NCBI GenBank assembly: GCA_035939295.1
Contig: DASZGA010000005.1
Location: forward strand, 1,791 to 65,790
Length of the DNA stretch: 64,000 nucleotides
Origin: Candidatus Elarobacter sp.
GTDB lineage: Bacteria; Vulcanimicrobiota; Vulcanimicrobiia; Vulcanimicrobiales; Vulcanimicrobiaceae
Direction: 5' to 3'
The translations under genes and the position numbers were made by a program. The notes below the pieces were generated by a model that had not been told where the DNA came from, did no database searches, and saw nothing but the letters and a program-made list of their open reading frames with translations. How positions within the stretch are numbered: position 1 is the first letter of the stretch; every line of letters starts with the position of its first letter. Positions 1-64,000 of this stretch are shown here, piece by piece.

Positions 1-690
1 GACGTGAAGGCCGGACGCGGCGCGTTCATGCGAACCGTCGACGACGCGCTGGTCCTCGCGCGAACGCTCGTGCAGCTCGCGGCGCGCTTCGGCAAGCGCG
101 CCAGCGCGTTCGTCAGCGACATGGAAGAGCCGCTCGGCGCCGCGGTCGGCAGCGGGATCGAAGCGGTCGAGGCGCGCGATTTTTTGCGCGGCGACGAGCG
201 CGATCCGCGGCTCGCCGAGGCGGTCTTCGCGGTCGTGCACGAGATGCTGCGCGTCGGCGGTTTGGAGCAGCGCGAGGTCGAGTCGCGCGCGCTCGACGCG
301 CTGCAGTCCGGCGCGGCGTACGAGCGTTTCGCGCTGCTGGTCGAAGCGCAAGGCGGAACCCGTGCCGCGCTCGACGCGATCGCCGCGCACCCGCATCGCA
401 GCACCGCGGCCGCCCCGCGCGACGGCATCGTCACCGCGATCGACGCGGTCGCCGTCGGCGAGCTCGCGCGCGATGCGGTAGCGGCCGACGGCCCGTTTGC
501 CGGGATCAGGATCGTCGCGCGCGTCGGTACCCCGGTCCGCGCCGGCGACGTCCTCGCCGAGTGCGCCGGCGATTCGATCGACAGCGCGCGCGTCGCCGCC
601 GCCTTCGCGCTGGGCTCGACCGCCGCGCCGCCCCGGGCGCTCGTCGCCCGGGTGGTGAGGGATTCGGATCTGGCCGCGTTGGTGAACTAA
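1..690 (+). CDS. pdp: Pyrimidine-nucleoside/thymidine phosphorylase, C-terminal part (5' truncated by window edge)
   Basis: Window opens in frame with DVKAGRGAFM (family DVKxGxGAFM motif), then SDMEEPLGAAVGSGIEAVEA and a C-terminal GIRIVARVGTPVRAGDVL segment typical of the PYNP C-terminal domain. Confidence 0.85.
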   Translation, partial: DVKAGRGAFMRTVDDALVLARTLVQLAARFGKRASAFVSDMEEPLGAAVGSGIEAVEARDFLRGDERDPRLAEAVFAVVHEMLRVGGLEQREVESRALDALQSGAAYERFALLVEAQGGTRAALDAIAAHPHRSTAAAPRDGIVTAIDAVAVGELARDAVAADGPFAGIRIVARVGTPVRAGDVLAECAGDSIDSARVAAAFALGSTAAPPRALVARVVRDSDLAALVN

Positions 691-693
691 GAA

Positions 694-1746
694 ATGGTGC
701 AGAACAACGGCCGAGCGAGCGGCAGAGTGGTCGTTACCGGCGGCGCAGGGCTGATCGGCAGCGCGCTGATTTGGCAGCTGAACCGCGAGGGGGTCGACGA
801 CATCGTCGTCGTCGACATCCTCGGGACGAGCGAGAAGTGGCGGCATCTCGTTCCGCTGCGCTTCGCGGACTACTTCGACGCCGACGAGTTCTTCGATCGG
901 ATCGCGCGCGAGCCGGACGCGTTCGGCGAGATCGCGACGGTCTTCCACCTCGGCGCCTGCTCGTCGACGACCGAGCGCGACGCCTCGTACCTGGTCGCGA
1001 ACAACGTGCGCCGCTCGCAAGAGATCGCGCGCTGGGCGCTCGGGCGCGGCGCGCGCTTCGTCTACGCTTCGTCGGCGGCGACGTACGGCGCGCTCGAAGA
1101 CGGGATGCGCGAGGACCTCGACCCGCATTCGCTGCGCCCGCTCAACATGTACGGCTACTCGAAGCACTTGTTCGATCTGTGGATGCGCCGCGAAGGGCTG
1201 CTCGACCGCGCCGTCGCGATCAAGTACTTCAACGTCTACGGTCCGAACGAAGATCACAAGGGCGAGATGCGGAGCGTCGTCGCGAAGGCGTACGAGCAGA
1301 TCCGCGCGCGCGGAGCGATCGAGCTGTTCAAGAGCTATCGCGACGGAATCGCCGACGGCGAGCAGACGCGCGACTTCCTCTACGTGAAGGACGCCGCCGC
1401 GATCACCTCATTTCTTGCGCGCACCCCGAAAGCAGGCGGGATCTACAACGTCGGCTCCGGGCTCGACCGCACGTGGAACGATCTCGCCCACGCCGTCTTC
1501 GCGGCGCTCGAGCTTCCGGCGCGGATCGAGTACGTCGAGATGCCCGACGTGCTGCGCGGGAAGTACCAGTACCGCACCGTCGCCGACGTCGAAAAGCTGC
1601 GCGCGGCAGGCTGGGCGCGGCCGATGACCTCGCTCGAAGACGCGGTCGCCGACTACGTGCGGAACTATCTCGCGACGGGGACGGTGCTCGGCGCCGAATC
1701 GGCCGCGGTCTCGAGCCCCGTACCGACGTTCTCCGCGACCAGGTAG
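694..1746 (+). CDS. rfaD: ADP-L-glycero-D-manno-heptose 6-epimerase
   Basis: VVTGGAGLIGS Rossmann motif, FHLGACSSTTE, YASSAATYG, PLNMYGYSK, KYFNVYGPNEDHKGEMRSVV, RDFLYVKD, KYQYRT; all characteristic of HldD/RfaD. Confidence 0.92.
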   Translation: MVQNNGRASGRVVVTGGAGLIGSALIWQLNREGVDDIVVVDILGTSEKWRHLVPLRFADYFDADEFFDRIAREPDAFGEIATVFHLGACSSTTERDASYLVANNVRRSQEIARWALGRGARFVYASSAATYGALEDGMREDLDPHSLRPLNMYGYSKHLFDLWMRREGLLDRAVAIKYFNVYGPNEDHKGEMRSVVAKAYEQIRARGAIELFKSYRDGIADGEQTRDFLYVKDAAAITSFLARTPKAGGIYNVGSGLDRTWNDLAHAVFAALELPARIEYVEMPDVLRGKYQYRTVADVEKLRAAGWARPMTSLEDAVADYVRNYLATGTVLGAESAAVSSPVPTFSATR

Positions 1747-2693
1747 AGCGGACGCCCTTTGATCTCGTCGTAGATCCGGCCGATGTACTCGCCCAAGATT
1801 CCGATCGTGATGAGCTGCACGCCGCCGAGGAACAGGATCGCCACGATCGTCGAGGTGTAGCCGGGCAGGTTGTAGCCGGTGAAGATTCGCAGCGCGACCT
1901 CGTACACGCCGACGATGAAGGCGAAGACGCTGACGACGAACCCGAACCACGTCGCGATCCGCAGCGGGATCTCGCTGAACGCCGTGATCCCGTCGATCGC
2001 GAACTTGAACATCTTCGAGACGGGGTACTTCGACTCGCCGGAGTTGCGCTCGGCGCGGTCGTACTCGATCCCGGTCTGCTTGAACCCGACCCACGAGACG
2101 AGCCCGCGGATGAAGCGGTGGCGCTCGCGCGAGTCGCGCAGCGCGGCGACGACGCGCCGGCTCATCAGCCGGAAGTCGCCGGTGTCGACGGGGATCGAGA
2201 CGTTGGTGAGCCGGCGGATGATGCGGTAGAACATCGCCGCGGTGAACAGCTTGAAGCGCGACTCCCCGGCGCGCCGCCGCCGCGTCGCGTAGACGACGTC
2301 GTACCCCTCGCGAAACTTCGCCAGAAACCCGTCGATCAGCTCGGGCGGGTCTTGCAGGTCGCCGTCCATCAGCACGACCGCATCGCCGCGCGCGGCGTCG
2401 AGCCCGGCGGTCGCCGCGATCTGGTGGCCGAAGTTGCGCGAGAGCGAGATGACGCGCAGGTGCGGATCGCCGTGCGCAGCGTCGAGCAGCTTCTCTAGCG
2501 TGCTGTCGCGGGATCCGTCGTCGACCAGGATCACCTCGTAGTCCGCCGGCGGATCGCTCAGCCCGCGGACCACCCGGATGATCCGCCGCAACAGCTCGCC
2601 GACGTTGTCGGCCTCGTTGAAGAGGGGAACGACGATGCTGAGCGTCGCGTCGGCCCCCCGGCGAACGGCCGGCTCCTGCGGGATGAAGGTCAC
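1665..2693 (-). CDS. GT2 polyprenol-phosphate glycosyltransferase (GtrB/ArnC-like)
   Basis: SIVVPLFNE, VDDGSRD, SRNFGHQIAATAG, MDGDLQDPPELI, DTGDFRLMSRR, two C-terminal TM helices. Start moved to GTG at 2693 (VTFIPQE); the 39 upstream codons are not homologous. Confidence 0.9.
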   Translation of the reverse strand: MTFIPQEPAVRRGADATLSIVVPLFNEADNVGELLRRIIRVVRGLSDPPADYEVILVDDGSRDSTLEKLLDAAHGDPHLRVISLSRNFGHQIAATAGLDAARGDAVVLMDGDLQDPPELIDGFLAKFREGYDVVYATRRRRAGESRFKLFTAAMFYRIIRRLTNVSIPVDTGDFRLMSRRVVAALRDSRERHRFIRGLVSWVGFKQTGIEYDRAERNSGESKYPVSKMFKFAIDGITAFSEIPLRIATWFGFVVSVFAFIVGVYEVALRIFTGYNLPGYTSTIVAILFLGGVQLITIGILGEYIGRIYDEIKGRPLYLVAENVGTGLETAADSAPSTVPVAR

Positions 2694-2747
2694 CTGCGCT
2701 TGTTCTCGCCGCTCCAAGGCTCTCACTCTCTCGCTTCGGAGGCTCTC

Positions 2748-3290
2748 ATCCGCCGCACGCCGCTCGCCGCCGCACTCAGCACCGCGCTCAGCCTGACCGC
2801 GTGTGCGCACGGCGCGGACTCTTCAGGTACCGGCTCGCATCCCACCGGGGCGACCGCAACCACGGCGGTAACTCCGGCGACTCGAAGCCGGCCGCCGAAC
2901 GCGCAGCACGCGCACATCCGGACAACGGTGCCTCCGGAGACGCCGCGCAGCACGGCCCGGCCGTTCGTGAAGGCCGCGAAGCGAATCGCGGACGGCGCCG
3001 TGGCTGCGGCGATGCCGCAGATCCTCGCAGCGTCGGTTTCGCCCACCGTGGTCGGATCGGGGACCGTCGTGAGCGCCGTCGTGCACACGACGCCGGGCGT
3101 GGTGAGCGTCACGGCGTACGCCGGCGGGACCTCGCTGCCCGTGCCGCGCGTGGGCCCCGGGGTCTTCTCGGGGAGTACGACCCTCCCGCCGCTCCCGCCG
3201 TTCGCCCACGGTTCCTACTCCGTCACCTTCGTCGCCCGCGATGCCCGCGGGGCGAGCACGCAGAGCGCGGTGGGCGTTAGCGTCCGCTAG
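2748..3290 (+). CDS. Putative lipoprotein with Thr/Pro-rich linker and C-terminal Ig-like beta domain
   Basis: RRTPLAAALSTALSLTAC lipobox (L-T-A-C), low-complexity linker, beta-rich C-terminus. ORF-track start is TTG 2700; GGAGG at 2738-2742 precedes an in-frame ATC at 2748. Confidence 0.6.
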   Translation: MRRTPLAAALSTALSLTACAHGADSSGTGSHPTGATATTAVTPATRSRPPNAQHAHIRTTVPPETPRSTARPFVKAAKRIADGAVAAAMPQILAASVSPTVVGSGTVVSAVVHTTPGVVSVTAYAGGTSLPVPRVGPGVFSGSTTLPPLPPFAHGSYSVTFVARDARGASTQSAVGVSVR

Positions 3291-3308
3291 CGGGAAAGAC
3301 GGCCGGGT

Positions 3309-3692
3309 ATGCTGGCACCGCTCCTCGCCCTCGTCACGACCGTCGCGCTCGCCTCGCCCGAACCTGCCGATGCGTACGCGCACGTCGGGGCGACGCCCCC
3401 GCCGCACGGCTACCCGGCGATCCGCTCGTTCGCGATCTCGACGACCGTGATCCATCCCGGCCGCCCGGTCTCCGGCAGCGTCGAGACGTCCGACAACGTG
3501 CACTACGTCGAAGCGCGCGTCGAGTACCGCGCGCTCGCGATGCACGAGGACGGCCCGGGCCGGTTCTCGCTGACGTACACCGTCCCGTGGTGGCTCCCGC
3601 CGTGGGTGCGCCACGGCTACACGCTGCAGATCATCGCCCGCAGCGTGGACGGCGTCGAGACCTCGCGCGCGATCCCGATCGTCGTCAAGTAA
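3309..3692 (+). CDS. Exported hypothetical protein, paralog of the C-terminal domain of the upstream lipoprotein
   Basis: Hydrophobic signal peptide MLAPLLALVTTVALA; GPGRFSLTYTVPWWLPPWVRHGYTLQIIARSVDG aligns by eye to GPGVFSGSTTLPPLPPFAHGSYSVTFVARDARG. Confidence 0.7.
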   Translation: MLAPLLALVTTVALASPEPADAYAHVGATPPPHGYPAIRSFAISTTVIHPGRPVSGSVETSDNVHYVEARVEYRALAMHEDGPGRFSLTYTVPWWLPPWVRHGYTLQIIARSVDGVETSRAIPIVVK

Positions 3693-3697
3693 CGAGG

Positions 3698-6061
3698 TCA
3701 CCGCAAGGCGGCGTTGTCGTCGTTCGGCGGTGCGGCAAGCCGCCGCAGCGCTGCGACGGTTTCTTCGAGGAAGACGGCTTGATACGAAACGACGTCGGCG
3801 ACGCCGGGAAAGCGCGCGTCGCGGCGATTCGTGCCCAGCAGATAGCGTGCGCCGTCGCGCGCGAGGACGCCGCGCCGGACCGCGCCTTCGATCGCGTCGG
3901 CGACGCAGCGGTCGGGATCGTGCCGCAGCTCGGGATCGACGAACGCGCCGGGCGGGAGCGCGTCGCGCAGCCGCACGACGCCGTCGGTCGCTTCGTGCGC
4001 GTCGAACGGTAAGCCGACGGCGAGCAGCAACTGTGCGAACAGCGCGCTGGTCGTCACCGGCCTCGCGGCGGCGAGCGAGGTCGCGAGCTGCTGCGGATCG
4101 GCGGGCCGCACGATGCGGTACAGCATCGCGAGCCGTTTGCCGCGGAACGGGTCGAACGCGATCGCGGCGAACCACGGCGCCGCGACCACGAGCAGGTGAT
4201 CGACGATCCCTTTGAGCGGCCGCATCCGGCCGTCGGTGCTGTAGAACCCTTCGGGCGTGACGAAGAAGGTTGCGCCGCGCCGCACGACCTCGACGATCCG
4301 CGCGACGTCTTCGTCGACGCCCGCGCGCAGTGCCGTCAGCAGCTCGCCGCGGTACGGTTCGAGCACGTGCGAGAGCCGCATGCGCGCTTCGCCGGCTGCG
4401 AAGTTTTGCGGCAGGAGCAGGTCGCCGAGGGTGCGCGCGCCGGCGGGGATCTGCGCGCGCGCCGCATCGCGAAAGACGAGCTCGAGCGGAAGATCGCCGT
4501 AGCGCGCGCGCAGCTCGTGCGCGATGCTGCGCAGCGGGCGCGCGGAGAGCTCGTTCTCGAGCGGGAGCATCCCGAGCCCGAAGAACAGCGGCCCCGCGTT
4601 GACCTTGCGCATGAACCCGAGCCACGGCATCCGCGTCGCGAAGAACCCGGGCTCGTACATCCGGCGCGATGACGCGGTGAAGAGCGGCCGGAACAACGAC
4701 TGCACGAACGTCCGCTCGACGATGATCTCCGACTCGTCCTCGTGCTGATGGTTCGCGATCAGCACCGCCGGACCGCGGCGCACCGGGAGCTTGCCCCATT
4801 GCCGCACGCGGACGTGCAGCGCGATCAGCGGCTGCCGGATCGCGGTTGTCAGCGCGACCAGCAGCACCTGCCAGATCGAGATCGCGCCCTTGCGCCCGAC
4901 CCGCAGCACCGTCAGCGAACCGATCGCGAACGACGCGCCGGCCAGCGCGAAGAGCCAGCGGTATCCCTGCGCCGGCGTCGCGCCGTGCGCGATCACCCAC
5001 GCGCCGATCTTCGGCGCGAAGACGAGCGGCAAGCTTGAGAGCGTTCCCCACACGCCGAGATCGCGCGCGACGTCGCCGATCTCCGGGATCGTGTCGAGCG
5101 CGAGCGCCCAGCCGACCGAGAAGACGCCGCCGTAGCCCAACCCGAACAGCGCGGAGTAGACGAAGATCCAGCGCTCGTCGGGATGCAGCGCGAAGCCGAG
5201 CGCGGCCAGCGTCATCGGAACGCCGGAGAACATGACGATCAGCCGGCGGTCGATCTTGTCGGAGAGCGTCCCCGCCCAAATGCTCGAGACGATCGCGCCG
5301 AGCAGCGCCGCGCCGGCGACCATCCCGGTTCCGAGCGAAGCGTCCTTCACGCCGAGCACGTCGGAGAAGAAGTAGAGCACATACGTGTTGAGCAGCGTGA
5401 TTCCGAGCACGATCCACGCGCGCGCGACGAGCGTCACCGCGAGATCGTGGCGGTCGCGGACGACGGCGCGCGCGAGCGCCGGCGGCGACGGAGGCGTGTG
5501 CGGGATCGCGAACAGCGAGGTCGCAACCAGCGCGATGGCGATCGCGATCGCGAACAACGCCTGCTGCGGCGGAAGCAGCGCCGCGCACAGCAAGCCGAGG
5601 ACGGTGCCGATCAGCGTCATCGCGCCGCGCACGCCGGCCGCCGTTCCCCACACCGCGCGCGGCACGACTTCGGGGAGCAGCGCCTGATAGATCGTCTGCG
5701 CGGCCGCGAGCGCGATCGTTGCCGCGACCAGCGCGGCGCCGACGGCGCCGGCCGATGCGGCGAACGCCATCCCGGCCAGCGCGGCGACGTCGATCGCAAG
5801 CAACACGGCGGTCTCGCGCCGGCGGTCGCCGCCGCGACGGCGCGCACGGTCGGAAAGAATTCCCGCCAGCGGCGGCGTCAGCACGAACGCCGCGCCGACC
5901 AGCGTCGCAAGGTTCGCCAGCATCTCGGTGTGGTTGTTGGGCGAAAGCCGCAGCAGCAGCGCCGGGACGACGATCGCGAGCAGCGAGGCTTCTTGAAACA
6001 GAATCCCGATCCACAGCGCGTTCAGCGCGAGGTGATCGCGCAGGCGAAAGGTGCTGTTAAT
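3698..6061 (-). CDS. MFS transporter fused to a C-terminal PlsC-like (lysophospholipid/glycerol-phosphate) acyltransferase domain
   Basis: About 12 TM segments with MFS motifs (GILSDRARRRG, AGTLSDKIDRR), followed by LIANHQHEDE and FFVTPEGFYSTDGRMRPLKG acyltransferase blocks. The ORF track starts at ATG 5923, but the frame stays open to 6085 and encodes TM1 (LALNALWIGILFQ). Start placed tentatively at ATT 6061. Confidence 0.75.
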   Translation of the reverse strand: MNSTFRLRDHLALNALWIGILFQEASLLAIVVPALLLRLSPNNHTEMLANLATLVGAAFVLTPPLAGILSDRARRRGGDRRRETAVLLAIDVAALAGMAFAASAGAVGAALVAATIALAAAQTIYQALLPEVVPRAVWGTAAGVRGAMTLIGTVLGLLCAALLPPQQALFAIAIAIALVATSLFAIPHTPPSPPALARAVVRDRHDLAVTLVARAWIVLGITLLNTYVLYFFSDVLGVKDASLGTGMVAGAALLGAIVSSIWAGTLSDKIDRRLIVMFSGVPMTLAALGFALHPDERWIFVYSALFGLGYGGVFSVGWALALDTIPEIGDVARDLGVWGTLSSLPLVFAPKIGAWVIAHGATPAQGYRWLFALAGASFAIGSLTVLRVGRKGAISIWQVLLVALTTAIRQPLIALHVRVRQWGKLPVRRGPAVLIANHQHEDESEIIVERTFVQSLFRPLFTASSRRMYEPGFFATRMPWLGFMRKVNAGPLFFGLGMLPLENELSARPLRSIAHELRARYGDLPLELVFRDAARAQIPAGARTLGDLLLPQNFAAGEARMRLSHVLEPYRGELLTALRAGVDEDVARIVEVVRRGATFFVTPEGFYSTDGRMRPLKGIVDHLLVVAAPWFAAIAFDPFRGKRLAMLYRIVRPADPQQLATSLAAARPVTTSALFAQLLLAVGLPFDAHEATDGVVRLRDALPPGAFVDPELRHDPDRCVADAIEGAVRRGVLARDGARYLLGTNRRDARFPGVADVVSYQAVFLEETVAALRRLAAPPNDDNAALR

Positions 6062-6650
6062 CGATGTCGGCCCAGGCCGCGACGTTCACCGTCACGTGCG
6101 CGTCCGGCTCGCCGAGCGCGACGTGCGCCGGCGGGAGCGCGCGCGCGGCGTCGCGTTCGGTGTTCCCGAACGAGCCGCGCGTGACGCGGAACGCGACCCG
6201 CGCGCCGCGGTGCAGCTTCAGCGTCAGCCGGAAGTGGCGCGCGTCGACGCGGTCCATCCGCACCTCGCTCGGCGACCAGCCGCTGCGCTCGGTGCTGATG
6301 TAGACGTCGTCGCCGGGCGGCGTGCGCGGCGGGACGAACACGTCGATCGTCGAGGTGACGAGCTGCGACTCGTCCACGTTCTGCTCCGCCGCCGGCGCGA
6401 GGAGGAACGCGGTGCGCGGGATCTTCGCCGCGGGGAGCGCGTCCTGGGTGAGCTTCTGCGGCGTCGCGCGGCCGTCGGCGTCGAGCGCGATCGCGGTCGC
6501 GCGGCCGGGGACGAACGCGGCGCACGAGACGCCGTCGGCGAGCCGCAGCACGCCGGCACCGGCGACCGCGAGACGGTCGCCGGTGCACGCGAGCGGTACG
6601 ATGCGAAACGACGCCGCGGCGGCGAGCGCAAGCAACAGCGCGTACGTCAC
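6057..6650 (-). CDS. Exported protein with C-terminal CBM20/starch-binding-like domain (paralog Y)
   Basis: GTG at 6650 overlaps the upstream stop (GTGA); signal-like YALLLALAAAAS; domain VFVPPRTPPGDDVYISTERSGWSP..RMDRVDARHFRLTL..VAFRVTRGSF..VTVNVAAWAD resembles CBM20-like Ig folds. Confidence 0.65.
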   Translation of the reverse strand: MTYALLLALAAAASFRIVPLACTGDRLAVAGAGVLRLADGVSCAAFVPGRATAIALDADGRATPQKLTQDALPAAKIPRTAFLLAPAAEQNVDESQLVTSTIDVFVPPRTPPGDDVYISTERSGWSPSEVRMDRVDARHFRLTLKLHRGARVAFRVTRGSFGNTERDAARALPPAHVALGEPDAHVTVNVAAWADID

Positions 6651-8284
6651 GGCGTCACCGCGAAGCTCCAGCGCGGAACCCAGCGCGTTCCGCCCCACGC
6701 GAAGTCGTACGCGCGCCCGACGTCGAGCCCGATGTTCGGGAACGGCCGGAACCGCACGTCGCCGCGCACTTCCCATTGCGGGCGGCCGTAGCCGTTGAAC
6801 TGCGGGAAGTCGGCGGTGTGCACGACGGTGAGCCGGTACGAGGTGCTCGCGTCCGGCGTCACCTGCAGGTCGACGTTCTGGCTGCGGAACGTCCGCGCGC
6901 CGGTGAACGCGGCGTACCCGTAGTACGGCGTTCCGTCGGGCGTCAGCACCGGCGTCGACGGTGACGGATAGAACAGCGCCTGCGTGCCGGGGAATACGTC
7001 GGCGCTCCACGTCCCCTGATAGCCGGCGAAGAGCGTGACCTTGCGCGAGAACGGCTTGGTGAGAAACGCGGTTCCGCCGAAGGTGTCGAAGTGGTGCGGA
7101 AACGCGTACCACGTGCGCTGCGCGTCGAGCGTCGTCGAGAGCGTCGCGCCGAGCGGAACGTGCACGACCGGCGTCGCGACCGAGAAGTCGAGCCCGTGCC
7201 GCCACACCGTCGCGTAGCGGCGCCGGTCGGGGAGCTGGTTCAGCAAACCGCCGCGCAGCGAGTCGAAGCCGATGTCGCCTTTCAAACGCCACGTCGCGCC
7301 GCCGATCAGCGGCCGGTCCGGCGTGCGCAGCGCGGCGTCGAAGGTCGAGAGGCCGCCCGAGGTGCGCGTGTAGTCGACGCGCCCGCCGGCCGGTCCGAAC
7401 GCCGCGGTGAAACCGCCGTGCATCACCGTGCCGAAGATCGTTCCGGTCGCGTCGGCGATCGCGGTGTAGCGCGAGCCCAGCCGGCGGTAGCCGTTGAAGC
7501 CGCGGACCGTGTAGCCGTGCAGCGGCGCGTCGAACGACGCCGCGGCGAACGCGTCGTCGCCGGAGACGATCTGCTGCTGCAGTGCGAGCGCCGCGCCCGG
7601 TCCGTCTTCCCAGCGCGCGTGCAGCGCGGTCAGCGAATGCGGCGACCCCCACAGCCCGTACGGCTGGTCGAACGTCGCGCCGGAGAGCGACGAGGACGCG
7701 AACCCGGCGCCGGTCGAGAACGTATAGAGATACGAGGGCACCGGGAAGCCGCCGACTGAGGTCGGAAACGCCGCCGGCGTGAAGCGCACGTCGGCGTGCG
7801 GAACGATCACGGCATGCTTCGAGCGGATGAACGCACCGCGGTCTTCGACTTCGGGGAACGCGAAGCGCTGCGCGTCGAACGCCGCCGGCTGCGCCGCGCC
7901 GAGCGCGTGCGTCGTCTGGGTGACGGTCCCGTTCGCCGCGTCGAGCACGTCGACGCGGTTGGTGTCGATCTCTACCACGATCGCGTCGGCGGCGAGGTTC
8001 GCCGCGCCGTGCGCCGCGGTGGCGTGTCCCGCCAAGACCGCGCGATCGGTCTTGAGGTCGAGGTACGCGGCGTCCGCGTGCGCGCGCGTACCGTCGGCGA
8101 GCGCGAGCGTCGCACCGTCGCGCGCGAACAGCGCCAGCGTGTCGGCGAAGAAGACGACCGAGCCGCCGTCGAGCGTCGCCGACGCGCGCGCGCTCGCCGC
8201 GCACGGAAACGCAGCGGCGCAGACGGTCACGGCGATGGCCGCGACGAGGCGGCGCGACGGCGTTACGCCGAGCCGTACAGCCAT
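6647..8284 (-). CDS. Predicted outer-membrane beta-barrel with N-terminal LptA/OstA-like jellyroll (LptD-like, paralog B)
   Basis: ATG 8284 coupled to the upstream TGA (TGATG); signal peptide; N-terminal short beta repeats (ADAAYLDLKTDRAVLAGHA); alternating aromatic beta strands; C-terminal RWSFAVTP beta-signal-like end. Confidence 0.6.
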   Translation of the reverse strand: MAVRLGVTPSRRLVAAIAVTVCAAAFPCAASARASATLDGGSVVFFADTLALFARDGATLALADGTRAHADAAYLDLKTDRAVLAGHATAAHGAANLAADAIVVEIDTNRVDVLDAANGTVTQTTHALGAAQPAAFDAQRFAFPEVEDRGAFIRSKHAVIVPHADVRFTPAAFPTSVGGFPVPSYLYTFSTGAGFASSSLSGATFDQPYGLWGSPHSLTALHARWEDGPGAALALQQQIVSGDDAFAAASFDAPLHGYTVRGFNGYRRLGSRYTAIADATGTIFGTVMHGGFTAAFGPAGGRVDYTRTSGGLSTFDAALRTPDRPLIGGATWRLKGDIGFDSLRGGLLNQLPDRRRYATVWRHGLDFSVATPVVHVPLGATLSTTLDAQRTWYAFPHHFDTFGGTAFLTKPFSRKVTLFAGYQGTWSADVFPGTQALFYPSPSTPVLTPDGTPYYGYAAFTGARTFRSQNVDLQVTPDASTSYRLTVVHTADFPQFNGYGRPQWEVRGDVRFRPFPNIGLDVGRAYDFAWGGTRWVPRWSFAVTP

Positions 8285-9141
8285 CAGCGCGGCGGCTTGT
8301 TCGGAAGACCCGGGCGCTGCGTCGGGAAACCGCCCGGCGGCGTCGCGCGCGACGGCGGATACTGCCCGCCGGGGAACGGGTTCGGGTTGAACGGCGTCGG
8401 GATCGCACCCGGCGCGGCGGCGCGCGGCGCCGCGTTGCCGCGGTCGTCGGACCACGCGTACACGGTCACCGGTACCGACTGCGCGTCGACTTCCTTGGTG
8501 AAGTACTGCCGCGCCGGAACCTGCAGCCCGTCCTGTCCGAGCTCGACCGAGTTCCACGTGCCGCGGGTGATGCGAAACGCGAACTTCGTCCCCGACGCGA
8601 GCCGCCGCACCGCGCGATAGCGCTGGCCGTCGATGCGGTCCATCTTGATCGCCCGCGGGTCCCAGTTGCTGTAGTCGGTGCTGATGTAGACGTCGGCGGT
8701 CAGCGGCGTCGTCGGCGGAACGGTGACGACGAACTCGACAGCGACCTCGCGGCCGGTGATGTTCTGCCCGACGATCTCCGGCGCGCGCACCGTCGCCGTG
8801 CCGGTCGCGGCGTACTGCTGCACTTGCGCGTACGCGACGTCGGGCGGGAGCCGCCGCGTCGTGAGGTCGAGCTCGACGACCTGTTTCGTCGCCGGGTCGA
8901 GGACGGCGCGCGCGAAGATCTTCGCGCGCGGCTGCAGCGTCGTCGGTTTCCCGGTGTCGTAGTCGGCCAGCTTCGGCGCCGGCGCGAGCTTGAACGCGTC
9001 GCCGGTGGTGAAGTAGACGTAGCCGTTGCGCACGTCGAGCAGCTGTCCGGTGAAGCGCACGACGGTGCCTTGCGCGAACGACGGGAGCGCGAGCGCGGTC
9101 AGCACGGCGGCGGCAAGGGCGGTCGAAAGCAGGCGATACAT
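8284..9141 (-). CDS. Exported protein with CBM20/starch-binding-like domain and Pro-rich tail (paralog X)
   Basis: ATG 9141 coupled to the upstream TGA; signal peptide MYRLLSTALAAAVLTALALPSFAQ; VEFVVTVPPTTP..DVYISTDYSNWDP..KMDRIDG..KFAFRITRGTWNSVE..VTVYAWSD; PGAIPTPFNPNPFPGG tail. Confidence 0.7.
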   Translation of the reverse strand: MYRLLSTALAAAVLTALALPSFAQGTVVRFTGQLLDVRNGYVYFTTGDAFKLAPAPKLADYDTGKPTTLQPRAKIFARAVLDPATKQVVELDLTTRRLPPDVAYAQVQQYAATGTATVRAPEIVGQNITGREVAVEFVVTVPPTTPLTADVYISTDYSNWDPRAIKMDRIDGQRYRAVRRLASGTKFAFRITRGTWNSVELGQDGLQVPARQYFTKEVDAQSVPVTVYAWSDDRGNAAPRAAAPGAIPTPFNPNPFPGGQYPPSRATPPGGFPTQRPGLPNKPPR

Positions 9142-10898
9142 CACGGTGAGAACTGAATCCCGAGCTGCGGCGTCCACCGCTCGTTGGCAAAGTTGAAGTA
9201 GTACTGGCGGTTCACGTCGAGCAGCAGCTGCTTCGACAGCCGGAGCCGCAGATCACCCGTGAACTGCCACGGCGGCTGCCCGAAGATCCCGGGAACCGGC
9301 TGCGGAAAGTCGTTGAACTTGGCGAGGGTGAGGCTCAGCCCGAAGTATTGGGTCGGCGTGTAGACGACCGAGCCCGTCGTTCCGCGCGAGGTGGCGAAGC
9401 CGCGGAACGCGTTCTGCCCGGCGACGGTCCCGAACGGCGTCACGCAGAGGTCGCCGCCGCCGCAGGCGGGGTTTCCGGCCGGATAGGCGGCGAGCTGCTG
9501 CGCGCCCCAGTAGTCGGCGGTCGTGCGCGTCTCGTACGCCACGAACGCGTTGACGTGCTGGCGGTCGAAGACGCGCGCCAGCGAGAAGCGCCCGTCGGCG
9601 ACGTCGACTTGATGCGGGAGCGAGTACCACGTCCGCTGCTTGTCGAACGACGCGGTGATCGAGTAGCCGCTCTTCAAGCGAAGCGGCGATGTGTACAGGG
9701 TCGCGCCGGTGTAGTGATACCACAGGTCGCGCGGCCCCGGCTGCAAGTTCGGATACCCGCCTTCGCCGTACACGTCGTGCGCGGTGCCGATCCCGCTGCG
9801 CAGCCGGAACAGCAGCGGCGCGCGCTTGAAGACGCGGTTCTCGTAGCCGCTCCAGCTCAGCAGCGCGTTCGCCGGGTGCTCGCGCCAGCGCGGGTCGTAG
9901 TTCGCGGTAAAGAGCGCGTCGTTCGGCGGCGGTACGAACGCGAGCAGCTGCTGGAAGTAGTTGTCCTGCGTGTAGCTCAGCCCCGAGCGCCGCAAGCCGG
10001 CATTGAGCTGCACTTCGGTGAACGCCGCCGCGTTGATCGGGCGGTTGACGATCCCGGCCTGCCCGGCCGACTCTTGCAGGAACGCGCGCGCCTCGAGCTT
10101 CGGGGAGAACCGCTTGTAGCCGATGACGTTGTACTGGCGCTGCTCTTGCGTGAGCGGGTCGATCGAGGCGACGATCCAGTCGTTCGGCCACACGAAGTGC
10201 TGGTCGATCGCGAGATACGTTCCGTTGAACGCGTCGTTGCGCACGTGCAGCGCGGTCAGCGAATGCTCCGAGCCGTTGAACGGGAGCGCGACGTCGGCGC
10301 GCGCCCCGGCGAACCCGTTCTCGTAGAAGTGCGAGTTCGACGAGAAGGTGACGACGTAGCGCGGAAGCGGGACGTAGAGCCCGGCCGTGTAGACGCGCGG
10401 CTGGTCGAAGATGACGTTGGTGTGCGGCGCGATCCGCGCGGCGACGGCGTGGATGTACGGGCGCTCGCCGGTCAGGTCGGGGAAGTAGTAGGCGTCGCCC
10501 GGCTGCTCGCGGCCGGCGTGCTTGTCGCTCCAGTTCAGGCCGAAGTACGTCCAGCGCTCGGGCGACCCGGCGGCGGGGAGAAAGTACGAGCGGTCCAGGT
10601 CCGGGTAGCCGGCGAACGCCGCGCCGGTCTCGTGTACGCCGGTACCGTCGAGGTGCACGTCGCCCGCGACCAGGTAGCGGTTCAGCTTGAGGTCCATCGT
10701 GAAGGTCTGGCCGTGCAAGACCGTTCCGTCGGAGAGCCGGACCCGCACGTCGCCGTCGGCCGTGACGACGAAACGGTTGTAGAAGAACTCGACGCTCTTC
10801 GCGGAGACGTCGAGGCTGGTGGGCGGCGAGGCGACGGCGCGCGCCGTCGCGCTCGCGACGAGCATCGCCGCCAGCGCGATGAGGACCGGAAAGCGCAT
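9141..10898 (-). CDS. Predicted outer-membrane beta-barrel with N-terminal LptA/OstA-like jellyroll (LptD-like, paralog A)
   Basis: Signal peptide MRFPVLIALAAMLVASATARA; LDVSAKSVEFFYNRFVVTADGDVRV..MDLKLNRYLVAGDVHL jellyroll-like strands; aromatic-rich beta strands; ends PQLGIQFSP. Homologous by eye to 6647-8284 (NDFPQ..G.FGQPPWQFTGDLRLR vs ADFPQFNGYGRPQWEVRGDVRFR). Confidence 0.62.
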   Translation of the reverse strand: MRFPVLIALAAMLVASATARAVASPPTSLDVSAKSVEFFYNRFVVTADGDVRVRLSDGTVLHGQTFTMDLKLNRYLVAGDVHLDGTGVHETGAAFAGYPDLDRSYFLPAAGSPERWTYFGLNWSDKHAGREQPGDAYYFPDLTGERPYIHAVAARIAPHTNVIFDQPRVYTAGLYVPLPRYVVTFSSNSHFYENGFAGARADVALPFNGSEHSLTALHVRNDAFNGTYLAIDQHFVWPNDWIVASIDPLTQEQRQYNVIGYKRFSPKLEARAFLQESAGQAGIVNRPINAAAFTEVQLNAGLRRSGLSYTQDNYFQQLLAFVPPPNDALFTANYDPRWREHPANALLSWSGYENRVFKRAPLLFRLRSGIGTAHDVYGEGGYPNLQPGPRDLWYHYTGATLYTSPLRLKSGYSITASFDKQRTWYSLPHQVDVADGRFSLARVFDRQHVNAFVAYETRTTADYWGAQQLAAYPAGNPACGGGDLCVTPFGTVAGQNAFRGFATSRGTTGSVVYTPTQYFGLSLTLAKFNDFPQPVPGIFGQPPWQFTGDLRLRLSKQLLLDVNRQYYFNFANERWTPQLGIQFSP

Positions 10899-10966
10899 CT
10901 GAAGCTTCACGCGTTCAGCGATGCGGGAGGCGCGGTCCTGCGCCGGATGGAACGGCGGCGGACGGC

Positions 10967-12097
10967 ATGCCGCGCATTCTTGCCTTTGTGATGGACTCCG
11001 CCGGCGTCGGCGCCCTCCCGGATGCAAACGTCTACCACGACTCGTCGAACGCGAACACGATCGGAAATGTCGCCGAGCGGCTAGGCGGGCTCCGGCTTCC
11101 GAACTTCGAGCGGCTCGGGCTCGGTCACATCACCGGCGTCCGCGGCGTTTCTGCTGCCGCCGCACCGCTCGCAGCGGTCGGTCGCCTTAGAGAACGCTCA
11201 AAAGGCAAGGACACCATCACCGGCCACTGGGAGATGGCCGGGGTGATCACCGAGGTCCCGTTCCCGACCTATCCGGACGGCTTTCCGCCCGAGGTGGTCG
11301 AGCGCTTCACCGCGATCGCCGGGAAGCCGCCGCTCGGGAACACGACCGCCTCCGGGACCGAGATCATCGCCGAGCTGGGCGAAGAGCACCAGCGCACCGG
11401 CCGGCCGATCCTCTACACCTCGGCCGACTCGGTCTTCCAGGTCGCGGCCCACGAGGAGACGGTCCCGCTGGCGACCTTGTACGACTGGTGCGAGCGGGCG
11501 CGCGCGATGCTCGTCCCGCCGCACGAGGTCAACCGGGTGATCGCCCGGCCCTTCGTTGGATCGCCCGGGAATTACAGCCGAACACCGAATCGTAGAGACT
11601 ACGCGATACCGCCGCCGCCCACGGTGCTCGACCGGCTGGAACGCTCGGGTGTACCCGTGCACGCAGTCGGGAAGATTTGTGACATCTACAGCGGTCACGG
11701 GATCGCGTCGTCCGTCCGCGTCGCCGACAACGGTGAGGCGGTCGACCGCGCACTCGAGCTCGCCGACGCAACGGATCACGGTCTGGTGTTCGTCAACCTG
11801 AACGACTTCGATACCAAGTACGGCCACCGGAGAGATGTGCGAGGCTATGGTGAGGCCCTCGCCCGGCTCGACGCGCGCCTTCCCGAGCTGTTTGCGCGGG
11901 TCCGCCCGGGCGACGCGCTGCTTTTCACGGCCGACCACGGCTGCGATCCGACCCAGCCGGGCACGGACCACACCCGCGAGTACGTCCCGTACCTGGAGTA
12001 CCGGACGGGCGCCGCCGGCAGCGAGCTGGGCGTGATCGAGGGGCTGGGCTACGTCGGCGAGCGGATCGAAGCGATCTTGGGCACGGCGCCGCGATGA
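10967..12097 (+). CDS. deoB: Phosphopentomutase
   Basis: VMDSAGVG, GKDTITGHWEMAG, YTSADSVFQVAAHE, RVIARPFVG, RRDY, FVNLNDFDTKYGHRRD, TADHGCDPT, TDHTREYVP. Confidence 0.95.
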   Translation: MPRILAFVMDSAGVGALPDANVYHDSSNANTIGNVAERLGGLRLPNFERLGLGHITGVRGVSAAAAPLAAVGRLRERSKGKDTITGHWEMAGVITEVPFPTYPDGFPPEVVERFTAIAGKPPLGNTTASGTEIIAELGEEHQRTGRPILYTSADSVFQVAAHEETVPLATLYDWCERARAMLVPPHEVNRVIARPFVGSPGNYSRTPNRRDYAIPPPPTVLDRLERSGVPVHAVGKICDIYSGHGIASSVRVADNGEAVDRALELADATDHGLVFVNLNDFDTKYGHRRDVRGYGEALARLDARLPELFARVRPGDALLFTADHGCDPTQPGTDHTREYVPYLEYRTGAAGSELGVIEGLGYVGERIEAILGTAPR

Positions 12098-12780
12098 GCG
12101 TCGTCGAGCTGCGCCCGGCCGCCGAGCTCCCGCACTTGCCGGTCGGGGTCCCGTTCCCGCCCGCGCCGCAGCGGCCGGGGTGGTACGCGCCGGCGAAGCG
12201 CGCGCTCGACGTCGTGCTCGCGCTCGGGATCCTGGTCGGCACCGCGCCGATCGTGCTGCTCGCCGCCGCCGGGGTCGTTGCCGTCAGCGGCGGGAACCCG
12301 TTCTACCGGCAGGACCGGATCGGGCTCGGCGGCCGCAGCTTCCGGATGCTCAAGCTGCGGACGATGGTCCGCGGCGCGCACGCGATGCTCCCCGAGCTCC
12401 GCCGCTTCAACGAAGCCGACGGCCCCGTGTTCAAAATGCGCGACGACCCGCGGCTGCACAAGCTGGGCGCGTTCCTGCGCCGCACCTCGATCGACGAGCT
12501 GCCCAACTTCGTCAACGTCTTGCTCGGCGAGATGTCGATCGTCGGGCCGCGCCCGCCGCTCCCCGAAGAGGTCGCGCACTACGACGGCTACGCGCTGCGG
12601 CGGCTGGTCGTGAAGCCCGGCGTCACCTGCCTGTGGCAGATCTCGGGCCGCTCGCACCTCTCGTTCGAAGAGTGGATGGCGCTCGACAACGCCTACATCG
12701 ACGCGTGGTCGCCGTGGTACGACCTCGCGATCGTCGCCAAGACGATCCCGGCCGTGCTGCGAGGGGTCGGGGCGCATTAA
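12094..12780 (+). CDS. Priming sugar transferase (polyprenyl-phosphate phosphoglycosyltransferase, WcaJ/EpsL C-terminal type)
   Basis: KRALDVV, F..LKLRTMV, DDPR, FLRRTSIDELPNFVNVLLGEMSIVGPRP, VKPGVTCLWQISGRS; ATGA-coupled to deoB. Confidence 0.92.
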   Translation: MSVVELRPAAELPHLPVGVPFPPAPQRPGWYAPAKRALDVVLALGILVGTAPIVLLAAAGVVAVSGGNPFYRQDRIGLGGRSFRMLKLRTMVRGAHAMLPELRRFNEADGPVFKMRDDPRLHKLGAFLRRTSIDELPNFVNVLLGEMSIVGPRPPLPEEVAHYDGYALRRLVVKPGVTCLWQISGRSHLSFEEWMALDNAYIDAWSPWYDLAIVAKTIPAVLRGVGAH

Positions 12781-12838
12781 CCGCCGGCTGACGGTCGTCG
12801 CCGAAGGCCGCACGCCGCGCCGCCTCGCGCGCTCGACG

Positions 12839-14365
12839 ATGCTGGTGATGGGCGCGACGCTCGCCTCGACGATCCTCGGCTTCGTCCGCGAGGTCGTCTA
12901 CGCGAAGTTCTACGGCACCTCGTGGGAGCTCGACGCGTTTCTTGCCGCCTCGATCGTCCCGGTGATCCTGTTCGGCGTCTTCAACGGCGCGCTCGTTAGC
13001 GCGCTCGTTCCGCTGTTCTCCGACTACCTGAACACCGACCGCGAAGAAGACGCGGCGCGGCTCGCCTCGTCGGTGATCGTCGCGCTGATCGTCGTCCTCG
13101 GGCTCGCCGCCGCGGTCGGCGCGTGGCTCGCGCCGTGGTACGTCCCGCGGATCGCGCGCTTCTCGCCGGCGCACGCGCACATGGCGGTGGTGATGACGCG
13201 CTGGCTGATGCCGACGATCGTCGCGACCAGTCTGGCCGGCGTGATCGGCGCGCTGCTGAACGCGTACCACCGCTTCGGCGCCGCGGCGCTGCAAGGGTTC
13301 GTCGCGAACCTGTGCATCATCGCCTTCGTGTGGTTCGCGCAGCCGCGCTACGGCGCGTACGCGCTCGTCTTCGGCGCGCTCGCCGGCGCGTTCGTCTCGC
13401 TGCTGGTGCTGATGCCGGCGTTCCTCTCGCTGCGCCGCTTCCGCTTCACGCTCGACCTCCGGCATCCCGGGATGGTGCGGTTGATGTACGTCCTGGGACC
13501 GATCGCGATCGGTTCGGCGGCCGGGCAGATCGCGCTGCTGTTCGACCGCGCCTTCGCCTCGGGGCTGAACGAAGGGACGATCGCCGCGATGAACTTCGCG
13601 GTCAAGGTCGTCGGGTTTCCGCAGCAGATCTTCGTCACCGCGATCGCGACCGTGATCTTCCCGCTCTTCGCCGGCCAGTTCGCGCAGAAGAACCGGGTCG
13701 CGATGCGGCGCAGCGTCGCGACGGGGTTGCAGATGGTCGTCTTCTTGACGCTGCCCTCGGCGTGGGGGCTGTGCATGCTCGCCGGTCCGATCGTGCAGAC
13801 GCTCTTCGAGCGCGGCGCGTTCACGCCGGAGGCGACCGTGCTGTGCGCGCAGCTGCTCCCGTTCGCGGCGGTCGGCTTGGTTGCGCTCGCGGCGAACGTC
13901 GTGCTGACGCGCTGCCTGTACGCCTGCGGCGTCGTGCGAATCGCGATCGCGATCTCGGTCGCGACGGTCGCCCTCAACGTCGCGCTCTCGCTGGCATGGC
14001 TGCCCTCGCTGGGTGCGCGCGGATTGCTGCTCGCGAACGCGGTCTCGCAGACGCTGCAGACGATCGCGTACGTCGTCGTCGCCTCGCGCGCGCTGGGCGG
14101 TTTTCACCTGCGCACGGTCGTCGTCTCGCTGCTGAAGGTCGGCGCGTGCTCGGCGGTGATGGCGTTTGCGCTCGCCGCCGTGCAGATCACGCGCACCCCG
14201 CCGGGACCGACGACGATCGCGCGCGTCGCGAACCTCGGGGAACATCTGCTGTTCGGCGCGTTCGTGTTCATCGCGCTCGCGCGCGTCGTCGACTCCGAAG
14301 AGCTGCACCTGGCGATCGACCTGCTCCTGCGCCGCCGCCCGCGCGACCTCGTCCCGCTGCCATGA
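12839..14365 (+). CDS. murJ: MurJ/MviN-family lipid-linked precursor flippase
   Basis: LGFVREVV, DAF.AA..VP.ILF..FNGAL, GQIALLFDRAFAS, TLFERGAFT; about 14 TM segments. The frame is open upstream to 12776, so the true start may be earlier. Confidence 0.85.
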   Translation: MLVMGATLASTILGFVREVVYAKFYGTSWELDAFLAASIVPVILFGVFNGALVSALVPLFSDYLNTDREEDAARLASSVIVALIVVLGLAAAVGAWLAPWYVPRIARFSPAHAHMAVVMTRWLMPTIVATSLAGVIGALLNAYHRFGAAALQGFVANLCIIAFVWFAQPRYGAYALVFGALAGAFVSLLVLMPAFLSLRRFRFTLDLRHPGMVRLMYVLGPIAIGSAAGQIALLFDRAFASGLNEGTIAAMNFAVKVVGFPQQIFVTAIATVIFPLFAGQFAQKNRVAMRRSVATGLQMVVFLTLPSAWGLCMLAGPIVQTLFERGAFTPEATVLCAQLLPFAAVGLVALAANVVLTRCLYACGVVRIAIAISVATVALNVALSLAWLPSLGARGLLLANAVSQTLQTIAYVVVASRALGGFHLRTVVVSLLKVGACSAVMAFALAAVQITRTPPGPTTIARVANLGEHLLFGAFVFIALARVVDSEELHLAIDLLLRRRPRDLVPLP

Positions 14366-14410
14366 CGGAGTCACGCTTCGCGTGATCCGGCGCTCCGGCT
14401 CCAGCACGAG

Positions 14411-16063
14411 ATGATCCATCTCGCGCTGAGCGCTGCCTCGGCGCTCGCGCCGCTCCTGTACGCCGCCGAGTTCGTCTTGCTGCTCGCGCCCGGGTACGCG
14501 CTCGCGCGCGCGCTGGTGCGCCGCTGGGAGCTCGATGCGGCGGCGACGCCGGTCCTCGCGTTCGCGTTCGCCGCGCTCGGCGGGTACGCCGCGTTCTGGT
14601 GCTACTTCGCGAGCCCGCTGCTCGGCCGCGCCGTCTCGGTCGCGTGGATGCTCTCCGCGTGCGCCGCCGCGGTGTGGATCGCGCGGCGACGTATCGCGCG
14701 CGACGAAGCCGTTCCGCTCGCGCTGACGTTTTTCGCCGGCCTGTTCTATCTTGCGGTGCTGTATCTGCCGGCGCCGGCGATCGGCGCCGAGCACCGGTTC
14801 TTCGTCGCGCGGCCGGACGACAACGTCCTCCCGCAGCTTTTCGCGGAGCGCTTGTACTGGGGCCAGGACGCGCACCGGCTCGGCGACTGGCTCACCAGCG
14901 ATCGGCCGCCGCTGCAAACCGGGATGCTGCTGCTGATCCGCCCGCTGTTCGCTCTCGCGCCGGCCCACCTCGAGCGCGCCTACGCGATCGCCGCGCTGGT
15001 CGTGCAGCTCGCGTGGATCCCGGCGACCTGGCTGCTCGTGCTGCGCGCCGGTCTTGCGCCGCGCGGGCGCGCGCTCGTCCTCGCGCTCGCGATCTTCTCG
15101 GGGTTCTGTCTCTACAACTCGGTGTACGCCTGGCCGAAGCTGCTCTCGGCCGGGTTTTGCATCGCCGCGCTGGTGTTCGCGCTGCCACGCTCGCGCGCGC
15201 AGCGCGATCCGAGCCTTGCGCTGGCGGGCGTCTGCGCGGCGCTCGCGATGCTCGCGCACGGCAGCGCCGCCTTCTTCCTGATTCCGGCGCTGGTGCTGCT
15301 GCTCGTGTTGCGGCGGCTTCCCGCCGGACGCGGTCTGCTTGCCGCGTTCGTCGCCGCCGTCGTGCTGCTCGCACCGTGGTCGGCGTATCAGCGCTACTAC
15401 GCTCCGCCCGGCGACCGGCTGCTGAAGATGCATCTGGCGGGAATTCCGAACGCCGATCCGCGCCCCGCCGCCGAAGCGATCGCCGACGCGTACGAGCGTA
15501 CGCCGCCCGCCGACATCGCGAGCTACAAGCTCGCCAACGTGCGAACGGCGCTCGGCGCCGCCGATCTGCTCGGTTCCGCCGTGATCTCCGAGCCGGCCGA
15601 CGCGCTCGACCGATGGCGGGTGCGCGAGCGCGAGCACGTCACGGCGGCGCTCGGCGCGGTGAATTTCGGCTGGCTCGCGCTGGGATGGTGGTGGCTGCGC
15701 CCCGCTCGCGACGCCGGCGCGCGCCGGCGCGTCACCGCACTTGCCGCAGTCGCCGCCGTCTCGCTCGCGTTCTGGTCGCTCGCGATGTGGGGTCCCGGCG
15801 GAACGGTCACCACGCACGGCGCGTACGCGACGCAGCTGCTCCTCTTCGTCGTGCTCGGCGCGGCGCTCGGCGAGCTGCGCGGCGCGTTGCAGATCGCCGT
15901 GCTCGCGCTCGCGCTTACCGATCTGGTCGTGACGTGGATCGTGGGATCGTTGCCGGACGCCTGGCGCGTCGCACCGTCGCTCGACCCGCTGATGGCGCTG
16001 CTCGCGCTCGCCGCCGCGGGAGCGCTCGGCGCGACGCTGGTCGAAAGGCCGTCCGCATCGTGA
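14411..16063 (+). CDS. Multi-TM membrane protein, probable GT-C-fold glycosyltransferase
   Basis: 12-13 TM helices; acidic loop RPDDNVLPQ followed by DRPPLQ; YAWPKLL and AMLAHGS motifs; sits in a glycan operon. Confidence 0.55.
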   Translation: MIHLALSAASALAPLLYAAEFVLLLAPGYALARALVRRWELDAAATPVLAFAFAALGGYAAFWCYFASPLLGRAVSVAWMLSACAAAVWIARRRIARDEAVPLALTFFAGLFYLAVLYLPAPAIGAEHRFFVARPDDNVLPQLFAERLYWGQDAHRLGDWLTSDRPPLQTGMLLLIRPLFALAPAHLERAYAIAALVVQLAWIPATWLLVLRAGLAPRGRALVLALAIFSGFCLYNSVYAWPKLLSAGFCIAALVFALPRSRAQRDPSLALAGVCAALAMLAHGSAAFFLIPALVLLLVLRRLPAGRGLLAAFVAAVVLLAPWSAYQRYYAPPGDRLLKMHLAGIPNADPRPAAEAIADAYERTPPADIASYKLANVRTALGAADLLGSAVISEPADALDRWRVREREHVTAALGAVNFGWLALGWWWLRPARDAGARRRVTALAAVAAVSLAFWSLAMWGPGGTVTTHGAYATQLLLFVVLGAALGELRGALQIAVLALALTDLVVTWIVGSLPDAWRVAPSLDPLMALLALAAAGALGATLVERPSAS

Positions 16064-17406
16064 TCTTTCATCCCTGGACGGTGACGCTGCGCCACGAGAC
16101 GCACGTCCCGGTCGACGTTCCGAGCGCGCTCGTCTACCTGGCGTGCGCGATCGGCGTTGCGCTGCTCACCCGCCGGCGCCCGGCGCTCGGCGTCGCCGCG
16201 CTGCTCGTGCTGGCGCCGTTCGATCTCGCGCGCTACGTCGGCCCGACGACGATCACGACGCTCAAAGCCGGTCTGCTCGGGATGCTCGCCGCGCTCGCGT
16301 TCTCACGGCCGGATCTGGCCGCGTTCCGCACCGTTCCGGTGCGCGCGATGCTCACGGCTTTCGCCGTGACGCTGCTCGCGATCGCGCTCAGCGCGACCCA
16401 CGCGCAGCACTTGGGCGCGGTCGTTCGCGAAGCGTTCAAACAAGGCGAGTACCTGCTGCTGTTCTTGGGCGCCGTCGCCGCGTTCGCGACCGATCCGGAC
16501 GACCGCCCGTTCTGGCGCATGCTCGAGGTCGCAGTCGTGCTGGTGAGCGCTTCGGCGCTGGCCGAGTACCTGATCGGCGCGCACAGCGGGTTGTTCGTGC
16601 ACGGCACGTCGGTGCCGCGGATCGCCGGCGCGCTCGAGGGACCGAACCAGCTCGCCGGTTATCTCGACGTCGCGATCCCGGTGCTCGTCGCGCGAGCGCT
16701 CGTCCACCGCGACCGCGTGCTGGTTCTGGTCATCGCGCTCGCCGCGCTCACCGATCTGCTGACGATCTCGCGCGCGGGGATCGTCGGCGTCGCGCTCGGC
16801 GTCGTCGTCGTCTTGCTGGTGCTGCGGCCGTTTCGCGGCGTCGCGCTGCGCTTCGCCGCCGTCGTCGCGCTGGTCGTCGTCGTCGTCGCCGCGAGCGCGG
16901 TGCGCGCCGGCCTTCCTGCCGGGTACTTCTCGCTCGACCAAGCCCCGCAGCCGGGCGATCATCTCGCCAACCGCTTGCAGCTGTGGCATGCGGCGGTCGA
17001 GCTCTGGCGCACCTCACCGCTGGTCGGGGTCGGCGCCGGAAACTACGAGCTCGATTTGGGCGCAGTCGGGCTCCCCGGCGTGCGCACGCACGCGAACAGC
17101 ATCTACCTTCAGAGCCTCGCCGAGGAAGGGGTGGTCGGGCTGGCGGCGACGATCGCGCTGTTCGCGGTGACGATCGTGACGCTCGCGCGCAGCGGGGTGC
17201 GCCGTCCGCACGTCGTCGGCGCGCTCGGCGCAACGGTGGCGCTGGCCTCGCACCAAGTGTTCGACGATCTGTTCTTCTTTCCGAAAGTCGCTTCGGCGTA
17301 CTGGCTGGTCGTCGGCGTCGCGGTCGCCGAGGTCGCCGCGCGGCGGCTGTTCGAGCGGCGCCGCGCCGCCGCGCCGGTCGCTGTCGCTCCGGCGGTCGTC
17401 TCGTGA
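16060..17406 (+). CDS. O-antigen ligase/polymerase (WaaL/Wzy_C) family membrane protein
   Basis: GTG 16060 overlaps the upstream stop; RIAGALEGPNQLAGYL, TISRAG, RLQLWHAAVELWRTSPLVGVGAGNY, HANSIYLQSLAEEGVVG. Confidence 0.88.
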   Translation: MIFHPWTVTLRHETHVPVDVPSALVYLACAIGVALLTRRRPALGVAALLVLAPFDLARYVGPTTITTLKAGLLGMLAALAFSRPDLAAFRTVPVRAMLTAFAVTLLAIALSATHAQHLGAVVREAFKQGEYLLLFLGAVAAFATDPDDRPFWRMLEVAVVLVSASALAEYLIGAHSGLFVHGTSVPRIAGALEGPNQLAGYLDVAIPVLVARALVHRDRVLVLVIALAALTDLLTISRAGIVGVALGVVVVLLVLRPFRGVALRFAAVVALVVVVVAASAVRAGLPAGYFSLDQAPQPGDHLANRLQLWHAAVELWRTSPLVGVGAGNYELDLGAVGLPGVRTHANSIYLQSLAEEGVVGLAATIALFAVTIVTLARSGVRRPHVVGALGATVALASHQVFDDLFFFPKVASAYWLVVGVAVAEVAARRLFERRRAAAPVAVAPAVVS

Positions 17407-20339
17407 ACGCACCCGGCCGTCAGCGCGTCGCGCTCGTCGCACCGTTCTTCGGCCGCGAGCTGCGCGGCCGCAAGGAACGGTTCGCGTTCGCGTACGCGAC
17501 GCATCTCGCGCTCGAGGGCGTCGCGGTCGAAGTCCTCACGACCACCACCACCCCCGACGCGCCGGACGGAAACTACTTCGTCGCCGGCGCCGACCACACC
17601 GAACCGTTTCCCGTGCACCGCTTTCGCATCAGCGCGCCGGATCGCGTCGCGTACGCGGAGGCGCTGCTCGCGGTGAGGCGCGGCGGCGCTGCGGTCGCGG
17701 AGAGCGCGCAGGCGCTGCTCGACGAGCGCGTGCGCAGCCCCGAGCTGCTCGCGCACGTGCGCGCTTCGGCCGACAACTACGACGTCTTCCTGTTCGTCGA
17801 CGTCACCGCGCCGACGACGGTGCACGCAGTGGGTGCCGTCGCCGAACGCGCGTTGCTGCTCCCGCTGCTCGACGACGAGCCCGCGGCGCGGCTCCCGGCC
17901 GTCGCCGCCGCCGTCGCGCGGGTGCGCATGATCCTGTGCACGACCGAGGCGGAGGCGATGCTCGTCGCCGAGCTCTACGGTCCCGCGGCGCGCGCGCGCA
18001 CGCGCATCATCGGGCTGGGGGTCGACGTCGTGCCGCGCCAGGACCTGCACGCCGACCGCGTCAACCGCTTCACGCGCGGGCGGCCGTACGTGCTCGTCGC
18101 CGGCGACGATCTCGCCGCGGCGGCACGAATGCGCGAGAGCGGCACCGAGATCGTCGCGCTGGCGGACGTCGACGAGCGCGACCGGGCCGCGTTCTTCGCG
18201 TACGCGCGCGCCGTCGCGGTCAGCGGCGCCGGCTGGGGTTTCGTTCCCGAGGTCGTCGAGGCGTGGGCGTACGGCAAGCCGGTGCTCACGGGAGACGATG
18301 CGCCCGGCGCGGCCGGGCTCGTGCGCGAAACGGGCGGCGGGATCGTGGTCGCGCGCGACGGCTGGGCCGACGCGCTGCGCGCGCTCCCGGGCGACGACGA
18401 GCTCGCGACGCTGGCGCGCGCCGGCGCGGCGTACGCCGGCACGCGCGGCGGCTGGCGCCGCGTCGCGCTGCGCACCTCGGAGGCGATCGACGGGCTGGCC
18501 GCGCTCGACGAAGGCCGCACGCGCGACGCGCTGCTCGCGCAGGTCGCCTATCTCTATCCGCTGGTGCAGCGGCAGCGCCGCACGATCGAAGCGATGCGGG
18601 TCAGCCGTTTCTGGCGTTTGCGCGACGCGTGGTTCGCGGCGAAGCGCCGGTTCGGGATCGGGCCGGTCGAAGATCCGGTGCAGGTCGCGGACCGCGACGC
18701 GCGCGCCGTCGAGCTCGCCGCGCTGGGCGATCCGTACCAGCTGTTCTACCAGCACCATCGTTTGCGAGGCGAGGACGTCGAGCGCATGCGCGCGATGGCG
18801 CGCTTCCTGCCGCAGACGGTGTCGTTCGGTCTGGTGATCGATGCGCGGGGAACGAGTGCGGACGGCGTCGACACCGCGCTGCGCTCGCTGCGCGAGCAGG
18901 TGTACGAGCACTGGTCGGCGCGGGTGCTGGTCGACGCGCCGCCGGGGAACGCCGGCGTTGCCGCGCTTCAAACGCTCGCTGCCGGCGATCCCCGCATCGC
19001 GATCGTGCCGCCCGGCGGCGAACGCTTCGGCGATGCGGATGTGGTCGGCCCGCTCGAGCCGCACGATCGGCTGGAGCCGCACGCGCTGTTCGAGCTCGCG
19101 CTCGCGCTGCAGGACGGTGCCGACGTCGCGTACTCGGACGAAGACCGCATCGACGAGCGCGGCATCCCGCACGATCCGTGGTTCAAGCCCGATTGGTCGC
19201 CGGAGACGCTGCTGACGCGCGACTACGTCGGCCGGATCTGCGTGATGCGCCGCGCGCTGCTCGAGCGCGTGGGCGGCGTGCGCGACGTGTTCGAGAGCGC
19301 GAAGTGGTACGACGCGCTGCTGCGCGTCACCGAGAGCACCGATCGCGTGGTGCACGTGGCGCAGGTGCTGTGCCACCGCGACGCGCGCAACGCCGTGCGC
19401 AAGAACGACCTCGCGCTCGCGGTCGAGGTCGCGCTGCGGCGGCGCGGCGAGACGGCGCGCGTGCTCGAGGCGGAGTCGGGCGTCGACGTCCGCTACGCCG
19501 TGCCGGGCGACGAGCGCGTGTGCGTGATCATCCCGACGCGCGACCGCGCCGACCTGCTCGGCCCCTGCATCGCCTCGGTGTTCGAGCGCACCGCCTACCG
19601 CAACTTCGAGATGATCGTCGTCGACAACGGCAGCCGTGCGGCGGCGACCGAGGAGCTGCTGGCGAGCTGGCAGCGCCGCGAGCCGGAGCGCTTCCGCGTC
19701 CTCCGCGACGCCGCGCCGTTCAACTACTCGCGGCTCAACAACGAGGCCGTGAAGATCACCAGCGCGCCGTTCGTGCTGCTGCTGAACAACGACACCGAAG
19801 TCATCGAGCCGGACTGGATGGAAGCGATGCTCGCGCAGGCGCGGCGCCCGCAGATCGGCGCGGTCGGCGCGCTGCTGGTGTACGGCGACGGTACGGTGCA
19901 GCACGGCGGCGTCGTGCTCGGCATCCTCGGGCTTGCGGGGCACGCGCACCGCTATCTCCCCGCCAACACGCCGGGCTATCACGGCGCCCTCGAGCTCGAT
20001 ACGAACTATCTCGCGGTCACCGGCGCGTGCCTGATGGTCGCGCGGCGTAAATACGATCAGGCCGGGGGGCTCGACGAGGCGATGGCCGTCTCGTACAACG
20101 ACGTCGACTTGTGCCTGAAGCTGCACCGGTCGGGGTATCGCAACGTGCTGGTGCCGCGCGCGCGCCTCTATCACTACGAGTCGAAGAGCCGCGGCGGCGA
20201 CGACACGCCGGCGAAGGTGGCGCGCGCGATGGAAGAGGTCGGGACGATTCGCAAGCGCTGGCCCGAGCGCGCCGCGCGCGACCCGTACTACAACCCGAAC
20301 CTCACCGCCGACGCCGAGGACTTCGGTCTGCGCTTGTGA
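17403..20339 (+). CDS. Multi-domain glycosyltransferase: GT4-like + coiled-coil/amphipathic linker + tandem GT2 domains
   Basis: GTG 17403 coupled to the upstream stop; N-terminal GT-B features (VEVLTT, EAWAYGKPVL, GLVRETGGG); YSDEDRID..PWFKPDWSPE; C-terminal GT2 VIIPTRDR, VDNGS, FNYSRLNN, LNNDTEV, QHGGV, AVTGACL, NDVDLCLKL, HYESKSRG. Confidence 0.85.
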   Translation: MNAPGRQRVALVAPFFGRELRGRKERFAFAYATHLALEGVAVEVLTTTTTPDAPDGNYFVAGADHTEPFPVHRFRISAPDRVAYAEALLAVRRGGAAVAESAQALLDERVRSPELLAHVRASADNYDVFLFVDVTAPTTVHAVGAVAERALLLPLLDDEPAARLPAVAAAVARVRMILCTTEAEAMLVAELYGPAARARTRIIGLGVDVVPRQDLHADRVNRFTRGRPYVLVAGDDLAAAARMRESGTEIVALADVDERDRAAFFAYARAVAVSGAGWGFVPEVVEAWAYGKPVLTGDDAPGAAGLVRETGGGIVVARDGWADALRALPGDDELATLARAGAAYAGTRGGWRRVALRTSEAIDGLAALDEGRTRDALLAQVAYLYPLVQRQRRTIEAMRVSRFWRLRDAWFAAKRRFGIGPVEDPVQVADRDARAVELAALGDPYQLFYQHHRLRGEDVERMRAMARFLPQTVSFGLVIDARGTSADGVDTALRSLREQVYEHWSARVLVDAPPGNAGVAALQTLAAGDPRIAIVPPGGERFGDADVVGPLEPHDRLEPHALFELALALQDGADVAYSDEDRIDERGIPHDPWFKPDWSPETLLTRDYVGRICVMRRALLERVGGVRDVFESAKWYDALLRVTESTDRVVHVAQVLCHRDARNAVRKNDLALAVEVALRRRGETARVLEAESGVDVRYAVPGDERVCVIIPTRDRADLLGPCIASVFERTAYRNFEMIVVDNGSRAAATEELLASWQRREPERFRVLRDAAPFNYSRLNNEAVKITSAPFVLLLNNDTEVIEPDWMEAMLAQARRPQIGAVGALLVYGDGTVQHGGVVLGILGLAGHAHRYLPANTPGYHGALELDTNYLAVTGACLMVARRKYDQAGGLDEAMAVSYNDVDLCLKLHRSGYRNVLVPRARLYHYESKSRGGDDTPAKVARAMEEVGTIRKRWPERAARDPYYNPNLTADAEDFGLRL

Positions 20340-20397
20340 CCGGCTCGCCCGTCGTTCGCGAGGAGCCGATGACGCGCCGGCGAGAACGTCACGTCCG

Positions 20398-21765
20398 ATG
20401 AGACGTCTGGCCATCATCGGGTCGGGATATGTCGGGCTGGTAACCGGAGCGTGCTTTTCCGAGCTCGGCAACACGGTGGTCTGCGCCGACAACGATCCGC
20501 GCAAGATCGCGCTGCTCGAGGCGGGTGAGATGCCGTTCTTCGAGCCCTCGCTCGGCGAGCTGGTCGCGCGCAACGTGCACGCCGGCCGCCTCGCCTTCAC
20601 CACCGACACCGCGCGCGCGGTCGCCGAGAGCGAGATCATCTTCATCGCGGTCGGGACACCGATGCGCGCCGACGGCCACGCCGACCTCTCGAACGTGCGC
20701 ACCGTCGCGCGCGATATCGGGCTTGCGCTCAACGGGCCGAAGATCGTCGTTTCGAAGTCGACCGTTCCGGTCGAGACCGGCGAGCTCGTCTCGTCGATCA
20801 TCCGCGAGCACGCGCGCGCCGACCATGCGGTTCGCGTCGTCAGCAACCCCGAGTTCTTGCGCGAGGGCTCGGCGGTCGCCGACTTTCTCAAGCCCGACCG
20901 CGTCGTCGTCGGAACCGGCGATCCCGAGGCCGAGGCCGTCCTGCGCGATCTGTACGCGCCGCTCGACGCGCCGATCGTCGTCACCGACGTGCGCACCGCC
21001 GAGATGATCAAGTACGCCGCGAACGCGTTCCTGGCGACGAAGATCTCGTTCATCAACGAGATCGCGAACATCTGCGAGCTGCTGGGCGTCGACGTGCGCG
21101 CGGTCTGCCGCGGGATCGGCTACGACCAGCGGATCGGGACGAAGTTCCTCAACCCGGGGATCGGCTACGGCGGATCGTGCTTCCCCAAAGACGTGCGCGC
21201 GCTCGAGCGGCTCGCCGCCGAGCACGACTATCCGGCGCCGCTCTTGCACGCGGTCGAGCTGGTGAACCGCCGCCAGGTCGAGCGGACGAGCGCGAAGCTC
21301 GAGCGCGAGCTCGGCGGCCTGCAGGGGCGCGTGGTCGCGGTGCTCGGCCTCGCTTTCAAACCGAACACCGACGACATTCGCGACGCGCCGGCGCTGGCGA
21401 TCATCCAGCGGCTGCTCGAGCGCGGCGCCGTCGTTCGCGCCCACGATCCGATCGCGAACAAAGCCGCGCTCGCGGCGCTGGGGGACGGCGTCGCGTTCTG
21501 CAACGACATGTACGCGACGGCCGAGGGCGCCGACGCGTTGCTGCTCGCCACCGAGTGGAACGAGTACCGCATGCTGGATTTCGAGCGCTGCGCCGCCGTG
21601 ATGCGCGGCGCGCTCGTCGTCGACGGGCGCAACATCTTCGATCCCGCGAAAGTCCGCGCCGCGGGGCTGCGCTACCTCGGCGTCGGGCGGGTGACGCTCG
21701 CGCGGCCGAGCCCCGCCGCGACGGCCGGCGAGAACGAGATCAGACCGTCGCCGACGCGGACCTGA
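20398..21765 (+). CDS. ugd: UDP-glucose 6-dehydrogenase
   Basis: IIGSGYVGL, FIAVGTP, KSTVPV, NPEFLREG, AEMIKYAANAFLATKISFINE, GYGGSCFPKD, LGLAFKPNTDDIR, DGRN. Confidence 0.95.
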   Translation: MRRLAIIGSGYVGLVTGACFSELGNTVVCADNDPRKIALLEAGEMPFFEPSLGELVARNVHAGRLAFTTDTARAVAESEIIFIAVGTPMRADGHADLSNVRTVARDIGLALNGPKIVVSKSTVPVETGELVSSIIREHARADHAVRVVSNPEFLREGSAVADFLKPDRVVVGTGDPEAEAVLRDLYAPLDAPIVVTDVRTAEMIKYAANAFLATKISFINEIANICELLGVDVRAVCRGIGYDQRIGTKFLNPGIGYGGSCFPKDVRALERLAAEHDYPAPLLHAVELVNRRQVERTSAKLERELGGLQGRVVAVLGLAFKPNTDDIRDAPALAIIQRLLERGAVVRAHDPIANKAALAALGDGVAFCNDMYATAEGADALLLATEWNEYRMLDFERCAAVMRGALVVDGRNIFDPAKVRAAGLRYLGVGRVTLARPSPAATAGENEIRPSPTRT

Positions 21766-22708
21766 AAAACTCGAGGGTGCGGCGCAGCCCTTCGTCGAGC
21801 GCGACGGCGGGTTCCCATTCGAGCAGCTCGTGCGCGAGCGTGATGTCGGGGCGGCGGCGGACCGGATCGTCGGCGGGGCGCGCCCGCGACACCGTCTCGA
21901 GCGGAACCCCGGCGATGCGCGCGACGGTCTGCGCAAGCTCGCGGATGGTGTGCTCCGCCGTGCCGCCGACGTTGAGCACGCGGCCGGCGAGCCCCGGACG
22001 CGTAGCGAAGCGCATCAGCCCGTCGATCAGATCGTCGACGTAGCAGAAGCTGCGCGTCTGCGAGCCGTCGCCGAACACGGTCAGCGGTTCGCCGCGCAGC
22101 GCGGCGATGCAGAAGCTCGGGATCACGCGCCCGTCGCCGGCCTGCATCCGCGGCCCGTAGGTGTTGAAGATCCGCACGACGCGCGCGTCGATCCCGAGCT
22201 TGCGGACGGCGGTCGTCACGTACGCCTCGCCGTAGCGCTTCGACTCGTCGTAGCACGAGCGCGGGCCGACCGGGTTGACGTTCCCCCAGTACGCCTCGCG
22301 CTGCGGGTGCTCGAGCGGGTCGCCGTAGCTCTCGCTGGTCGAGGCGTAGAGCAGCACCGAGCCGTGCGCGCGCGCGAACGCCACCGCGTGCATCGTCCCG
22401 ACGGCGTTCACCGCCATCGTCTCGAGCGCGAGCCGCTCGTAGTGCACCGGGCTCGCCGGGGAAGCGAAATGAAGGATGAGATCCGGATGCCGCAGTCCGG
22501 CGCCGAGCGTCGCGGCCCACGCTTCCCACCGCAGCGCGACGTCGGCTTCCACGAAGTGAAAGCTCGCGCTCGCGCGTGCCGGCTCGAGATTGTGCGCGTC
22601 GCCGGTGGCGAAGTTGTCGATCCCGACGACCGTCCAGCCTTCGCGAAGCAGGCGGTCACAGAGATGCGAGCCGACGAACCCAGCCGCTCCGGTCACGTAC
22701 GCTAACAC
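21740..22708 (-). CDS. UDP-glucuronate decarboxylase (UDP-xylose synthase)-like SDR
   Basis: TGAAGFVGSHLCDRL, HFASPASP, ASTSESYGDP, YWGNVNPVGPRSCYDESKR, RIFNTYGPRM, GDGSQTRSFCYVDDL, DDP.RRRPDI. Confidence 0.9.
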   Translation of the reverse strand: MLAYVTGAAGFVGSHLCDRLLREGWTVVGIDNFATGDAHNLEPARASASFHFVEADVALRWEAWAATLGAGLRHPDLILHFASPASPVHYERLALETMAVNAVGTMHAVAFARAHGSVLLYASTSESYGDPLEHPQREAYWGNVNPVGPRSCYDESKRYGEAYVTTAVRKLGIDARVVRIFNTYGPRMQAGDGRVIPSFCIAALRGEPLTVFGDGSQTRSFCYVDDLIDGLMRFATRPGLAGRVLNVGGTAEHTIRELAQTVARIAGVPLETVSRARPADDPVRRRPDITLAHELLEWEPAVALDEGLRRTLEFFRSASATV

Positions 22709-22815
22709 CGGCGCGCGCGTTCGTCTCGCCGTACCCGCGGGCCTGTTGTTACGGCTGGGCGGTGCGCTCGCCGTCCGACGGAACTCCGGCGCCCACCTCA
22801 GAATGGACGCGCGAC

Positions 22816-24108
22816 ATGCGTGCTTCGCCTTTGGCGCGGGTTCCGGCGATCCTCGCGGCGGTCGGAATCCTTCCGCTGGTCGCGATCGTGCTCAAGCGCG
22901 CGGTCGACGTTCCGTACTGGGACGAGTGGGAGTGGGCCGAGCTGGCGTATGCCGCGCACCGCCACACGCTCACCTTCACGCGGCTGTGGCAGCCGCACAA
23001 CGAGCACCGCATCCTGGTCCCGAATCTCCTTATGCTCGGCCTGGACAAGCTGGGCGGCTGGAGCCCGGTGCGGGAACAGCTGCTCTCGCTCGCGCTGCTC
23101 GCGCTCACGCAGCTCGGCATCTGGGTGCTGATCCGCCGCACGGTCCCGGCGGCGGCGCGCGGCGCGTGCTTCTTGGCTGCGAGCGTGCTCCTGCTCGGGC
23201 TCGCTCAGTGGGAGAACCTCGCCTGGGGCTTTCAGATGGCCTGGTTCCTGTGCGACCTCGCCGTGGTCGCCGTCGTCATGTGGCTGACGCGGCCGCGCGC
23301 ATCCGCGCGCGACGTGATCCTGGCGGCCCTCGCCGCGACCGTTGCTAGCCTGAGCTCATCGCAGGGGCTGCTGGCCTGGCCGGTCGGCCTGCTCGCGATC
23401 GCGCTGATTCCGCGAGCGCGGCTGCCCCGCGCGCTGGCGTGGTGCCTCGCAGGCGCCGCAGTGGTCGCGTTCGTGCGCTCCGGCGCGCCGGCCGATTCGG
23501 CCGGGCATCTCGGCTTCCGCCACCCGGCGGTGCTGGCCGAATACGTGCTGGCGTACCTGGGCTCGCCGCTCGCGCTCTCGTTCGGGCCCGCGGCCTCGAT
23601 GCTTGCGGGCGCGGTGCTGCTGGCGTGGCTCGGCGCGCTCGCCGTCTATGCCGCGTGCGGGCCGCTCGCCCGCCGCGTGCGGCTCGCCCCTTGGCTCGCG
23701 CTCGCGGCGTACCCGATCCTCTCGGCCGTCGCGACGGCGAGCGCGCGCGGCGCGTTCGGCGTCGCGCAGGCGACCGCGTCCCGCTACACCTCGCTGAGCG
23801 CGCTGGCTTGGATCGCCGCGCTGGCGGCGACGTGCGCGGTCGTGCCGCGGAGCGCGCGCGTCTCGGCGCTTCAAGGGGCACTCGTCGTCGTCGTGCTGGC
23901 AGCCGCGATCGGGCTCGGATCGGTCAAGCAGAGCCTCGCGGCGAACTACGCGTGGCGCCTGCACGCCGCCGACCTGCGCGCGGCGCGCGCCGCGATCGGC
24001 GCCGGCGATCCGGCCGGCCTAGCGCGCGTCTTTCCCGAGCCGGCGCTCGCGATCGAGTGGCTGGCCGAGCTGGCTCAGGTCCGCGACGGCGTCTTTCGCG
24101 AACGCTGA
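22816..24108 (+). CDS. Multi-TM membrane protein, probable GT-C-fold glycosyltransferase
   Basis: ATG 22816; first loop DVPYWDEWE then HNEHRILVP; about 11 TM helices; late ARGAFG..ASRY motif. Confidence 0.55.
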   Translation: MRASPLARVPAILAAVGILPLVAIVLKRAVDVPYWDEWEWAELAYAAHRHTLTFTRLWQPHNEHRILVPNLLMLGLDKLGGWSPVREQLLSLALLALTQLGIWVLIRRTVPAAARGACFLAASVLLLGLAQWENLAWGFQMAWFLCDLAVVAVVMWLTRPRASARDVILAALAATVASLSSSQGLLAWPVGLLAIALIPRARLPRALAWCLAGAAVVAFVRSGAPADSAGHLGFRHPAVLAEYVLAYLGSPLALSFGPAASMLAGAVLLAWLGALAVYAACGPLARRVRLAPWLALAAYPILSAVATASARGAFGVAQATASRYTSLSALAWIAALAATCAVVPRSARVSALQGALVVVVLAAAIGLGSVKQSLAANYAWRLHAADLRAARAAIGAGDPAGLARVFPEPALAIEWLAELAQVRDGVFRER

Positions 24109-24127
24109 GCGCGAACGGGAACCCCGC

Positions 24128-24664
24128 TCAGTTCGGCGCGACGGTGAAGCGGACGGTCGGGGTCATCGCCTGGCGCCCGTGCGCGCCGGTGACGGCGAGC
24201 TCGAGGGTGTGGGTACCGGGTGCGAGAGCCCCGGTCGGGACGACGGCGGCGTAACCGGAGTCGGCCGAGCCGGTCAGTCCTTTGGTGACCGCGACGTCGG
24301 GGCGCGGCAGGTGGTACTGCGCCGGTTGCCACGGACCGCGGTCGATGCGGTAGTCGACCCCCGCGGCCGTGCGCCGCTGGGCGGGGTCGAGCGCCCAGCC
24401 CGCGATCGCCAGCCGCTCGCCGGCGTGGATCGGCGGGAGCTGCGCAGGGTAGCCGAGATGCTGCGGCCCGGCGTCGATCGCGTCGATCTGCCAGGAGATC
24501 AGGTAGACCGGCTGCCGGCCGAGGCTCGTCTTTGCCAGCGCGATCCAGCGCGAGGCGTCCGCCACGGGGAGCGGCGCCGGCCGCAGCGAGACCGCCGCGC
24601 CGGCGCAGATCAGCACGCAGGCGGCCAGCACGCCGGTGACGGCACGGTCGAAACGATCACGCAC
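24128..24664 (-). CDS. Membrane-anchored protein with one Ig-like GW..RPDV..G(F/Y)..GxH domain
   Basis: N-terminal hydrophobic anchor; IAGWALDP..YHLPRPDVA..SGYAAVV..LAPGTHTL matches the three repeats of 32517-33707. Confidence 0.65.
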   Translation of the reverse strand: MRDRFDRAVTGVLAACVLICAGAAVSLRPAPLPVADASRWIALAKTSLGRQPVYLISWQIDAIDAGPQHLGYPAQLPPIHAGERLAIAGWALDPAQRRTAAGVDYRIDRGPWQPAQYHLPRPDVAVTKGLTGSADSGYAAVVPTGALAPGTHTLELAVTGAHGRQAMTPTVRFTVAPN

Positions 24665-24720
24665 GTGCTGCGGCTACGTGGAGGCGCCGGGCCCTTCCCC
24701 CGCGCATAGCCCTCCCTCGC

Positions 24721-25797
24721 ATGGCAGCCTACACCGCGATCCTGATCGCCGGAGGAGCCGGCTTCGTCGGCTCGAGCTTGGCGCTGCGCCTGCGCACCCG
24801 GTATCCGGAAGCGCGGATCGTCGTTGCCGACAGCCTCAAGCGCCGCGGCTCGGAGTGGAACCTCCCGCGGCTGGCCGAGGCCGGGGTCGAGTTCGTCCAC
24901 GCCGACATCCGCCGGCCGGACGACTTGGCCTTCGCGAACGTCCGCTTCGGCCTGGTGGTCGACTGCTCGGCGGAGCCCTCGGTTCTCGCGGCCTACCAGG
25001 CGGGTCCCGCGTACGTCGTCGACACCAACTTGACCGGGACCGTCAACGTGCTGGAGGTCGCCCGCCGCGACGGCGCGGACGTGGTCTTCCTCTCGACCAG
25101 CAGGGTGTACCCGGTGGCTTCGCTCGAGGCGATTCTGGTCGAGGAGCGGGAGACGCGCTTTGCCCTCGCCGCCGAGCAGACGCTGCCGGGGGTCGGCCCC
25201 GCCGGCGTGACCGAAGACTTTCCGCTCGAGGGCGCGCGCTCGCTCTACGGCGCGACGAAGCTCGCCTGCGAGCTGGTGCTGACCGAGTACGCCGATATGT
25301 ACGGTCTGCGGACCGTCGTCGACCGCTGCGGCGTGATCACCGGCCCGTGGCAGATGGGGAAGGCCGACCAAGGCGTTTTCGCGCTGTGGATGGGGAAGCA
25401 CTATTTCAAGCAGCCGCTCGCGTACATCGGATACGGCGGGGCGGGGAAGCAAGTTCGCGACGTCGTCGCCGTCGACGAGCTGTGCGATCTCGTGCTGCGC
25501 CAGCTCGATGCGATCGAAACGCTGCCGCGGCGCGTCTACAACGTCGGCGGCGGTTTGGCTTCGAGCCTGTCGCTGGCCGAGACGACCGCGCTGTGCGAGG
25601 AGATCACCGGCAACCGGGTGGAGATTGCGCGCGTTGCCGAGAACCGTCCCTCCGACGTCCGCCTCTACGTCACCGACAACGCTCGCGTGACCGCGGACAC
25701 GGGCTGGTCCCCGCGCAAGACGCCGCGCGAGACGCTCGGCGAGATCTTCGACTGGATCCGCCGGAACGAACGTCTCGTCAAACCGCTCTGGTCCTGA
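24721..25797 (+). CDS. NAD-dependent epimerase, CDP-paratose/tyvelose 2-epimerase (RfbE)-like
   Basis: GGAGFVGS, DCSAEPSV, LSTSRVY, SLYGATK, RCGVITGPWQMG..DQG, GKQVRD. Confidence 0.8.
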   Translation: MAAYTAILIAGGAGFVGSSLALRLRTRYPEARIVVADSLKRRGSEWNLPRLAEAGVEFVHADIRRPDDLAFANVRFGLVVDCSAEPSVLAAYQAGPAYVVDTNLTGTVNVLEVARRDGADVVFLSTSRVYPVASLEAILVEERETRFALAAEQTLPGVGPAGVTEDFPLEGARSLYGATKLACELVLTEYADMYGLRTVVDRCGVITGPWQMGKADQGVFALWMGKHYFKQPLAYIGYGGAGKQVRDVVAVDELCDLVLRQLDAIETLPRRVYNVGGGLASSLSLAETTALCEEITGNRVEIARVAENRPSDVRLYVTDNARVTADTGWSPRKTPRETLGEIFDWIRRNERLVKPLWS

Positions 25798-25830
25798 CTC
25801 ACCGCCGCCGAAGGAGCCCGATCCGAACCC

Positions 25831-26922
25831 ATGTCCGTCGTTCTCGTCACTGGCTCGGCCGGGCTCATCGGATCGGAATCGGTCGCGTACTTCGCGGAAC
25901 GCGGGCACGAGATCGTCGGGATCGACAACGACTTCCGGCGCCGGTTCTTCGGCGAGGACGCGTCGACGGAGTGGAACCGGCTTTCGCTCGAGGCGCGCTT
26001 TCCGAAGCAGTACACGCACTGCGGCGCCGACGTCCGCGACACCGCCGCGATGGACGAGCTGTTCGGGCGCTACGGCAGACGCATCGCGCTCGTGATTCAC
26101 GCCGCCGCGCAGCCTTCGCACGACTGGGCGGCGAGCGACCCGCACACCGACTTCACCGTCAACGCGAACGGAACGCTCGCGGTGCTGGAGGCGGCGCGCA
26201 AGCACTGTCCGCAGGCGGTGTTCATCTTCACCTCGACCAACAAGGTGTACGGCGACGTCCCCAACGAGCTGCCGCTGGTCGAGCACGAGCAGCGCTGGGA
26301 GATCGCCGCCGGTCACCCGCTGTGGAACGGGATCGGCGAGACGATGCGCATCGACCGCTCGACCCATTCGGTGTTCGGCGCCTCGAAGGTCGCCGCCGAC
26401 GTGCTCGTTCAGGAGTACGGCCGCTACTTCTCGATGCCGACCGCCGTCTTTCGCGGCGGCTGTCTCACCGGCCCGAACCACTCGGGGACGAAGCTGCACG
26501 GCTTCCTCGCCTACCTGATGCGGTGCACGGTCACGGGTGAGCCCTACACCGTCTTCGGCTACAAGGGAAAACAGGTTCGCGACAACATCCACAGCTTCGA
26601 CCTGGTCACCGCGTTCGATCACGTCTTTCGCGCGCCGCGCTGCGGCGAGGTCTACAACGCGGGCGGCACGCGCTTCAGCAACTGCTCGATGCTCGAAGCG
26701 ATCGAGCTGTGCGAAGAGATCGCAGCGCGCAAGCTGGACTGGCGATACACCGAGACCAACCGCGTCGGGGACCACATTTGGTACATCAGCGACATGGCGA
26801 AGTTCAAGTCGCACTACCCGGGCTGGGAGCAGCGCTACGACCTGCGCAGCCTGATGCAGGAGATGTACGACAAGAACGCCGAGCGCTGGCGAGCCGAGCG
26901 CGACGAGCGCGCCCAGGTGTAG
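25831..26922 (+). CDS. NAD-dependent epimerase-like protein (RfbE-like paralog; YxxxK Tyr replaced by Phe)
   Basis: [68 protein letters not shown]. Confidence 0.8.
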
Positions 26923-26926
26923 CGGG

Positions 26927-27685
26927 GTGCTCTCCGTCTTGATACCCGCGCACAACGAAGAAGGCGACATCGGCGCCACCGTCGCGGCGGTCGCCGAACG
27001 CCTGACCGCCGCCGCGATTCCGTTCGAGATCATCGTCGTCGACGACCACTCGAGCGACGGCACCGCGGCCGAGGTCGCGCGCGTCGCAGCGGCCGTCCAG
27101 GGCGTGCGCTGCGTGCCCAACGTGCGGCGCCCGAAGGGGTTCGGCAACGCGATCAGCACCGGGCTGGAAGAGTTCCGCGGCAGCGCGGTCTGCATCGTGA
27201 TGGCCGACGCCTCCGACGACCCGAACGACGTCGTCGCGTACTGGCGCGCGATCGAGGCCGGGTACGACTGTGCCTTCGGCACGCGGTTCACGCGCGCCGC
27301 GCGCGTCGTCGAGTACCCGCTTCCGAAGTTTCTGCTGAACCGCCTCGCGAACGCGTTCATCGCGCTGCTGTTCGGGATGCGCTACAACGACGTGACCAAC
27401 GCCTTCAAGTGCTATCGCCGCGAGGTGATCGCCGGCGTGCAGCCGATCCTCTCGCGCCACTTCAACATCACCGTCGAGCTGCCGCTGAAGGCGATCGTGC
27501 GCGGGTTCACCTGGACCGTCGTGCCGACGAACTGGTTCAACCGCAAGCACGGCGTCTCGAAGTTCAAGATCAAGGAGATGGGCAGCCGGTACTTGTTCAT
27601 CGTGCTCTATGCGCTGATCGAGAAATGGCTCTCGCGCGGCGACTACCGCCGCGACCGGGAAGCCGTGGAGACGCAGGGTCCGTGA
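26927..27685 (+). CDS. GT2 dolichol/polyprenol-phosphate sugar synthase (DPM1-like)
   Basis: SVLIPAHNEE, VDDHSSDGT, GFGNAI..G, MADASDDP, GTRF, DVTNAFK.YRRE, R.HGVSKF. Confidence 0.85.
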   Translation: MLSVLIPAHNEEGDIGATVAAVAERLTAAAIPFEIIVVDDHSSDGTAAEVARVAAAVQGVRCVPNVRRPKGFGNAISTGLEEFRGSAVCIVMADASDDPNDVVAYWRAIEAGYDCAFGTRFTRAARVVEYPLPKFLLNRLANAFIALLFGMRYNDVTNAFKCYRREVIAGVQPILSRHFNITVELPLKAIVRGFTWTVVPTNWFNRKHGVSKFKIKEMGSRYLFIVLYALIEKWLSRGDYRRDREAVETQGP

Positions 27686-28623
27686 GGTTCCTCCAGCGGC
27701 TGTGGCCCGCGGCGCGCCGGCGGTTCCGCCCGGTCGTCCCCGAACGGCCCGTCCGCGCGCCGGCGGTCTTTCGCGCGACGGCGTTCCCGGACGCCGGCCC
27801 GCTGCCGTGGCTCGACCGGCCCGACGCGCTCGATGCGGTCGAGCGCAAGCTGAACCGCGGCGAGATCTCCGCCCGCGAAGCGGAGCTCGCGCGCCGCTGG
27901 GCGTGCGACGGTGCGGTCGTGCTCGAGCGCTTCTTCGACGACGCGCGGCTCGACGCGACGTGGGATGCGTACGAGCGCGCGCTCGAAGCGCGCACCGTGA
28001 CGCCCGACGCCGAAGCGACGGACGCCGACCCGCTGCCCGGCCGCACGCTCAACGCGCACTTCGGCGTCCGCGAGATCGGCGCGCTGCTGCACGACGCCGC
28101 GGTCGTCGAGCTGGTTTCTTTCCTGCTCGGCGCCGAAGCGCTGCCGTTTCAGACCATCATGGGCCACAAGGGCAGCGAGCAGCACCCGCACTCCGACGCG
28201 ATCCACATGACGACCTATCCGCTGGGATATCTCGCCGCCGCCTGGATCGCGTTCGAGGACATCAGCGCCGACGGCGGTCCGCTGGTCTACTACCCCGGAT
28301 CGCACCGGCTTCCGTACGTGTTCTCCGACGACGTCGGCATCTCGGCGGAGGACTTCCAGCGGCTCGGCTACGGGCCGTACGCGGAGCGGTACGAACCGCG
28401 GATCGCCGAGCTGATCGCTTCGGAGCACCTCGAGCCCGTGTACTTCACGCCGCGCAAAGGCGACGTGCTGCTGTGGCACGCGAACCTGCTGCACGGCGGC
28501 TCGTTGCGCGCGCGCCCCGGCTCCTCGCGGCGCGCGCTCGTGTGCCACTACTTCGCGCGCGGCTGCGTGACGTACCACGATCTCTCCGCCGGTCCCTCGC
28601 ACATCTACGCTTCCCAGCGATGA
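27682..28623 (+). CDS. Phytanoyl-CoA dioxygenase (PhyH)-family Fe(II)/2-oxoglutarate dioxygenase
   Basis: GTG 27682 coupled; QHPHSDAIHMTT (HxD), AAWIAFED....GPLVYYPGSH, KGDVLLWHANLLHGG, R.ALVCHYF. Confidence 0.85.
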   Translation: MRFLQRLWPAARRRFRPVVPERPVRAPAVFRATAFPDAGPLPWLDRPDALDAVERKLNRGEISAREAELARRWACDGAVVLERFFDDARLDATWDAYERALEARTVTPDAEATDADPLPGRTLNAHFGVREIGALLHDAAVVELVSFLLGAEALPFQTIMGHKGSEQHPHSDAIHMTTYPLGYLAAAWIAFEDISADGGPLVYYPGSHRLPYVFSDDVGISAEDFQRLGYGPYAERYEPRIAELIASEHLEPVYFTPRKGDVLLWHANLLHGGSLRARPGSSRRALVCHYFARGCVTYHDLSAGPSHIYASQR

Positions 28624-30587
28624 GCGAAGAGCGCGATCCGGAGCTGCTGCGCTACATCGGCCGGCTCGAAGCCGAATGCGAGCAGTTGCGCCGGCGGCTC
28701 GAGCACGTCGACTTGTGGGCGGCGCGGACGCGCGAGGCCGCGGAGTCGGTGCGTCCGCTCCTGCTTTCGATGCAGGAGAGCAAGTTCTGGCGGATGCGCA
28801 ACGCGTGGTTCGCGCTCAAGCACCGGCTCGGGATGCATCCGGAGGGCCCGCAGCCGCCGGTCGACCTGCTGATCGCCGAGTACGAGCCGAACGTCGAGCG
28901 CGGCGCGGCGTACGAGCGCTGGCTGCGCGCGAACGACCTGCGCTCGGCGGACGCCGACGTCGTGCGGCGCATGAGCGACGTGTTGCCGCGCAGGCCGCTC
29001 ATCAGCGTCGTGATGCCGGTCTACGACCCGCCGGAGCGCTACCTGCGCGCCGCGCTGGATTCGGTCGTCGAGCAGCTCTACCCGCACTGGGAGCTGTGCG
29101 TCGCGGACGACGCCTCGACGAACCCGCGCGTACGCGAGGTGCTGCGCGAGTACGCCGCGGACGATCGCGTGAAGCTCGTGCTGCGCGAGCGCAACGGGCA
29201 CATCGCCGAGGCCAGCAACAGCGCGCTCGCGCTCGCGAGCGGCGAGTTCGTCGCGCTGCTCGACCACGACGACGTCCTCGCGCGCGACGCGCTGTTCCAC
29301 GTCGCGCTGGTTGCGAACCGGCACCCCGACGCCGGCTTCATCTACAGCGACGAGGACAAGATCGACGATCTCGGGCGGCGCAGCGAGCCGTATTTCAAGC
29401 CCGAATGGTCGCCCGACTCGCTCCTCGCGCGAATGTACGTGGGCCATCTCGCCGTGTTCCGGCGCACGCTGCTTCAGGAGATCGGCGGGTTTCGCTCCGG
29501 CTTCGAGGGGAGCCAGGACTACGACTTGGTACTGCGCGCGACGGAGCGCACGCAGCGCATTCACCACATCCCGCGCGTTCTCTACCACTGGCGGATCCAT
29601 CCGGAATCGACCGCGGCGTCGGCGGGCTCGAAGGAATACGCGTACGACGCCGGCCGCCGCGCGCTCGAGGAGGCCCTGGCGCGGCGCGGTGAACCGGGAC
29701 GCGTCGACGCGCTCCCCGAGCCCGGCAGCTACGTCGTCCGCTACGCGATCGCGAACCCGGGAAAGGTGAGCGTGATCGTTCCGACGCGCGACCACGGTGA
29801 GGACGTGGAGCGCTGCCTGGGATCGATCTTCGCGCGGGCCGCGTCGTACCCGAACTTCGAGGTGCTGCTGATCGACAACGGTTCGGCCGACCGCGGCTCG
29901 CTGGAGACGTTCGCGCGCTGGGCCGCGCAGGAGCCGCGCGTGCGCGTGCTGCGCTACGACGCGCCGTTCAACTTCGCGCGCATCAACAACGCCGGCGCCG
30001 CCGCGACCGGCGGCGCATATCTGCTCTTCCTCAACAACGACACCGAGGTGGTGAGCGAGGATTGGCTGCACGCGATGGTCGAGTACGCGCAGCGCCCGAG
30101 CATCGGTGCCGTCGGCGCCAAGCTGCTCTATCCCGACGGAACCGTGCAGCACGCCGGGGTCGTCACCGGAATCGGCGGCGTCGCAGGCCACGCGCACAAG
30201 TACGCCGACGCGAACGCCGGCGGCTACTTCAACACGTTGCGCACCGTGAACAACTACTCGGCCGTCACCGGCGCTTGCCTGATGGTGCGGCGCGACGCGT
30301 TCGACCGCGCGGGCGGCTTCGACGAACGGCTCGCGGTCGCGTACAACGACGTCGACTTCTGTCTGAAGCTCCGCGAGTCGGGGCTGTACAACGTCTACCT
30401 CGCGCACGTCGTCCTCGTTCACCACGAGTCGAAGAGCCGCGGCTACGAGGAAGGCGCCGAGAAGCTCGCGCGGTTCGCGGCCGAGCGGCAGCTGATGGAG
30501 GCTCGCTGGCGCTGCGCGGAGCTCGGCGATCCGCATTACAGCCCGCACCTCTCGCTGACCACGGAGGACTTTTCGCTGCGCGCTTGA
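28620..30587 (+). CDS. Tandem GT2-GT2 glycosyltransferase (RfbC/WsaE-like, possible rhamnosyltransferase) with N-terminal coiled coil
   Basis: ATG 28620 coupled; ISVVMPVYDP, ADDAS, LLDHDDVL, YSDEDKID, FKPEWSPD, SQDYDL, HIPRVLYHWR; second GT2 with LNNDTEV, AVTGACL, NDVDFCLKL. Confidence 0.9.
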   Translation: MSEERDPELLRYIGRLEAECEQLRRRLEHVDLWAARTREAAESVRPLLLSMQESKFWRMRNAWFALKHRLGMHPEGPQPPVDLLIAEYEPNVERGAAYERWLRANDLRSADADVVRRMSDVLPRRPLISVVMPVYDPPERYLRAALDSVVEQLYPHWELCVADDASTNPRVREVLREYAADDRVKLVLRERNGHIAEASNSALALASGEFVALLDHDDVLARDALFHVALVANRHPDAGFIYSDEDKIDDLGRRSEPYFKPEWSPDSLLARMYVGHLAVFRRTLLQEIGGFRSGFEGSQDYDLVLRATERTQRIHHIPRVLYHWRIHPESTAASAGSKEYAYDAGRRALEEALARRGEPGRVDALPEPGSYVVRYAIANPGKVSVIVPTRDHGEDVERCLGSIFARAASYPNFEVLLIDNGSADRGSLETFARWAAQEPRVRVLRYDAPFNFARINNAGAAATGGAYLLFLNNDTEVVSEDWLHAMVEYAQRPSIGAVGAKLLYPDGTVQHAGVVTGIGGVAGHAHKYADANAGGYFNTLRTVNNYSAVTGACLMVRRDAFDRAGGFDERLAVAYNDVDFCLKLRESGLYNVYLAHVVLVHHESKSRGYEEGAEKLARFAAERQLMEARWRCAELGDPHYSPHLSLTTEDFSLRA

Positions 30588-30665
30588 TTCGGCGTACCGG
30601 TCAGGAGGAGGCTTTCCCTGAACGCCCTATTTAGACGATGGCCGTTCCGAGCGGCACTTTTTACG

Positions 30666-31472
30666 ATGGCTACAACAATTTACCAACCGATGACGAGCGG
30701 CGGCTTGGGCCGCCTCGGCGACCTCATCCGCATCACGGCCTTCCGAACGCTGAAGGTGCGATATCGCGGGACCGCGCTCGGCATCCTGTGGTCGTTCATG
30801 AACCCGGTGCTGATGACGGCGGTCTACACGGCGATCTTCGGAACCGCGTTCAGCCGGTACTACGACGGTTCGGTCGCCCGCTACGTCCTCTCGGCATTCG
30901 TCGGCCTGGTCGTCGTGACGTTCTTCGTCAACGCGACGAGCGAAGCGCTCGGCACCATCGTCGCGAACGGACAGCTGCTGAACAAGATCGCCGTGCCGCC
31001 GGTGATCTTCCCGATCGCGTCGGTGGTCTCGAACCTCTTCCAGCACGCCGTCACGACGTTCCCGATCGTGTTCGTCGTCTCGATCCTGATCACGCACGAT
31101 CCGGTGCGGGTGGCGCTCGTCCCGGTGGTGCTGCTGGCCGTGGTCATGCTGGTGACGGGGTTGTCGCTCGCGCTCTCGGCGCTCTACGTGTTCTTCCGCG
31201 ACCTGCCGCATCTGTGGAGCATCGTCGGCTTCATCCTCTGGCTGACGAGCCCGCTGTTCTATCCGATCGAGTTCGTGCCGGCGAGCGTGCGCCCGTACTA
31301 CGACCTGAACCCGATCGGCGCGGCGATCACCGCGCTGCGCGAGGTCGCGCTGACGCGCGGACCGCTCCATCCGGCTCCGATCCTGTTCGCGCTCTCGGCC
31401 GGCGCCGGCGCGCTCGTGCTCGGCGCAGCGTTCTTCCGCGCGACGCGCCGCGATTTCATGGACCTGATCTGA
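30666..31472 (+). CDS. wzm: ABC polysaccharide exporter permease
   Basis: LKVRYRGTALGILWSFMNP, six TM helices, FRDL.HL, W.TSPLFYP, LNPI. Confidence 0.92.
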   Translation: MATTIYQPMTSGGLGRLGDLIRITAFRTLKVRYRGTALGILWSFMNPVLMTAVYTAIFGTAFSRYYDGSVARYVLSAFVGLVVVTFFVNATSEALGTIVANGQLLNKIAVPPVIFPIASVVSNLFQHAVTTFPIVFVVSILITHDPVRVALVPVVLLAVVMLVTGLSLALSALYVFFRDLPHLWSIVGFILWLTSPLFYPIEFVPASVRPYYDLNPIGAAITALREVALTRGPLHPAPILFALSAGAGALVLGAAFFRATRRDFMDLI

Positions 31473-32455
31473 TGGCGGCGGCGATCGAGCTGACCGACGT
31501 CACGCTGCTGCGCCGCACGCAGGAAGAGTTCCACTACGATCTCAAGCGGACGTTCTTCGATCTGCTGCGCGGCCGCATGCGGCGCGCTCGCCGCCGAACC
31601 GTGCTCGACCGCGTCTCGGTGCGGGTGGAGCGCGGCGAGAAGGTCGCGCTGATCGGCCCCAACGGCAGCGGCAAGTCGACGCTGCTCAAGGTCATCGCCA
31701 ACGTGCTGCTCCCGACCCGCGGGTCGGTGCGCGTGCGCGGAACGCTCTCGCCGCTGATCGAGCTGGGCGTCGGGTTCGAGCCGGAGCTCTCGCTGGTCGA
31801 CAACATCGTGTACTACGGCGTGCTGCTCGGTCACGACGAGGAGACGGTGCGCGCCAACGTCGACGGGATCCTCGAGTTCGCCGAGCTCGGCGAGATGCGC
31901 GACGCGCCGACGAAGACGCTCTCCTCCGGGATGGGCGCGCGCCTCGCGTTCGCGATCGCGACGCAGTTCCGGCCCGACGTCCTGCTCTTGGACGAAGTGC
32001 TCGCGGTCGGTGACGAGCATTTCCGGCGCAAGTGCGCCGCGCGCCTCGAGCGCTTCTGGGACGCGCACTCGACGATCGTCGTCGTGTCGCATGACATGGG
32101 GTACATCCTGCGAACGTGCGAACGCTTGGTCTGGGTCGACCACGGCGCGGTGCATTTCGACGGTCCGGTGGCGCACGGCGTCGAGCGGTACTTGGCGACG
32201 ATCCCGTCCGGCAACGGGTTCGCGCGCGGCGAGGAGCTCATCGCCGTCGCGCAGCGCGCACCGCGCGGAGAGATCGTCGTCCGGGGAACCTCGCCGACCG
32301 ATCAGGGGCGCAAGGTGTTTCTCATTCGCGACGGACGCCGCCATTGGGTGACCTCGCAAGAATGGTACGCGAAGTGCGGCTACGGTTGGGACGATATTCT
32401 GCACGTCGACGACACCGCGATCCTGGAAATCCCCGAAGGCGAGGTCCTGGCCTAA
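31472..32455 (+). CDS. wzt: ABC polysaccharide exporter ATPase with a short atypical C-terminal domain
   Basis: TGATG coupling; GPNGSGKST Walker A, LSSGMGARLAF signature, VLLLDEVLAVGD Walker B, VSH. Confidence 0.92.
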   Translation: MAAAIELTDVTLLRRTQEEFHYDLKRTFFDLLRGRMRRARRRTVLDRVSVRVERGEKVALIGPNGSGKSTLLKVIANVLLPTRGSVRVRGTLSPLIELGVGFEPELSLVDNIVYYGVLLGHDEETVRANVDGILEFAELGEMRDAPTKTLSSGMGARLAFAIATQFRPDVLLLDEVLAVGDEHFRRKCAARLERFWDAHSTIVVVSHDMGYILRTCERLVWVDHGAVHFDGPVAHGVERYLATIPSGNGFARGEELIAVAQRAPRGEIVVRGTSPTDQGRKVFLIRDGRRHWVTSQEWYAKCGYGWDDILHVDDTAILEIPEGEVLA

Positions 32456-32516
32456 CCGCGCGCTCGCCGCGGCGCGCCAGGATGCTGCCGGGCAGGCGGA
32501 CAAATTCGCGGGCATC

Positions 32517-33707
32517 GTGGATACGCGGACTCAGCCGGTAGCGAACAAAACTCCGATCGCGGTCGTCGACACGATCCACGACGAGTTCGGCCGGCGCGTC
32601 AGCGTGGCGCCCAAGGACGTTCGCGTCGTGCTGTGCGGTTGGGCGCTCGACGCGCGCGCGCAGCCGTTCGGCGTCATCGAAGCGGCGATCGGCGGCGCGA
32701 CGGGCGAAGCTCCGTGTACCATCCGGCGTCCGGACGTCGCGGAGCTGTACGGATCGCCGCCGATGGTCGGTTACCGGATCGAGCTCGGGCTCGCCGGCGC
32801 CGCGCTGGGCCACCACCCCGTCGCATTGACCGGACGGCGGCCGGACGGCACGCGGGAACGGATCCCGCTCGCGGTCTCGCTCGACGTCGTGCCGCCGCTG
32901 CGCTCCCTGCCTCAGAATCTCGTCACCGGCGCGGTAACGGGATACGTCGACGAGATCGGCGCCGAGTGCGCCGACACCGCGCTGCCGGATTCCGGCGGCG
33001 CACCGGTCGTCGCAACCGGCGGAACGATCGTCGTGCGCGGCTGGGCCGCCGCACCCGACCGCGTACCGCATACGATGGCGTACGCGGAGATCGACGGCCG
33101 GCACGTCGTTCGGGGAATGAGCGGGTACGCGCGCCCCGACGTCGCGAACGCGTTGGGAACCGAGCGCGCCGACTACGGATTTCGGATTCGGATTCCCGCC
33201 GATGAAGCGGGTGTCGGCGATCACGTGCTGCGCGTGTACGCGGTCGCGGACGACACGATCGGGCAGGTCGGTGAGGACCGGCGCATCGTCGTCGTCCGGG
33301 CAGCACCGGCGAACGTCTACGAGAACCCGCCGCGCATCGCCGGCGGCATCGACGTGGTGGGCCGGCTCGGCGGCGGTACGGCGCTCGTCGAAGAGCGCCC
33401 GCGGCTCCGGCTGCGGCCGAACGAACGCGCGGTGATCACCGGCTGGGCCGGCGACCCGGCGCGCGGCGTGCAGCCCAACCGCGTGGTGCTCGCGGTCGAC
33501 GGTGTCGCCCACGGTCCCGTCCAGCGCGGAATCGATCGCGCCGACGTCGCGGCCGCGACCGGGAGCGAGTGGTTGCGGTCGAGCGGCTTTTCGGCGGTCG
33601 TGCGGGCGGAAACGTTGGCGCCGGGTTTTCATCGCGCGGAGATGATCGCGGTCTACGGCCAGGAACCCGTCATCTTCGACGCGTTCTCGTTCGAGATCGG
33701 CGGATAA
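32517..33707 (+). CDS. Hypothetical protein with three Ig-like GW..RPDV..G(F/Y)..GxH repeats, no signal peptide
   Basis: Repeats LCGWALD..RRPDVA..VGY..LGHH; VRGWAAA..ARPDVA..YGF..VGDH; ITGWAGD..DRADVA..SGF..PGFH. Confidence 0.75.
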   Translation: MDTRTQPVANKTPIAVVDTIHDEFGRRVSVAPKDVRVVLCGWALDARAQPFGVIEAAIGGATGEAPCTIRRPDVAELYGSPPMVGYRIELGLAGAALGHHPVALTGRRPDGTRERIPLAVSLDVVPPLRSLPQNLVTGAVTGYVDEIGAECADTALPDSGGAPVVATGGTIVVRGWAAAPDRVPHTMAYAEIDGRHVVRGMSGYARPDVANALGTERADYGFRIRIPADEAGVGDHVLRVYAVADDTIGQVGEDRRIVVVRAAPANVYENPPRIAGGIDVVGRLGGGTALVEERPRLRLRPNERAVITGWAGDPARGVQPNRVVLAVDGVAHGPVQRGIDRADVAAATGSEWLRSSGFSAVVRAETLAPGFHRAEMIAVYGQEPVIFDAFSFEIGG

Positions 33708-33708
33708 C

Positions 33709-35952
33709 GTGGCAGCGTCTGATTTCGGTCTGCGGCGCATCGCCGCGGCCATCGCTCGGCGGCTGCGCGCCGCGCTCGGAATTCCCGCGCGCACCCGTCC
33801 GCGGCGCGGCGAGGACGTCGCGGCGAGCGCTCTGGCCGATTGGCGCCGATACGCCGAAGAGCTCGAGCGCGCGCTCGCGGTGCCCCGGCCGGTGTCGGTG
33901 ACGGGTCCGGGGATCCGCTACGATATCCGGCTGCCCGCCGGCGACGCGCCGGGCGAAGACGGGCGCCCGGTGGCTGGATTCGCGCTCGACGCCGGCGCGG
34001 CGAAAGGCCCGCTGGTTACCGTCATCATCCCGGTGTACAACGACGTCGACATGACGATGGCGTGCCTGCGGTCGCTCTCGGAGCATTCGCCGGCCGAGGT
34101 GCGGGTGGAATACGTCGTCGTCGACGACGCGTCGACGACCGACGTCATCGGACGGTTCGCCTGTGTCGACGGCGTGACGCTGCTTCGCAACGGCGTCAAC
34201 CTGGGCTTTCTCCGCACCTGCAATCGCGCGGCGCTGCTTTCCGAAGCCGACTACCTGGTGTTCCTCAACAACGACACGCTGGTCCGCGAGGGCTGGCTCG
34301 ACGCGCTGGTGCGGGTCGCCGAGCAGGATCCGCGCGTCGGCGTCGTCGGATCGAAGCTGATCTTCCCCGACGGCACGCTGCAGGAGGCGGGGGGACTGAT
34401 CTGGCGCGACGCCAGCGGCTGGAACTACGGGCGCGGCTCGCGAGCCGACGACCCGAGCTACTCGTACGTTCGCGACGCCGACTACTGCTCCGGTGCGGCG
34501 CTGCTCGTGCGGCGCTCCCTCTTCGAGCAGTTAGGCGGTTTCGACGTCCGCTATGCTCCGGCGTATTTCGAGGACAGCGACTTGTGCTTCGCGGCGCGGC
34601 AGGCCGGCTTCCGCGTCGTCTACCAGCCGCTGTCCGTCGTCGTCCACCTCGAGGGCGGCACGGGCGGAACGGATACCGGCGCCGGCGTGAAGCATCATCA
34701 AGTGCTGAACTTGCCGAAGTTCCGCCAAAAATGGTTCGACGTGCTCGAGACGCAGCATTTCGTGCACGACGCGGCGCTGGCGCCGCGCGCGGCGCGCCGG
34801 CTGCAGGGTTCGCGCACGCTGGTCATGATCGACAACTACGTCCCGGAGCCCGACCACGACTCCGGCTCGAACAAAAATTTTCAGATCATCCGGCTGCTGC
34901 GCGAGCTCGGATGGCACGTCATCTTCATGCCCGACAACTATCACGCGTCGCAGCCGTATACCACGAACCTGCAGCAGCTCGGCGTCGAGGTTCTCTACCA
35001 CATCGACGGCGGTCCGCCGCCGAGCACGAGACTGCGCGACGCGCTCGCCATCGCGGATCTGGTCTGGACCGGCCGCCCGGACATCTTCTCGAAGTACCGT
35101 CCCGAGCTCGAGCGTTTTCCCGATCTTCCGATCATCTACGACACCCACGACCTGCACTACGTTCGGTTGGCGCGCGAGCTCGAGCTGCGCGGCGACGAGG
35201 CCACGGCCACCGACCGTCTGGAGCAAGCCGAAACCAAGCGCCTCGAGCTCGAGATCGCCCGCCACGTCGACGTCACGCTTGCGATCACCGACATCGAGAA
35301 GCGCATCCTCGAGTCCGAAGGGATCGACAACGCCCGCCTGTTCCCCAACATCCACCTGGCGCGCCCGCGCACGCGGACGTTCGAACAGACCGACGGGATC
35401 ATCTTCATCGGCGGCTACCGCCACAGCCCGAACGTGGACGCGGCGGAGTGGCTGCTGGAGGCGATCATGCCGTCGGTGTGGGACGATTTTCCCTCGCTGA
35501 CGGTGACGCTGCTCGGCTCGAACCCGCCCGACCGGGTGTGGAATCTCGCGCGCGACCGCCGCGTCCACGTCACCGGGTTCATCCACGACGTCGGTCCGTA
35601 CTTCGAGGCCGCGCGCGTGTTCGTCGCGCCGCTGCGGTACGGAGCCGGGCTGAAAGGCAAGGTCGGGCAGAGCTTGGAGTACGGCTTGCCGCTGGTGACC
35701 ACGTCGATCGGCGCCGAGGGCTTCGACTTCGTCGACGGCAAGGATGCGCTGATCGCCGACCTGCCCGAGGCGTTCGCCGCGGCGGTGAAGCGCCTCTATT
35801 CCGACCGCGTGCTGTGGTCGCGCATGTCCGGCGCCGGCACCGCGAAGCTGGCGCCGTTCCTGCCGGAACGCGCCAAGGAACGGCTGGCGGAGATCACCGC
35901 CGAAGCCGTGAGACGGCGCCGCTCGCGGCGTTCGGAGCTGCTGCGCGCCTAG
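33709..35952 (+). CDS. GT2-GT4 fusion glycosyltransferase
   Basis: VTVIIPVYND, VDDAST, NLGFLRTCN, LNNDT, LQEAGG..W, YCSGAAL, YFEDSDLC; then PEPDHDSGS, DTHDL, GGYRHSPNVDA, APLRYGAGLKGKV. Confidence 0.9.
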   Translation: MAASDFGLRRIAAAIARRLRAALGIPARTRPRRGEDVAASALADWRRYAEELERALAVPRPVSVTGPGIRYDIRLPAGDAPGEDGRPVAGFALDAGAAKGPLVTVIIPVYNDVDMTMACLRSLSEHSPAEVRVEYVVVDDASTTDVIGRFACVDGVTLLRNGVNLGFLRTCNRAALLSEADYLVFLNNDTLVREGWLDALVRVAEQDPRVGVVGSKLIFPDGTLQEAGGLIWRDASGWNYGRGSRADDPSYSYVRDADYCSGAALLVRRSLFEQLGGFDVRYAPAYFEDSDLCFAARQAGFRVVYQPLSVVVHLEGGTGGTDTGAGVKHHQVLNLPKFRQKWFDVLETQHFVHDAALAPRAARRLQGSRTLVMIDNYVPEPDHDSGSNKNFQIIRLLRELGWHVIFMPDNYHASQPYTTNLQQLGVEVLYHIDGGPPPSTRLRDALAIADLVWTGRPDIFSKYRPELERFPDLPIIYDTHDLHYVRLARELELRGDEATATDRLEQAETKRLELEIARHVDVTLAITDIEKRILESEGIDNARLFPNIHLARPRTRTFEQTDGIIFIGGYRHSPNVDAAEWLLEAIMPSVWDDFPSLTVTLLGSNPPDRVWNLARDRRVHVTGFIHDVGPYFEAARVFVAPLRYGAGLKGKVGQSLEYGLPLVTTSIGAEGFDFVDGKDALIADLPEAFAAAVKRLYSDRVLWSRMSGAGTAKLAPFLPERAKERLAEITAEAVRRRRSRRSELLRA

Positions 35953-35958
35953 CCCGTC

Positions 35959-36711
35959 TCAGAGATCGCGGCGCTGCGCGATGATGTAGGTGCTGAACCC
36001 CAGCAGCAGCCAGACGCCGTACGTCGTGGTCTCTTCGTCGAAGTACTTGTAGCCGTAGCTGATGAGCTGCGGGGCGAGAAAGTCGTTCGCGATCATCCCC
36101 GACGCCACGATGTCGAAGCCGCTGTCGATCAGCCGCGCTTTGGTCTCTTCGGGCTGAAGCGCGCTCAGATGCGTGCCGTCGTCGAAAAAGTTGATCGTGC
36201 TCGTCTTCAAGCCCAGCCCCGCGAGCATGCTCGCGCGGGGGAAGCGCGTCGAAGCGGGATGCGGCCATTCGATGTACGCTTTGGCGCCCGGCTTGAGAAC
36301 GCGGCGCAGCTCGCCGAGCAAGGCGCGCTGATCGCCGACGTGTTCGATGACGTGGGAAAGAACCGCGGCGTCGAACGTCGCGTCGTCGAACTTGGTGCGC
36401 TTGGCGGCGGGATCGATCAGCTCGAAGTCGGCGTAGCGGTCGAAGTACTCGCCCTCGAACAAATCGATCGCGTACATGCGCAGGTCGTCACGGACCGGCG
36501 AGCCCCATTCTTTCCAAACCGCGAGCCCGCCGGAACCTGCGCCGATATCGAGCAGCGCCGCATCCCGCTTCACCGATTTGAAGAAGCAGTAGCGCGGATG
36601 CGCCGCCCAGTAGTCGGCGATCAGAGCATCGCGTGACGACAGCGGTTCCACCAGCGGCACCTCGAACGAGGTCCCGTACCCGCTCGGAATTCTCAGTGCG
36701 GCCTGCTGCAT
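35959..36711 (-). CDS. Class I SAM-dependent methyltransferase
   Basis: LLDIGAGSG, FDDATFDAAVLSHVIEHV, RRVLKPGA; GAGG SD before ATG 36711. Confidence 0.85.
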   Translation of the reverse strand: MQQAALRIPSGYGTSFEVPLVEPLSSRDALIADYWAAHPRYCFFKSVKRDAALLDIGAGSGGLAVWKEWGSPVRDDLRMYAIDLFEGEYFDRYADFELIDPAAKRTKFDDATFDAAVLSHVIEHVGDQRALLGELRRVLKPGAKAYIEWPHPASTRFPRASMLAGLGLKTSTINFFDDGTHLSALQPEETKARLIDSGFDIVASGMIANDFLAPQLISYGYKYFDEETTTYGVWLLLGFSTYIIAQRRDL

Positions 36712-36768
36712 ACCTCGCTCGTTGGTCGGCCCGAACCCCTCGACCTGCGCTCGGTCACCAGCGCTCCG

Positions 36769-38583
36769 TCACACCGCTTCGGCGCGCCAGAACTGTTCCC
36801 CGGGTTCTCGGGCGTCCGCGATCTGATGCTCGAGCGCCAGGCGCGCGAACGCGTCCTGCCGGGATCGTTCGCACAGCAGCGCAACGGCCTCTTCCAGCTG
36901 TGAGTCGCCGGTCGCCCCGACTGCCGATGCGATCCGGGCGAGCCGTGCCGCCGCGGCCGTGCCCTGGCGCTCCGCGCGCTCGACGCGCTCGAAAAGCACG
37001 TTGCCGGCAGCGCTCAACGACTCCAGCTGCTCGCGCAGATCTGCTTCCGCGCGCTCCGCATCCGCGCGGAGGCGCGCGTGCTCGGCCGCTGCGACCGTGC
37101 GTTCTCGAGCTGCCTCTTCCGCGGCGGCTCGGGCCTGCTCCGCGATGGTTTGCTCGTATGCCGCGATGGTTTGCTCGTATGCCGCGATGGCTTGATCGCG
37201 TTCCGCGATCGTTTGCGAGTGCCGCGTCAGCGCCTCGTTGCTCTCGCGCAGCCGTTCCTCGAGCTTCTCGATGTTGGCGCGGTGGAGGTCGAGCTCCGCG
37301 CCGTGAGCGCGCTCCAGCTGAGCGAGCTCGGCGTACACCTCCTCGAGGTTCACTTCCAGCCCGTCGATGCGCGCGTGCATGTCGCGCAGCGCGAGGTCGG
37401 CTTCCGCCGCTCGAGCTGCATCGTGCCCCGCTTGTTCCAAGGCATCGGCGCGTTCGAGCTCCGCCGCCGAGGCGGCTTCGCGCAACCGGGTCGCTTCGTG
37501 CTCGAGCTCGATGACGGTCGCGTGGAGCGACTGCGCTTGCGCCAGCGCCGCAGCTCGCGTCGTCTCCGCGATGTGCGCCAGGTCTTGCTGCGACTTGAGC
37601 GCTTGTTTGGCTTCGTCGAGCTGCATTTGCAGCGCGGCGACCTCGTCGTGAAGCTTCTCGGCGGCGGCGGCTTTCTCGTCGCGCTCGGCGCCGGCGCGCG
37701 CCGCGCGCTCGCTCGCCTCTTCCATGCTCTGCAACGCGGCGGCGAGCCGTTCGGCGCGCTCGGCCAGCTCGCGCTCGAGGTTTTCGATCCCGACCGCTTG
37801 CTCTTGCGCGTGCGCCTCGACGTCGTGCAGCCGGCCGCGAAGCGCCGACATGTCCCAGGTTCCGGGGACCGGGAGCGCGCGCACGACGAACTGCAGCGTT
37901 TCGGCTTCGGGGTGCGAGCGCACGCGCTGTTCGATCTCCGGCGGTGCGCGCAGGACGCGCACGTCGGGAACGAGATCGCTCACGGCGCCGAACGGCGAGA
38001 TGGTGCGTTCCACCGCTTCGACGCGAAAGCCGCTCTCGGCAAATAGCGACGCAATCGAGGCCAGCGTGAAAAACCGCAGGTGCGTGTCGTCGAGGATCCC
38101 CAGCGTGCGATACGGCATCGCGCCGTCGAGGACCGCCAGCCGCACCGCGGCGTGGCTGAAGTTCGGAATCGACGCGACGACCCGGCCGCCCGCGGCGAGG
38201 ACGCTGCGCGAGGATTCCAGCAGCCGCCACGGCTCGCGGACGTGCTCCAGCACGTCGGCGAAGACGACGGCGTCGAACTGCAGCTCCGGGAACAGCTCGT
38301 CGATGTCGACGTGCTCGAGATCGGCGACGCGCGTCTGGACGCAGTGCGGCTTGGCGGCCGCGAGCGCCTCCGAATTGATGTCGACGCCCCAGACCTGGGC
38401 GCCGCGCGCCGAGAGCCACGCCGCGAGCTCCCCCGATCCGCATCCGACGTCGAGCACGCGCGCGCCGGCGGGGACGAGCTCGCAGACCTTGGCGTGGCTC
38501 GAATTCGGATCCAAGCTCGTCCCGCGCGGGGGACCGGGGTAGAGTTTCGTAGCTCGCTTGCGCTTCCGCGGCGCGGATTCCAT
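36769..38583 (-). CDS. SAM-dependent methyltransferase with long C-terminal coiled coil (WbdD-like chain terminator/ruler candidate)
   Basis: ATG 38583; RVLDVGCGSG, FDAVVFADVLEHVREPW, SIPNFSH, GILDDTHLRFFT; then about 350 aa rich in A/E/Q/R/L with heptad periodicity. Confidence 0.8.
   Translation of the reverse strand: MESAPRKRKRATKLYPGPPRGTSLDPNSSHAKVCELVPAGARVLDVGCGSGELAAWLSARGAQVWGVDINSEALAAAKPHCVQTRVADLEHVDIDELFPELQFDAVVFADVLEHVREPWRLLESSRSVLAAGGRVVASIPNFSHAAVRLAVLDGAMPYRTLGILDDTHLRFFTLASIASLFAESGFRVEAVERTISPFGAVSDLVPDVRVLRAPPEIEQRVRSHPEAETLQFVVRALPVPGTWDMSALRGRLHDVEAHAQEQAVGIENLERELAERAERLAAALQSMEEASERAARAGAERDEKAAAAEKLHDEVAALQMQLDEAKQALKSQQDLAHIAETTRAAALAQAQSLHATVIELEHEATRLREAASAAELERADALEQAGHDAARAAEADLALRDMHARIDGLEVNLEEVYAELAQLERAHGAELDLHRANIEKLEERLRESNEALTRHSQTIAERDQAIAAYEQTIAAYEQTIAEQARAAAEEAARERTVAAAEHARLRADAERAEADLREQLESLSAAGNVLFERVERAERQGTAAAARLARIASAVGATGDSQLEEAVALLCERSRQDAFARLALEHQIADAREPGEQFWRAEAV
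37140..37223 (+). repeat. 21-bp (one heptad) tandem repeat: two exact copies plus two degenerate copies
   Basis: ccgcgatggtttgctcgtatg at 37140-37160 and 37161-37181, then ccgcgatggcttgatcgcgtt and ccgcgatcgtttgcgagtg..; encodes QTIAERD-QAIAAYE-QTIAAYE-QTIAEQA. Confidence 0.9.
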
Positions 38584-38715
38584 GCAGCCATCTTCTCGGC
38601 CGCACCGAGGCGCCCTCGGGAGGCGGGCAGTAACGGGATCGCCGTCACGTCGAAAGGTCGGCGCAATGCGCTTCCGGCTGCGTGGCCACTGCGGCCGCCC
38701 GCTCGCCCTGCCGCG

Positions 38716-39267
38716 ATGACGGGCCCGATGGCGTGGCGCCGCAGCGGGGCGCCGCCGCGCGAGCGAGCGCTGTTCGTCGACCGGGACGGCGTGCTCAATC
38801 GCTGGGTGCGCGGCGGCTACGTGCTGCGCCGCGAGGACGTCGTTTTCAACGAAGACTCGATCCGTGCGCTCGCCGCGCTCGACCGCCGGCACTTCGGACT
38901 GGTGGTGATATCGAATCAAAGCTGCGTGGGGCGCGGTCTGATCGACGCCGAAAGCCTCGGCTCCATCATGGACTACATCGTGCAGGGCGCGCTCGCGCGC
39001 GGGCTCGAGATCGACGCCTGGTATTGCTGCGTGCACGCTCCCGACGCGGGCTGCGACTGCCGCAAGCCGGCGCCGGGGATGCTGACGCGCGCGGCCGCGG
39101 ATCTGGGGCTGGATGCGGCGCGCTCGTACTTCATCGGAGACCAGGCCTCCGACATGGAAGCTGCCGAGCGAGCGGGCGTGCGCGGCTGCCTGGTGCGGCC
39201 GGACGACGGCGGCGACGTCCGCGCCCACATCGCTCGCATCGCGGAGGACATCGCTCATGTCGGTTAA
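38716..39267 (+). CDS. gmhB: D-glycero-D-manno-heptose 1,7-bisphosphate phosphatase (HAD)
   Basis: ALFVDRDGVLN, VVISNQS.VGRG, YCCVHAPDAGCDCRKPAPGML, SYFIGDQASD. Start ATG 38716 or 38728. Confidence 0.9.
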   Translation: MTGPMAWRRSGAPPRERALFVDRDGVLNRWVRGGYVLRREDVVFNEDSIRALAALDRRHFGLVVISNQSCVGRGLIDAESLGSIMDYIVQGALARGLEIDAWYCCVHAPDAGCDCRKPAPGMLTRAAADLGLDAARSYFIGDQASDMEAAERAGVRGCLVRPDDGGDVRAHIARIAEDIAHVG

Positions 39268-40381
39268 GGCGAGCGCGGCTCCGCGGAGCGCCGGCACGGT
39301 CGCAGCGAACCGGCTCGTCCGGGCGAAGGCGCCGCTCCGGATCAGCTTTTGCGGCGGTGGAACCGATGTTCCGCCGTATCCCGAGCGGTTCGGCGGCTGC
39401 GTGCTCTCGTGCACGATCGACAAGTACTCGTACGTCACGCTGCGGCGGCGCGAGGACGACGACGTCGCGATCCGCTCGCTCGATTTCGGTTTGAGCGTTC
39501 GCTACGACCGCCGCGAGCAGCCGAACCGCCGCGACGAGAAGCTCTCGCTGGTGCACGCGATCATCGACCGGTTCGATGCTCGCGGCGTCGACGTCTACGT
39601 GCACAGCGACGCGCCGCCGGGGAGCGGTCTGGGCTCGTCGTCGTCGATGGTGGTGGCGCTGTGCGCCGCGTTCGCGCACTGGAGCGGCCGCGACATCCCG
39701 CGCTACGACCTCGCCGCGCTCGCCGTCGAGATCGAGCGCAACGACTTGGGGATCGTCGGCGGGCTGCAGGATCAATATGCCGCGGTGTTCGGCGGCTTCA
39801 ACTACATCGAGTTCCGCGGTGACGGGATCGTCGTGAACCCGCTGCGGCTCTCCGAGCCCACGATGAACGAGCTGCACTACCATCTGCTGCTCTGCTTCAC
39901 CGGGGCGACGCGGCTTTCGTCGCACATCGTCGCCGACCAAACGCGCGGCGTCGAAGAGAGCGAGACGGCGGTCATCGACTCCCTCAGCCACCTCAAGGTG
40001 CTGACGGACCGGTTGAAGGCCACCATGCTGACCGACCGGATCGACCTGTTCGGCGCCCAGCTGCACGAAGCGTGGACGCACAAGCGCAGGCTCTCGGCCT
40101 CGATCACGAACTCGCGCATCGACGAGCTCTACGAGGCCGCGATCCAGGCCGGCGCGTGGGGCGGAAAGCTCCTGGGCGCCGGCGGCGGCGGCTACCTGCT
40201 CGTCTGCACGCCGTTCACGCGCCGCACCGCGGTCGCGCGCGCGCTGCAAGACCGCGGCGGCCAGATCGTCGATTTCCAATTCGACCTGAACGGCGTGCGG
40301 TCGTGGAGCGCGCGCGAAGAGACCTGGCTCGACGGCGACGACGAGCGAGGCCCAGCGGCGCCGCTCAGCGAGCGGTCTTGA
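39257..40381 (+). CDS. hddA: D-glycero-alpha-D-manno-heptose 7-phosphate kinase (GHMP family)
   Basis: GGAGG SD, ATG 39257; KAPLRISFCGGGTDVP, SDAPPGSGLGSSS, GGLQDQYAAVFGGFN, GGKLLGAGGGGYL. Confidence 0.9.
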   Translation: MSVKASAAPRSAGTVAANRLVRAKAPLRISFCGGGTDVPPYPERFGGCVLSCTIDKYSYVTLRRREDDDVAIRSLDFGLSVRYDRREQPNRRDEKLSLVHAIIDRFDARGVDVYVHSDAPPGSGLGSSSSMVVALCAAFAHWSGRDIPRYDLAALAVEIERNDLGIVGGLQDQYAAVFGGFNYIEFRGDGIVVNPLRLSEPTMNELHYHLLLCFTGATRLSSHIVADQTRGVEESETAVIDSLSHLKVLTDRLKATMLTDRIDLFGAQLHEAWTHKRRLSASITNSRIDELYEAAIQAGAWGGKLLGAGGGGYLLVCTPFTRRTAVARALQDRGGQIVDFQFDLNGVRSWSAREETWLDGDDERGPAAPLSERS

Positions 40382-41045
40382 ACACCAGGCACTGTCCGGT
40401 CGAGAGGACGAGCGGCCGCTCCGGCTTGTCGGCGTAGAACGTATCGACGGCCCGGCGCGCGCCCGGGCAGCTCGGGAACCCGTAGTCGTCGTAGACGAGC
40501 ACGCCGCCGACCGGCGTGCGAGGATAGAAGTGCTTGCTGGCGTCGAGGACCGCATCGTGGATGTCGAGGTCGACGTGGGTGAAGCAGAACTGGTGGCCGG
40601 CTTCCATCCCGGCGAACGTGTGCGGGATGAACCCTTGCCGAAACACGATGTTGCCGAACTCGCGCAAGTAGTCTCGAACGCTCGCCAGCGACGTATCCGC
40701 GAAGTCGCCCTTCGAGTGCAAGTCGTAGGTCTTGTTCGTTTCCGGCATCCCTTCGAAGCTGTCGTAGAGATAGAGCTTCTTCGAGCTTCCGTACTGCTGC
40801 ATCAAGCCCGCGAACAGGTGCGCGGTTCCGCCTTTGTAGACGCCGCACTCCGCGACGTCACCGCGCACGGTGCGCAGCATCTGGAGCAGGAGATTGTAGA
40901 GCACGTACTGCCGGTCGAGGCTGACCAACGAGCGGGTCGGGTCGATCAGCAGCCGGGCTTGCCAATCGGCGCCTTCCCAGGGTTGAAATCGCGGATGGTA
41001 CAGCGCCTTGTCCGGAATGTCCCAGGGGATCTCTTCTTCGGTCAT
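40365..41045 (-). CDS. TylF/MycF-family sugar O-methyltransferase
   Basis: GDVAECGVYKGG, LYDSFEGMP, FRQGFIP.TF, HVDLD, GGVLVYDDYG..CPGARRAVD. Confidence 0.9.
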   Translation of the reverse strand: MTEEEIPWDIPDKALYHPRFQPWEGADWQARLLIDPTRSLVSLDRQYVLYNLLLQMLRTVRGDVAECGVYKGGTAHLFAGLMQQYGSSKKLYLYDSFEGMPETNKTYDLHSKGDFADTSLASVRDYLREFGNIVFRQGFIPHTFAGMEAGHQFCFTHVDLDIHDAVLDASKHFYPRTPVGGVLVYDDYGFPSCPGARRAVDTFYADKPERPLVLSTGQCLVFKTAR

Positions 41046-41686
41046 GACTGCACCTCACCGAAGATGATTCGCTGCTCGACCAGATCGCAGATGATGTGAC
41101 CCATCGTAATGTGCACCTCTTGCACGATGGCGCTGTAACCCGACGGCCCGACGAGCGAGAGATCGGCGATCTTGGCGACCGTGCCGCCGCCGTTTCCGGT
41201 GAAAGCGATCGTCGTCGCGCCCAGCGCCTTCGCGGTCGTGAGCGCGTTGACGACGTTGGGCGACGTTCCGCTGGTGGTGATCCCGACCACGGCGTCACCC
41301 GGCCGCGCCATCGCCTCCACCATGCGCGCGAAGACGTGCTCGTACCCGAAGTCGTTGCCGATCGCCGTCACGGCGGACGTGTTCGTGCTCAGCGCTTCGG
41401 ACGGCAGCGCCTTGCGCTCGCGCAAGAACCGGCCGCTGAACTCGGCGGCCAGGTGCTGCGCGTCGGCGGCGCTGCCGCCGTTTCCGCACCACAGCACCTT
41501 GCCGCCGTTGCGAAACGTGCGCACCAAGACCTCGACGATCGCCTGCACTTGGCCGGCGAGATGCGGCTCGTGCAGCCGGCCGTCCCGGTCGGCGAGCAGC
41601 TCCGCGAACGACCGGCGGCCTTGCACGACGGCGCGGTCACGAAGATCGGGACGCGCGGCGACGTCGCCGTTGCGGTTCGTCGTCAT
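41042..41686 (-). CDS. gmhA: Phosphoheptose (sedoheptulose-7-phosphate) isomerase
   Basis: ATG 41686 coupled; GGKVLWCGNGGSAADAQHLAAEF, TAIGNDFGYE.VFAR, ITTSGTSPNV, VQEVHI..GHIIC. Confidence 0.93.
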   Translation of the reverse strand: MTTNRNGDVAARPDLRDRAVVQGRRSFAELLADRDGRLHEPHLAGQVQAIVEVLVRTFRNGGKVLWCGNGGSAADAQHLAAEFSGRFLRERKALPSEALSTNTSAVTAIGNDFGYEHVFARMVEAMARPGDAVVGITTSGTSPNVVNALTTAKALGATTIAFTGNGGGTVAKIADLSLVGPSGYSAIVQEVHITMGHIICDLVEQRIIFGEVQS

Positions 41687-42201
41687 CGCGGCCGCACGGT
41701 CTGCAGCGCGACGGAGAGCGTGCGCACGTCCCCGTTGAGGTGCAGGTCCTTCGGCGAGAAGGCGCGCGACATGTGCATGACGACCGGCGCGTACGGCTGC
41801 TGGACCTTGGCGCCGTTCACCGGAACGTCGACGGTGTGCACGCCGGGACCGAGCGCGCCCTTCACGGCCGGATGCCCGCCCCCGACGGAGATGCTGACCG
41901 TTTCGCCCGTCTTCTCGAAGCCGACGTTCGGCGGGACGAAAAAGGTGAACGAAACGCGCTTCGCGTTCGGCGGGACCTCGGTCAGAAAGCGCGCCTCGCC
42001 GGCGAGCCAGCAGCACGCCTCACCGTTGCCTTGGTAGATCCCCGAGAAGCTCCCCGCTCTCGCGACGACGCCGGGCGGCACCACCGCCGCAGCCTGGGTG
42101 GCCTCGGCAGCTGCCCGATCGTTCTCGGGCCGCGAGCACCCGGCGGCGGCGAGCACCAGCACGGCGAGCACCGCAAGCGGTAATCGTGGACGGAGTTCCA
42201 C
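41683..42201 (-). CDS. Lipoprotein, paralog of the C-terminal domain of the upstream acyltransferase
   Basis: Lipobox VLAAAGC; GEACCWLAGEARF..GPGVHTV..NGDVRTLSV.LQ.V matches REECCWLSPSARF..APGAHVL..NGDRRKVTV.LQ.V. Confidence 0.75.
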   Translation of the reverse strand: MELRPRLPLAVLAVLVLAAAGCSRPENDRAAAEATQAAAVVPPGVVARAGSFSGIYQGNGEACCWLAGEARFLTEVPPNAKRVSFTFFVPPNVGFEKTGETVSISVGGGHPAVKGALGPGVHTVDVPVNGAKVQQPYAPVVMHMSRAFSPKDLHLNGDVRTLSVALQTVRPR

Positions 42202-42272
42202 CTAGTCGTTCCTCTCTGGATGAATCATGACGGCTGCGAACGGCCCTCTTCCGCGTTGCGGTGCGGGAGGAC

Positions 42273-44045
42273 CTATTGGAACGAGACGGCTTGCAGCAAG
42301 ACCGTTACCTTGCGACGGTCGCCGTTGATCCCGAGGTCGGCCCCGCTCCAGGGCGGTCCCGAGTCGAGCTCGACCTGAACCGCGCCCGCAGCGCTGCCGC
42401 GCAGCGGAAGCGCGAGCACGTGCGCGCCGGGCGCGAGACCGTTTTGCTGTGCCACGAGGCGGCCGTTCAGGCGCGCTCGGAGGCTCTCCGGGTGAGAGCG
42501 AAGATACGGCAGGTCGGGGACGTACAGGTGCAAGACCAGCTGCGCGGCGGTGCGCGGCGCGTCGGCTCGAAACCGCGCCGAGGGCGAAAGCCAGCAGCAC
42601 TCCTCGCGCGATCTGCCGGTGAAGATCCCGTTCGTTTGCACGGACAGGTCGCCCTCACGGTTGACGCCGGTGGGGACGAAGCGACCGCTTCCCGCGATCT
42701 CGTTCGCGGGTTTCGCCGGCGCATCGTGCAGCGCGGCCGAGCGATACGAGACCGCCGCCGCGGCCGCGCACATCGCCGCGACGACGATGCCGAGCGCGAG
42801 CGCCGTGCGCCGCGAGAACGATCCGTGCAACGCCGGGCGCCAATCCGGCGCGCGCGCGGCCGTCCGTTCGGCGGCGCGGCGCAGCCGTTCGCGCGGACCG
42901 CGTGTCGCCGCGGCGAGCGGCCGGCCGGCATAGCGGTCGAACAGCAGCGCGGCGTGCGTCGGGACCGCGCTTTTCTTCCAGCGCAGCGCCTGCGATTCGA
43001 CGCCGAACCAGCTGGCCGCGGCGAGCGGCGCGGTGGCCAGCGTGCAGAACGCGATGTACGGCACGAAACCGAACCGGTTCAGCCCGAAGTACGTCAGCGA
43101 CTGCTGCACCGGGAACGCGTAGATGTACACTCCGTACGACAGATCGAAATGCCGGTCGATGCTGCGGATCGGCAACCGGCACATCAGCCAGACGATACAG
43201 TATCCCAGCAGCGCCGGCATCGCGAGCCGGAACCACGGGAACGGAAGGATCGCGAACAGCGCGACCGCCGCCAGCGCGAACGGCAGCGTGCGCACCGGAA
43301 TCCGGTCGCGGTAGAGATACGCTGCCGCGCCAAGGAAAAAGTAGACGAACATCTCTTCGAACTGGTAGCTGCGCTCGAAGATGCCGAGCAGCGTGGGATG
43401 TTTCACCACCAGCGCGGTACCGAGCGCCGGCGAAACCGAGATCGCCCACAGCGCCGCGAGAATCACGAGCACCAGGATGCGGCTGCGCGACAGGATCCCC
43501 GTGACGCCGAGCACCGCCAGAACGATGTAGCAGCGAAACTCGTTGCCCAGCGTCCAGAGCGAGCCGTTCAGCCCGAGCGCGTACGGGTTCTGCTTGGTCA
43601 CCCCCATGACGTCGAACTGGTACATGTCGAGCGTGTAGTTGTGGGTGAGAAAGCCGAGCGCGCTGTCGGAGGCCGCCAAGCTCCAGAACCCGCTCAGCGT
43701 ATGGTGCTCGAAGTAGTACAGCAGCGGCGCGAACGCGAACGCGGTCACCAGCAGGCAGCACCAGAAGCCCGGAAAGATGCGGAGCACGCGGTGCCAGATG
43801 AAGTGCGGCAACGACTGCAGGCCGTCGTAGCTCTTGGTGACGAGGAAGCCGCTCAGAAAGAAAAAGCCGCAAACTGCGACCGTTCCGAGCGACCACTCGC
43901 CCTTGCTCAGGCTGACGACCGGTTCGTCGGCGGGATTGAAACCGCCCAGCCCGTACCCGTGCGAAAAGATGACGAGCGCCGCAAAGAACAAGCGTAGGAA
44001 TCCGATACTGTTGCGACGATAGTCGATGTCGGCGAGCCGCATCAC
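42273..44045 (-). CDS. Acyltransferase-3 (OafA-like) with non-SGNH C-terminal extracytoplasmic domain
   Basis: NSIGFLRLFFAALVIFSH, AVCGFFFLSGFLV, RVLRIFPGF, LNGSLWTL..EFRCY, DLSYGVYIYAFPVQQ, SWFGVE..AL. Confidence 0.88.
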   Translation of the reverse strand: MMRLADIDYRRNSIGFLRLFFAALVIFSHGYGLGGFNPADEPVVSLSKGEWSLGTVAVCGFFFLSGFLVTKSYDGLQSLPHFIWHRVLRIFPGFWCCLLVTAFAFAPLLYYFEHHTLSGFWSLAASDSALGFLTHNYTLDMYQFDVMGVTKQNPYALGLNGSLWTLGNEFRCYIVLAVLGVTGILSRSRILVLVILAALWAISVSPALGTALVVKHPTLLGIFERSYQFEEMFVYFFLGAAAYLYRDRIPVRTLPFALAAVALFAILPFPWFRLAMPALLGYCIVWLMCRLPIRSIDRHFDLSYGVYIYAFPVQQSLTYFGLNRFGFVPYIAFCTLATAPLAAASWFGVESQALRWKKSAVPTHAALLFDRYAGRPLAAATRGPRERLRRAAERTAARAPDWRPALHGSFSRRTALALGIVVAAMCAAAAAVSYRSAALHDAPAKPANEIAGSGRFVPTGVNREGDLSVQTNGIFTGRSREECCWLSPSARFRADAPRTAAQLVLHLYVPDLPYLRSHPESLRARLNGRLVAQQNGLAPGAHVLALPLRGSAAGAVQVELDSGPPWSGADLGINGDRRKVTVLLQAVSFQ

Positions 44046-44159
44046 GAACCCGTTTTGCGGTTATCGCGCGTGGTTTCCCTTTCGAGCCGCTTGCACGGCG
44101 CGCTGCCGCGCGGGCAGGAGAGGATACGAACCCGAGCGCGGCGGAATCGCCCCAACTGA

Positions 44160-47100
44160 ATGACCGGTCCACCCCCGCACGCCGGCGCAGCGAGACCGCA
44201 AACCTCGCTCGCCGCGGCCCGCTCAGCGCTCTGGCCTTTCCTCGCCGCCGTTCTCGTCATCGTCGCTATCGATGCCGGCGCCTTCGCCGGCACACGAGTG
44301 CTCGGTGGCGACGCGACCGATATTTTATACCCGTGGTACGTCACGGCGCTCAAAACGTTTTGGGTGAATCCGGCCGGTGTCTACGACCCGTACACGCTCG
44401 GCGGGATGCCGACGTTCAACTTCGTCGCGAACTACGACCCGATCTACGCGATACCGCTGGTGTTCGGCGCCGTTCCCGACCTCGGCCAGTACCAGCTGCT
44501 CGCGCTCTCGCACGCGTTTCTGATTCCGGCGTCGCTGCTCGCGATCGGCGTCCTGCGCAGGCTGCCGCAGCGCGCGCTGTGGATGCTGGCCGCGTTGTCG
44601 GTCGTAGCGGTCTACCTCGGTCCGAATTTCAAATACGCCGCCGATACCGACGGCGGCGACTGCTACGCGTGGACCTTCGCGGCGCTCGCCGCCTTCGAGT
44701 TCTACCGGCTGCGCGGGCGGCTCGCGTACGCGGTCGTCATGGTGCTGTGCCTCGACTTCGCGTTCATGCGCTTCGCGACCGCCGCGGCGCTGCTGCCGCT
44801 CCTCTTCGTACCGCTCTTCATCTACCACTGGCGCGAGCTGTTCGCGCGGCCGAACGCGAAGCGCAACCTGGCGATCGCGGTCGCGGTCGGGATCGTCGTG
44901 CTGCTGCCGAACGTCATCATGCAGTACAAGCTGTACACGATCATCGCGGCGGCGGTGAACGTGCAGGTCGTCGAGGAAGCGAGCCGCACCGACCTGTTCG
45001 CGCTGCTGGGCATGCGAATGCGGGACACCGAGTGCTTCCCGCTCCACACGATGTTCGCCGTGCCGGGTGCGATCACGCTGCTGCTGATCGTGGTGCTGAG
45101 CTCGGTGCGGACGAGGTTCCGCCTGTTCTGCATCGCCGTTCTCGCCGTGCTGCTGCTGTACTCGCTGGGCAGCGTGACGCCGTTCGCCGAGCTCCTGCGC
45201 ACGGTGTACAAGCCGGCCGCGCTGTTTCGGCGGCCGTACGCCGCGCTCGAGGTCGCGCTGCCGTTCATCTTTTACCTGATCGCGGCGTACGGAACGGCCG
45301 AGTACGAGGTCAAACGCGGCGTGCGCGTCGTCGTGCTCGCGCTGACCTGCGTCGCCGTGCTCGGCGCGCTCCTGCTGTATCCGCAAACGTGGCCGCTGGA
45401 CCTCGTCCTCGCCGCGTCGACGCTGGCGCTGATCGCCGTTCCGTGGAACAACAAGCTGTTCGCCGGCGTGCTCGCGCTGCAGTGGATCGTGCTCGTCGGC
45501 TATCCGACGGTGAAGAGCGTTTTCTATCCGCAGCCTCGCGACACCGCGACGGAGCACTTCCGGCCGTTCCGCCAGCTGAACGCGTTTCTGCCGCCGGTCG
45601 GTGCGCGAGCGGATCAAGCGTTTCGCGTGATCGGCATCGGCGTGCCGGTCCAGCTCGGGATGTACGCGGGCGTGTACCAGTTCTACAGCGTCGCGCCGAG
45701 CCGCGGAACGCGCGTGCCGCGCGAGCTCGCGCTGCGGACGGGGGTCACCGACACCGACGTGCCGACGATCGGGGCGCTGTTCGCCGCGCATCCGGAACTG
45801 GTCGGCTCGCCCGGGCTGCGAGCGATGGCGGTTCGCTACTATTTCGTGCACCCGAACCTGTACGGGACGTTCGCGCCGGCGGCGTTGCGCGCGCACCCCG
45901 AGCTGCGCGCGGTACCGTCCGAGGGTTACTGGAAAATCATCGAGGATCCGTTCGCGCGCCCGTTCATCGCGAGCTACGCGCGAGACTCCGACGTTCCGGT
46001 TCGGCTCGACGGATCGCTCGGCTGGAACGGCGCGAGCTTCACCGCGCCGGCGGAGAGCGACCACGTCGACCTGGCGCTGCTGTACGATTCGTGGTGGACG
46101 GCGCGGAGCGCCGACGGCACGCCGCTGCCGGTCGGCAACGACCACGGCCAGCTGCAGATCGGCACGGCGGGCGCGCACGGCGGGCGCGTCGTCGCGGCGT
46201 ACGGTTCCCCGCTGTTCGCGTCCAGCGTGTGGCTCGCGCTGGCGACGTACGCCGCGCTGCTGGCGGGCGCCGTGTTCGGACGCCGCGGCCGGCTCAAGCA
46301 GCTGGCGGAGGCGGCGGCGCGCGCCGCCGCGCGCGTTCGCAGCGCGCCGAGCGCCGGCTTCGGACTCAGGCTCGCGCGGAACGTGCTGATCGCGTCCGCG
46401 GTCTACCTGTTCTCGCTGCAGTTCATCTTCCCGCATTTCGTCGCGCCGTTCGCGCCGTTCCACGACGACCTGTACGTGCCGGCGAACATGGTCGCGGTCG
46501 GAACGACCTTCGAACGCGCGCTGTACGCGCCGCGCCCGCTGCTGTGGATCACGCTGCTGTTCGCGGGGCGCTTCGGGGTGGAAGGCTCCGCGCTGTTCGT
46601 CTCGGTGATCACGATCGCCGACCTCGCGCTCGCCTTCACGCTGCTCGAGCGCTACATCGTGCGCAAACCGATGCCGATTTGGATCGTGGCCGGAACGTTC
46701 TTGTTCGCGATCTCCGGTCCGGGTTTCTATTTCGTGGCCGGCTACGACGTCGGCTCGTCCGTCGCGATGCTGTTCGGCTTGCTGGGCATCCTGTGTTGGG
46801 AAGCGGGTGCGCGCGACGCCAAGGCGATCGTCCTCACCGGGGTATGTTTCTCGCTGAGCACGCTCACGAAAGAAGGTTTCATTCCGGCGCTGTTCATCTA
46901 CGCCGCGTACGCGGCGTTCCGCGAACCGCTGCCGCGCCGAACGATCGCGGCGCTGCTCGCGCTGCCGGTGCTCGCGACGCTGGTCGCGTACGCCGACGGC
47001 CGGCTCACGAACACGCCGTTCGTGAGCTTGCACCCCGGCCACGATCCGTACGACGTCAGCCTCGCTCCGGCCGACCTGCTGCAATCGGCGCGTTTCTACC

Positions 47101-47879
47101 TCGAGCCGTTCCTGAGCCCGATCGTCGGCCTCTTGTTCGCGGTGCTCGCCGTGGGCGCGTGGGCGCGTCACCGAACGCGTCTGGCGCTGGGCGTCGCGGT
47201 GACCGCGTTCGCGCTGTGGATTCCCTATCTGGTCCTGCCGAATCACCGGCTCGAGTACTATCAGTGGACGCCGGTGCCGTTGCTGATGCTGCTGTTCCCG
47301 CTGGCATGGTCGCGCTCGAACGCGGAGCCCGAGGCCGGCTCGCGCCCGCAGCTGCGCGCGCGGCTGACGGCCGTCAGCGCGGTGCTGATACCGGCGTGCC
47401 TGGTCGCGGTGCTCTGGGGCCGAAGTCAGGACGCCCATGCGGGAGCGTGGTCCTTGCGGCAGCAGGACGTCAACCGCGCGATGCTGGCCGGCCTCGCCGT
47501 CGTCCGCACCGACGTCGACCGCTCGCGGGCGGTCCTGGTCTGTGGTTTGTCGTATCCGTTCCATCCATGGGAGCACGGGGAGTTTCTCACGCGCGATTAT
47601 GGTTTCGGCGGCGAATGGACGGTAGCGACCGAGCCGGCGTACCCTCCGATCCCCGAGCAGCCTCACGTGCGCCCGATCGACTACGCGATGATCCGGCTGG
47701 CGGACTACGACCTGATCCTCATCTTCGGGCCCAACGGTGAGCTCGACGGAGAATACCGACCCGCCCAGCTCGAGCAGCTCTCGCGGCAGCGCGGTCTCGC
47801 GCACGCGAGCGTCTACGACATCGTCAGCGCCGTGCGGAGCGGCCGGATCGCGAAGCAGCCTCTCGCTGCGGCACCGTAG
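44160..47879 (+). CDS. 1239-aa membrane protein: YfhO-like GT-C module fused to a second GT-C-like module
   Basis: N-terminal GGDATDILYPWY..YDPYTLGGMP, large periplasmic domain ending YDSWWTARSADG..VVAAYGSP (YfhO-like); second TM block with FHDDLY..RPL, STLTKE, HDPY, NHRLEYY. Confidence 0.6.
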   Translation: MTGPPPHAGAARPQTSLAAARSALWPFLAAVLVIVAIDAGAFAGTRVLGGDATDILYPWYVTALKTFWVNPAGVYDPYTLGGMPTFNFVANYDPIYAIPLVFGAVPDLGQYQLLALSHAFLIPASLLAIGVLRRLPQRALWMLAALSVVAVYLGPNFKYAADTDGGDCYAWTFAALAAFEFYRLRGRLAYAVVMVLCLDFAFMRFATAAALLPLLFVPLFIYHWRELFARPNAKRNLAIAVAVGIVVLLPNVIMQYKLYTIIAAAVNVQVVEEASRTDLFALLGMRMRDTECFPLHTMFAVPGAITLLLIVVLSSVRTRFRLFCIAVLAVLLLYSLGSVTPFAELLRTVYKPAALFRRPYAALEVALPFIFYLIAAYGTAEYEVKRGVRVVVLALTCVAVLGALLLYPQTWPLDLVLAASTLALIAVPWNNKLFAGVLALQWIVLVGYPTVKSVFYPQPRDTATEHFRPFRQLNAFLPPVGARADQAFRVIGIGVPVQLGMYAGVYQFYSVAPSRGTRVPRELALRTGVTDTDVPTIGALFAAHPELVGSPGLRAMAVRYYFVHPNLYGTFAPAALRAHPELRAVPSEGYWKIIEDPFARPFIASYARDSDVPVRLDGSLGWNGASFTAPAESDHVDLALLYDSWWTARSADGTPLPVGNDHGQLQIGTAGAHGGRVVAAYGSPLFASSVWLALATYAALLAGAVFGRRGRLKQLAEAAARAAARVRSAPSAGFGLRLARNVLIASAVYLFSLQFIFPHFVAPFAPFHDDLYVPANMVAVGTTFERALYAPRPLLWITLLFAGRFGVEGSALFVSVITIADLALAFTLLERYIVRKPMPIWIVAGTFLFAISGPGFYFVAGYDVGSSVAMLFGLLGILCWEAGARDAKAIVLTGVCFSLSTLTKEGFIPALFIYAAYAAFREPLPRRTIAALLALPVLATLVAYADGRLTNTPFVSLHPGHDPYDVSLAPADLLQSARFYLEPFLSPIVGLLFAVLAVGAWARHRTRLALGVAVTAFALWIPYLVLPNHRLEYYQWTPVPLLMLLFPLAWSRSNAEPEAGSRPQLRARLTAVSAVLIPACLVAVLWGRSQDAHAGAWSLRQQDVNRAMLAGLAVVRTDVDRSRAVLVCGLSYPFHPWEHGEFLTRDYGFGGEWTVATEPAYPPIPEQPHVRPIDYAMIRLADYDLILIFGPNGELDGEYRPAQLEQLSRQRGLAHASVYDIVSAVRSGRIAKQPLAAAP

Positions 47880-47885
47880 CCCCGG

Positions 47886-49184
47886 GTGAGCCAAACGATG
47901 AGCGAGCGACGACGCCCGCGAGCGGGTGCCGGTTTCGTCGGCGACGGCGCGCTCGCCGGCACGTCCTCGATCTTGGCCAATGCCGCGTCGTATCTGTTCT
48001 ACGCCGCGGCGATCCGCGCGCTCGGCGTGAACGACGGCGGCGCGTTGCTCGCGGTGATCGCTGCGGCGCTCATGATCTCGGTCCCGGTCGGCGTCCTGGG
48101 GCTCGGCTTGAGCGGCGTGGTGTCGCATCTGCGCGCGGTCGGCGACGAGGGCGGCGTGTCGAGCGTCCTGCGCCGCACCACGACGGCCTACGTGGGCGCC
48201 GCCCTCGCACTGCTCGCCCTCGCCGCGGTGAGCTCGCCGTTCGTCGCGGCGTTCTTCCACGTCGACGTGCCGCTCGTCGCGCTCGAGGGCGCGCTCGTCG
48301 TCGTCGCGATGGCCGGGCTGTTGCTGGTGCGCGGTTTTCTCCAGGGCTTCGGCGAGTTTCGGAGCCTCGCGTTCAGCAACGTCGCCGAGGCGGTCGCGAA
48401 GGGTGTGGCGGCCGGAACGGTGCTGCTCATGCACCTGCCGTTCGCGGCGGTGCTGGTGGCGTTCGGCTCGGCGCTGCTCGGCGCGTTTGCGATCTCCGCC
48501 GCGCTGCTCTACGTTCACGGTGGACACCACCCGGTCGCCGACCGCCGGGTGGGCACGATGCGGCGAGCCGTTCCGGTGCTGACGGCGATGGGCGCGCTGA
48601 CGGTGATGACCTTCTTCGACGCGATCGCCGCGCGCCACTATCTCGCGCCGCGCGAGGCCGGGCTCTACAACGCCGCGGCGCTCGCCGGCCGCGCGCTGAT
48701 GACGCTGCTCGCGTTCGTGCCGTCGGTGCTGCTACCGAAGGTTCGCCAGCGCGCGGTGACCACCGGGAAGACGCGCGAGGTCATGCTGCCCGCGATCGTC
48801 TTCACCACGGTGACGTGCCTGGCGTCGCTGGCGGTTTTCGTGGTCGCGCCGCACTTCGTCGCCGTCGCGATCGGCGGGCGCGCGTACGCGGATGCCGCAT
48901 CGCTCATCCCGCTCTACGGCGTCGCCGCGAGCGCGCTCGCGATCGCGAGCGTCGTGGCGACGTACCACGCCGGGCACGACCGCACGTTCGTCGGCGTGGC
49001 GCTGCTGATCGTCATGGCGCTGGAGATCGCGGCGATCGTCGCGTTTCACGATCACCCGGTTACGATCTTGCGCATCATCGTGATCGGTCACAGCGCGGCC
49101 TTGGTGAGCGCGATCGTGAGCGGAGCCCTCGAGGCCCGCCTGCGCTCCGCCGCCGCGCGGCGCGCTCAGCAGCCGACGGTATAA
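47886..49184 (+). CDS. Wzx/MOP-family oligosaccharide flippase
   Basis: About 12 TM; RGFLQGFGEF..LA, D.IAARHYL...EAGLYNAAALAGR, VLLPKV. Confidence 0.8.
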   Translation: MSQTMSERRRPRAGAGFVGDGALAGTSSILANAASYLFYAAAIRALGVNDGGALLAVIAAALMISVPVGVLGLGLSGVVSHLRAVGDEGGVSSVLRRTTTAYVGAALALLALAAVSSPFVAAFFHVDVPLVALEGALVVVAMAGLLLVRGFLQGFGEFRSLAFSNVAEAVAKGVAAGTVLLMHLPFAAVLVAFGSALLGAFAISAALLYVHGGHHPVADRRVGTMRRAVPVLTAMGALTVMTFFDAIAARHYLAPREAGLYNAAALAGRALMTLLAFVPSVLLPKVRQRAVTTGKTREVMLPAIVFTTVTCLASLAVFVVAPHFVAVAIGGRAYADAASLIPLYGVAASALAIASVVATYHAGHDRTFVGVALLIVMALEIAAIVAFHDHPVTILRIIVIGHSAALVSAIVSGALEARLRSAAARRAQQPTV

Positions 49185-50329
49185 GCGTAGAACAGACTGC
49201 GCAGCGCGCCGCCGCGCACGCCGGCATGAAACGGAAATCCCTGCGACCAGCTGCTCGGAACCGGTTCGATCGCGAAGATCTGGTTGCCGGTAGGAAACCA
49301 CAAGCTCCCCAGGATCCGGCCGCTGCGAACGTCGACCGCGTGGATCCCGCACCGGCTCTTGTCGACGTCGAGCCCGGGTGCGTACTGGCGGAAGCGCGGG
49401 ATCACGCGCGACGTGCCGACGAACGCGACATCGCCGGCGAACGCGAGCCCGCGCGTCCAGCCCGGCAAGCGCGTCAGCGGTTCGAAGCGCTCGCCGGCGC
49501 CGAATCCCAGCTCGCCGTAGCCGCTGTTCGCGACCCACACGCGCGCGTCGTGAAGGCGGGCCGAGTGCGGGCGCGTCAGGCCGCCGATCACCGGCTCGCG
49601 GCTGCGTCCCGAGTAGATCACGCCGAGCCGGTCGACGGGATAGCGCGCGTGTCCCGGCCGAAAGCGTCCCGGCGCACGGCCGGAGGCGGAGAAGAACGAC
49701 GAGGCGAGGTCGGGGCCGGCGGCGATCGAGTTCAATTGAATGTAGTTGCGATCGGTGCGCGGCGCGCCGTCCCGCTCCATCGACGCCGGCCACCAAACGG
49801 GACGTGCCCGGCCGTCGCGGATCGCGACGACGGTGTTCTGCCCGACCGCGTTCGCGTGCAGCGTGCCGCCGATCATCGCCAAGTCGTGCAGGTACGAGCA
49901 CCCGGGAAGATACCACGTCCGCGTCGGGACGAGCGGACGCGCCGCGATGCTCGCCTTCGCCGGCAGATCCCCGCGCGCGATCGTGCCCTCGACCGCGCAG
50001 AGCTCGTACAGCTGGTTCGGATTGCGCGTCGACGCGACGTAGAGCTTCCCGGCGCTGCGGTCGAACGCGACGCCGGACGGGTGGGGCAACCGCAGGTAGC
50101 TCAGGCGCGGCCGTGCGGCGGCGCTGATCGCGAGCACGAGGTGCTCGTACTCGCGGGTGACGATCAGCGTCGTCCCGGCTTGCTCCAGGACGCTCCACCA
50201 CGCGCCGGTCGCCCGCGCGCGCAGCTCGTCGCGCGGAACGGCGGCGTCGGCCCATTGGGCGACGATCTGCAGCGGCTCGCGCCACGCCGCGCCCTGCGCG
50301 TCGAAACGCTGCTGCAACGGATCGCTCAT
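49166..50329 (-). CDS. TIGR03032/DUF4915-family beta-propeller-like protein
   Basis: ATG 50329 coupled; YLHDLA, NAVGQNTV, PVWWP, DRNYIQLNSIA, GLTRPHSARL..RVWVANSGYGE, LPGWTRGLAF, VGTS. Confidence 0.7.
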   Translation of the reverse strand: MSDPLQQRFDAQGAAWREPLQIVAQWADAAVPRDELRARATGAWWSVLEQAGTTLIVTREYEHLVLAISAAARPRLSYLRLPHPSGVAFDRSAGKLYVASTRNPNQLYELCAVEGTIARGDLPAKASIAARPLVPTRTWYLPGCSYLHDLAMIGGTLHANAVGQNTVVAIRDGRARPVWWPASMERDGAPRTDRNYIQLNSIAAGPDLASSFFSASGRAPGRFRPGHARYPVDRLGVIYSGRSREPVIGGLTRPHSARLHDARVWVANSGYGELGFGAGERFEPLTRLPGWTRGLAFAGDVAFVGTSRVIPRFRQYAPGLDVDKSRCGIHAVDVRSGRILGSLWFPTGNQIFAIEPVPSSWSQGFPFHAGVRGGALRSLFYAYTVGC

Positions 50330-51024
50330 CGGCCCCGGCGCCGTAACCTCTGGTGCAGCCGATAGGCGCCGACGTACATGCCGAGCGCGGAGCGGTAGTT
50401 CGTCGTCGACGTGCCGCCGTGGCGGCGGGTCGAGAAGATCGGCACCTCGATCATCGGATAGTCGTTCTGCCGGCAGACCGCGTTGAACTCGGCGTCGATC
50501 ATGTCGTCGTCGGACTCGAGCGCCAGCAGCGCGGTGTCGGAGCGCGGGAACACCTTCGGCGTGCCGTTGATGTCCCAGCACGAGAGGTCGAACAGCGTGC
50601 GGCACTCGATGTTGTACAGCAACGAGCCGATGCGCCGCTGCACGCTCTCGCGGATCTTGCGGTTCGCTTTGACGACCACGTCGGGAAACGCGCGCGCGTA
50701 CAGCAGCAGCAGCACCAAGTCGCGGTCGGTCGTGCGGGCGGAGTTCGTGTAGCAGATCAGCGTGCCGCGCGCTTCGCGGATGCCGCGCTTGACCGCACGC
50801 CCCCAGCCGCCGCGCTCTTCGTTGAAGACGCGGACCCGCGGGATGACCGATGCCAACCGTTCGCACTCGGCAAGCGACGCGTCGCGCGCGCCGTTGACGA
50901 CCAGCACGATCTCGTAGTCGAGCCCCGCTTGCTGCAGCGCGCGGTCGTAGCTTCCGACGATGTCGCCGATATGATCGGCTTGGTTGTAGACCGGAAGGAT
51001 GACCGAGAAGAGCGGGTCGCTCAA
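50326..51024 (-). CDS. Short GT2 glycosyltransferase (polyprenol-phosphate sugar synthase-like)
   Basis: FSVILPVYNQ, VVNGARD, GGWGRAVKRG, DINGTPK, RRHGGTSTT; DxD replaced by YTNS. Confidence 0.75.
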   Translation of the reverse strand: MSDPLFSVILPVYNQADHIGDIVGSYDRALQQAGLDYEIVLVVNGARDASLAECERLASVIPRVRVFNEERGGWGRAVKRGIREARGTLICYTNSARTTDRDLVLLLLYARAFPDVVVKANRKIRESVQRRIGSLLYNIECRTLFDLSCWDINGTPKVFPRSDTALLALESDDDMIDAEFNAVCRQNDYPMIEVPIFSTRRHGGTSTTNYRSALGMYVGAYRLHQRLRRRGR

Positions 51025-51950
51025 GCAGGCGTCCGAGCGACGAGCGAGAGCACCCGTTCGACGATCGCGTCACGGCCCAGACCGTGCAGGTCGTGATAGA
51101 AACGCTGGCTTCCGCTGCGCGCGTCGGGCGGCGTGCGCACGCCGAGCCGCACGAGCCGGCTTCCGGCGCCCGTCTCGGCGATCGCTTCGGCGACCAGCGA
51201 GCCCAGGCCGCCGTTCACCGAGTGCGCTTCGACGCTGACGATCAAACGGTGCTCGGCAGCGAGCGCGGCGATGTCCTCGACCGGCGACGGGTTGAAGGTC
51301 GCGACGACGGCGACCGTCGCGGAGATACCGCGCTCCTCGAGCGCATCCGCGGCGGCGCACACGTCGGCCGCGATCGCACCCATCGTGACGAAGGCGCAGT
51401 CACGCCCCTCGCGGACGATCTCGGCGCGCCCGGTGCGAAAGCGGCCGTCGAGGCCGGGGATCGTCGTCTTCTCGTCCTTCCCGATCCGGTAATACACCGG
51501 CCCGTCGTGATCCCACGTGGCGAGCAGCGCGGAACGCATCTGCAGGTGATCCGCCGGCGTGACGATCGTCAAGCCGGCCTGCGGCCGCAGCGCGGCCGCG
51601 TCGTCGATCCCGTGGTGCGTCGGGCCGGCGTGCCCGTACTCGAAGCCGGCGCCGACGCCGACGATGCGCACGGGCAGATGATGGAGCACCGGGCCGTTGC
51701 GAATGAACTCGTACGGGCGCAGCGAGGCGAACGGGGCGATCGAGTAGAGGAACGGGATGTAGCCGCCCTCGGCGAGTCCGGTTGCGATCCCGACCATGTT
51801 CTGCTCGGCGACGCCGACGTTGATGAACTGATCGGGGAGCGCATCGGAGAACGGCTCGAGCGCCATGAAGCCGAGATCCGCGGTGAGCAGCAGGATGCGC
51901 GGATCGGCGCGCCCGAGCTCGGCCAGCGTTCTCGCGAGCGTCGACCTCAC
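51021..51950 (-). CDS. Split transketolase-like ThDP enzyme, C-terminal (pyrimidine-binding) subunit
   Basis: GTG 51950 coupled; LLTADLG, FINVGVAEQNMVGIATGLA, R.YE.IRN, G.THH, GPVYYRIGK. Confidence 0.9.
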   Translation of the reverse strand: MRSTLARTLAELGRADPRILLLTADLGFMALEPFSDALPDQFINVGVAEQNMVGIATGLAEGGYIPFLYSIAPFASLRPYEFIRNGPVLHHLPVRIVGVGAGFEYGHAGPTHHGIDDAAALRPQAGLTIVTPADHLQMRSALLATWDHDGPVYYRIGKDEKTTIPGLDGRFRTGRAEIVREGRDCAFVTMGAIAADVCAAADALEERGISATVAVVATFNPSPVEDIAALAAEHRLIVSVEAHSVNGGLGSLVAEAIAETGAGSRLVRLGVRTPPDARSGSQRFYHDLHGLGRDAIVERVLSLVARTPA

Positions 51951-52759
51951 GTCGCGGCGACCTCGTCCATCGCTTGCGCGAACTCTTCGGCCGACATCGG
52001 CATGTAGTGCCATTTGATCTGGCTCTGCATGTACGACACGCCGCGGCCGAAGACGGTGCGCGCCACCAGCGCGCGCGGCCGCGGATCGTTCCCGGCCGCG
52101 CTCACCGCTGCTTGGAGCGCCGCGACGTCGTGGCCGTCGACCGCTTTCGCGTACCAGCCGAACGCGGCGAACCGCTCGACCGTGTTGTCGATCGCGATCA
52201 CGTCCTTGGTGTACCCGAGCGCCTGCTGGCCGTTGGAGTCGACGAACACGGTCAGGTTCGAAAGGTTGTGCTGCGCCGCGAACATCACCGCTTCCCAGGT
52301 CGAGCCTTCGTTGAGCTCGGCATCGCTGAGCAAGACGAAGACGCGGCGCGCCGAACCGCTCTTGCGCGCGGCGAGCGCGCTGCCGACGGCCATCGGCAAC
52401 CCTTGGCCGAGCGACCCGGTGCAGAAGTCGACACCGGCAAGCGCGCTCTCCGGATGGACGCCGAGCAGTGAATCGTCACCGCAATAGGTGGCGAGCTGAT
52501 CCTCCGAGATCCAGCCGCGAAGGGTGAGCGCGGCGTACAGCGCGAGGGCCGCGTGCCCTTTCGAGAGGATGAAGCGGTCGCGCTCCGGATCGGCGGGATC
52601 GGCGATGCGCAAGATCCCGCCGTACAGCGCCGCGACGATGTCCGCGATCGACAGCGCCGAACCGATGTGCCCGACGTTGGCCCGGCGGGACTCGCGCAGC
52701 ACGTGCTCGCGAATGAGGCGCCCCGTCACCGGGCGATCGGCTGTTGCGGTAGTGCTCAT
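51947..52759 (-). CDS. Split transketolase-like ThDP enzyme, N-terminal subunit
   Basis: GHIGSALS, RDRFILSKGHAA, TGSLGQGL, SDAELNEGSTWEA, DSNGQQ, DGHD, TVFGRGV, WHY. Confidence 0.9.
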   Translation of the reverse strand: MSTTATADRPVTGRLIREHVLRESRRANVGHIGSALSIADIVAALYGGILRIADPADPERDRFILSKGHAALALYAALTLRGWISEDQLATYCGDDSLLGVHPESALAGVDFCTGSLGQGLPMAVGSALAARKSGSARRVFVLLSDAELNEGSTWEAVMFAAQHNLSNLTVFVDSNGQQALGYTKDVIAIDNTVERFAAFGWYAKAVDGHDVAALQAAVSAAGNDPRPRALVARTVFGRGVSYMQSQIKWHYMPMSAEEFAQAMDEVAAT

Positions 52760-52766
52760 GGTGTTG

Positions 52767-53738
52767 CTACGAAGGCGGGACGTCGGCGGTGCGGTAGAAC
52801 GAGCGGCGATCGCCGGTTTCGGCGATCCACGCGGCTGTCTTGCGGAAACCTTCTTCGAACGGCGTCGAGGCCTTCCACTGCAGCTCGTCGCGGGCCCGGT
52901 CTGTGTTGGCCACCCACGTGGTGGTATCCCACTTGCGCTTCGCCATCGAGTCCCAGCCGGGTTCGGCCGCGATGCCGAAGAGCTTGCGGCTCGTCTCCAC
53001 GACCGTGCGCAACGTCGTCTGGACGCCCGAACCGACGTTGTACACCGCGCCGGGCGGCGGGTTGCCCGTCAAGGCGGCCTCGTACGCGCCGACCACGTCG
53101 TCGACGTAGACGAAATCGCGTGCGACGTCCGGCGAGACGAGCGGCGGGTACCCGCCCTCGAGACCGCGCGCGATCACCGTCGGGATGAGCCGGGTCGGTT
53201 CTTCGAACGCGCCGTAGACCGAGTACAGCCGCAGCGTCGTCGCGTGCAGCCGCCCCGCCAGCGCGACGTGGCGCGCGTACGCCGTCGCGGCGGCTTTCGT
53301 CACCGCGTACAAGCTGTTCGGTTCGGTCGCTTCGTCCTCAGCCGGCGCATGGTTCTGAAAGCCGTATTCCGACGAGCTGCCGGTGTTGACGAAACGCTCG
53401 ACGCCGTGATCGGCCGCGGCGTCGATCAGCTTGACCGTTGCCTCCACGTTCGTGCGAACGCAGCGCTCCACGTCGTTCTGTGACGAATACGCTCCGTACG
53501 CCGCCAGGTGCAGCACCCACTGCGGCCGCACCGCGGCGAAGAGCGCATCGACCGACGCGCGGTCGAGCACGTCCGCGACGTGGACCGCGAGCGCGCCTTC
53601 GAGCCCGCGGATGCGCCAGTCCCGGTGTCCCGCGCGAACCAGGCAGTGCACGTCGTGACCGCGCGCGACCATCCCGCGCGCGACGTTCGCGCCGACGAAA
53701 CCGGTCGCGCCGGTGACGAGGACGCGTCGCGCTGACAC
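52767..53738 (-). CDS. NAD-dependent epimerase/dehydratase (extended SDR)
   Basis: VLVTGATGFVG, HLAAYG, NTGSSSEYG, SLYAVTK, LRLYSVYG, RDFVYVDD, YNVGSG. Confidence 0.88.
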   Translation of the reverse strand: MSARRVLVTGATGFVGANVARGMVARGHDVHCLVRAGHRDWRIRGLEGALAVHVADVLDRASVDALFAAVRPQWVLHLAAYGAYSSQNDVERCVRTNVEATVKLIDAAADHGVERFVNTGSSSEYGFQNHAPAEDEATEPNSLYAVTKAAATAYARHVALAGRLHATTLRLYSVYGAFEEPTRLIPTVIARGLEGGYPPLVSPDVARDFVYVDDVVGAYEAALTGNPPPGAVYNVGSGVQTTLRTVVETSRKLFGIAAEPGWDSMAKRKWDTTTWVANTDRARDELQWKASTPFEEGFRKTAAWIAETGDRRSFYRTADVPPS

Positions 53739-53748
53739 CGGCGTCGGG

Positions 53749-54672
53749 TCAGATGAAGTCGGTGTAACCGAAGTGGTCGAGGTACTGCCCGGTCCGAGCG
53801 CGGATCTCTTCGCGTTCCTGCGCGCTCAGCTCTTCGGCGGTCGCCTTGTTCGCCTCCGGCGTCGCCGAGCGGATCGTGCCCCACGGGTACACCTGCTGGA
53901 GCGGCTTTCCGTTCCAGGAGGGCCGTTTGAGCGAGTCGGCGACCTCGAGCCCCAGCTTCTCGCAGAGGTTCCCGAGCGTCCGCTGCGGGTTGGCGAACAC
54001 GTCCTCGATGCGCACCACGTGCATGCGGTCCGGGAACTTTTTCTGGAACAGCAGCGCGTAGTACTGGTTCAGCGCCCAGCCCAACGTGTAGTGCTCGATC
54101 GACAGCGGAACGGCCCGCTTCTTGGTGTCGGCGTACGCGGACCACGGATTGCGCACGATGTGCAGCACGTGCGCGTTCGGCATGTCGGTGAGGATCTTGT
54201 CGGAGTCGACCCCGATGATCGGGCTGTACCCGACGTACACCTGCTCGCGGCCGGTGCGCGCGTAGTCCTTCCACGCTTCGAAGGTGGCGCGAAAGAACGC
54301 CTCGACGTTGTTCGGCCGCGAGCGCCCGATCTCGCCGACGATGCGCTCGTAGATCGCGGCGCGCTCGTCGTCGTTCATGTCGAAGGGATCGTCGCGGAAC
54401 TTGCTGACGTTCGGGGTGCGCGAACGCACCTTGCCTTCTTCGTCGATGATCGCTTTGTAGTCTTGGTGCGGCGTCGCGTGCAGCGCGAAGGTCGGCCAGC
54501 GGTACTTCAGCGGAAAGAGCGAGGACATGTAGTCGTGAACCATGCTCGTGCCGATCTGCGACTCGAACGGGTACACGAACATCTGCGGATGTCCGTCGAG
54601 GAAGCGATGCGTCGTATTTCCGCCGTTTTCATACATGGCGCCGATCATCAAGAGGCGGAAGGTCGGGTTCAA
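53749..54672 (-). CDS. Sulfotransferase-fold protein (divergent PAPS-binding loop)
   Basis: MIGAMYENGGNTTHRFLDGHP resembles GxxRSGTT..L..HP; HIVRNPW; VVRIED..NP..TL..LCEKLGL. Start set at TTG 54672 (GGGAG SD); the ORF track uses GTG 54711. Confidence 0.6.
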   Translation of the reverse strand: MNPTFRLLMIGAMYENGGNTTHRFLDGHPQMFVYPFESQIGTSMVHDYMSSLFPLKYRWPTFALHATPHQDYKAIIDEEGKVRSRTPNVSKFRDDPFDMNDDERAAIYERIVGEIGRSRPNNVEAFFRATFEAWKDYARTGREQVYVGYSPIIGVDSDKILTDMPNAHVLHIVRNPWSAYADTKKRAVPLSIEHYTLGWALNQYYALLFQKKFPDRMHVVRIEDVFANPQRTLGNLCEKLGLEVADSLKRPSWNGKPLQQVYPWGTIRSATPEANKATAEELSAQEREEIRARTGQYLDHFGYTDFI

Positions 54673-54701
54673 TTCGTGGACTCCCCAGGCATGACAGTTT
54701 G

Positions 54702-54720
54702 CCGCCGCCACAGGCGGCGG
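54702..54720. other. Perfect 8-bp GC inverted repeat (ccgccgcc-aca-ggcggcgg)
   Basis: Seen directly; lies between two co-directional genes and lacks a U-tract on the sense (minus) strand, so terminator function is doubtful. Confidence 0.4.
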
Positions 54721-54780
54721 GCTCGTTTTATCGCGTCCGCACGGTTGTCGGACGGGCGGCGAAAACCTTCGCGGCGCCGG

Positions 54781-55215
54781 TCAGAACGTTTTGACCTTCA
54801 CCAGCCCGACCGTTCCGCTGCCGAAGATGGCTTTCACCTTCTCGATGTTGTCGGGCTTGGCGAAGTAGGCGACCACGCTGCGGCCGGCCTGCAGCGCGTC
54901 GATGTAGTTGTCGAGCTCGTCGTCGGGGATCTCGAGATCGCCGAGGCGGTCGCCGAGCGCTTCGTTTCGGAAGTACCGCGTTCCGTAGCCGCCGGCGGTC
55001 GGGACGCCGCTGGTGACGCCCGGAACGCCCGTGCCCTGGCCGCCGCCGGTCATGAGGCCGGGGTTCGAGAGGCCGAGCGAAGAGGCGGCGCCCTGCGTCG
55101 AGTCGTCCGGCCCGATCAACTGGATCGGATCGAGCGGCAGGTCCGCTGCTTTGAGCGCCGTCTCGAGAGCGCTGATGTCGCCGCTTTGCGATATGCCGGT
55201 CACGACCAGACTCAC
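54781..55215 (-). CDS. Hypothetical protein, possibly general stress protein (YflT/17M-like)
   Basis: Strong GGGAGGAG SD before GTG; Gly-rich centre and LGDLEIPDDELDNYIDALQAGRSVV. Confidence 0.5.
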   Translation of the reverse strand: MSLVVTGISQSGDISALETALKAADLPLDPIQLIGPDDSTQGAASSLGLSNPGLMTGGGQGTGVPGVTSGVPTAGGYGTRYFRNEALGDRLGDLEIPDDELDNYIDALQAGRSVVAYFAKPDNIEKVKAIFGSGTVGLVKVKTF

Positions 55216-55303
55216 GAGGTACTCCTCCCGACGGGTTGCCGTTCTTTGCCGATGGTGCTACCGCGCGTTCGCGCTGCGCCCGCCGCGCATCCTTTTCGCG
55301 GCG

Positions 55304-56515
55304 TCAACGGGTTGCTTGGCGAACGGCCCGCGCGAGCCGCGCGATCCCTTCGGCGATGCGCGGTTCTGGCATCGCGGAGAAGTTGAGCCGCATCCCGTCG
55401 CCGCGCTCCTTGTTCGGATAGAACGGCCGGCCCGGAACGAAGACCACCGCATCGCGCACCGCGTGCCCGAAGAGCTCCTCCGTGTCGACGCCGCCGCCGA
55501 CGGTCGCCCACAGGAACATCCCGCCGTCCGGCTCGTTCCACCGCACGTGCGCCGGCATCTCGCGCGCGAGCGCGGCGATCATCGCGTCGCGCCGCGCGCG
55601 ATACGTCGCGCGGACGCGCCCGAGGTGCTCTTCGAGGCGCTGCTCGTTCTCGACGTACGCGTGGAAGACGTATTGCGCGTACGTGCTGGAGTGGAGATCC
55701 GCGCCTTGTTTCGCGGTGATGACGCGCTCGCGCAGCCGGCGGTCCGGGATCACCATCCACGCGACGCGCAGACCGGGCGCGACGATCTTCGAGCCGGTTC
55801 CGAGGTACGTCACCGCACCGCGCGCCGCGCCGGCGATCAGCGGCGGCGGCGCCGCGCCGGCGAACGAGAGCTCGCCGTACGGGTCGTCTTCGAGGATCGG
55901 CACGCCGAAGCGCGCGCAGATCTCGACGATCTGCGGCCGGCGTGCGGCGGCGAGCGTGTTCCCGGTCGGGTTCTCGTAGTTCGGAACCAGGTACAGAAAC
56001 TTCGGCAGCGTGCTCGCGCCGCCGAGCGCCGCCTCGAGCGCAGCGGGGATGATGCCGTCTCCGTCCGAGGCGATCGGCAGATAACCGGGCTCGTACGCGT
56101 CGAAGGCCTGAATCGCTCCCAGGTACGAGGGGTTCTCGAGCGCGACCAGGTCGCCGGCGTCGAGGAAAATGCGCGCGAACAGATCGAGCCCTTGTTGCGA
56201 GCCGCCGGTGATCACGACGTCGTCGGCGCTGATGTCGATACCGTGACGGCCGGATATCCGCGCGGCCACCCAGGCGCGCAGGCCGGCGATCCCGTCGGTG
56301 ACCGAGTACTGCAGCGCCGCGGCGCCGCGCGCGCGCATGACGCGGTCCTGCGCAGCCGAGATCTCCTCGACCGGGAAGAGCTCGGCGGCGGGCAAGCCGC
56401 CGCCGAACGAGATCACGCTGGGATCCTCGGTGACCTTCAGCATCTCGCGGATCGTCGAGGGCTTGAGCCGGTCGACGCGGCGAGCGAGGCGGTGCGCCCG
56501 GGTCACGGTGTCCAT
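55304..56515 (-). CDS. PLP-dependent class I aminotransferase (2-aminoadipate transaminase LysN-like)
   Basis: ATG 56515; STIREML, ISFGGGLP, LQYS, GGSQQGL, ENPSYLGA, PNYENPTG, EDDPYGEL, GTGSKIVAPGLR, P.GGMFLW, RLNFS. Confidence 0.9.
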   Translation of the reverse strand: MDTVTRAHRLARRVDRLKPSTIREMLKVTEDPSVISFGGGLPAAELFPVEEISAAQDRVMRARGAAALQYSVTDGIAGLRAWVAARISGRHGIDISADDVVITGGSQQGLDLFARIFLDAGDLVALENPSYLGAIQAFDAYEPGYLPIASDGDGIIPAALEAALGGASTLPKFLYLVPNYENPTGNTLAAARRPQIVEICARFGVPILEDDPYGELSFAGAAPPPLIAGAARGAVTYLGTGSKIVAPGLRVAWMVIPDRRLRERVITAKQGADLHSSTYAQYVFHAYVENEQRLEEHLGRVRATYRARRDAMIAALAREMPAHVRWNEPDGGMFLWATVGGGVDTEELFGHAVRDAVVFVPGRPFYPNKERGDGMRLNFSAMPEPRIAEGIARLARAVRQATR

Positions 56516-56635
56516 GGCCGGAGCTTTTCCCGGAAAAGACGTCGGGGGCCCGCCCGCCCAGCCGGACCGCAATTCCAATCGAACGCCAATCTGCGGAGGC
56601 GTTGAACGCCAGGAAGCTGCCGAAAATAGCTAGAT

Positions 56636-58021
56636 ATGGATGCGCGCGCCCACGAGGACGCTTTTGCCGCCGCCCGGGTCAAGCGCGGCGCGGGCGGCGT
56701 GAACGCGGTCTGCTACGATGTCGCGCAGCTCGGGCTCGGCGTCCGGCCGGACGATACCGACCACGTCATGATTCGGATCGAGTCGCCGGCTTTGGAGCAG
56801 TCGGCGCGGCGCGCGAGCGCCGAGGTCGAGCTGCGGCTGGAGATCGGCGTGGGCGCGCGGTACGCCGATTTCCGCATCGCGGGTCAAGCATACCGCCGGC
56901 ACCAGTTCTTGGTTCCGATCCACGAGCTTCGGGCCGCGCGCGGAATCGTTCGCCTCAGCTTGACGCCGGTGAAGTGGGACGCCCCCGAGCTGCCCGCGCT
57001 TTCCGTCGCGGCGAGCTATTGCAACAAAGAGCACTTGATCGGCGAGCTCGAGCAGCGGATGATCTGGATCTTCGGATCGGCTCGCGCGGGTACGACCTGG
57101 CTGCTGCGCGACATCCTCGGCGCGGTCCCCTCGAGGTCGCGAATCGAGGACGATGCCGGCGTGCGCCCGATCGACGAGACGGGTCTCGGTTTTCTGCTCG
57201 GCGCGGTCGAGCTCGATGCCGAACGCTTCTACGCCCTCCACCGAATCGAACCCGGCGCGAACGGCAGCCTCGAGCTCGCCGCGTCTCCGTTCGAGCGGCT
57301 CATCACCCGGCGCAGCGGGAAGGCCGAGTTCCTGGCCAATCCCCGAACGACGCACGTCATGAAGAGCGCGATCCGGGAGATCGTGTTCAACCACGTTCTC
57401 GTCCACTGGGGGCTGCTGGACTACGACTACGTTGCGCTCAAAGCGCCGAACGAGGGCCATGCGGCCGATCTGCTGATGAGCGCGTTGCCGGCGGCGCGCA
57501 TGCTCGTGATCATGCGGGACGGCCGCGATGCGCTGCGCTCGCGGTTCACGCCGTTCGCTTCGAGGACGCTGGCCGAGACGAGCGACGCCGGCTTACGCCG
57601 CTACGCCGTCGCGTACTATTCGCATCTCTGGAATTTCCAAACCGAGATCGTCGACCGAGCGTTCGACGCGCACGATCCGAGCCGCCGGCTGCGGGTGCGA
57701 TACGAGCACCTGCGCCAGGGCTCGTTCGACGCGTTTCGGTCGCTGTACCGATTCGTCGACGCGGGCCTTTCCGAGCCGGCCGTGCGCGCGGTGATGGAGC
57801 GGGTGCGCCTGGAGAACGTGCCGCACGACCAGCGCGGCCCGCACCTGCCTCAGCGCTCGGGCGAGATCGGCGGCTACCGCAGGTATTTCACGCGGGAAGA
57901 AGTTCTGCTCATGACGCGCATCATGGCAACAACGCTGCGCATGCACGGCTACGACGCGTCGCTCACCGGCGAGGGGCGCCGCTCCGTGGCGGGCGCCGTG
58001 CCGCTGCCGAGCGCGGGCTAG
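56636..58021 (+). CDS. Sulfotransferase-family protein with N-terminal accessory domain
   Basis: WIFGSARAGTTWL (5'-PSB loop), LKAP, IMRDGRDALRS (3'-PB), RVRYEHL, RSGEIGGYR. Confidence 0.75.
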   Translation: MDARAHEDAFAAARVKRGAGGVNAVCYDVAQLGLGVRPDDTDHVMIRIESPALEQSARRASAEVELRLEIGVGARYADFRIAGQAYRRHQFLVPIHELRAARGIVRLSLTPVKWDAPELPALSVAASYCNKEHLIGELEQRMIWIFGSARAGTTWLLRDILGAVPSRSRIEDDAGVRPIDETGLGFLLGAVELDAERFYALHRIEPGANGSLELAASPFERLITRRSGKAEFLANPRTTHVMKSAIREIVFNHVLVHWGLLDYDYVALKAPNEGHAADLLMSALPAARMLVIMRDGRDALRSRFTPFASRTLAETSDAGLRRYAVAYYSHLWNFQTEIVDRAFDAHDPSRRLRVRYEHLRQGSFDAFRSLYRFVDAGLSEPAVRAVMERVRLENVPHDQRGPHLPQRSGEIGGYRRYFTREEVLLMTRIMATTLRMHGYDASLTGEGRRSVAGAVPLPSAG

Positions 58022-58866
58022 CGCAGGTTCCGCATCGGCGGGCCGCCGATCGGGGCGCGCCGGACCGCCGAGTCGAGGGAGACCGAGCGGATGAAGGAGA
58101 GGATCGCCGCGCCCAGCCCGACCAGCCACACCAGCACCGAGACGAACCAGCCCACCAGCGGAACGATCTCGGCCGCCGAGACCACGATCAGCCCGAGGAC
58201 CAGCGCCAGGAACGGCGAGGGGGTCGAAGCGGGCACGACCAGCTCGCAGAGCCGCCGCCCGACCAGCAGCGCGACCGCCCCGGTCCCGATCCAGATCCCG
58301 ACGATCAGCGCGAAGATCTCCAGGAAGACCAGCGGGATCCCGATGATGCTGACAAACAGCAGGATCGCGATCGGGAAGACGGCGAGGACGGCGATGAACC
58401 CGGTCAGCGCGGAGAGCGCGGGGTGCTTCTCGACGCGGTCGAGCGCGACGCGCATCCGCAGCGGGAAGAGCAAGAACATCAGCACGACGACGGCGCTCGC
58501 GGCGAGCTTCACCAGCAGCCGGTGATCCTGTCCGGCGAGCACGCCGACGCCGCTGCCGAACGCCCACGGCAAGAACGCGCGCGCGCCTTCGTCGGCGCCG
58601 CTGTAGACGTGGCCGTCCACCCGGCCGTTGTCGAGGATCACGCAGTGCCCGAACGGCGCGTTGCAGTCGCCTTTGACCACGCCCGCGATCGTCGCGTCGC
58701 CGAACACGACGTTGACGTCGCCGTCGACGACGCGATCGGAACCGATGAAGACATCGTGCAGCGAGGTGACGCTTCCGTCGCGGGCGCGGGCGTCGGCGGG
58801 GAGCGCCTGCACCATCCCGAGGATCGCGAAGAACGCGGTGACGAGCGCGAAGAGGCGGGCGTTCAC
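58018..58866 (-). CDS. Membrane protein with bactofilin-like beta-helix, third gene of the ECF operon
   Basis: GTG 58866 coupled; signal/TM, VDGDVNVVFGDATIAGVVKGD repeats, then 4-5 TM helices (LVLGL....IPLVGW). Confidence 0.65.
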   Translation of the reverse strand: MNARLFALVTAFFAILGMVQALPADARARDGSVTSLHDVFIGSDRVVDGDVNVVFGDATIAGVVKGDCNAPFGHCVILDNGRVDGHVYSGADEGARAFLPWAFGSGVGVLAGQDHRLLVKLAASAVVVLMFLLFPLRMRVALDRVEKHPALSALTGFIAVLAVFPIAILLFVSIIGIPLVFLEIFALIVGIWIGTGAVALLVGRRLCELVVPASTPSPFLALVLGLIVVSAAEIVPLVGWFVSVLVWLVGLGAAILSFIRSVSLDSAVRRAPIGGPPMRNLR

Positions 58867-59402
58867 GGACGGATGCGCTCCGCCAAGCGCGGCCGCACCA
58901 CGGTGAAGCCGACGATCAGGGCGAGCGCGATCGCGATGTCCAGAACGATCGCGCCTCCGAGCAGCGTCCCGAGCGAACCGAAGTCGCCCAGCACGCGCGC
59001 GCCGGCGTGACCGAAGGTGCCGAAGGTGTGGAAGAGCTGCGAGCTCGCATCGAGCGCGGTCTCGCCGAAGGCGCGCATCGCCTGGCCGTCGAGCAGGAAC
59101 GCGGCGCCGATCAGCAGCCACGCCGCGACCAGGTACGAGACCAGGTACGCATAGATCGGAGCCGTCGAGACGTGCGGGCGCGGGAGCGTGCGGATCTCCG
59201 CCATCGTCGCGAACGTGAAGTTCTGCGGCAGCTCGACGTGACGCGGCGCGATGATCAGCGCGTCGACGACGCGCAGCTCGTCGAGCACGCCCTTGCAGCG
59301 GCCGCACGTGCCGAGATGGTTGAGCAGCTTCGCGCGCTGCACCGGAAGGAGCGTGTCGTCGAGGTAGGCCTCGAACAATGCCTCAGACGAGCTGCAGCTC
59401 AC
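58863..59402 (-). CDS. Zinc-finger (zf-HC2) anti-sigma factor
   Basis: MSC..E.L..YLD..L..HLGTCGRC motif followed by TM helices; adjacent to the ECF sigma. Confidence 0.88.
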   Translation of the reverse strand: MSCSSSEALFEAYLDDTLLPVQRAKLLNHLGTCGRCKGVLDELRVVDALIIAPRHVELPQNFTFATMAEIRTLPRPHVSTAPIYAYLVSYLVAAWLLIGAAFLLDGQAMRAFGETALDASSQLFHTFGTFGHAGARVLGDFGSLGTLLGGAIVLDIAIALALIVGFTVVRPRLAERIRP

Positions 59403-60039
59403 CGAGACCTCCGACCGCCCGGAATTTCCGGGTTGCGCATTTTCCCTCGGCGGTCTCCTCCCGCTCGCGCAGCTTGTGCGCGAGTGCGAGCTTGCCGCGG
59501 TGGATGAGCGTCTTGACGTTGCCGAGCGAGAGCCCCATCGTGGTCGCGATCGTCTGATAGTCCATGTTGTCGTAGAAGCGCAGCGCGAGCACCGTGCGCG
59601 TCCGCTCCGGCAGCTCGGCGAGCGCGGAGCGAACCTCGGCTTCGGCCTCGGCGCGCAGCACGCCGCCGGCCGGATCGGCCTCGCGCGACGCGTCGGGGAT
59701 CGTGTTCTCCAGCGTCTGCTCCTCGCCGAGCTCGGCTACCGCCGGGCGGCGCAGCGAGCGGCCGAGGAACGTCCGCACGACGTTGCGCGCGATGTGGTAG
59801 AGCCAGGTCGAGTAGCGGCCCAGGTCCGGGTTGAAGGTGCTCAGGTGCGCGTAGGCGCGCAGGAACGTCTCCTGCGTCAGGTCGGCGACGTCCGAGGGCT
59901 GGCGCACCGAGGCGCCGATGAACGAGGCGATCCCGCGCTTGTACCGCTCGACCAGGTGGCCGAAAGCGTCGCGGTCTCCGTCGAGAACCGCTTGGACGAG
60001 TCGTTCGTCCGTAACGTCGGGGACTGACTGCAGCGCCAT
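59383..60039 (-). CDS. ECF RNA polymerase sigma factor (SigW/RpoE-like)
   Basis: D..LV..G D.DAFG.LVERY, DLTQETFLRAY, STWLYHIARN, LAELPER.RTVLALRFY..MDYQ.IA...G..LGNVKTLIHRGK. Confidence 0.93.
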   Translation of the reverse strand: MALQSVPDVTDERLVQAVLDGDRDAFGHLVERYKRGIASFIGASVRQPSDVADLTQETFLRAYAHLSTFNPDLGRYSTWLYHIARNVVRTFLGRSLRRPAVAELGEEQTLENTIPDASREADPAGGVLRAEAEAEVRSALAELPERTRTVLALRFYDNMDYQTIATTMGLSLGNVKTLIHRGKLALAHKLREREETAEGKCATRKFRAVGGLGELQLV

Positions 60040-60048
60040 CCTACCCGC

Positions 60049-60078
60049 TCAGTACCAAGCCGGGCCGCCGAAGTTTCC
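60049..60078 (-). promoter_or_regulatory. Candidate ECF-sigma autoregulatory promoter
   Basis: On the minus strand GGAAACTT-N16-TACTGA (equivalently GGAAAC-N16-GGTA), 9 nt upstream of the sigma ATG; resembles ECF -35 AAC / -10 (C/G)GT elements. Confidence 0.5.
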
Positions 60079-60127
60079 ACCCCGGCACGGGAGAGTTTTC
60101 GCGCCCGGCCGAACACCGCGGGCCGTC

Positions 60128-61141
60128 ATGTCACATCGGCGCTGGCTGGTCACCGGGGGTCTGGGGTTCATCGGATCGTCCTTCGTTCGCTTGATGATTC
60201 GGGAGCGCCCGGACGTCGCGATCACCGTCCTGGACGCGATGACCTACGCCGGCAACCCCGCCAACGTCGCCGAGGTCGCCCACGACCCGCGCTACAGCTT
60301 CGTCAAGGGCGACATCGCCGACGCCGGCCGGGTCGACGAGGCGATCGGCGAGGGCGTCGACGCGATCGTCAACTTCGCCGCCGAGACGCACGTCGACCGC
60401 TCGATCCTCGACCCCGAGGCGTTCATCCGGACCGACGTGATGGGGACGCACGTGCTGCTCGAAGCGGTTCGGCGGCACGGGATCGCCCGCTTCCTTCAAG
60501 TCTCGACCGATGAGGTCTACGGCGACGTCGAAACCGGCGCCTCGACCGAAGCCGACCCGGTCCGCCCGCGCTCGCCGTACGCCGCCTCGAAAGCCGGCGG
60601 CGACCTGCAGGTCTTGGCCTATCACACCACCTTCGGGACCCCGGTGCTGGTGACGCGCGGCTCGAACACTTACGGGCCGTACCAGTATCCCGAGAAGCTG
60701 ATCCCGCTGTTCGTGACCAACCTGCTCGAGGCCGAGCAGGTCCCGGTCTACGGCGACGGGCTGCAGGTTCGCGACTGGCTGTACGTCGACGACCACGCGC
60801 GCGGGATCGCGCACGTCCTGGAGCACGGGACGCCGGGCGAGGTCTACAACGTGGGCGGCGGCAACAGCCGCACCAACATCACGATCACGCGCGAGCTGAT
60901 CCGGCTGTGCGGGCGCTCGTACGAGGAGAGCGTCAGGCACGTGACCGACCGCGCCGGCCACGACCGCCGCTACGCGCTCGACTGCACGAAGCTGCACGAG
61001 CTCGGCTGGTCGCCGCGCACGGAGTTCGCGAACGGTTTGGCGGAGACGGTGAGCTGGTACCGCGAGAACGAAGCCTGGTGGCGCCCGATAAAATCCGGCG
61101 AGTTCCGCGACTACTACCGCCGCCAGTACGCGCTGCGCTGA
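60128..61141 (+). CDS. rfbB: dTDP-glucose 4,6-dehydratase
   Basis: LVTGGLGFIGS, D.MTYAGN, NFAAETHVDRSI, QVSTDEVYG, SPYAASKA, SNTYGPYQYPEKLIP, VRDWLYV.DH, DR.GHDRRY. Confidence 0.95.
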   Translation: MSHRRWLVTGGLGFIGSSFVRLMIRERPDVAITVLDAMTYAGNPANVAEVAHDPRYSFVKGDIADAGRVDEAIGEGVDAIVNFAAETHVDRSILDPEAFIRTDVMGTHVLLEAVRRHGIARFLQVSTDEVYGDVETGASTEADPVRPRSPYAASKAGGDLQVLAYHTTFGTPVLVTRGSNTYGPYQYPEKLIPLFVTNLLEAEQVPVYGDGLQVRDWLYVDDHARGIAHVLEHGTPGEVYNVGGGNSRTNITITRELIRLCGRSYEESVRHVTDRAGHDRRYALDCTKLHELGWSPRTEFANGLAETVSWYRENEAWWRPIKSGEFRDYYRRQYALR

Positions 61142-61155
61142 AGAGAAAGATTTCC

Positions 61156-61896
61156 GTGAAAGGCATTATCCTTGCGGGTGGGCTCGGGTCGAGACTGCGG
61201 CCGCTCACGAAGGTGACGAATAAGCATCTGCTGCCGATCTACGACCGGCCGATGATCTACTATCCGCTGCAGACGCTGTGCGACGCCGGGATCACCGAGA
61301 TCATGATCGTGACCGGCGGCAACAATGCCGGCGACTTTCTGAAGCTGCTGGGAAACGGTCGCGAGTTCGGCCTGCCGCACATCGCGTACACCTATCAAGA
61401 AGGCGAAGGCGGAATCGCCGACGCGCTCAAGCTGTGCGAACACTTCGCCGCACGCGATTCGGTCGTGGTGATGCTGGGCGACAACATCATTCAGAACAGC
61501 ATCGCGCCGTTCGTCAAGCGCTTCGAATCGCAGCGCTCGGGCTGCCGGCTGCTGCTCAAGGAAGTCGACGACCCGGAGCGGTTCGGTGTGGCCGCCTTCG
61601 AGGGCGACCGCATCGTCGGGATCGAGGAGAAGCCGCGGACGCCGAAGACGCGCTTCGCCGTGACCGGCATCTACATGTACGACAACCGCGTGTTCGACTT
61701 CGCCCGCGACCTCAAGCCTTCGGCGCGCGGCGAGCTCGAGATCACCGACGTCAACAACGCCTACATCGCGGCCGGCGACTGCTACTACGACATGCTCGAC
61801 GGCTGGTGGACCGATGCCGGACAGTTCGAGTCGCTCTACCGCGCGACGCAGCTGGTCGCCGAGGAGCGGATGAAGAGCGCACTCGCTCCGGTATGA
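61156..61896 (+). CDS. rfbA: Glucose-1-phosphate thymidylyltransferase (short form)
   Basis: KGIILAGGLGSRLRPLT.VTNKHLLPIYDRPMI.YPL, LGDNI, FGVA, EEKP, SARGELEITD, W.DAG. Confidence 0.9.
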   Translation: MKGIILAGGLGSRLRPLTKVTNKHLLPIYDRPMIYYPLQTLCDAGITEIMIVTGGNNAGDFLKLLGNGREFGLPHIAYTYQEGEGGIADALKLCEHFAARDSVVVMLGDNIIQNSIAPFVKRFESQRSGCRLLLKEVDDPERFGVAAFEGDRIVGIEEKPRTPKTRFAVTGIYMYDNRVFDFARDLKPSARGELEITDVNNAYIAAGDCYYDMLDGWWTDAGQFESLYRATQLVAEERMKSALAPV

Positions 61897-62780
61897 GCGC
61901 AGCGCGCGTTCTGATCGTAGGCGGCTCGGGCCAGCTCGGTACGGCGTTGAGCCGTGAGCTCGGCGATCGCGAGCTGGTGATGCCCCCGCACGGCGCGCTC
62001 GCGTTCGAAGACGCCGGCGCGCTCGCGCGGCAGCTCGACGAGACCCGGCCCGACGTGGTGATCAACTGCGCCGCGTTTCACGCGGTCGACGCGTGCGAGG
62101 TCGAGCAGGAACGCGCGTTCGCGGTCAACGCGATCGCCGTCGGCCGCGCCGCGGCCGCGTGCGCGGCGCGCGGGATCGCGTTCGCGACGGTCAGCACGGA
62201 TTACGTCTTCGACGGCACGCTGGGCCGCCCGTACCGCGAAGACGACGTCGTGAACCCGCGCACCGCGTACGGCGTGTCGAAAGCGGCGGGCGAGCTGCTG
62301 GCGCGGCGGCACGGGCCGCGCCACTACGTCCTGCGCACCAGCGGGCTCTACGGAACGATCGGCAGCTCGAACAAGGGCTACACGCTGATCGAGAAGGTGC
62401 TGCAGCAGGCGGAGCGCGGGGAGCCCACGCGCATGGTCGCGGACATGACGTTCTCACCGTCGTTCGCGCCGCACGTCGCGCGCGCCGTGCGCGACCTGAT
62501 CGACCGCGAAGCGTTCGGCACGCATCACTTGACGAACGGCGGCGCGTGCACGTGGTACGAGTTCGTGCAGACGGCGTTCGCGAAAGCGGGCTACGCCGGC
62601 GCACCGCTCGAGCCCATCACCTACGCGTCGCTGGCGAACCCCACGCAGCGCCCGATGTGCTCGCCGCTCGAGAACACGACGTTCGCTCGGCTCGGCATCG
62701 AGCCGTTGCCGCACTGGGAAGCAGGGCTCGACGCGTTTCTCGCCGCCCGCCGTGCCGCGCCGGCACCGGCGCGCAGCTGA
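61893..62780 (+). CDS. rfbD: dTDP-4-dehydrorhamnose reductase
   Basis: ATG 61893 coupled; GGSGQLG, INCAAF.AVD.CE, STDYVFDG, Y.EDD..NP..AYG.SK..GE, LRTSGLYG, RP..S.L. Confidence 0.92.
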   Translation: MSAARVLIVGGSGQLGTALSRELGDRELVMPPHGALAFEDAGALARQLDETRPDVVINCAAFHAVDACEVEQERAFAVNAIAVGRAAAACAARGIAFATVSTDYVFDGTLGRPYREDDVVNPRTAYGVSKAAGELLARRHGPRHYVLRTSGLYGTIGSSNKGYTLIEKVLQQAERGEPTRMVADMTFSPSFAPHVARAVRDLIDREAFGTHHLTNGGACTWYEFVQTAFAKAGYAGAPLEPITYASLANPTQRPMCSPLENTTFARLGIEPLPHWEAGLDAFLAARRAAPAPARS

Positions 62781-62781
62781 C

Positions 62782-63813
62782 GTGCGCGTCCTCGTCACCG
62801 GCGGCGGCGGGTACATCGGCCTGGAGCTCTGCCGTCTGCTCCTCGAACGCGGCGACTCGGTCAGCGTCGTGGACCGGTTCTTCTTCGGCGAAGCGCCGCT
62901 GCGCGCGCTGGCGGAGCAGAGCGGCGGACTACTGACGTACGCCGCCGGCGACGTCCGGGCGCTCGACGAGGCATGGCTCGACGGGATCGATGCCGTCTCG
63001 CACCTCGCGGGGCTCTCGAACGACCCGACCGCGGAGTACAATCCCGAAGCGAACTGGGCGATGAACGCGGTCGCGACCGAACGTCTCGCGGAGGCGTGCA
63101 AACGGCGCGGGATCGAACGCTTCGTGTTCGGATCCTCGGCGTCGCTGTACGACGGGATCGGCCCCGGAATGTTCGACGAGCAGACTCCGGTGCAGCCGCG
63201 CGGCGCGTACTCGATCTCCAAGAAGTTCGCTGAAGATGCGCTGCTGCGGCTGGCGGACGACCGCTTCGCGCCGACGATCTTACGGCAAGGCACCGTGTAC
63301 GGCTGGTCGCCGCGGATGCGGTTCGACTTGGTGGTCAATACGTTTCTGAAAGACGCGGCGACCGCCGGGAAATTGTACCTGCACGGGGGCGGCTGGCAGT
63401 GGCGGCCGCTGGTCGACGTCACCGACGTCGCGCGCGCGCACGTCGTGTGCCTGAACGCGCCGCTCGAGGACGTCGGCGCGCAGCTGTTCAACGTGATGCA
63501 GGAGAACTATCAGGTGCGACAGCTGGCGATGCTCGTGGCAGGATCGCTTTCGCTGCACGGCCGGCACGTCACGCTCGAAGAGGCGCCGTTGCCGAAGCTC
63601 GTCCGCGACTACCGGATGTCGAACCTCAAGATGACGCAGCGCTTGGGGTTCACGCCGAGCGTCACGGTGCTGGAGTCGATCGACACGATGCTGGCGAAGC
63701 TTCCGCTGAGCGACATCGGATGGTTGGCCCACCCGCGCTGGTACAACATCGCCTGGATGAGCATTCTCGAAGAAGCGCACGGCGCGCAGCGACCGTTTTC
63801 TTCGATCTACTGA
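62782..63813 (+). CDS. NAD-dependent epimerase/dehydratase (extended SDR)
   Basis: GTG 62782; VLVTGGGGYIG, HLAGLSNDP, GSSASLY, AYSISK, LRQGTVYG.SPRMRFDLVVN, WRPLVDV.D. Confidence 0.88.
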   Translation: MRVLVTGGGGYIGLELCRLLLERGDSVSVVDRFFFGEAPLRALAEQSGGLLTYAAGDVRALDEAWLDGIDAVSHLAGLSNDPTAEYNPEANWAMNAVATERLAEACKRRGIERFVFGSSASLYDGIGPGMFDEQTPVQPRGAYSISKKFAEDALLRLADDRFAPTILRQGTVYGWSPRMRFDLVVNTFLKDAATAGKLYLHGGGWQWRPLVDVTDVARAHVVCLNAPLEDVGAQLFNVMQENYQVRQLAMLVAGSLSLHGRHVTLEEAPLPKLVRDYRMSNLKMTQRLGFTPSVTVLESIDTMLAKLPLSDIGWLAHPRWYNIAWMSILEEAHGAQRPFSSIY

Positions 63814-63871
63814 GTCCGGCGGACGGTCGCCGCCAGGCGTACGAGACGACCTCGGCAAACCGGGCCGCAGG

Positions 63872-64000
63872 ATGATCGACACCATCGAGGGCGTGCAGTA
63901 CGAGCGCCTCGAACGTCCCGGTTGCCCGTTGTGCGGGCAGCTGCATCCGGCGCGCGCGTTCGCCGTGAACTTCGGGATGACGGCTTCGGTTGCAGAATGC
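63872..64000 (+). CDS. Partial ORF (3' truncated), probably a methyltransferase with N-terminal Zn-binding CPxC motif
   Basis: ATG 63872: MIDTIEGVQYERLERPGCPLCG...VAEC; only 43 codons are visible. Confidence 0.4.
   Translation, partial: MIDTIEGVQYERLERPGCPLCGQLHPARAFAVNFGMTASVAEC

Follow-up and report, generated by a model that had tools for sequence, protein, structure and literature searches.

The five minus-strand genes at 3698-10898 of the window (the whole 64,000-nt stretch analysed, from a soil bacterium of the phylum Eremiobacterota) raise the question of what two LptD-like barrels, each translationally coupled to a sugar-binding-like partner, may be doing in a genome that also carries a genuine LptD. 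All five open reading frames with overlapping stop/start junctions, as described in the sequence-only reading, were present. They are gene A (9141-10898), encoding a 585-aa predicted secreted LptD-like outer-membrane protein; gene X (8284-9141), its 285-aa secreted partner; gene B (6647-8284), a 545-aa secreted LptD-like paralog of A belonging to the B-type subfamily; gene Y (6057-6650), the 197-aa secreted partner of B; and gene 5 (3698-6061), a 787-aa MFS transporter joined to an orphan cytoplasmic domain. The sequence TGATG is common to the stop of A and the start of X (9139-9143) and again to the stop of X and the start of B (8282-8286). GTGA at 6647-6650 is shared by the stop of B and the start of Y, which begins at GTG, and at 6057-6061 the TAA of Y overlaps the ATT start of gene 5. 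The same A-X-B-Y-MFS order was found in four other genomes (L005, L008, L009 and L093) and therefore is not a chance arrangement.

A and B proved homologous over their full length (27 % identity, E 1e-36), with the stretch DFPQ..G.P.W...GD.R.R, previously noticed as a shared C-terminal motif, inside the alignment. In A a signal peptide is followed by a predicted OstA/LptA-type jellyroll (residues ~28-185; 10344-10817) and a predicted beta-barrel (residues ~200-585; 9144-10301). The LptD-like character first proposed from the letters was borne out by structure prediction: the AF2 model of A was all-beta (pLDDT 66, pTM 0.59), and in a Foldseek comparison with the PDB ranks 1-15 were all LptD (E 6e-12 to 9e-9), with ushers coming next at 1e-6. 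The TM-scores to LptD were only 0.26-0.34 and the model has ~20-22 strands versus 26. When the A/B family profile (A6) was compared by hhalign with that of the LptD family of the phylum (A5), an alignment of 414 collinear columns spanning both jellyroll and barrel was obtained (Prob 85 %, E 6.2e-6), whereas BamA, used as a negative control for the same profile, gave E 0.3. Against PDB sequences the A6 profile matched LptA alone at E<=10 (best 0.013), and the only recurrent Pfam families among the 52 members of the A/B family were LptD_N (3 members) and OstA_2 (1 member); LptD_N reached 16.9 bits on B itself, below its cut-off of 20.4 (E 0.0077, residues 70-125). The curated LptD models PF04453 and PF19838 matched neither A nor B, the conserved cysteines of LptD are absent from both, and the relationship is undetectable by BLAST. 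Judged by profiles and predicted fold, A and B are remote, deeply diverged LptD paralogs with an N-terminal Lpt-type jellyroll and a somewhat smaller beta-barrel.

The partners are likewise related to each other, X and Y sharing 39 % identity over ~109 residues (X residues 127-233; E 3e-20) in an alignment that includes the motif VPP.TP..DVYIST..W.P..MDR.D on which their kinship had been proposed. The signal peptide of X is followed by a conserved beta domain at the N-terminus (residues 28-94; 8860-9060) with the motif GQLLDxxxG[YF]VFFTTGD[AG]FR and then by a beta-sandwich of predicted CBM20-like fold (residues 130-232; 8446-8754); the protein ends in a disordered, Pro-rich tail that contains an invariant PTPFNPNPF (8287-8445). 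Y has a short signal peptide with a conserved ..VPLAC.. at its end. Its N-terminal domain is degenerate, its CBM20-like domain lies at ~residues 95-197 (6060-6368), and it carries no Pro-rich tail. The AF2 model of X (pLDDT 72, domains 84-92) gave as best Foldseek matches the D+E domains of CGTase, glucoamylase, STBD1 and the CBM20 of beta-amylase (E 1e-5 to 1e-3), with TM 0.6-0.67 to isolated CBM20s. The sequence echoes of this likeness were sub-threshold (SusF at E 0.13; Pfam CBM_20 in 3 of 23 members), so it is at the level of predicted fold that X and Y carry a CBM20-like beta-sandwich as their core, and at that level the earlier assignment was upheld. X is no lipoprotein, has no lipobox and bears no resemblance to LptE. 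The genome contained no detectable LptE, in agreement with the suggestion that these partners stand in its place.

A separate canonical lptD was found elsewhere in the genome. It encodes the 858-aa C54 protein (G000:C54) and is located immediately downstream of lptF/G, adjoined by lnt; its family, in which three cysteines are conserved, matches the structure of LptD from N. gonorrhoeae (E 1.3e-9). This genuine LptD occurs in 115 of 121 genomes of the phylum, and the lipid A pathway is present as well (LpxC in 120 of 121 genomes; LptF/G and BamA also found). In a cultured relative the outer membrane is covered with LPS, and 3-OH fatty acids and four unidentified glycolipids are present (PMC9758169). 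The Lpt bridge complement of the genome is ordinary, with two LptF/G genes and two small OstA proteins, and no dedicated inner-membrane or periplasmic Lpt-like components were found near A/B.

Proteins of the A/B type were detected in 51 of 52 genomes of the class to which the window belongs, its own genome counted, and only in that class; the A-type subfamily is universal there. In all 13 loci examined barrel and partner were adjacent and in the same order, down to ~30 % barrel identity. Conservation of the five genes together held only within the genus-level group; beyond the genus the barrel and partner pair alone is kept, and this pair is the only conserved unit across the class. In the barrel tree gene A falls into the A clade with support 99/99; the duplication is old, since other genera too have second copies in the B clade. 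Second copies with a Y-type partner, found in the window's own genus and in G045, G055 and L010, are placed within the B clade or next to it. B-Y is a copy of patchy occurrence that arose long ago, and the barrel tree suggests that barrel and partner were duplicated as a unit. A heteromeric A-B barrel, raised as a possibility in the sequence-only reading, is unlikely because most genera have A working without B.

The surroundings of A-X are also conserved. A divergent plus-strand block outside the operon (10967-17406) stays beside A-X across the class, its homologues flanking A-X in 10-13 of 14 loci. According to Pfam/NCBIfam matches it encodes a phosphopentomutase (10967-12097), a polyprenyl-phosphate sugar-phosphate transferase (PGT; 12094-12780), MurJ (12839-14365) and a 935-aa Wzy_C/O-antigen-ligase-like protein (14599-17406). 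An ArnC/PgfS-like polyprenyl-phosphate glycosyltransferase of GT2 type (1665-2810, minus strand; NCBIfam PgfS 1e-89, ArnC 3e-60) and a small secreted protein recognised from its translation (3309-3692, plus strand) are syntenic in 9-11 of 14 loci, and in genomes devoid of B-Y-MFS they come straight after X. The conserved neighbours are envelope-glycan assembly enzymes. Since MurJ, the sole copy in the genome, is a housekeeping gene, part of this synteny may be a conserved core-genome arrangement.

We consider it about an even chance (probability roughly 0.5) that A-X and B-Y constitute a second, LptDE-like outer-membrane translocon for a lipid-anchored glycan, acting beside the genuine LPS translocon. 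Through its jellyroll the barrel would receive an amphipathic lipid carrying a glycan from a periplasmic bridge of Lpt type, and barrel and partner, presumably in complex, would insert it into the outer leaflet of the outer membrane, X and Y handling or plugging at the glycan end in a role like that of LptE for LPS. The cargo might be an LPS glycoform whose cap is added by the ligase-like enzyme encoded nearby, or else a member of the abundant glycolipids other than LPS; an acylated glucan, as put forward in the sequence-only reading, is a conjectural cargo. Barrels with sugar-binding-like partners instead of LptE would represent an undescribed route for a lipid-anchored glycan into the outer membrane.

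The closest known system is LptD-LptE of E. coli, Shigella, Klebsiella and Neisseria (PDB 4q35, 5iv9, 7omm), which A/B resemble in predicted fold and in profile-profile comparison: an OstA/LptA-type jellyroll precedes a very large beta-barrel, a small partner is encoded or acts with the barrel, and the host is a diderm making lipid A. In contrast to LptD, A and B are ~200-300 residues shorter and are not located beside lptFG, and their partner, a secreted protein of soluble type, has a CBM20-like sandwich (plus the Pro-rich tail in X) rather than an LptE lipoprotein fold. Precedents for LptD-family barrels with cargo other than classical LPS are provided by BB0838 of Borrelia burgdorferi (bioRxiv 10.1101/2022.12.21.521298) and by lipoprotein sorting through LptDE (PMC12065857). 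The Borrelia homologue, however, is the sole copy in an organism without LPS, whereas A and B are additional LptD-like genes of an organism that does make LPS, and each has a dedicated partner of glycan-binding-like type. X and Y share with CBM20 domains (CGTase domain E, glucoamylase SBD, STBD1, beta-amylase) and with Bacteroides SusE/SusF a ~100-residue beta-sandwich, and they echo the CBM20 pattern V.V.V....VY..GD/TD..GW.P..A..M. Unlike these proteins, they show no significant sequence membership, are attached to no glycoside hydrolase and are coupled to an Lpt-family barrel instead of a SusC-type TonB-dependent transporter.

Among the alternatives, the least improbable is that A and B are plain LptD isoforms, redundant or condition-specific translocons moving the same LPS as the C54 LptD. 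Their homology to LptD, and a single set of Lpt bridge components in the genome that would have to serve both, are compatible with this rather unlikely explanation; however, their extreme divergence (undetectable by BLAST, another partner, no conserved cysteines, a shorter barrel) and their maintenance through the whole history of the class beside a conserved true LptD argue for a distinct job. Slightly less probable is a function of A-X and B-Y as flippases of surface lipoproteins or other lipidated proteins, as for the Borrelia homologue, with the CBM-like partner acting as a chaperone or surface-exposed cargo. LptD homologues have been implicated in lipoprotein surface export (bioRxiv 10.1101/2022.12.21.521298; PMC12065857; review PMC11784454), lnt lies beside the genuine lptD and a conserved Cys follows the signal peptide of Y, but X lacks a lipobox, the ..VPLAC.. 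of Y is non-canonical, the partners resemble carbohydrate-binding modules and the conserved neighbours are enzymes of glycan assembly, not Lol or lipoprotein genes. We give less credence still to an inward system of Sus- or maltoporin-like logic, in which an uptake channel and a glucan-binding capture protein would feed the MFS transporter. The CBM20-like fold of X, its weak matches to SusF and to SGBP starch/dextran binders, and a weak sugar-porter/GPH similarity of the MFS half would suit such a system, yet a jellyroll of the Lpt type carries lipids and has no part in the uptake of soluble sugars, no glycoside hydrolases are encoded in the conserved neighbourhood, in most genera the MFS gene lies apart from A-X, and the C-terminal domain of gene 5 was not found in 11 of the 44 family genomes searched, nearly all of which have A. 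Equally improbable is a merely superficial likeness to LptD, with A/B a lineage-specific structural or porin-type outer-membrane protein and X/Y an unrelated periplasmic Ig-like protein sharing the operon: modest model confidence, low TM-scores, the lack of curated family matches for A/B and the sub-threshold CBM matches of X would allow it, but four independent lines leading to Lpt proteins, the negative BamA control, and the fact that barrel and partner are strictly adjacent across the class, their codons overlapping, which argues for a functional pair, count against it.

The sequence-only reading had the cargo made or flipped by the inner-membrane fusion protein, a role that was weakened. 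Most genomes of the class carry A-X alone, with the homologue of the MFS fusion megabases away or not found, and a link between gene 5 and the barrels is confined to the Vulcanimicrobium-like genus to which the window belongs; therefore the fusion is not an obligatory part of the machine. It is a lineage-specific addition to the operon and at most an accessory supplying or recycling a lipid. Its description as an MFS-acyltransferase fusion stood for the MFS part (residues 1 to ~395; 4877-6061; MFS_1 E 2e-22), which also shows a weak LplT/Aas-type similarity and a weak NCBIfam match to PRK08633 (E 0.005). The assignment of the cytoplasmic domain (residues 396-787; 3701-4876) to the PlsC type was not supported. 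These ~390 residues gave no Pfam, NCBIfam or PDB sequence match, and PF01553 did not match even at E<=1; two acyltransferase-like motifs, ANHQHxxE (4733-4753) and FxxPEGxYSxDGR (4226-4267), are conserved across 102 homologues, with HX4E replacing HX4D and motifs I and III lying ~95 residues further apart, and hhalign with a PlsC alignment aligned motif III alone (E 0.004, Prob 8 %). Gene 5 resembles LplT-Aas (an MFS lysophospholipid flippase with an acyltransferase/acyl-ACP synthetase as its fused or paired partner) in joining an MFS part to a cytoplasmic domain with acyltransferase-like blocks, and differs from it in having no acyl-ACP synthetase part and in belonging to a family limited to one class, whose C-terminal domain is sometimes free-standing or fused to HpnK. 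The ATT at 6059-6061 is the only workable start codon of gene 5, since the first ATG (5923) would remove TM1 of the MFS part and in the orthologues this very codon is GTG or CTG.

The five genes lie on the minus strand of the window at 3698-10898, in a genome with a G+C content of approximately 70%, and the close homologues of the window proteins are labelled Candidatus Eremiobacteraeota, Elarobacter and Vulcanimicrobium. Genes A (9141-10898, 585 aa) and B (6647-8284, 545 aa) encode the LptD-like barrels, genes X (8284-9141, 285 aa) and Y (6057-6650, 197 aa) encode their secreted partners, and gene 5 (3698-6061, 787 aa) encodes an MFS fusion. All junctions overlap, two of them through TGATG, one through GTGA and one through TAA/ATT. 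At the last (6057-6061) the TAA stop of Y overlaps the rare ATT codon at which gene 5 appears to start. Since the first ATG would cost TM1 and the orthologues carry GTG (loci L005 and L093) or CTG (L008) at the same position, ATT is a credible start of gene 5. A and B are paralogs over their full length (27% identity, E 1e-36), and X and Y have in common a C-terminal domain of about 105 residues (39% identity, E 3e-20). The overlapping junctions and these two homologies confirm the cluster with paired paralogs described in the sequence-only reading.

The Pfam models LptD, LptD_2 and LptE found nothing in this genome (for LptE, PF04390, no match at E<=0.1), and PF04453 exceeded its cut-off in none of the 121 genomes of the phylum, 120 of which encode LpxC. 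Two LptF/G genes, BamA and small OstA-domain proteins are present in the window's genome. A weak PF04453 match in another class pointed to a protein of 727 aa encoded directly downstream of lptF/G. Its homologue in the window's genome is an 858-aa protein (contig C54, 4653-7229; loci L017/L019), also encoded directly downstream of lptF/G and near lnt, so that the neighbour of lptF/G is this protein and neither A nor B. The family of the 858-aa protein occurs in 115 of the 121 genomes, matches the Neisseria gonorrhoeae LptD structure (E 1.3e-9) and has three conserved cysteine columns in its alignment (A5). On these three grounds the C54 protein is taken as the true LptD, and A and B are therefore extra copies; the separate canonical lptD for which a search elsewhere in the genome had been proposed was thus found. 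The possibility that A or B is the sole LptD of the organism, considered because PF04453, PF19838 and LptE were undetectable, was rejected on account of this gene and its match to a solved LptD. The result also means that in a whole phylum of LPS producers the genuine LptD escapes the Pfam LptD models (PF04453, PF19838), and presence/absence surveys using them would wrongly score the phylum as LptD-less, which matters for views of outer-membrane evolution.

A gene convergent with the true lptD, located between it and lnt on the plus strand of C54 (approximately 3700-4600), encodes a lipoprotein rich in N, T and S (lipobox LSGC). This product is not similar to X/Y and could be a candidate for an LptE/LptM-like accessory protein.

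Curated families gave no match to A or B except for a near-threshold LptD_N in B (16.9 bits, just under the cut-off of 20.4). PF04453 and PF19838 matched neither protein, a weak test as the true LptD of the phylum is missed too. Four further lines of sequence comparison and modelling converge on LptD and bear out the earlier view of A and B as LptD-like barrels. The AlphaFold2 model of A, built from 26 aligned sequences and of modest confidence (pLDDT 66), is all-beta and shows a strand domain at the N-terminus followed by a large barrel. LptD structures take the first 15 places among its Foldseek matches in the PDB (E 6e-12 to 9e-9) and lie five orders of magnitude ahead of ushers and TonB-dependent receptors, with low TM-scores to LptD of 0.26-0.34. 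When the profile of the 52-sequence A/B family (A6) was compared with the PDB, LptA sequences were the only ones at E<=10 (best 0.013). Scanned singly, the 52 members gave LptD_N (three members) and OstA_2 (one member) as the only recurring Pfam families. Finally, hhalign aligned A6 with the genuine LptD family A5 over 414 collinear columns (probability 85%, E 6.2e-6), which cover the jellyroll and the greater part of the barrel. In the controls, A6 against a BamA family alignment gave E 0.3 and LptD against BamA gave E 0.52, so the signal between A6 and LptD is not a generic beta-barrel similarity.

For the N-terminal OstA/LptA-type jellyroll, columns 27-185 of A6 aligned with 166-330 of A5, and strands were modelled at 29-107 of A; each line of evidence for this domain is sub-threshold singly, except for hhalign. 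The barrel of A was modelled with about 20-22 strands at pLDDT 66, compared with 26 in LptD, which is nevertheless its best match, and the A6-A5 alignment ends approximately 180 columns short of the end of LptD. No A6 column has cysteine in >=50% of the rows, and most mature sequences are devoid of it. The narrow profile A1 retrieved nothing relevant from the PDB, and hhalign of the narrow profile A3 with single LptD sequences or with A5 was insignificant, the signal appearing only with the broader A6. One family member, P0377 (856 aa), begins with approximately 270 residues of pentapeptide repeats (Pfam E 2e-34), followed by an A-like jellyroll and barrel.

The model of X comprises three parts: an N-terminal beta domain in which the motif GQLLDxxxG[YF]VFFTTGD[AG]FR is strongly conserved, a beta-sandwich (residues 130-232, pLDDT 84-92) and a Pro-rich tail modelled as disordered. 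The tail (window 8287-8445, residues 233-285) contains PTPFNPNPF(P) as a core that does not vary between genera of the family, is absent from the Y-type partners and from the X-type partners of the sister family f3, and might engage the barrel or peptidoglycan. The Foldseek list for X is led by CGTase (domains D+E), glucoamylase, STBD1 and beta-amylase CBM20 (E 1e-5 to 1e-3), the top 49 matches being CBM20-bearing enzymes or isolated CBM20s, with TM-scores of 0.54-0.67 to the latter. The CBM20-like nature proposed for the partners was therefore upheld at the level of the predicted fold of X, with sub-threshold echoes in sequence: PF00686 CBM_20 stayed below threshold, appearing in three of 23 family members (best E 0.023), and the profile of the X/Y alignment (A7) gave weak matches in the PDB to SusF (E 0.13) and a dextran SGBP (E 0.84). 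In A7 the aromatic residues Y152, W160 and W230 are invariant or near-invariant. The predicted fold differs from that of LptE. The signal peptide of X has no lipobox, and the conserved ..VPLAC.. of Y is not a canonical one, signal peptides being judged by eye. No other X/Y paralogs were found in the genome. In each of the 13 loci examined across the class, down to approximately 30% barrel identity, the gene next after the barrel is of the X type, the exception being the stand-alone copies of f3.

The A/B family is small: a search across 1.8 billion proteins yielded 288 representatives (E<=1e-3), only close members of the family, and the 150 matches listed offered no bridge to other families. 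Its range is limited to the window's own class, where matches were obtained in 43 of 44 genomes of the window's own family, in the one genome of f2 and in all six of f3; in the rest of the phylum one of 69 genomes gave a weak, N-terminal match. The maximum-likelihood tree of the barrels contains an A-type clade with one copy from every genome (support 99/99) and a B-type clade (92/93) made up of second copies from several of the family's genera, beside which the second copy of f2 is placed at an unresolved fork. A third clade consists of partner-less barrels of f3 (100/100). This distribution of copies over the clades indicates that the duplication is old and that B was lost in many genera. 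The heteromeric A-B barrel suggested earlier has not, or not yet, been borne out. The third-clade barrels (loci L088, L090 and L092 in genomes G041, G071 and G103) have no X/Y-type partner detectable nearby, and each of the three genomes possesses a normal A-X pair besides. Vulcanimicrobium alpinum, which is in culture, has the family too (WPS_29550/29580 region), and this makes the system testable.

To our knowledge, LptD-LptE, a drug target, is the sole gate through which LPS is placed in the outer leaflet. A and B share the jellyroll with LptD but differ from the LptD-LptE system in having no conserved cysteines, no LptE partner and no link to lptFG. The most economical reading of the barrel-partner pairs is an LptDE-like translocon, whose complex, cargo and transport direction are inferred. 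An amphipathic, glycan-bearing lipid would pass from a periplasmic Lpt-type bridge to the jellyroll of A (or B) and be inserted in the outer leaflet by the barrel, with the CBM20-like partner acting in the place of LptE as a lumenal or glycan-handling component. Candidates for the cargo are an LPS glycoform capped by the ligase-like enzyme encoded nearby and a glycolipid other than LPS. Among the less likely rivals to this reading, the pairs could constitute a lipoprotein flippase; they could serve glucan uptake, a role with which the CBM20-like fold and the echoes of SusF and SGBP would be compatible; or they could form a redundant LPS gate beside the true LptD. An unrelated outer-membrane protein is disfavoured by the LptD signal that exceeds generic barrel similarity.

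The V. alpinus outer membrane is covered with LPS, and four unidentified glycolipids as well as 3-OH fatty acids are found in the organism (PMC9758169). Lipoproteins of the LptE type are not general among ancient diderms (PMC11784454), and other cargo has been proposed for Lpt systems (PMC11784454; bioRxiv 10.1101/2022.12.21.521298; PMC12065857). Diderm Terrabacteria without LptE and the route of non-LPS glycolipids to the outer membrane are open questions in the field (PMC11784454). In its full form, the translocon reading posits for the class Eremiobacteria (Vulcanimicrobiia) a second gate for lipid export that does not depend on LptE. In it, a CBM20-like protein would plug or assist an ancient paralog of LptD, and the cargo would be a non-LPS glycolipid (e.g. 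the unidentified ones dominating V. alpinus polar lipids) or ligase-capped LPS, with A-type, B-type and partner-less S-type (sister family) translocons branching off one Lpt bridge; we give this tentative proposal a probability of roughly one in four. What would be new is an LptD-family gate with a new partner. The finding offers a handle on both LptE-less diderms and non-LPS glycolipid export, as extra barrels are kept class-wide beside the true LptD and each, except for the stand-alone f3 copies, is tightly coupled to a partner of carbohydrate-binding-like type. Should the pair be a translocon, the Lpt architecture would have diversified into cargo-specific gates with non-LptE partners.

The N-terminal half of gene 5 is an MFS transporter (E 2e-22) with weak similarity to LplT/Aas-type and sugar-porter models. 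The C-terminal part of approximately 390 residues had no match in Pfam, NCBIfam or the PDB, by sequence or profile. Its motif I reads A-N-H-Q-H-x-x-E, with H438 and E443 conserved in 102 of 102 homologues, i.e. HX4E and not the HX4D of PlsC/GPAT, while the conserved motif III (F-x-x-P-E-G-x-Y-S-x-D-G-R in the 102 homologues) agrees with the PlsC/GPAT pattern F-P-E-G-T-R-S..G. In hhalign against 20 PlsC sequences the motif III block alone aligned, and weakly (E 0.004, probability 8%), and a six-frame search of the genome with PF01553 at E<=1 left gene 5 untouched. The acyltransferase label given to gene 5 was accordingly not sustained, or not yet, and such a function is plausible from the motifs. 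The domain is class-restricted (40 of 52 class genomes and one weak match elsewhere) and in some cases free-standing (420-450 aa). Once, in P0344 of Candidatus Velthaea sp., it lacks the MFS part and is fused to a YdjC/HpnK-like deacetylase annotated as hopanoid-associated, which hints at hopanoid or glycolipid head-group chemistry but may be a gene-call fusion.

Adjacency of the MFS fusion to the barrels is limited to the genus of the window and to near relatives represented by loci L005, L008 and L009. The fusion lies 0.9-1.6 Mb from the barrels in genomes G036, G097 and G045. Of the 44 genomes of the family that were searched, 11 yielded no fusion, and A is present in nearly all of these. 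Because of this limited linkage the five-gene operon is regarded as a lineage-specific assembly and the barrel with its partner as the conserved machine; the idea of five genes acting as one unit was not, or not yet, borne out.

The block around the A-X pair is syntenic across the class. On the divergent side it encodes a phosphopentomutase, a polyprenyl-phosphate sugar-phosphate transferase, MurJ and a 935-aa Wzy_C/O-antigen-ligase-like protein, and on the other side a small secreted protein and an ArnC/PgfS-like polyprenyl-phosphate glycosyltransferase. This neighbourhood fits an envelope-glycan theme, and the synteny may partly reflect a conserved core-genome arrangement; MurJ is the housekeeping copy, as it is the sole MurJ in the genome. 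The ORF at 3309-3692 was considered as a GtrA-like flippase and rejected, its product being a small secreted protein. The genome has four Wzy_C (O-antigen ligase/polymerase-like) genes, of which the one at window 14599-17406 (935 aa) is syntenic with the A-X pair across the class, and another (contig C334, 22290-22691) lies beside the lpxC-lptF/G cluster.
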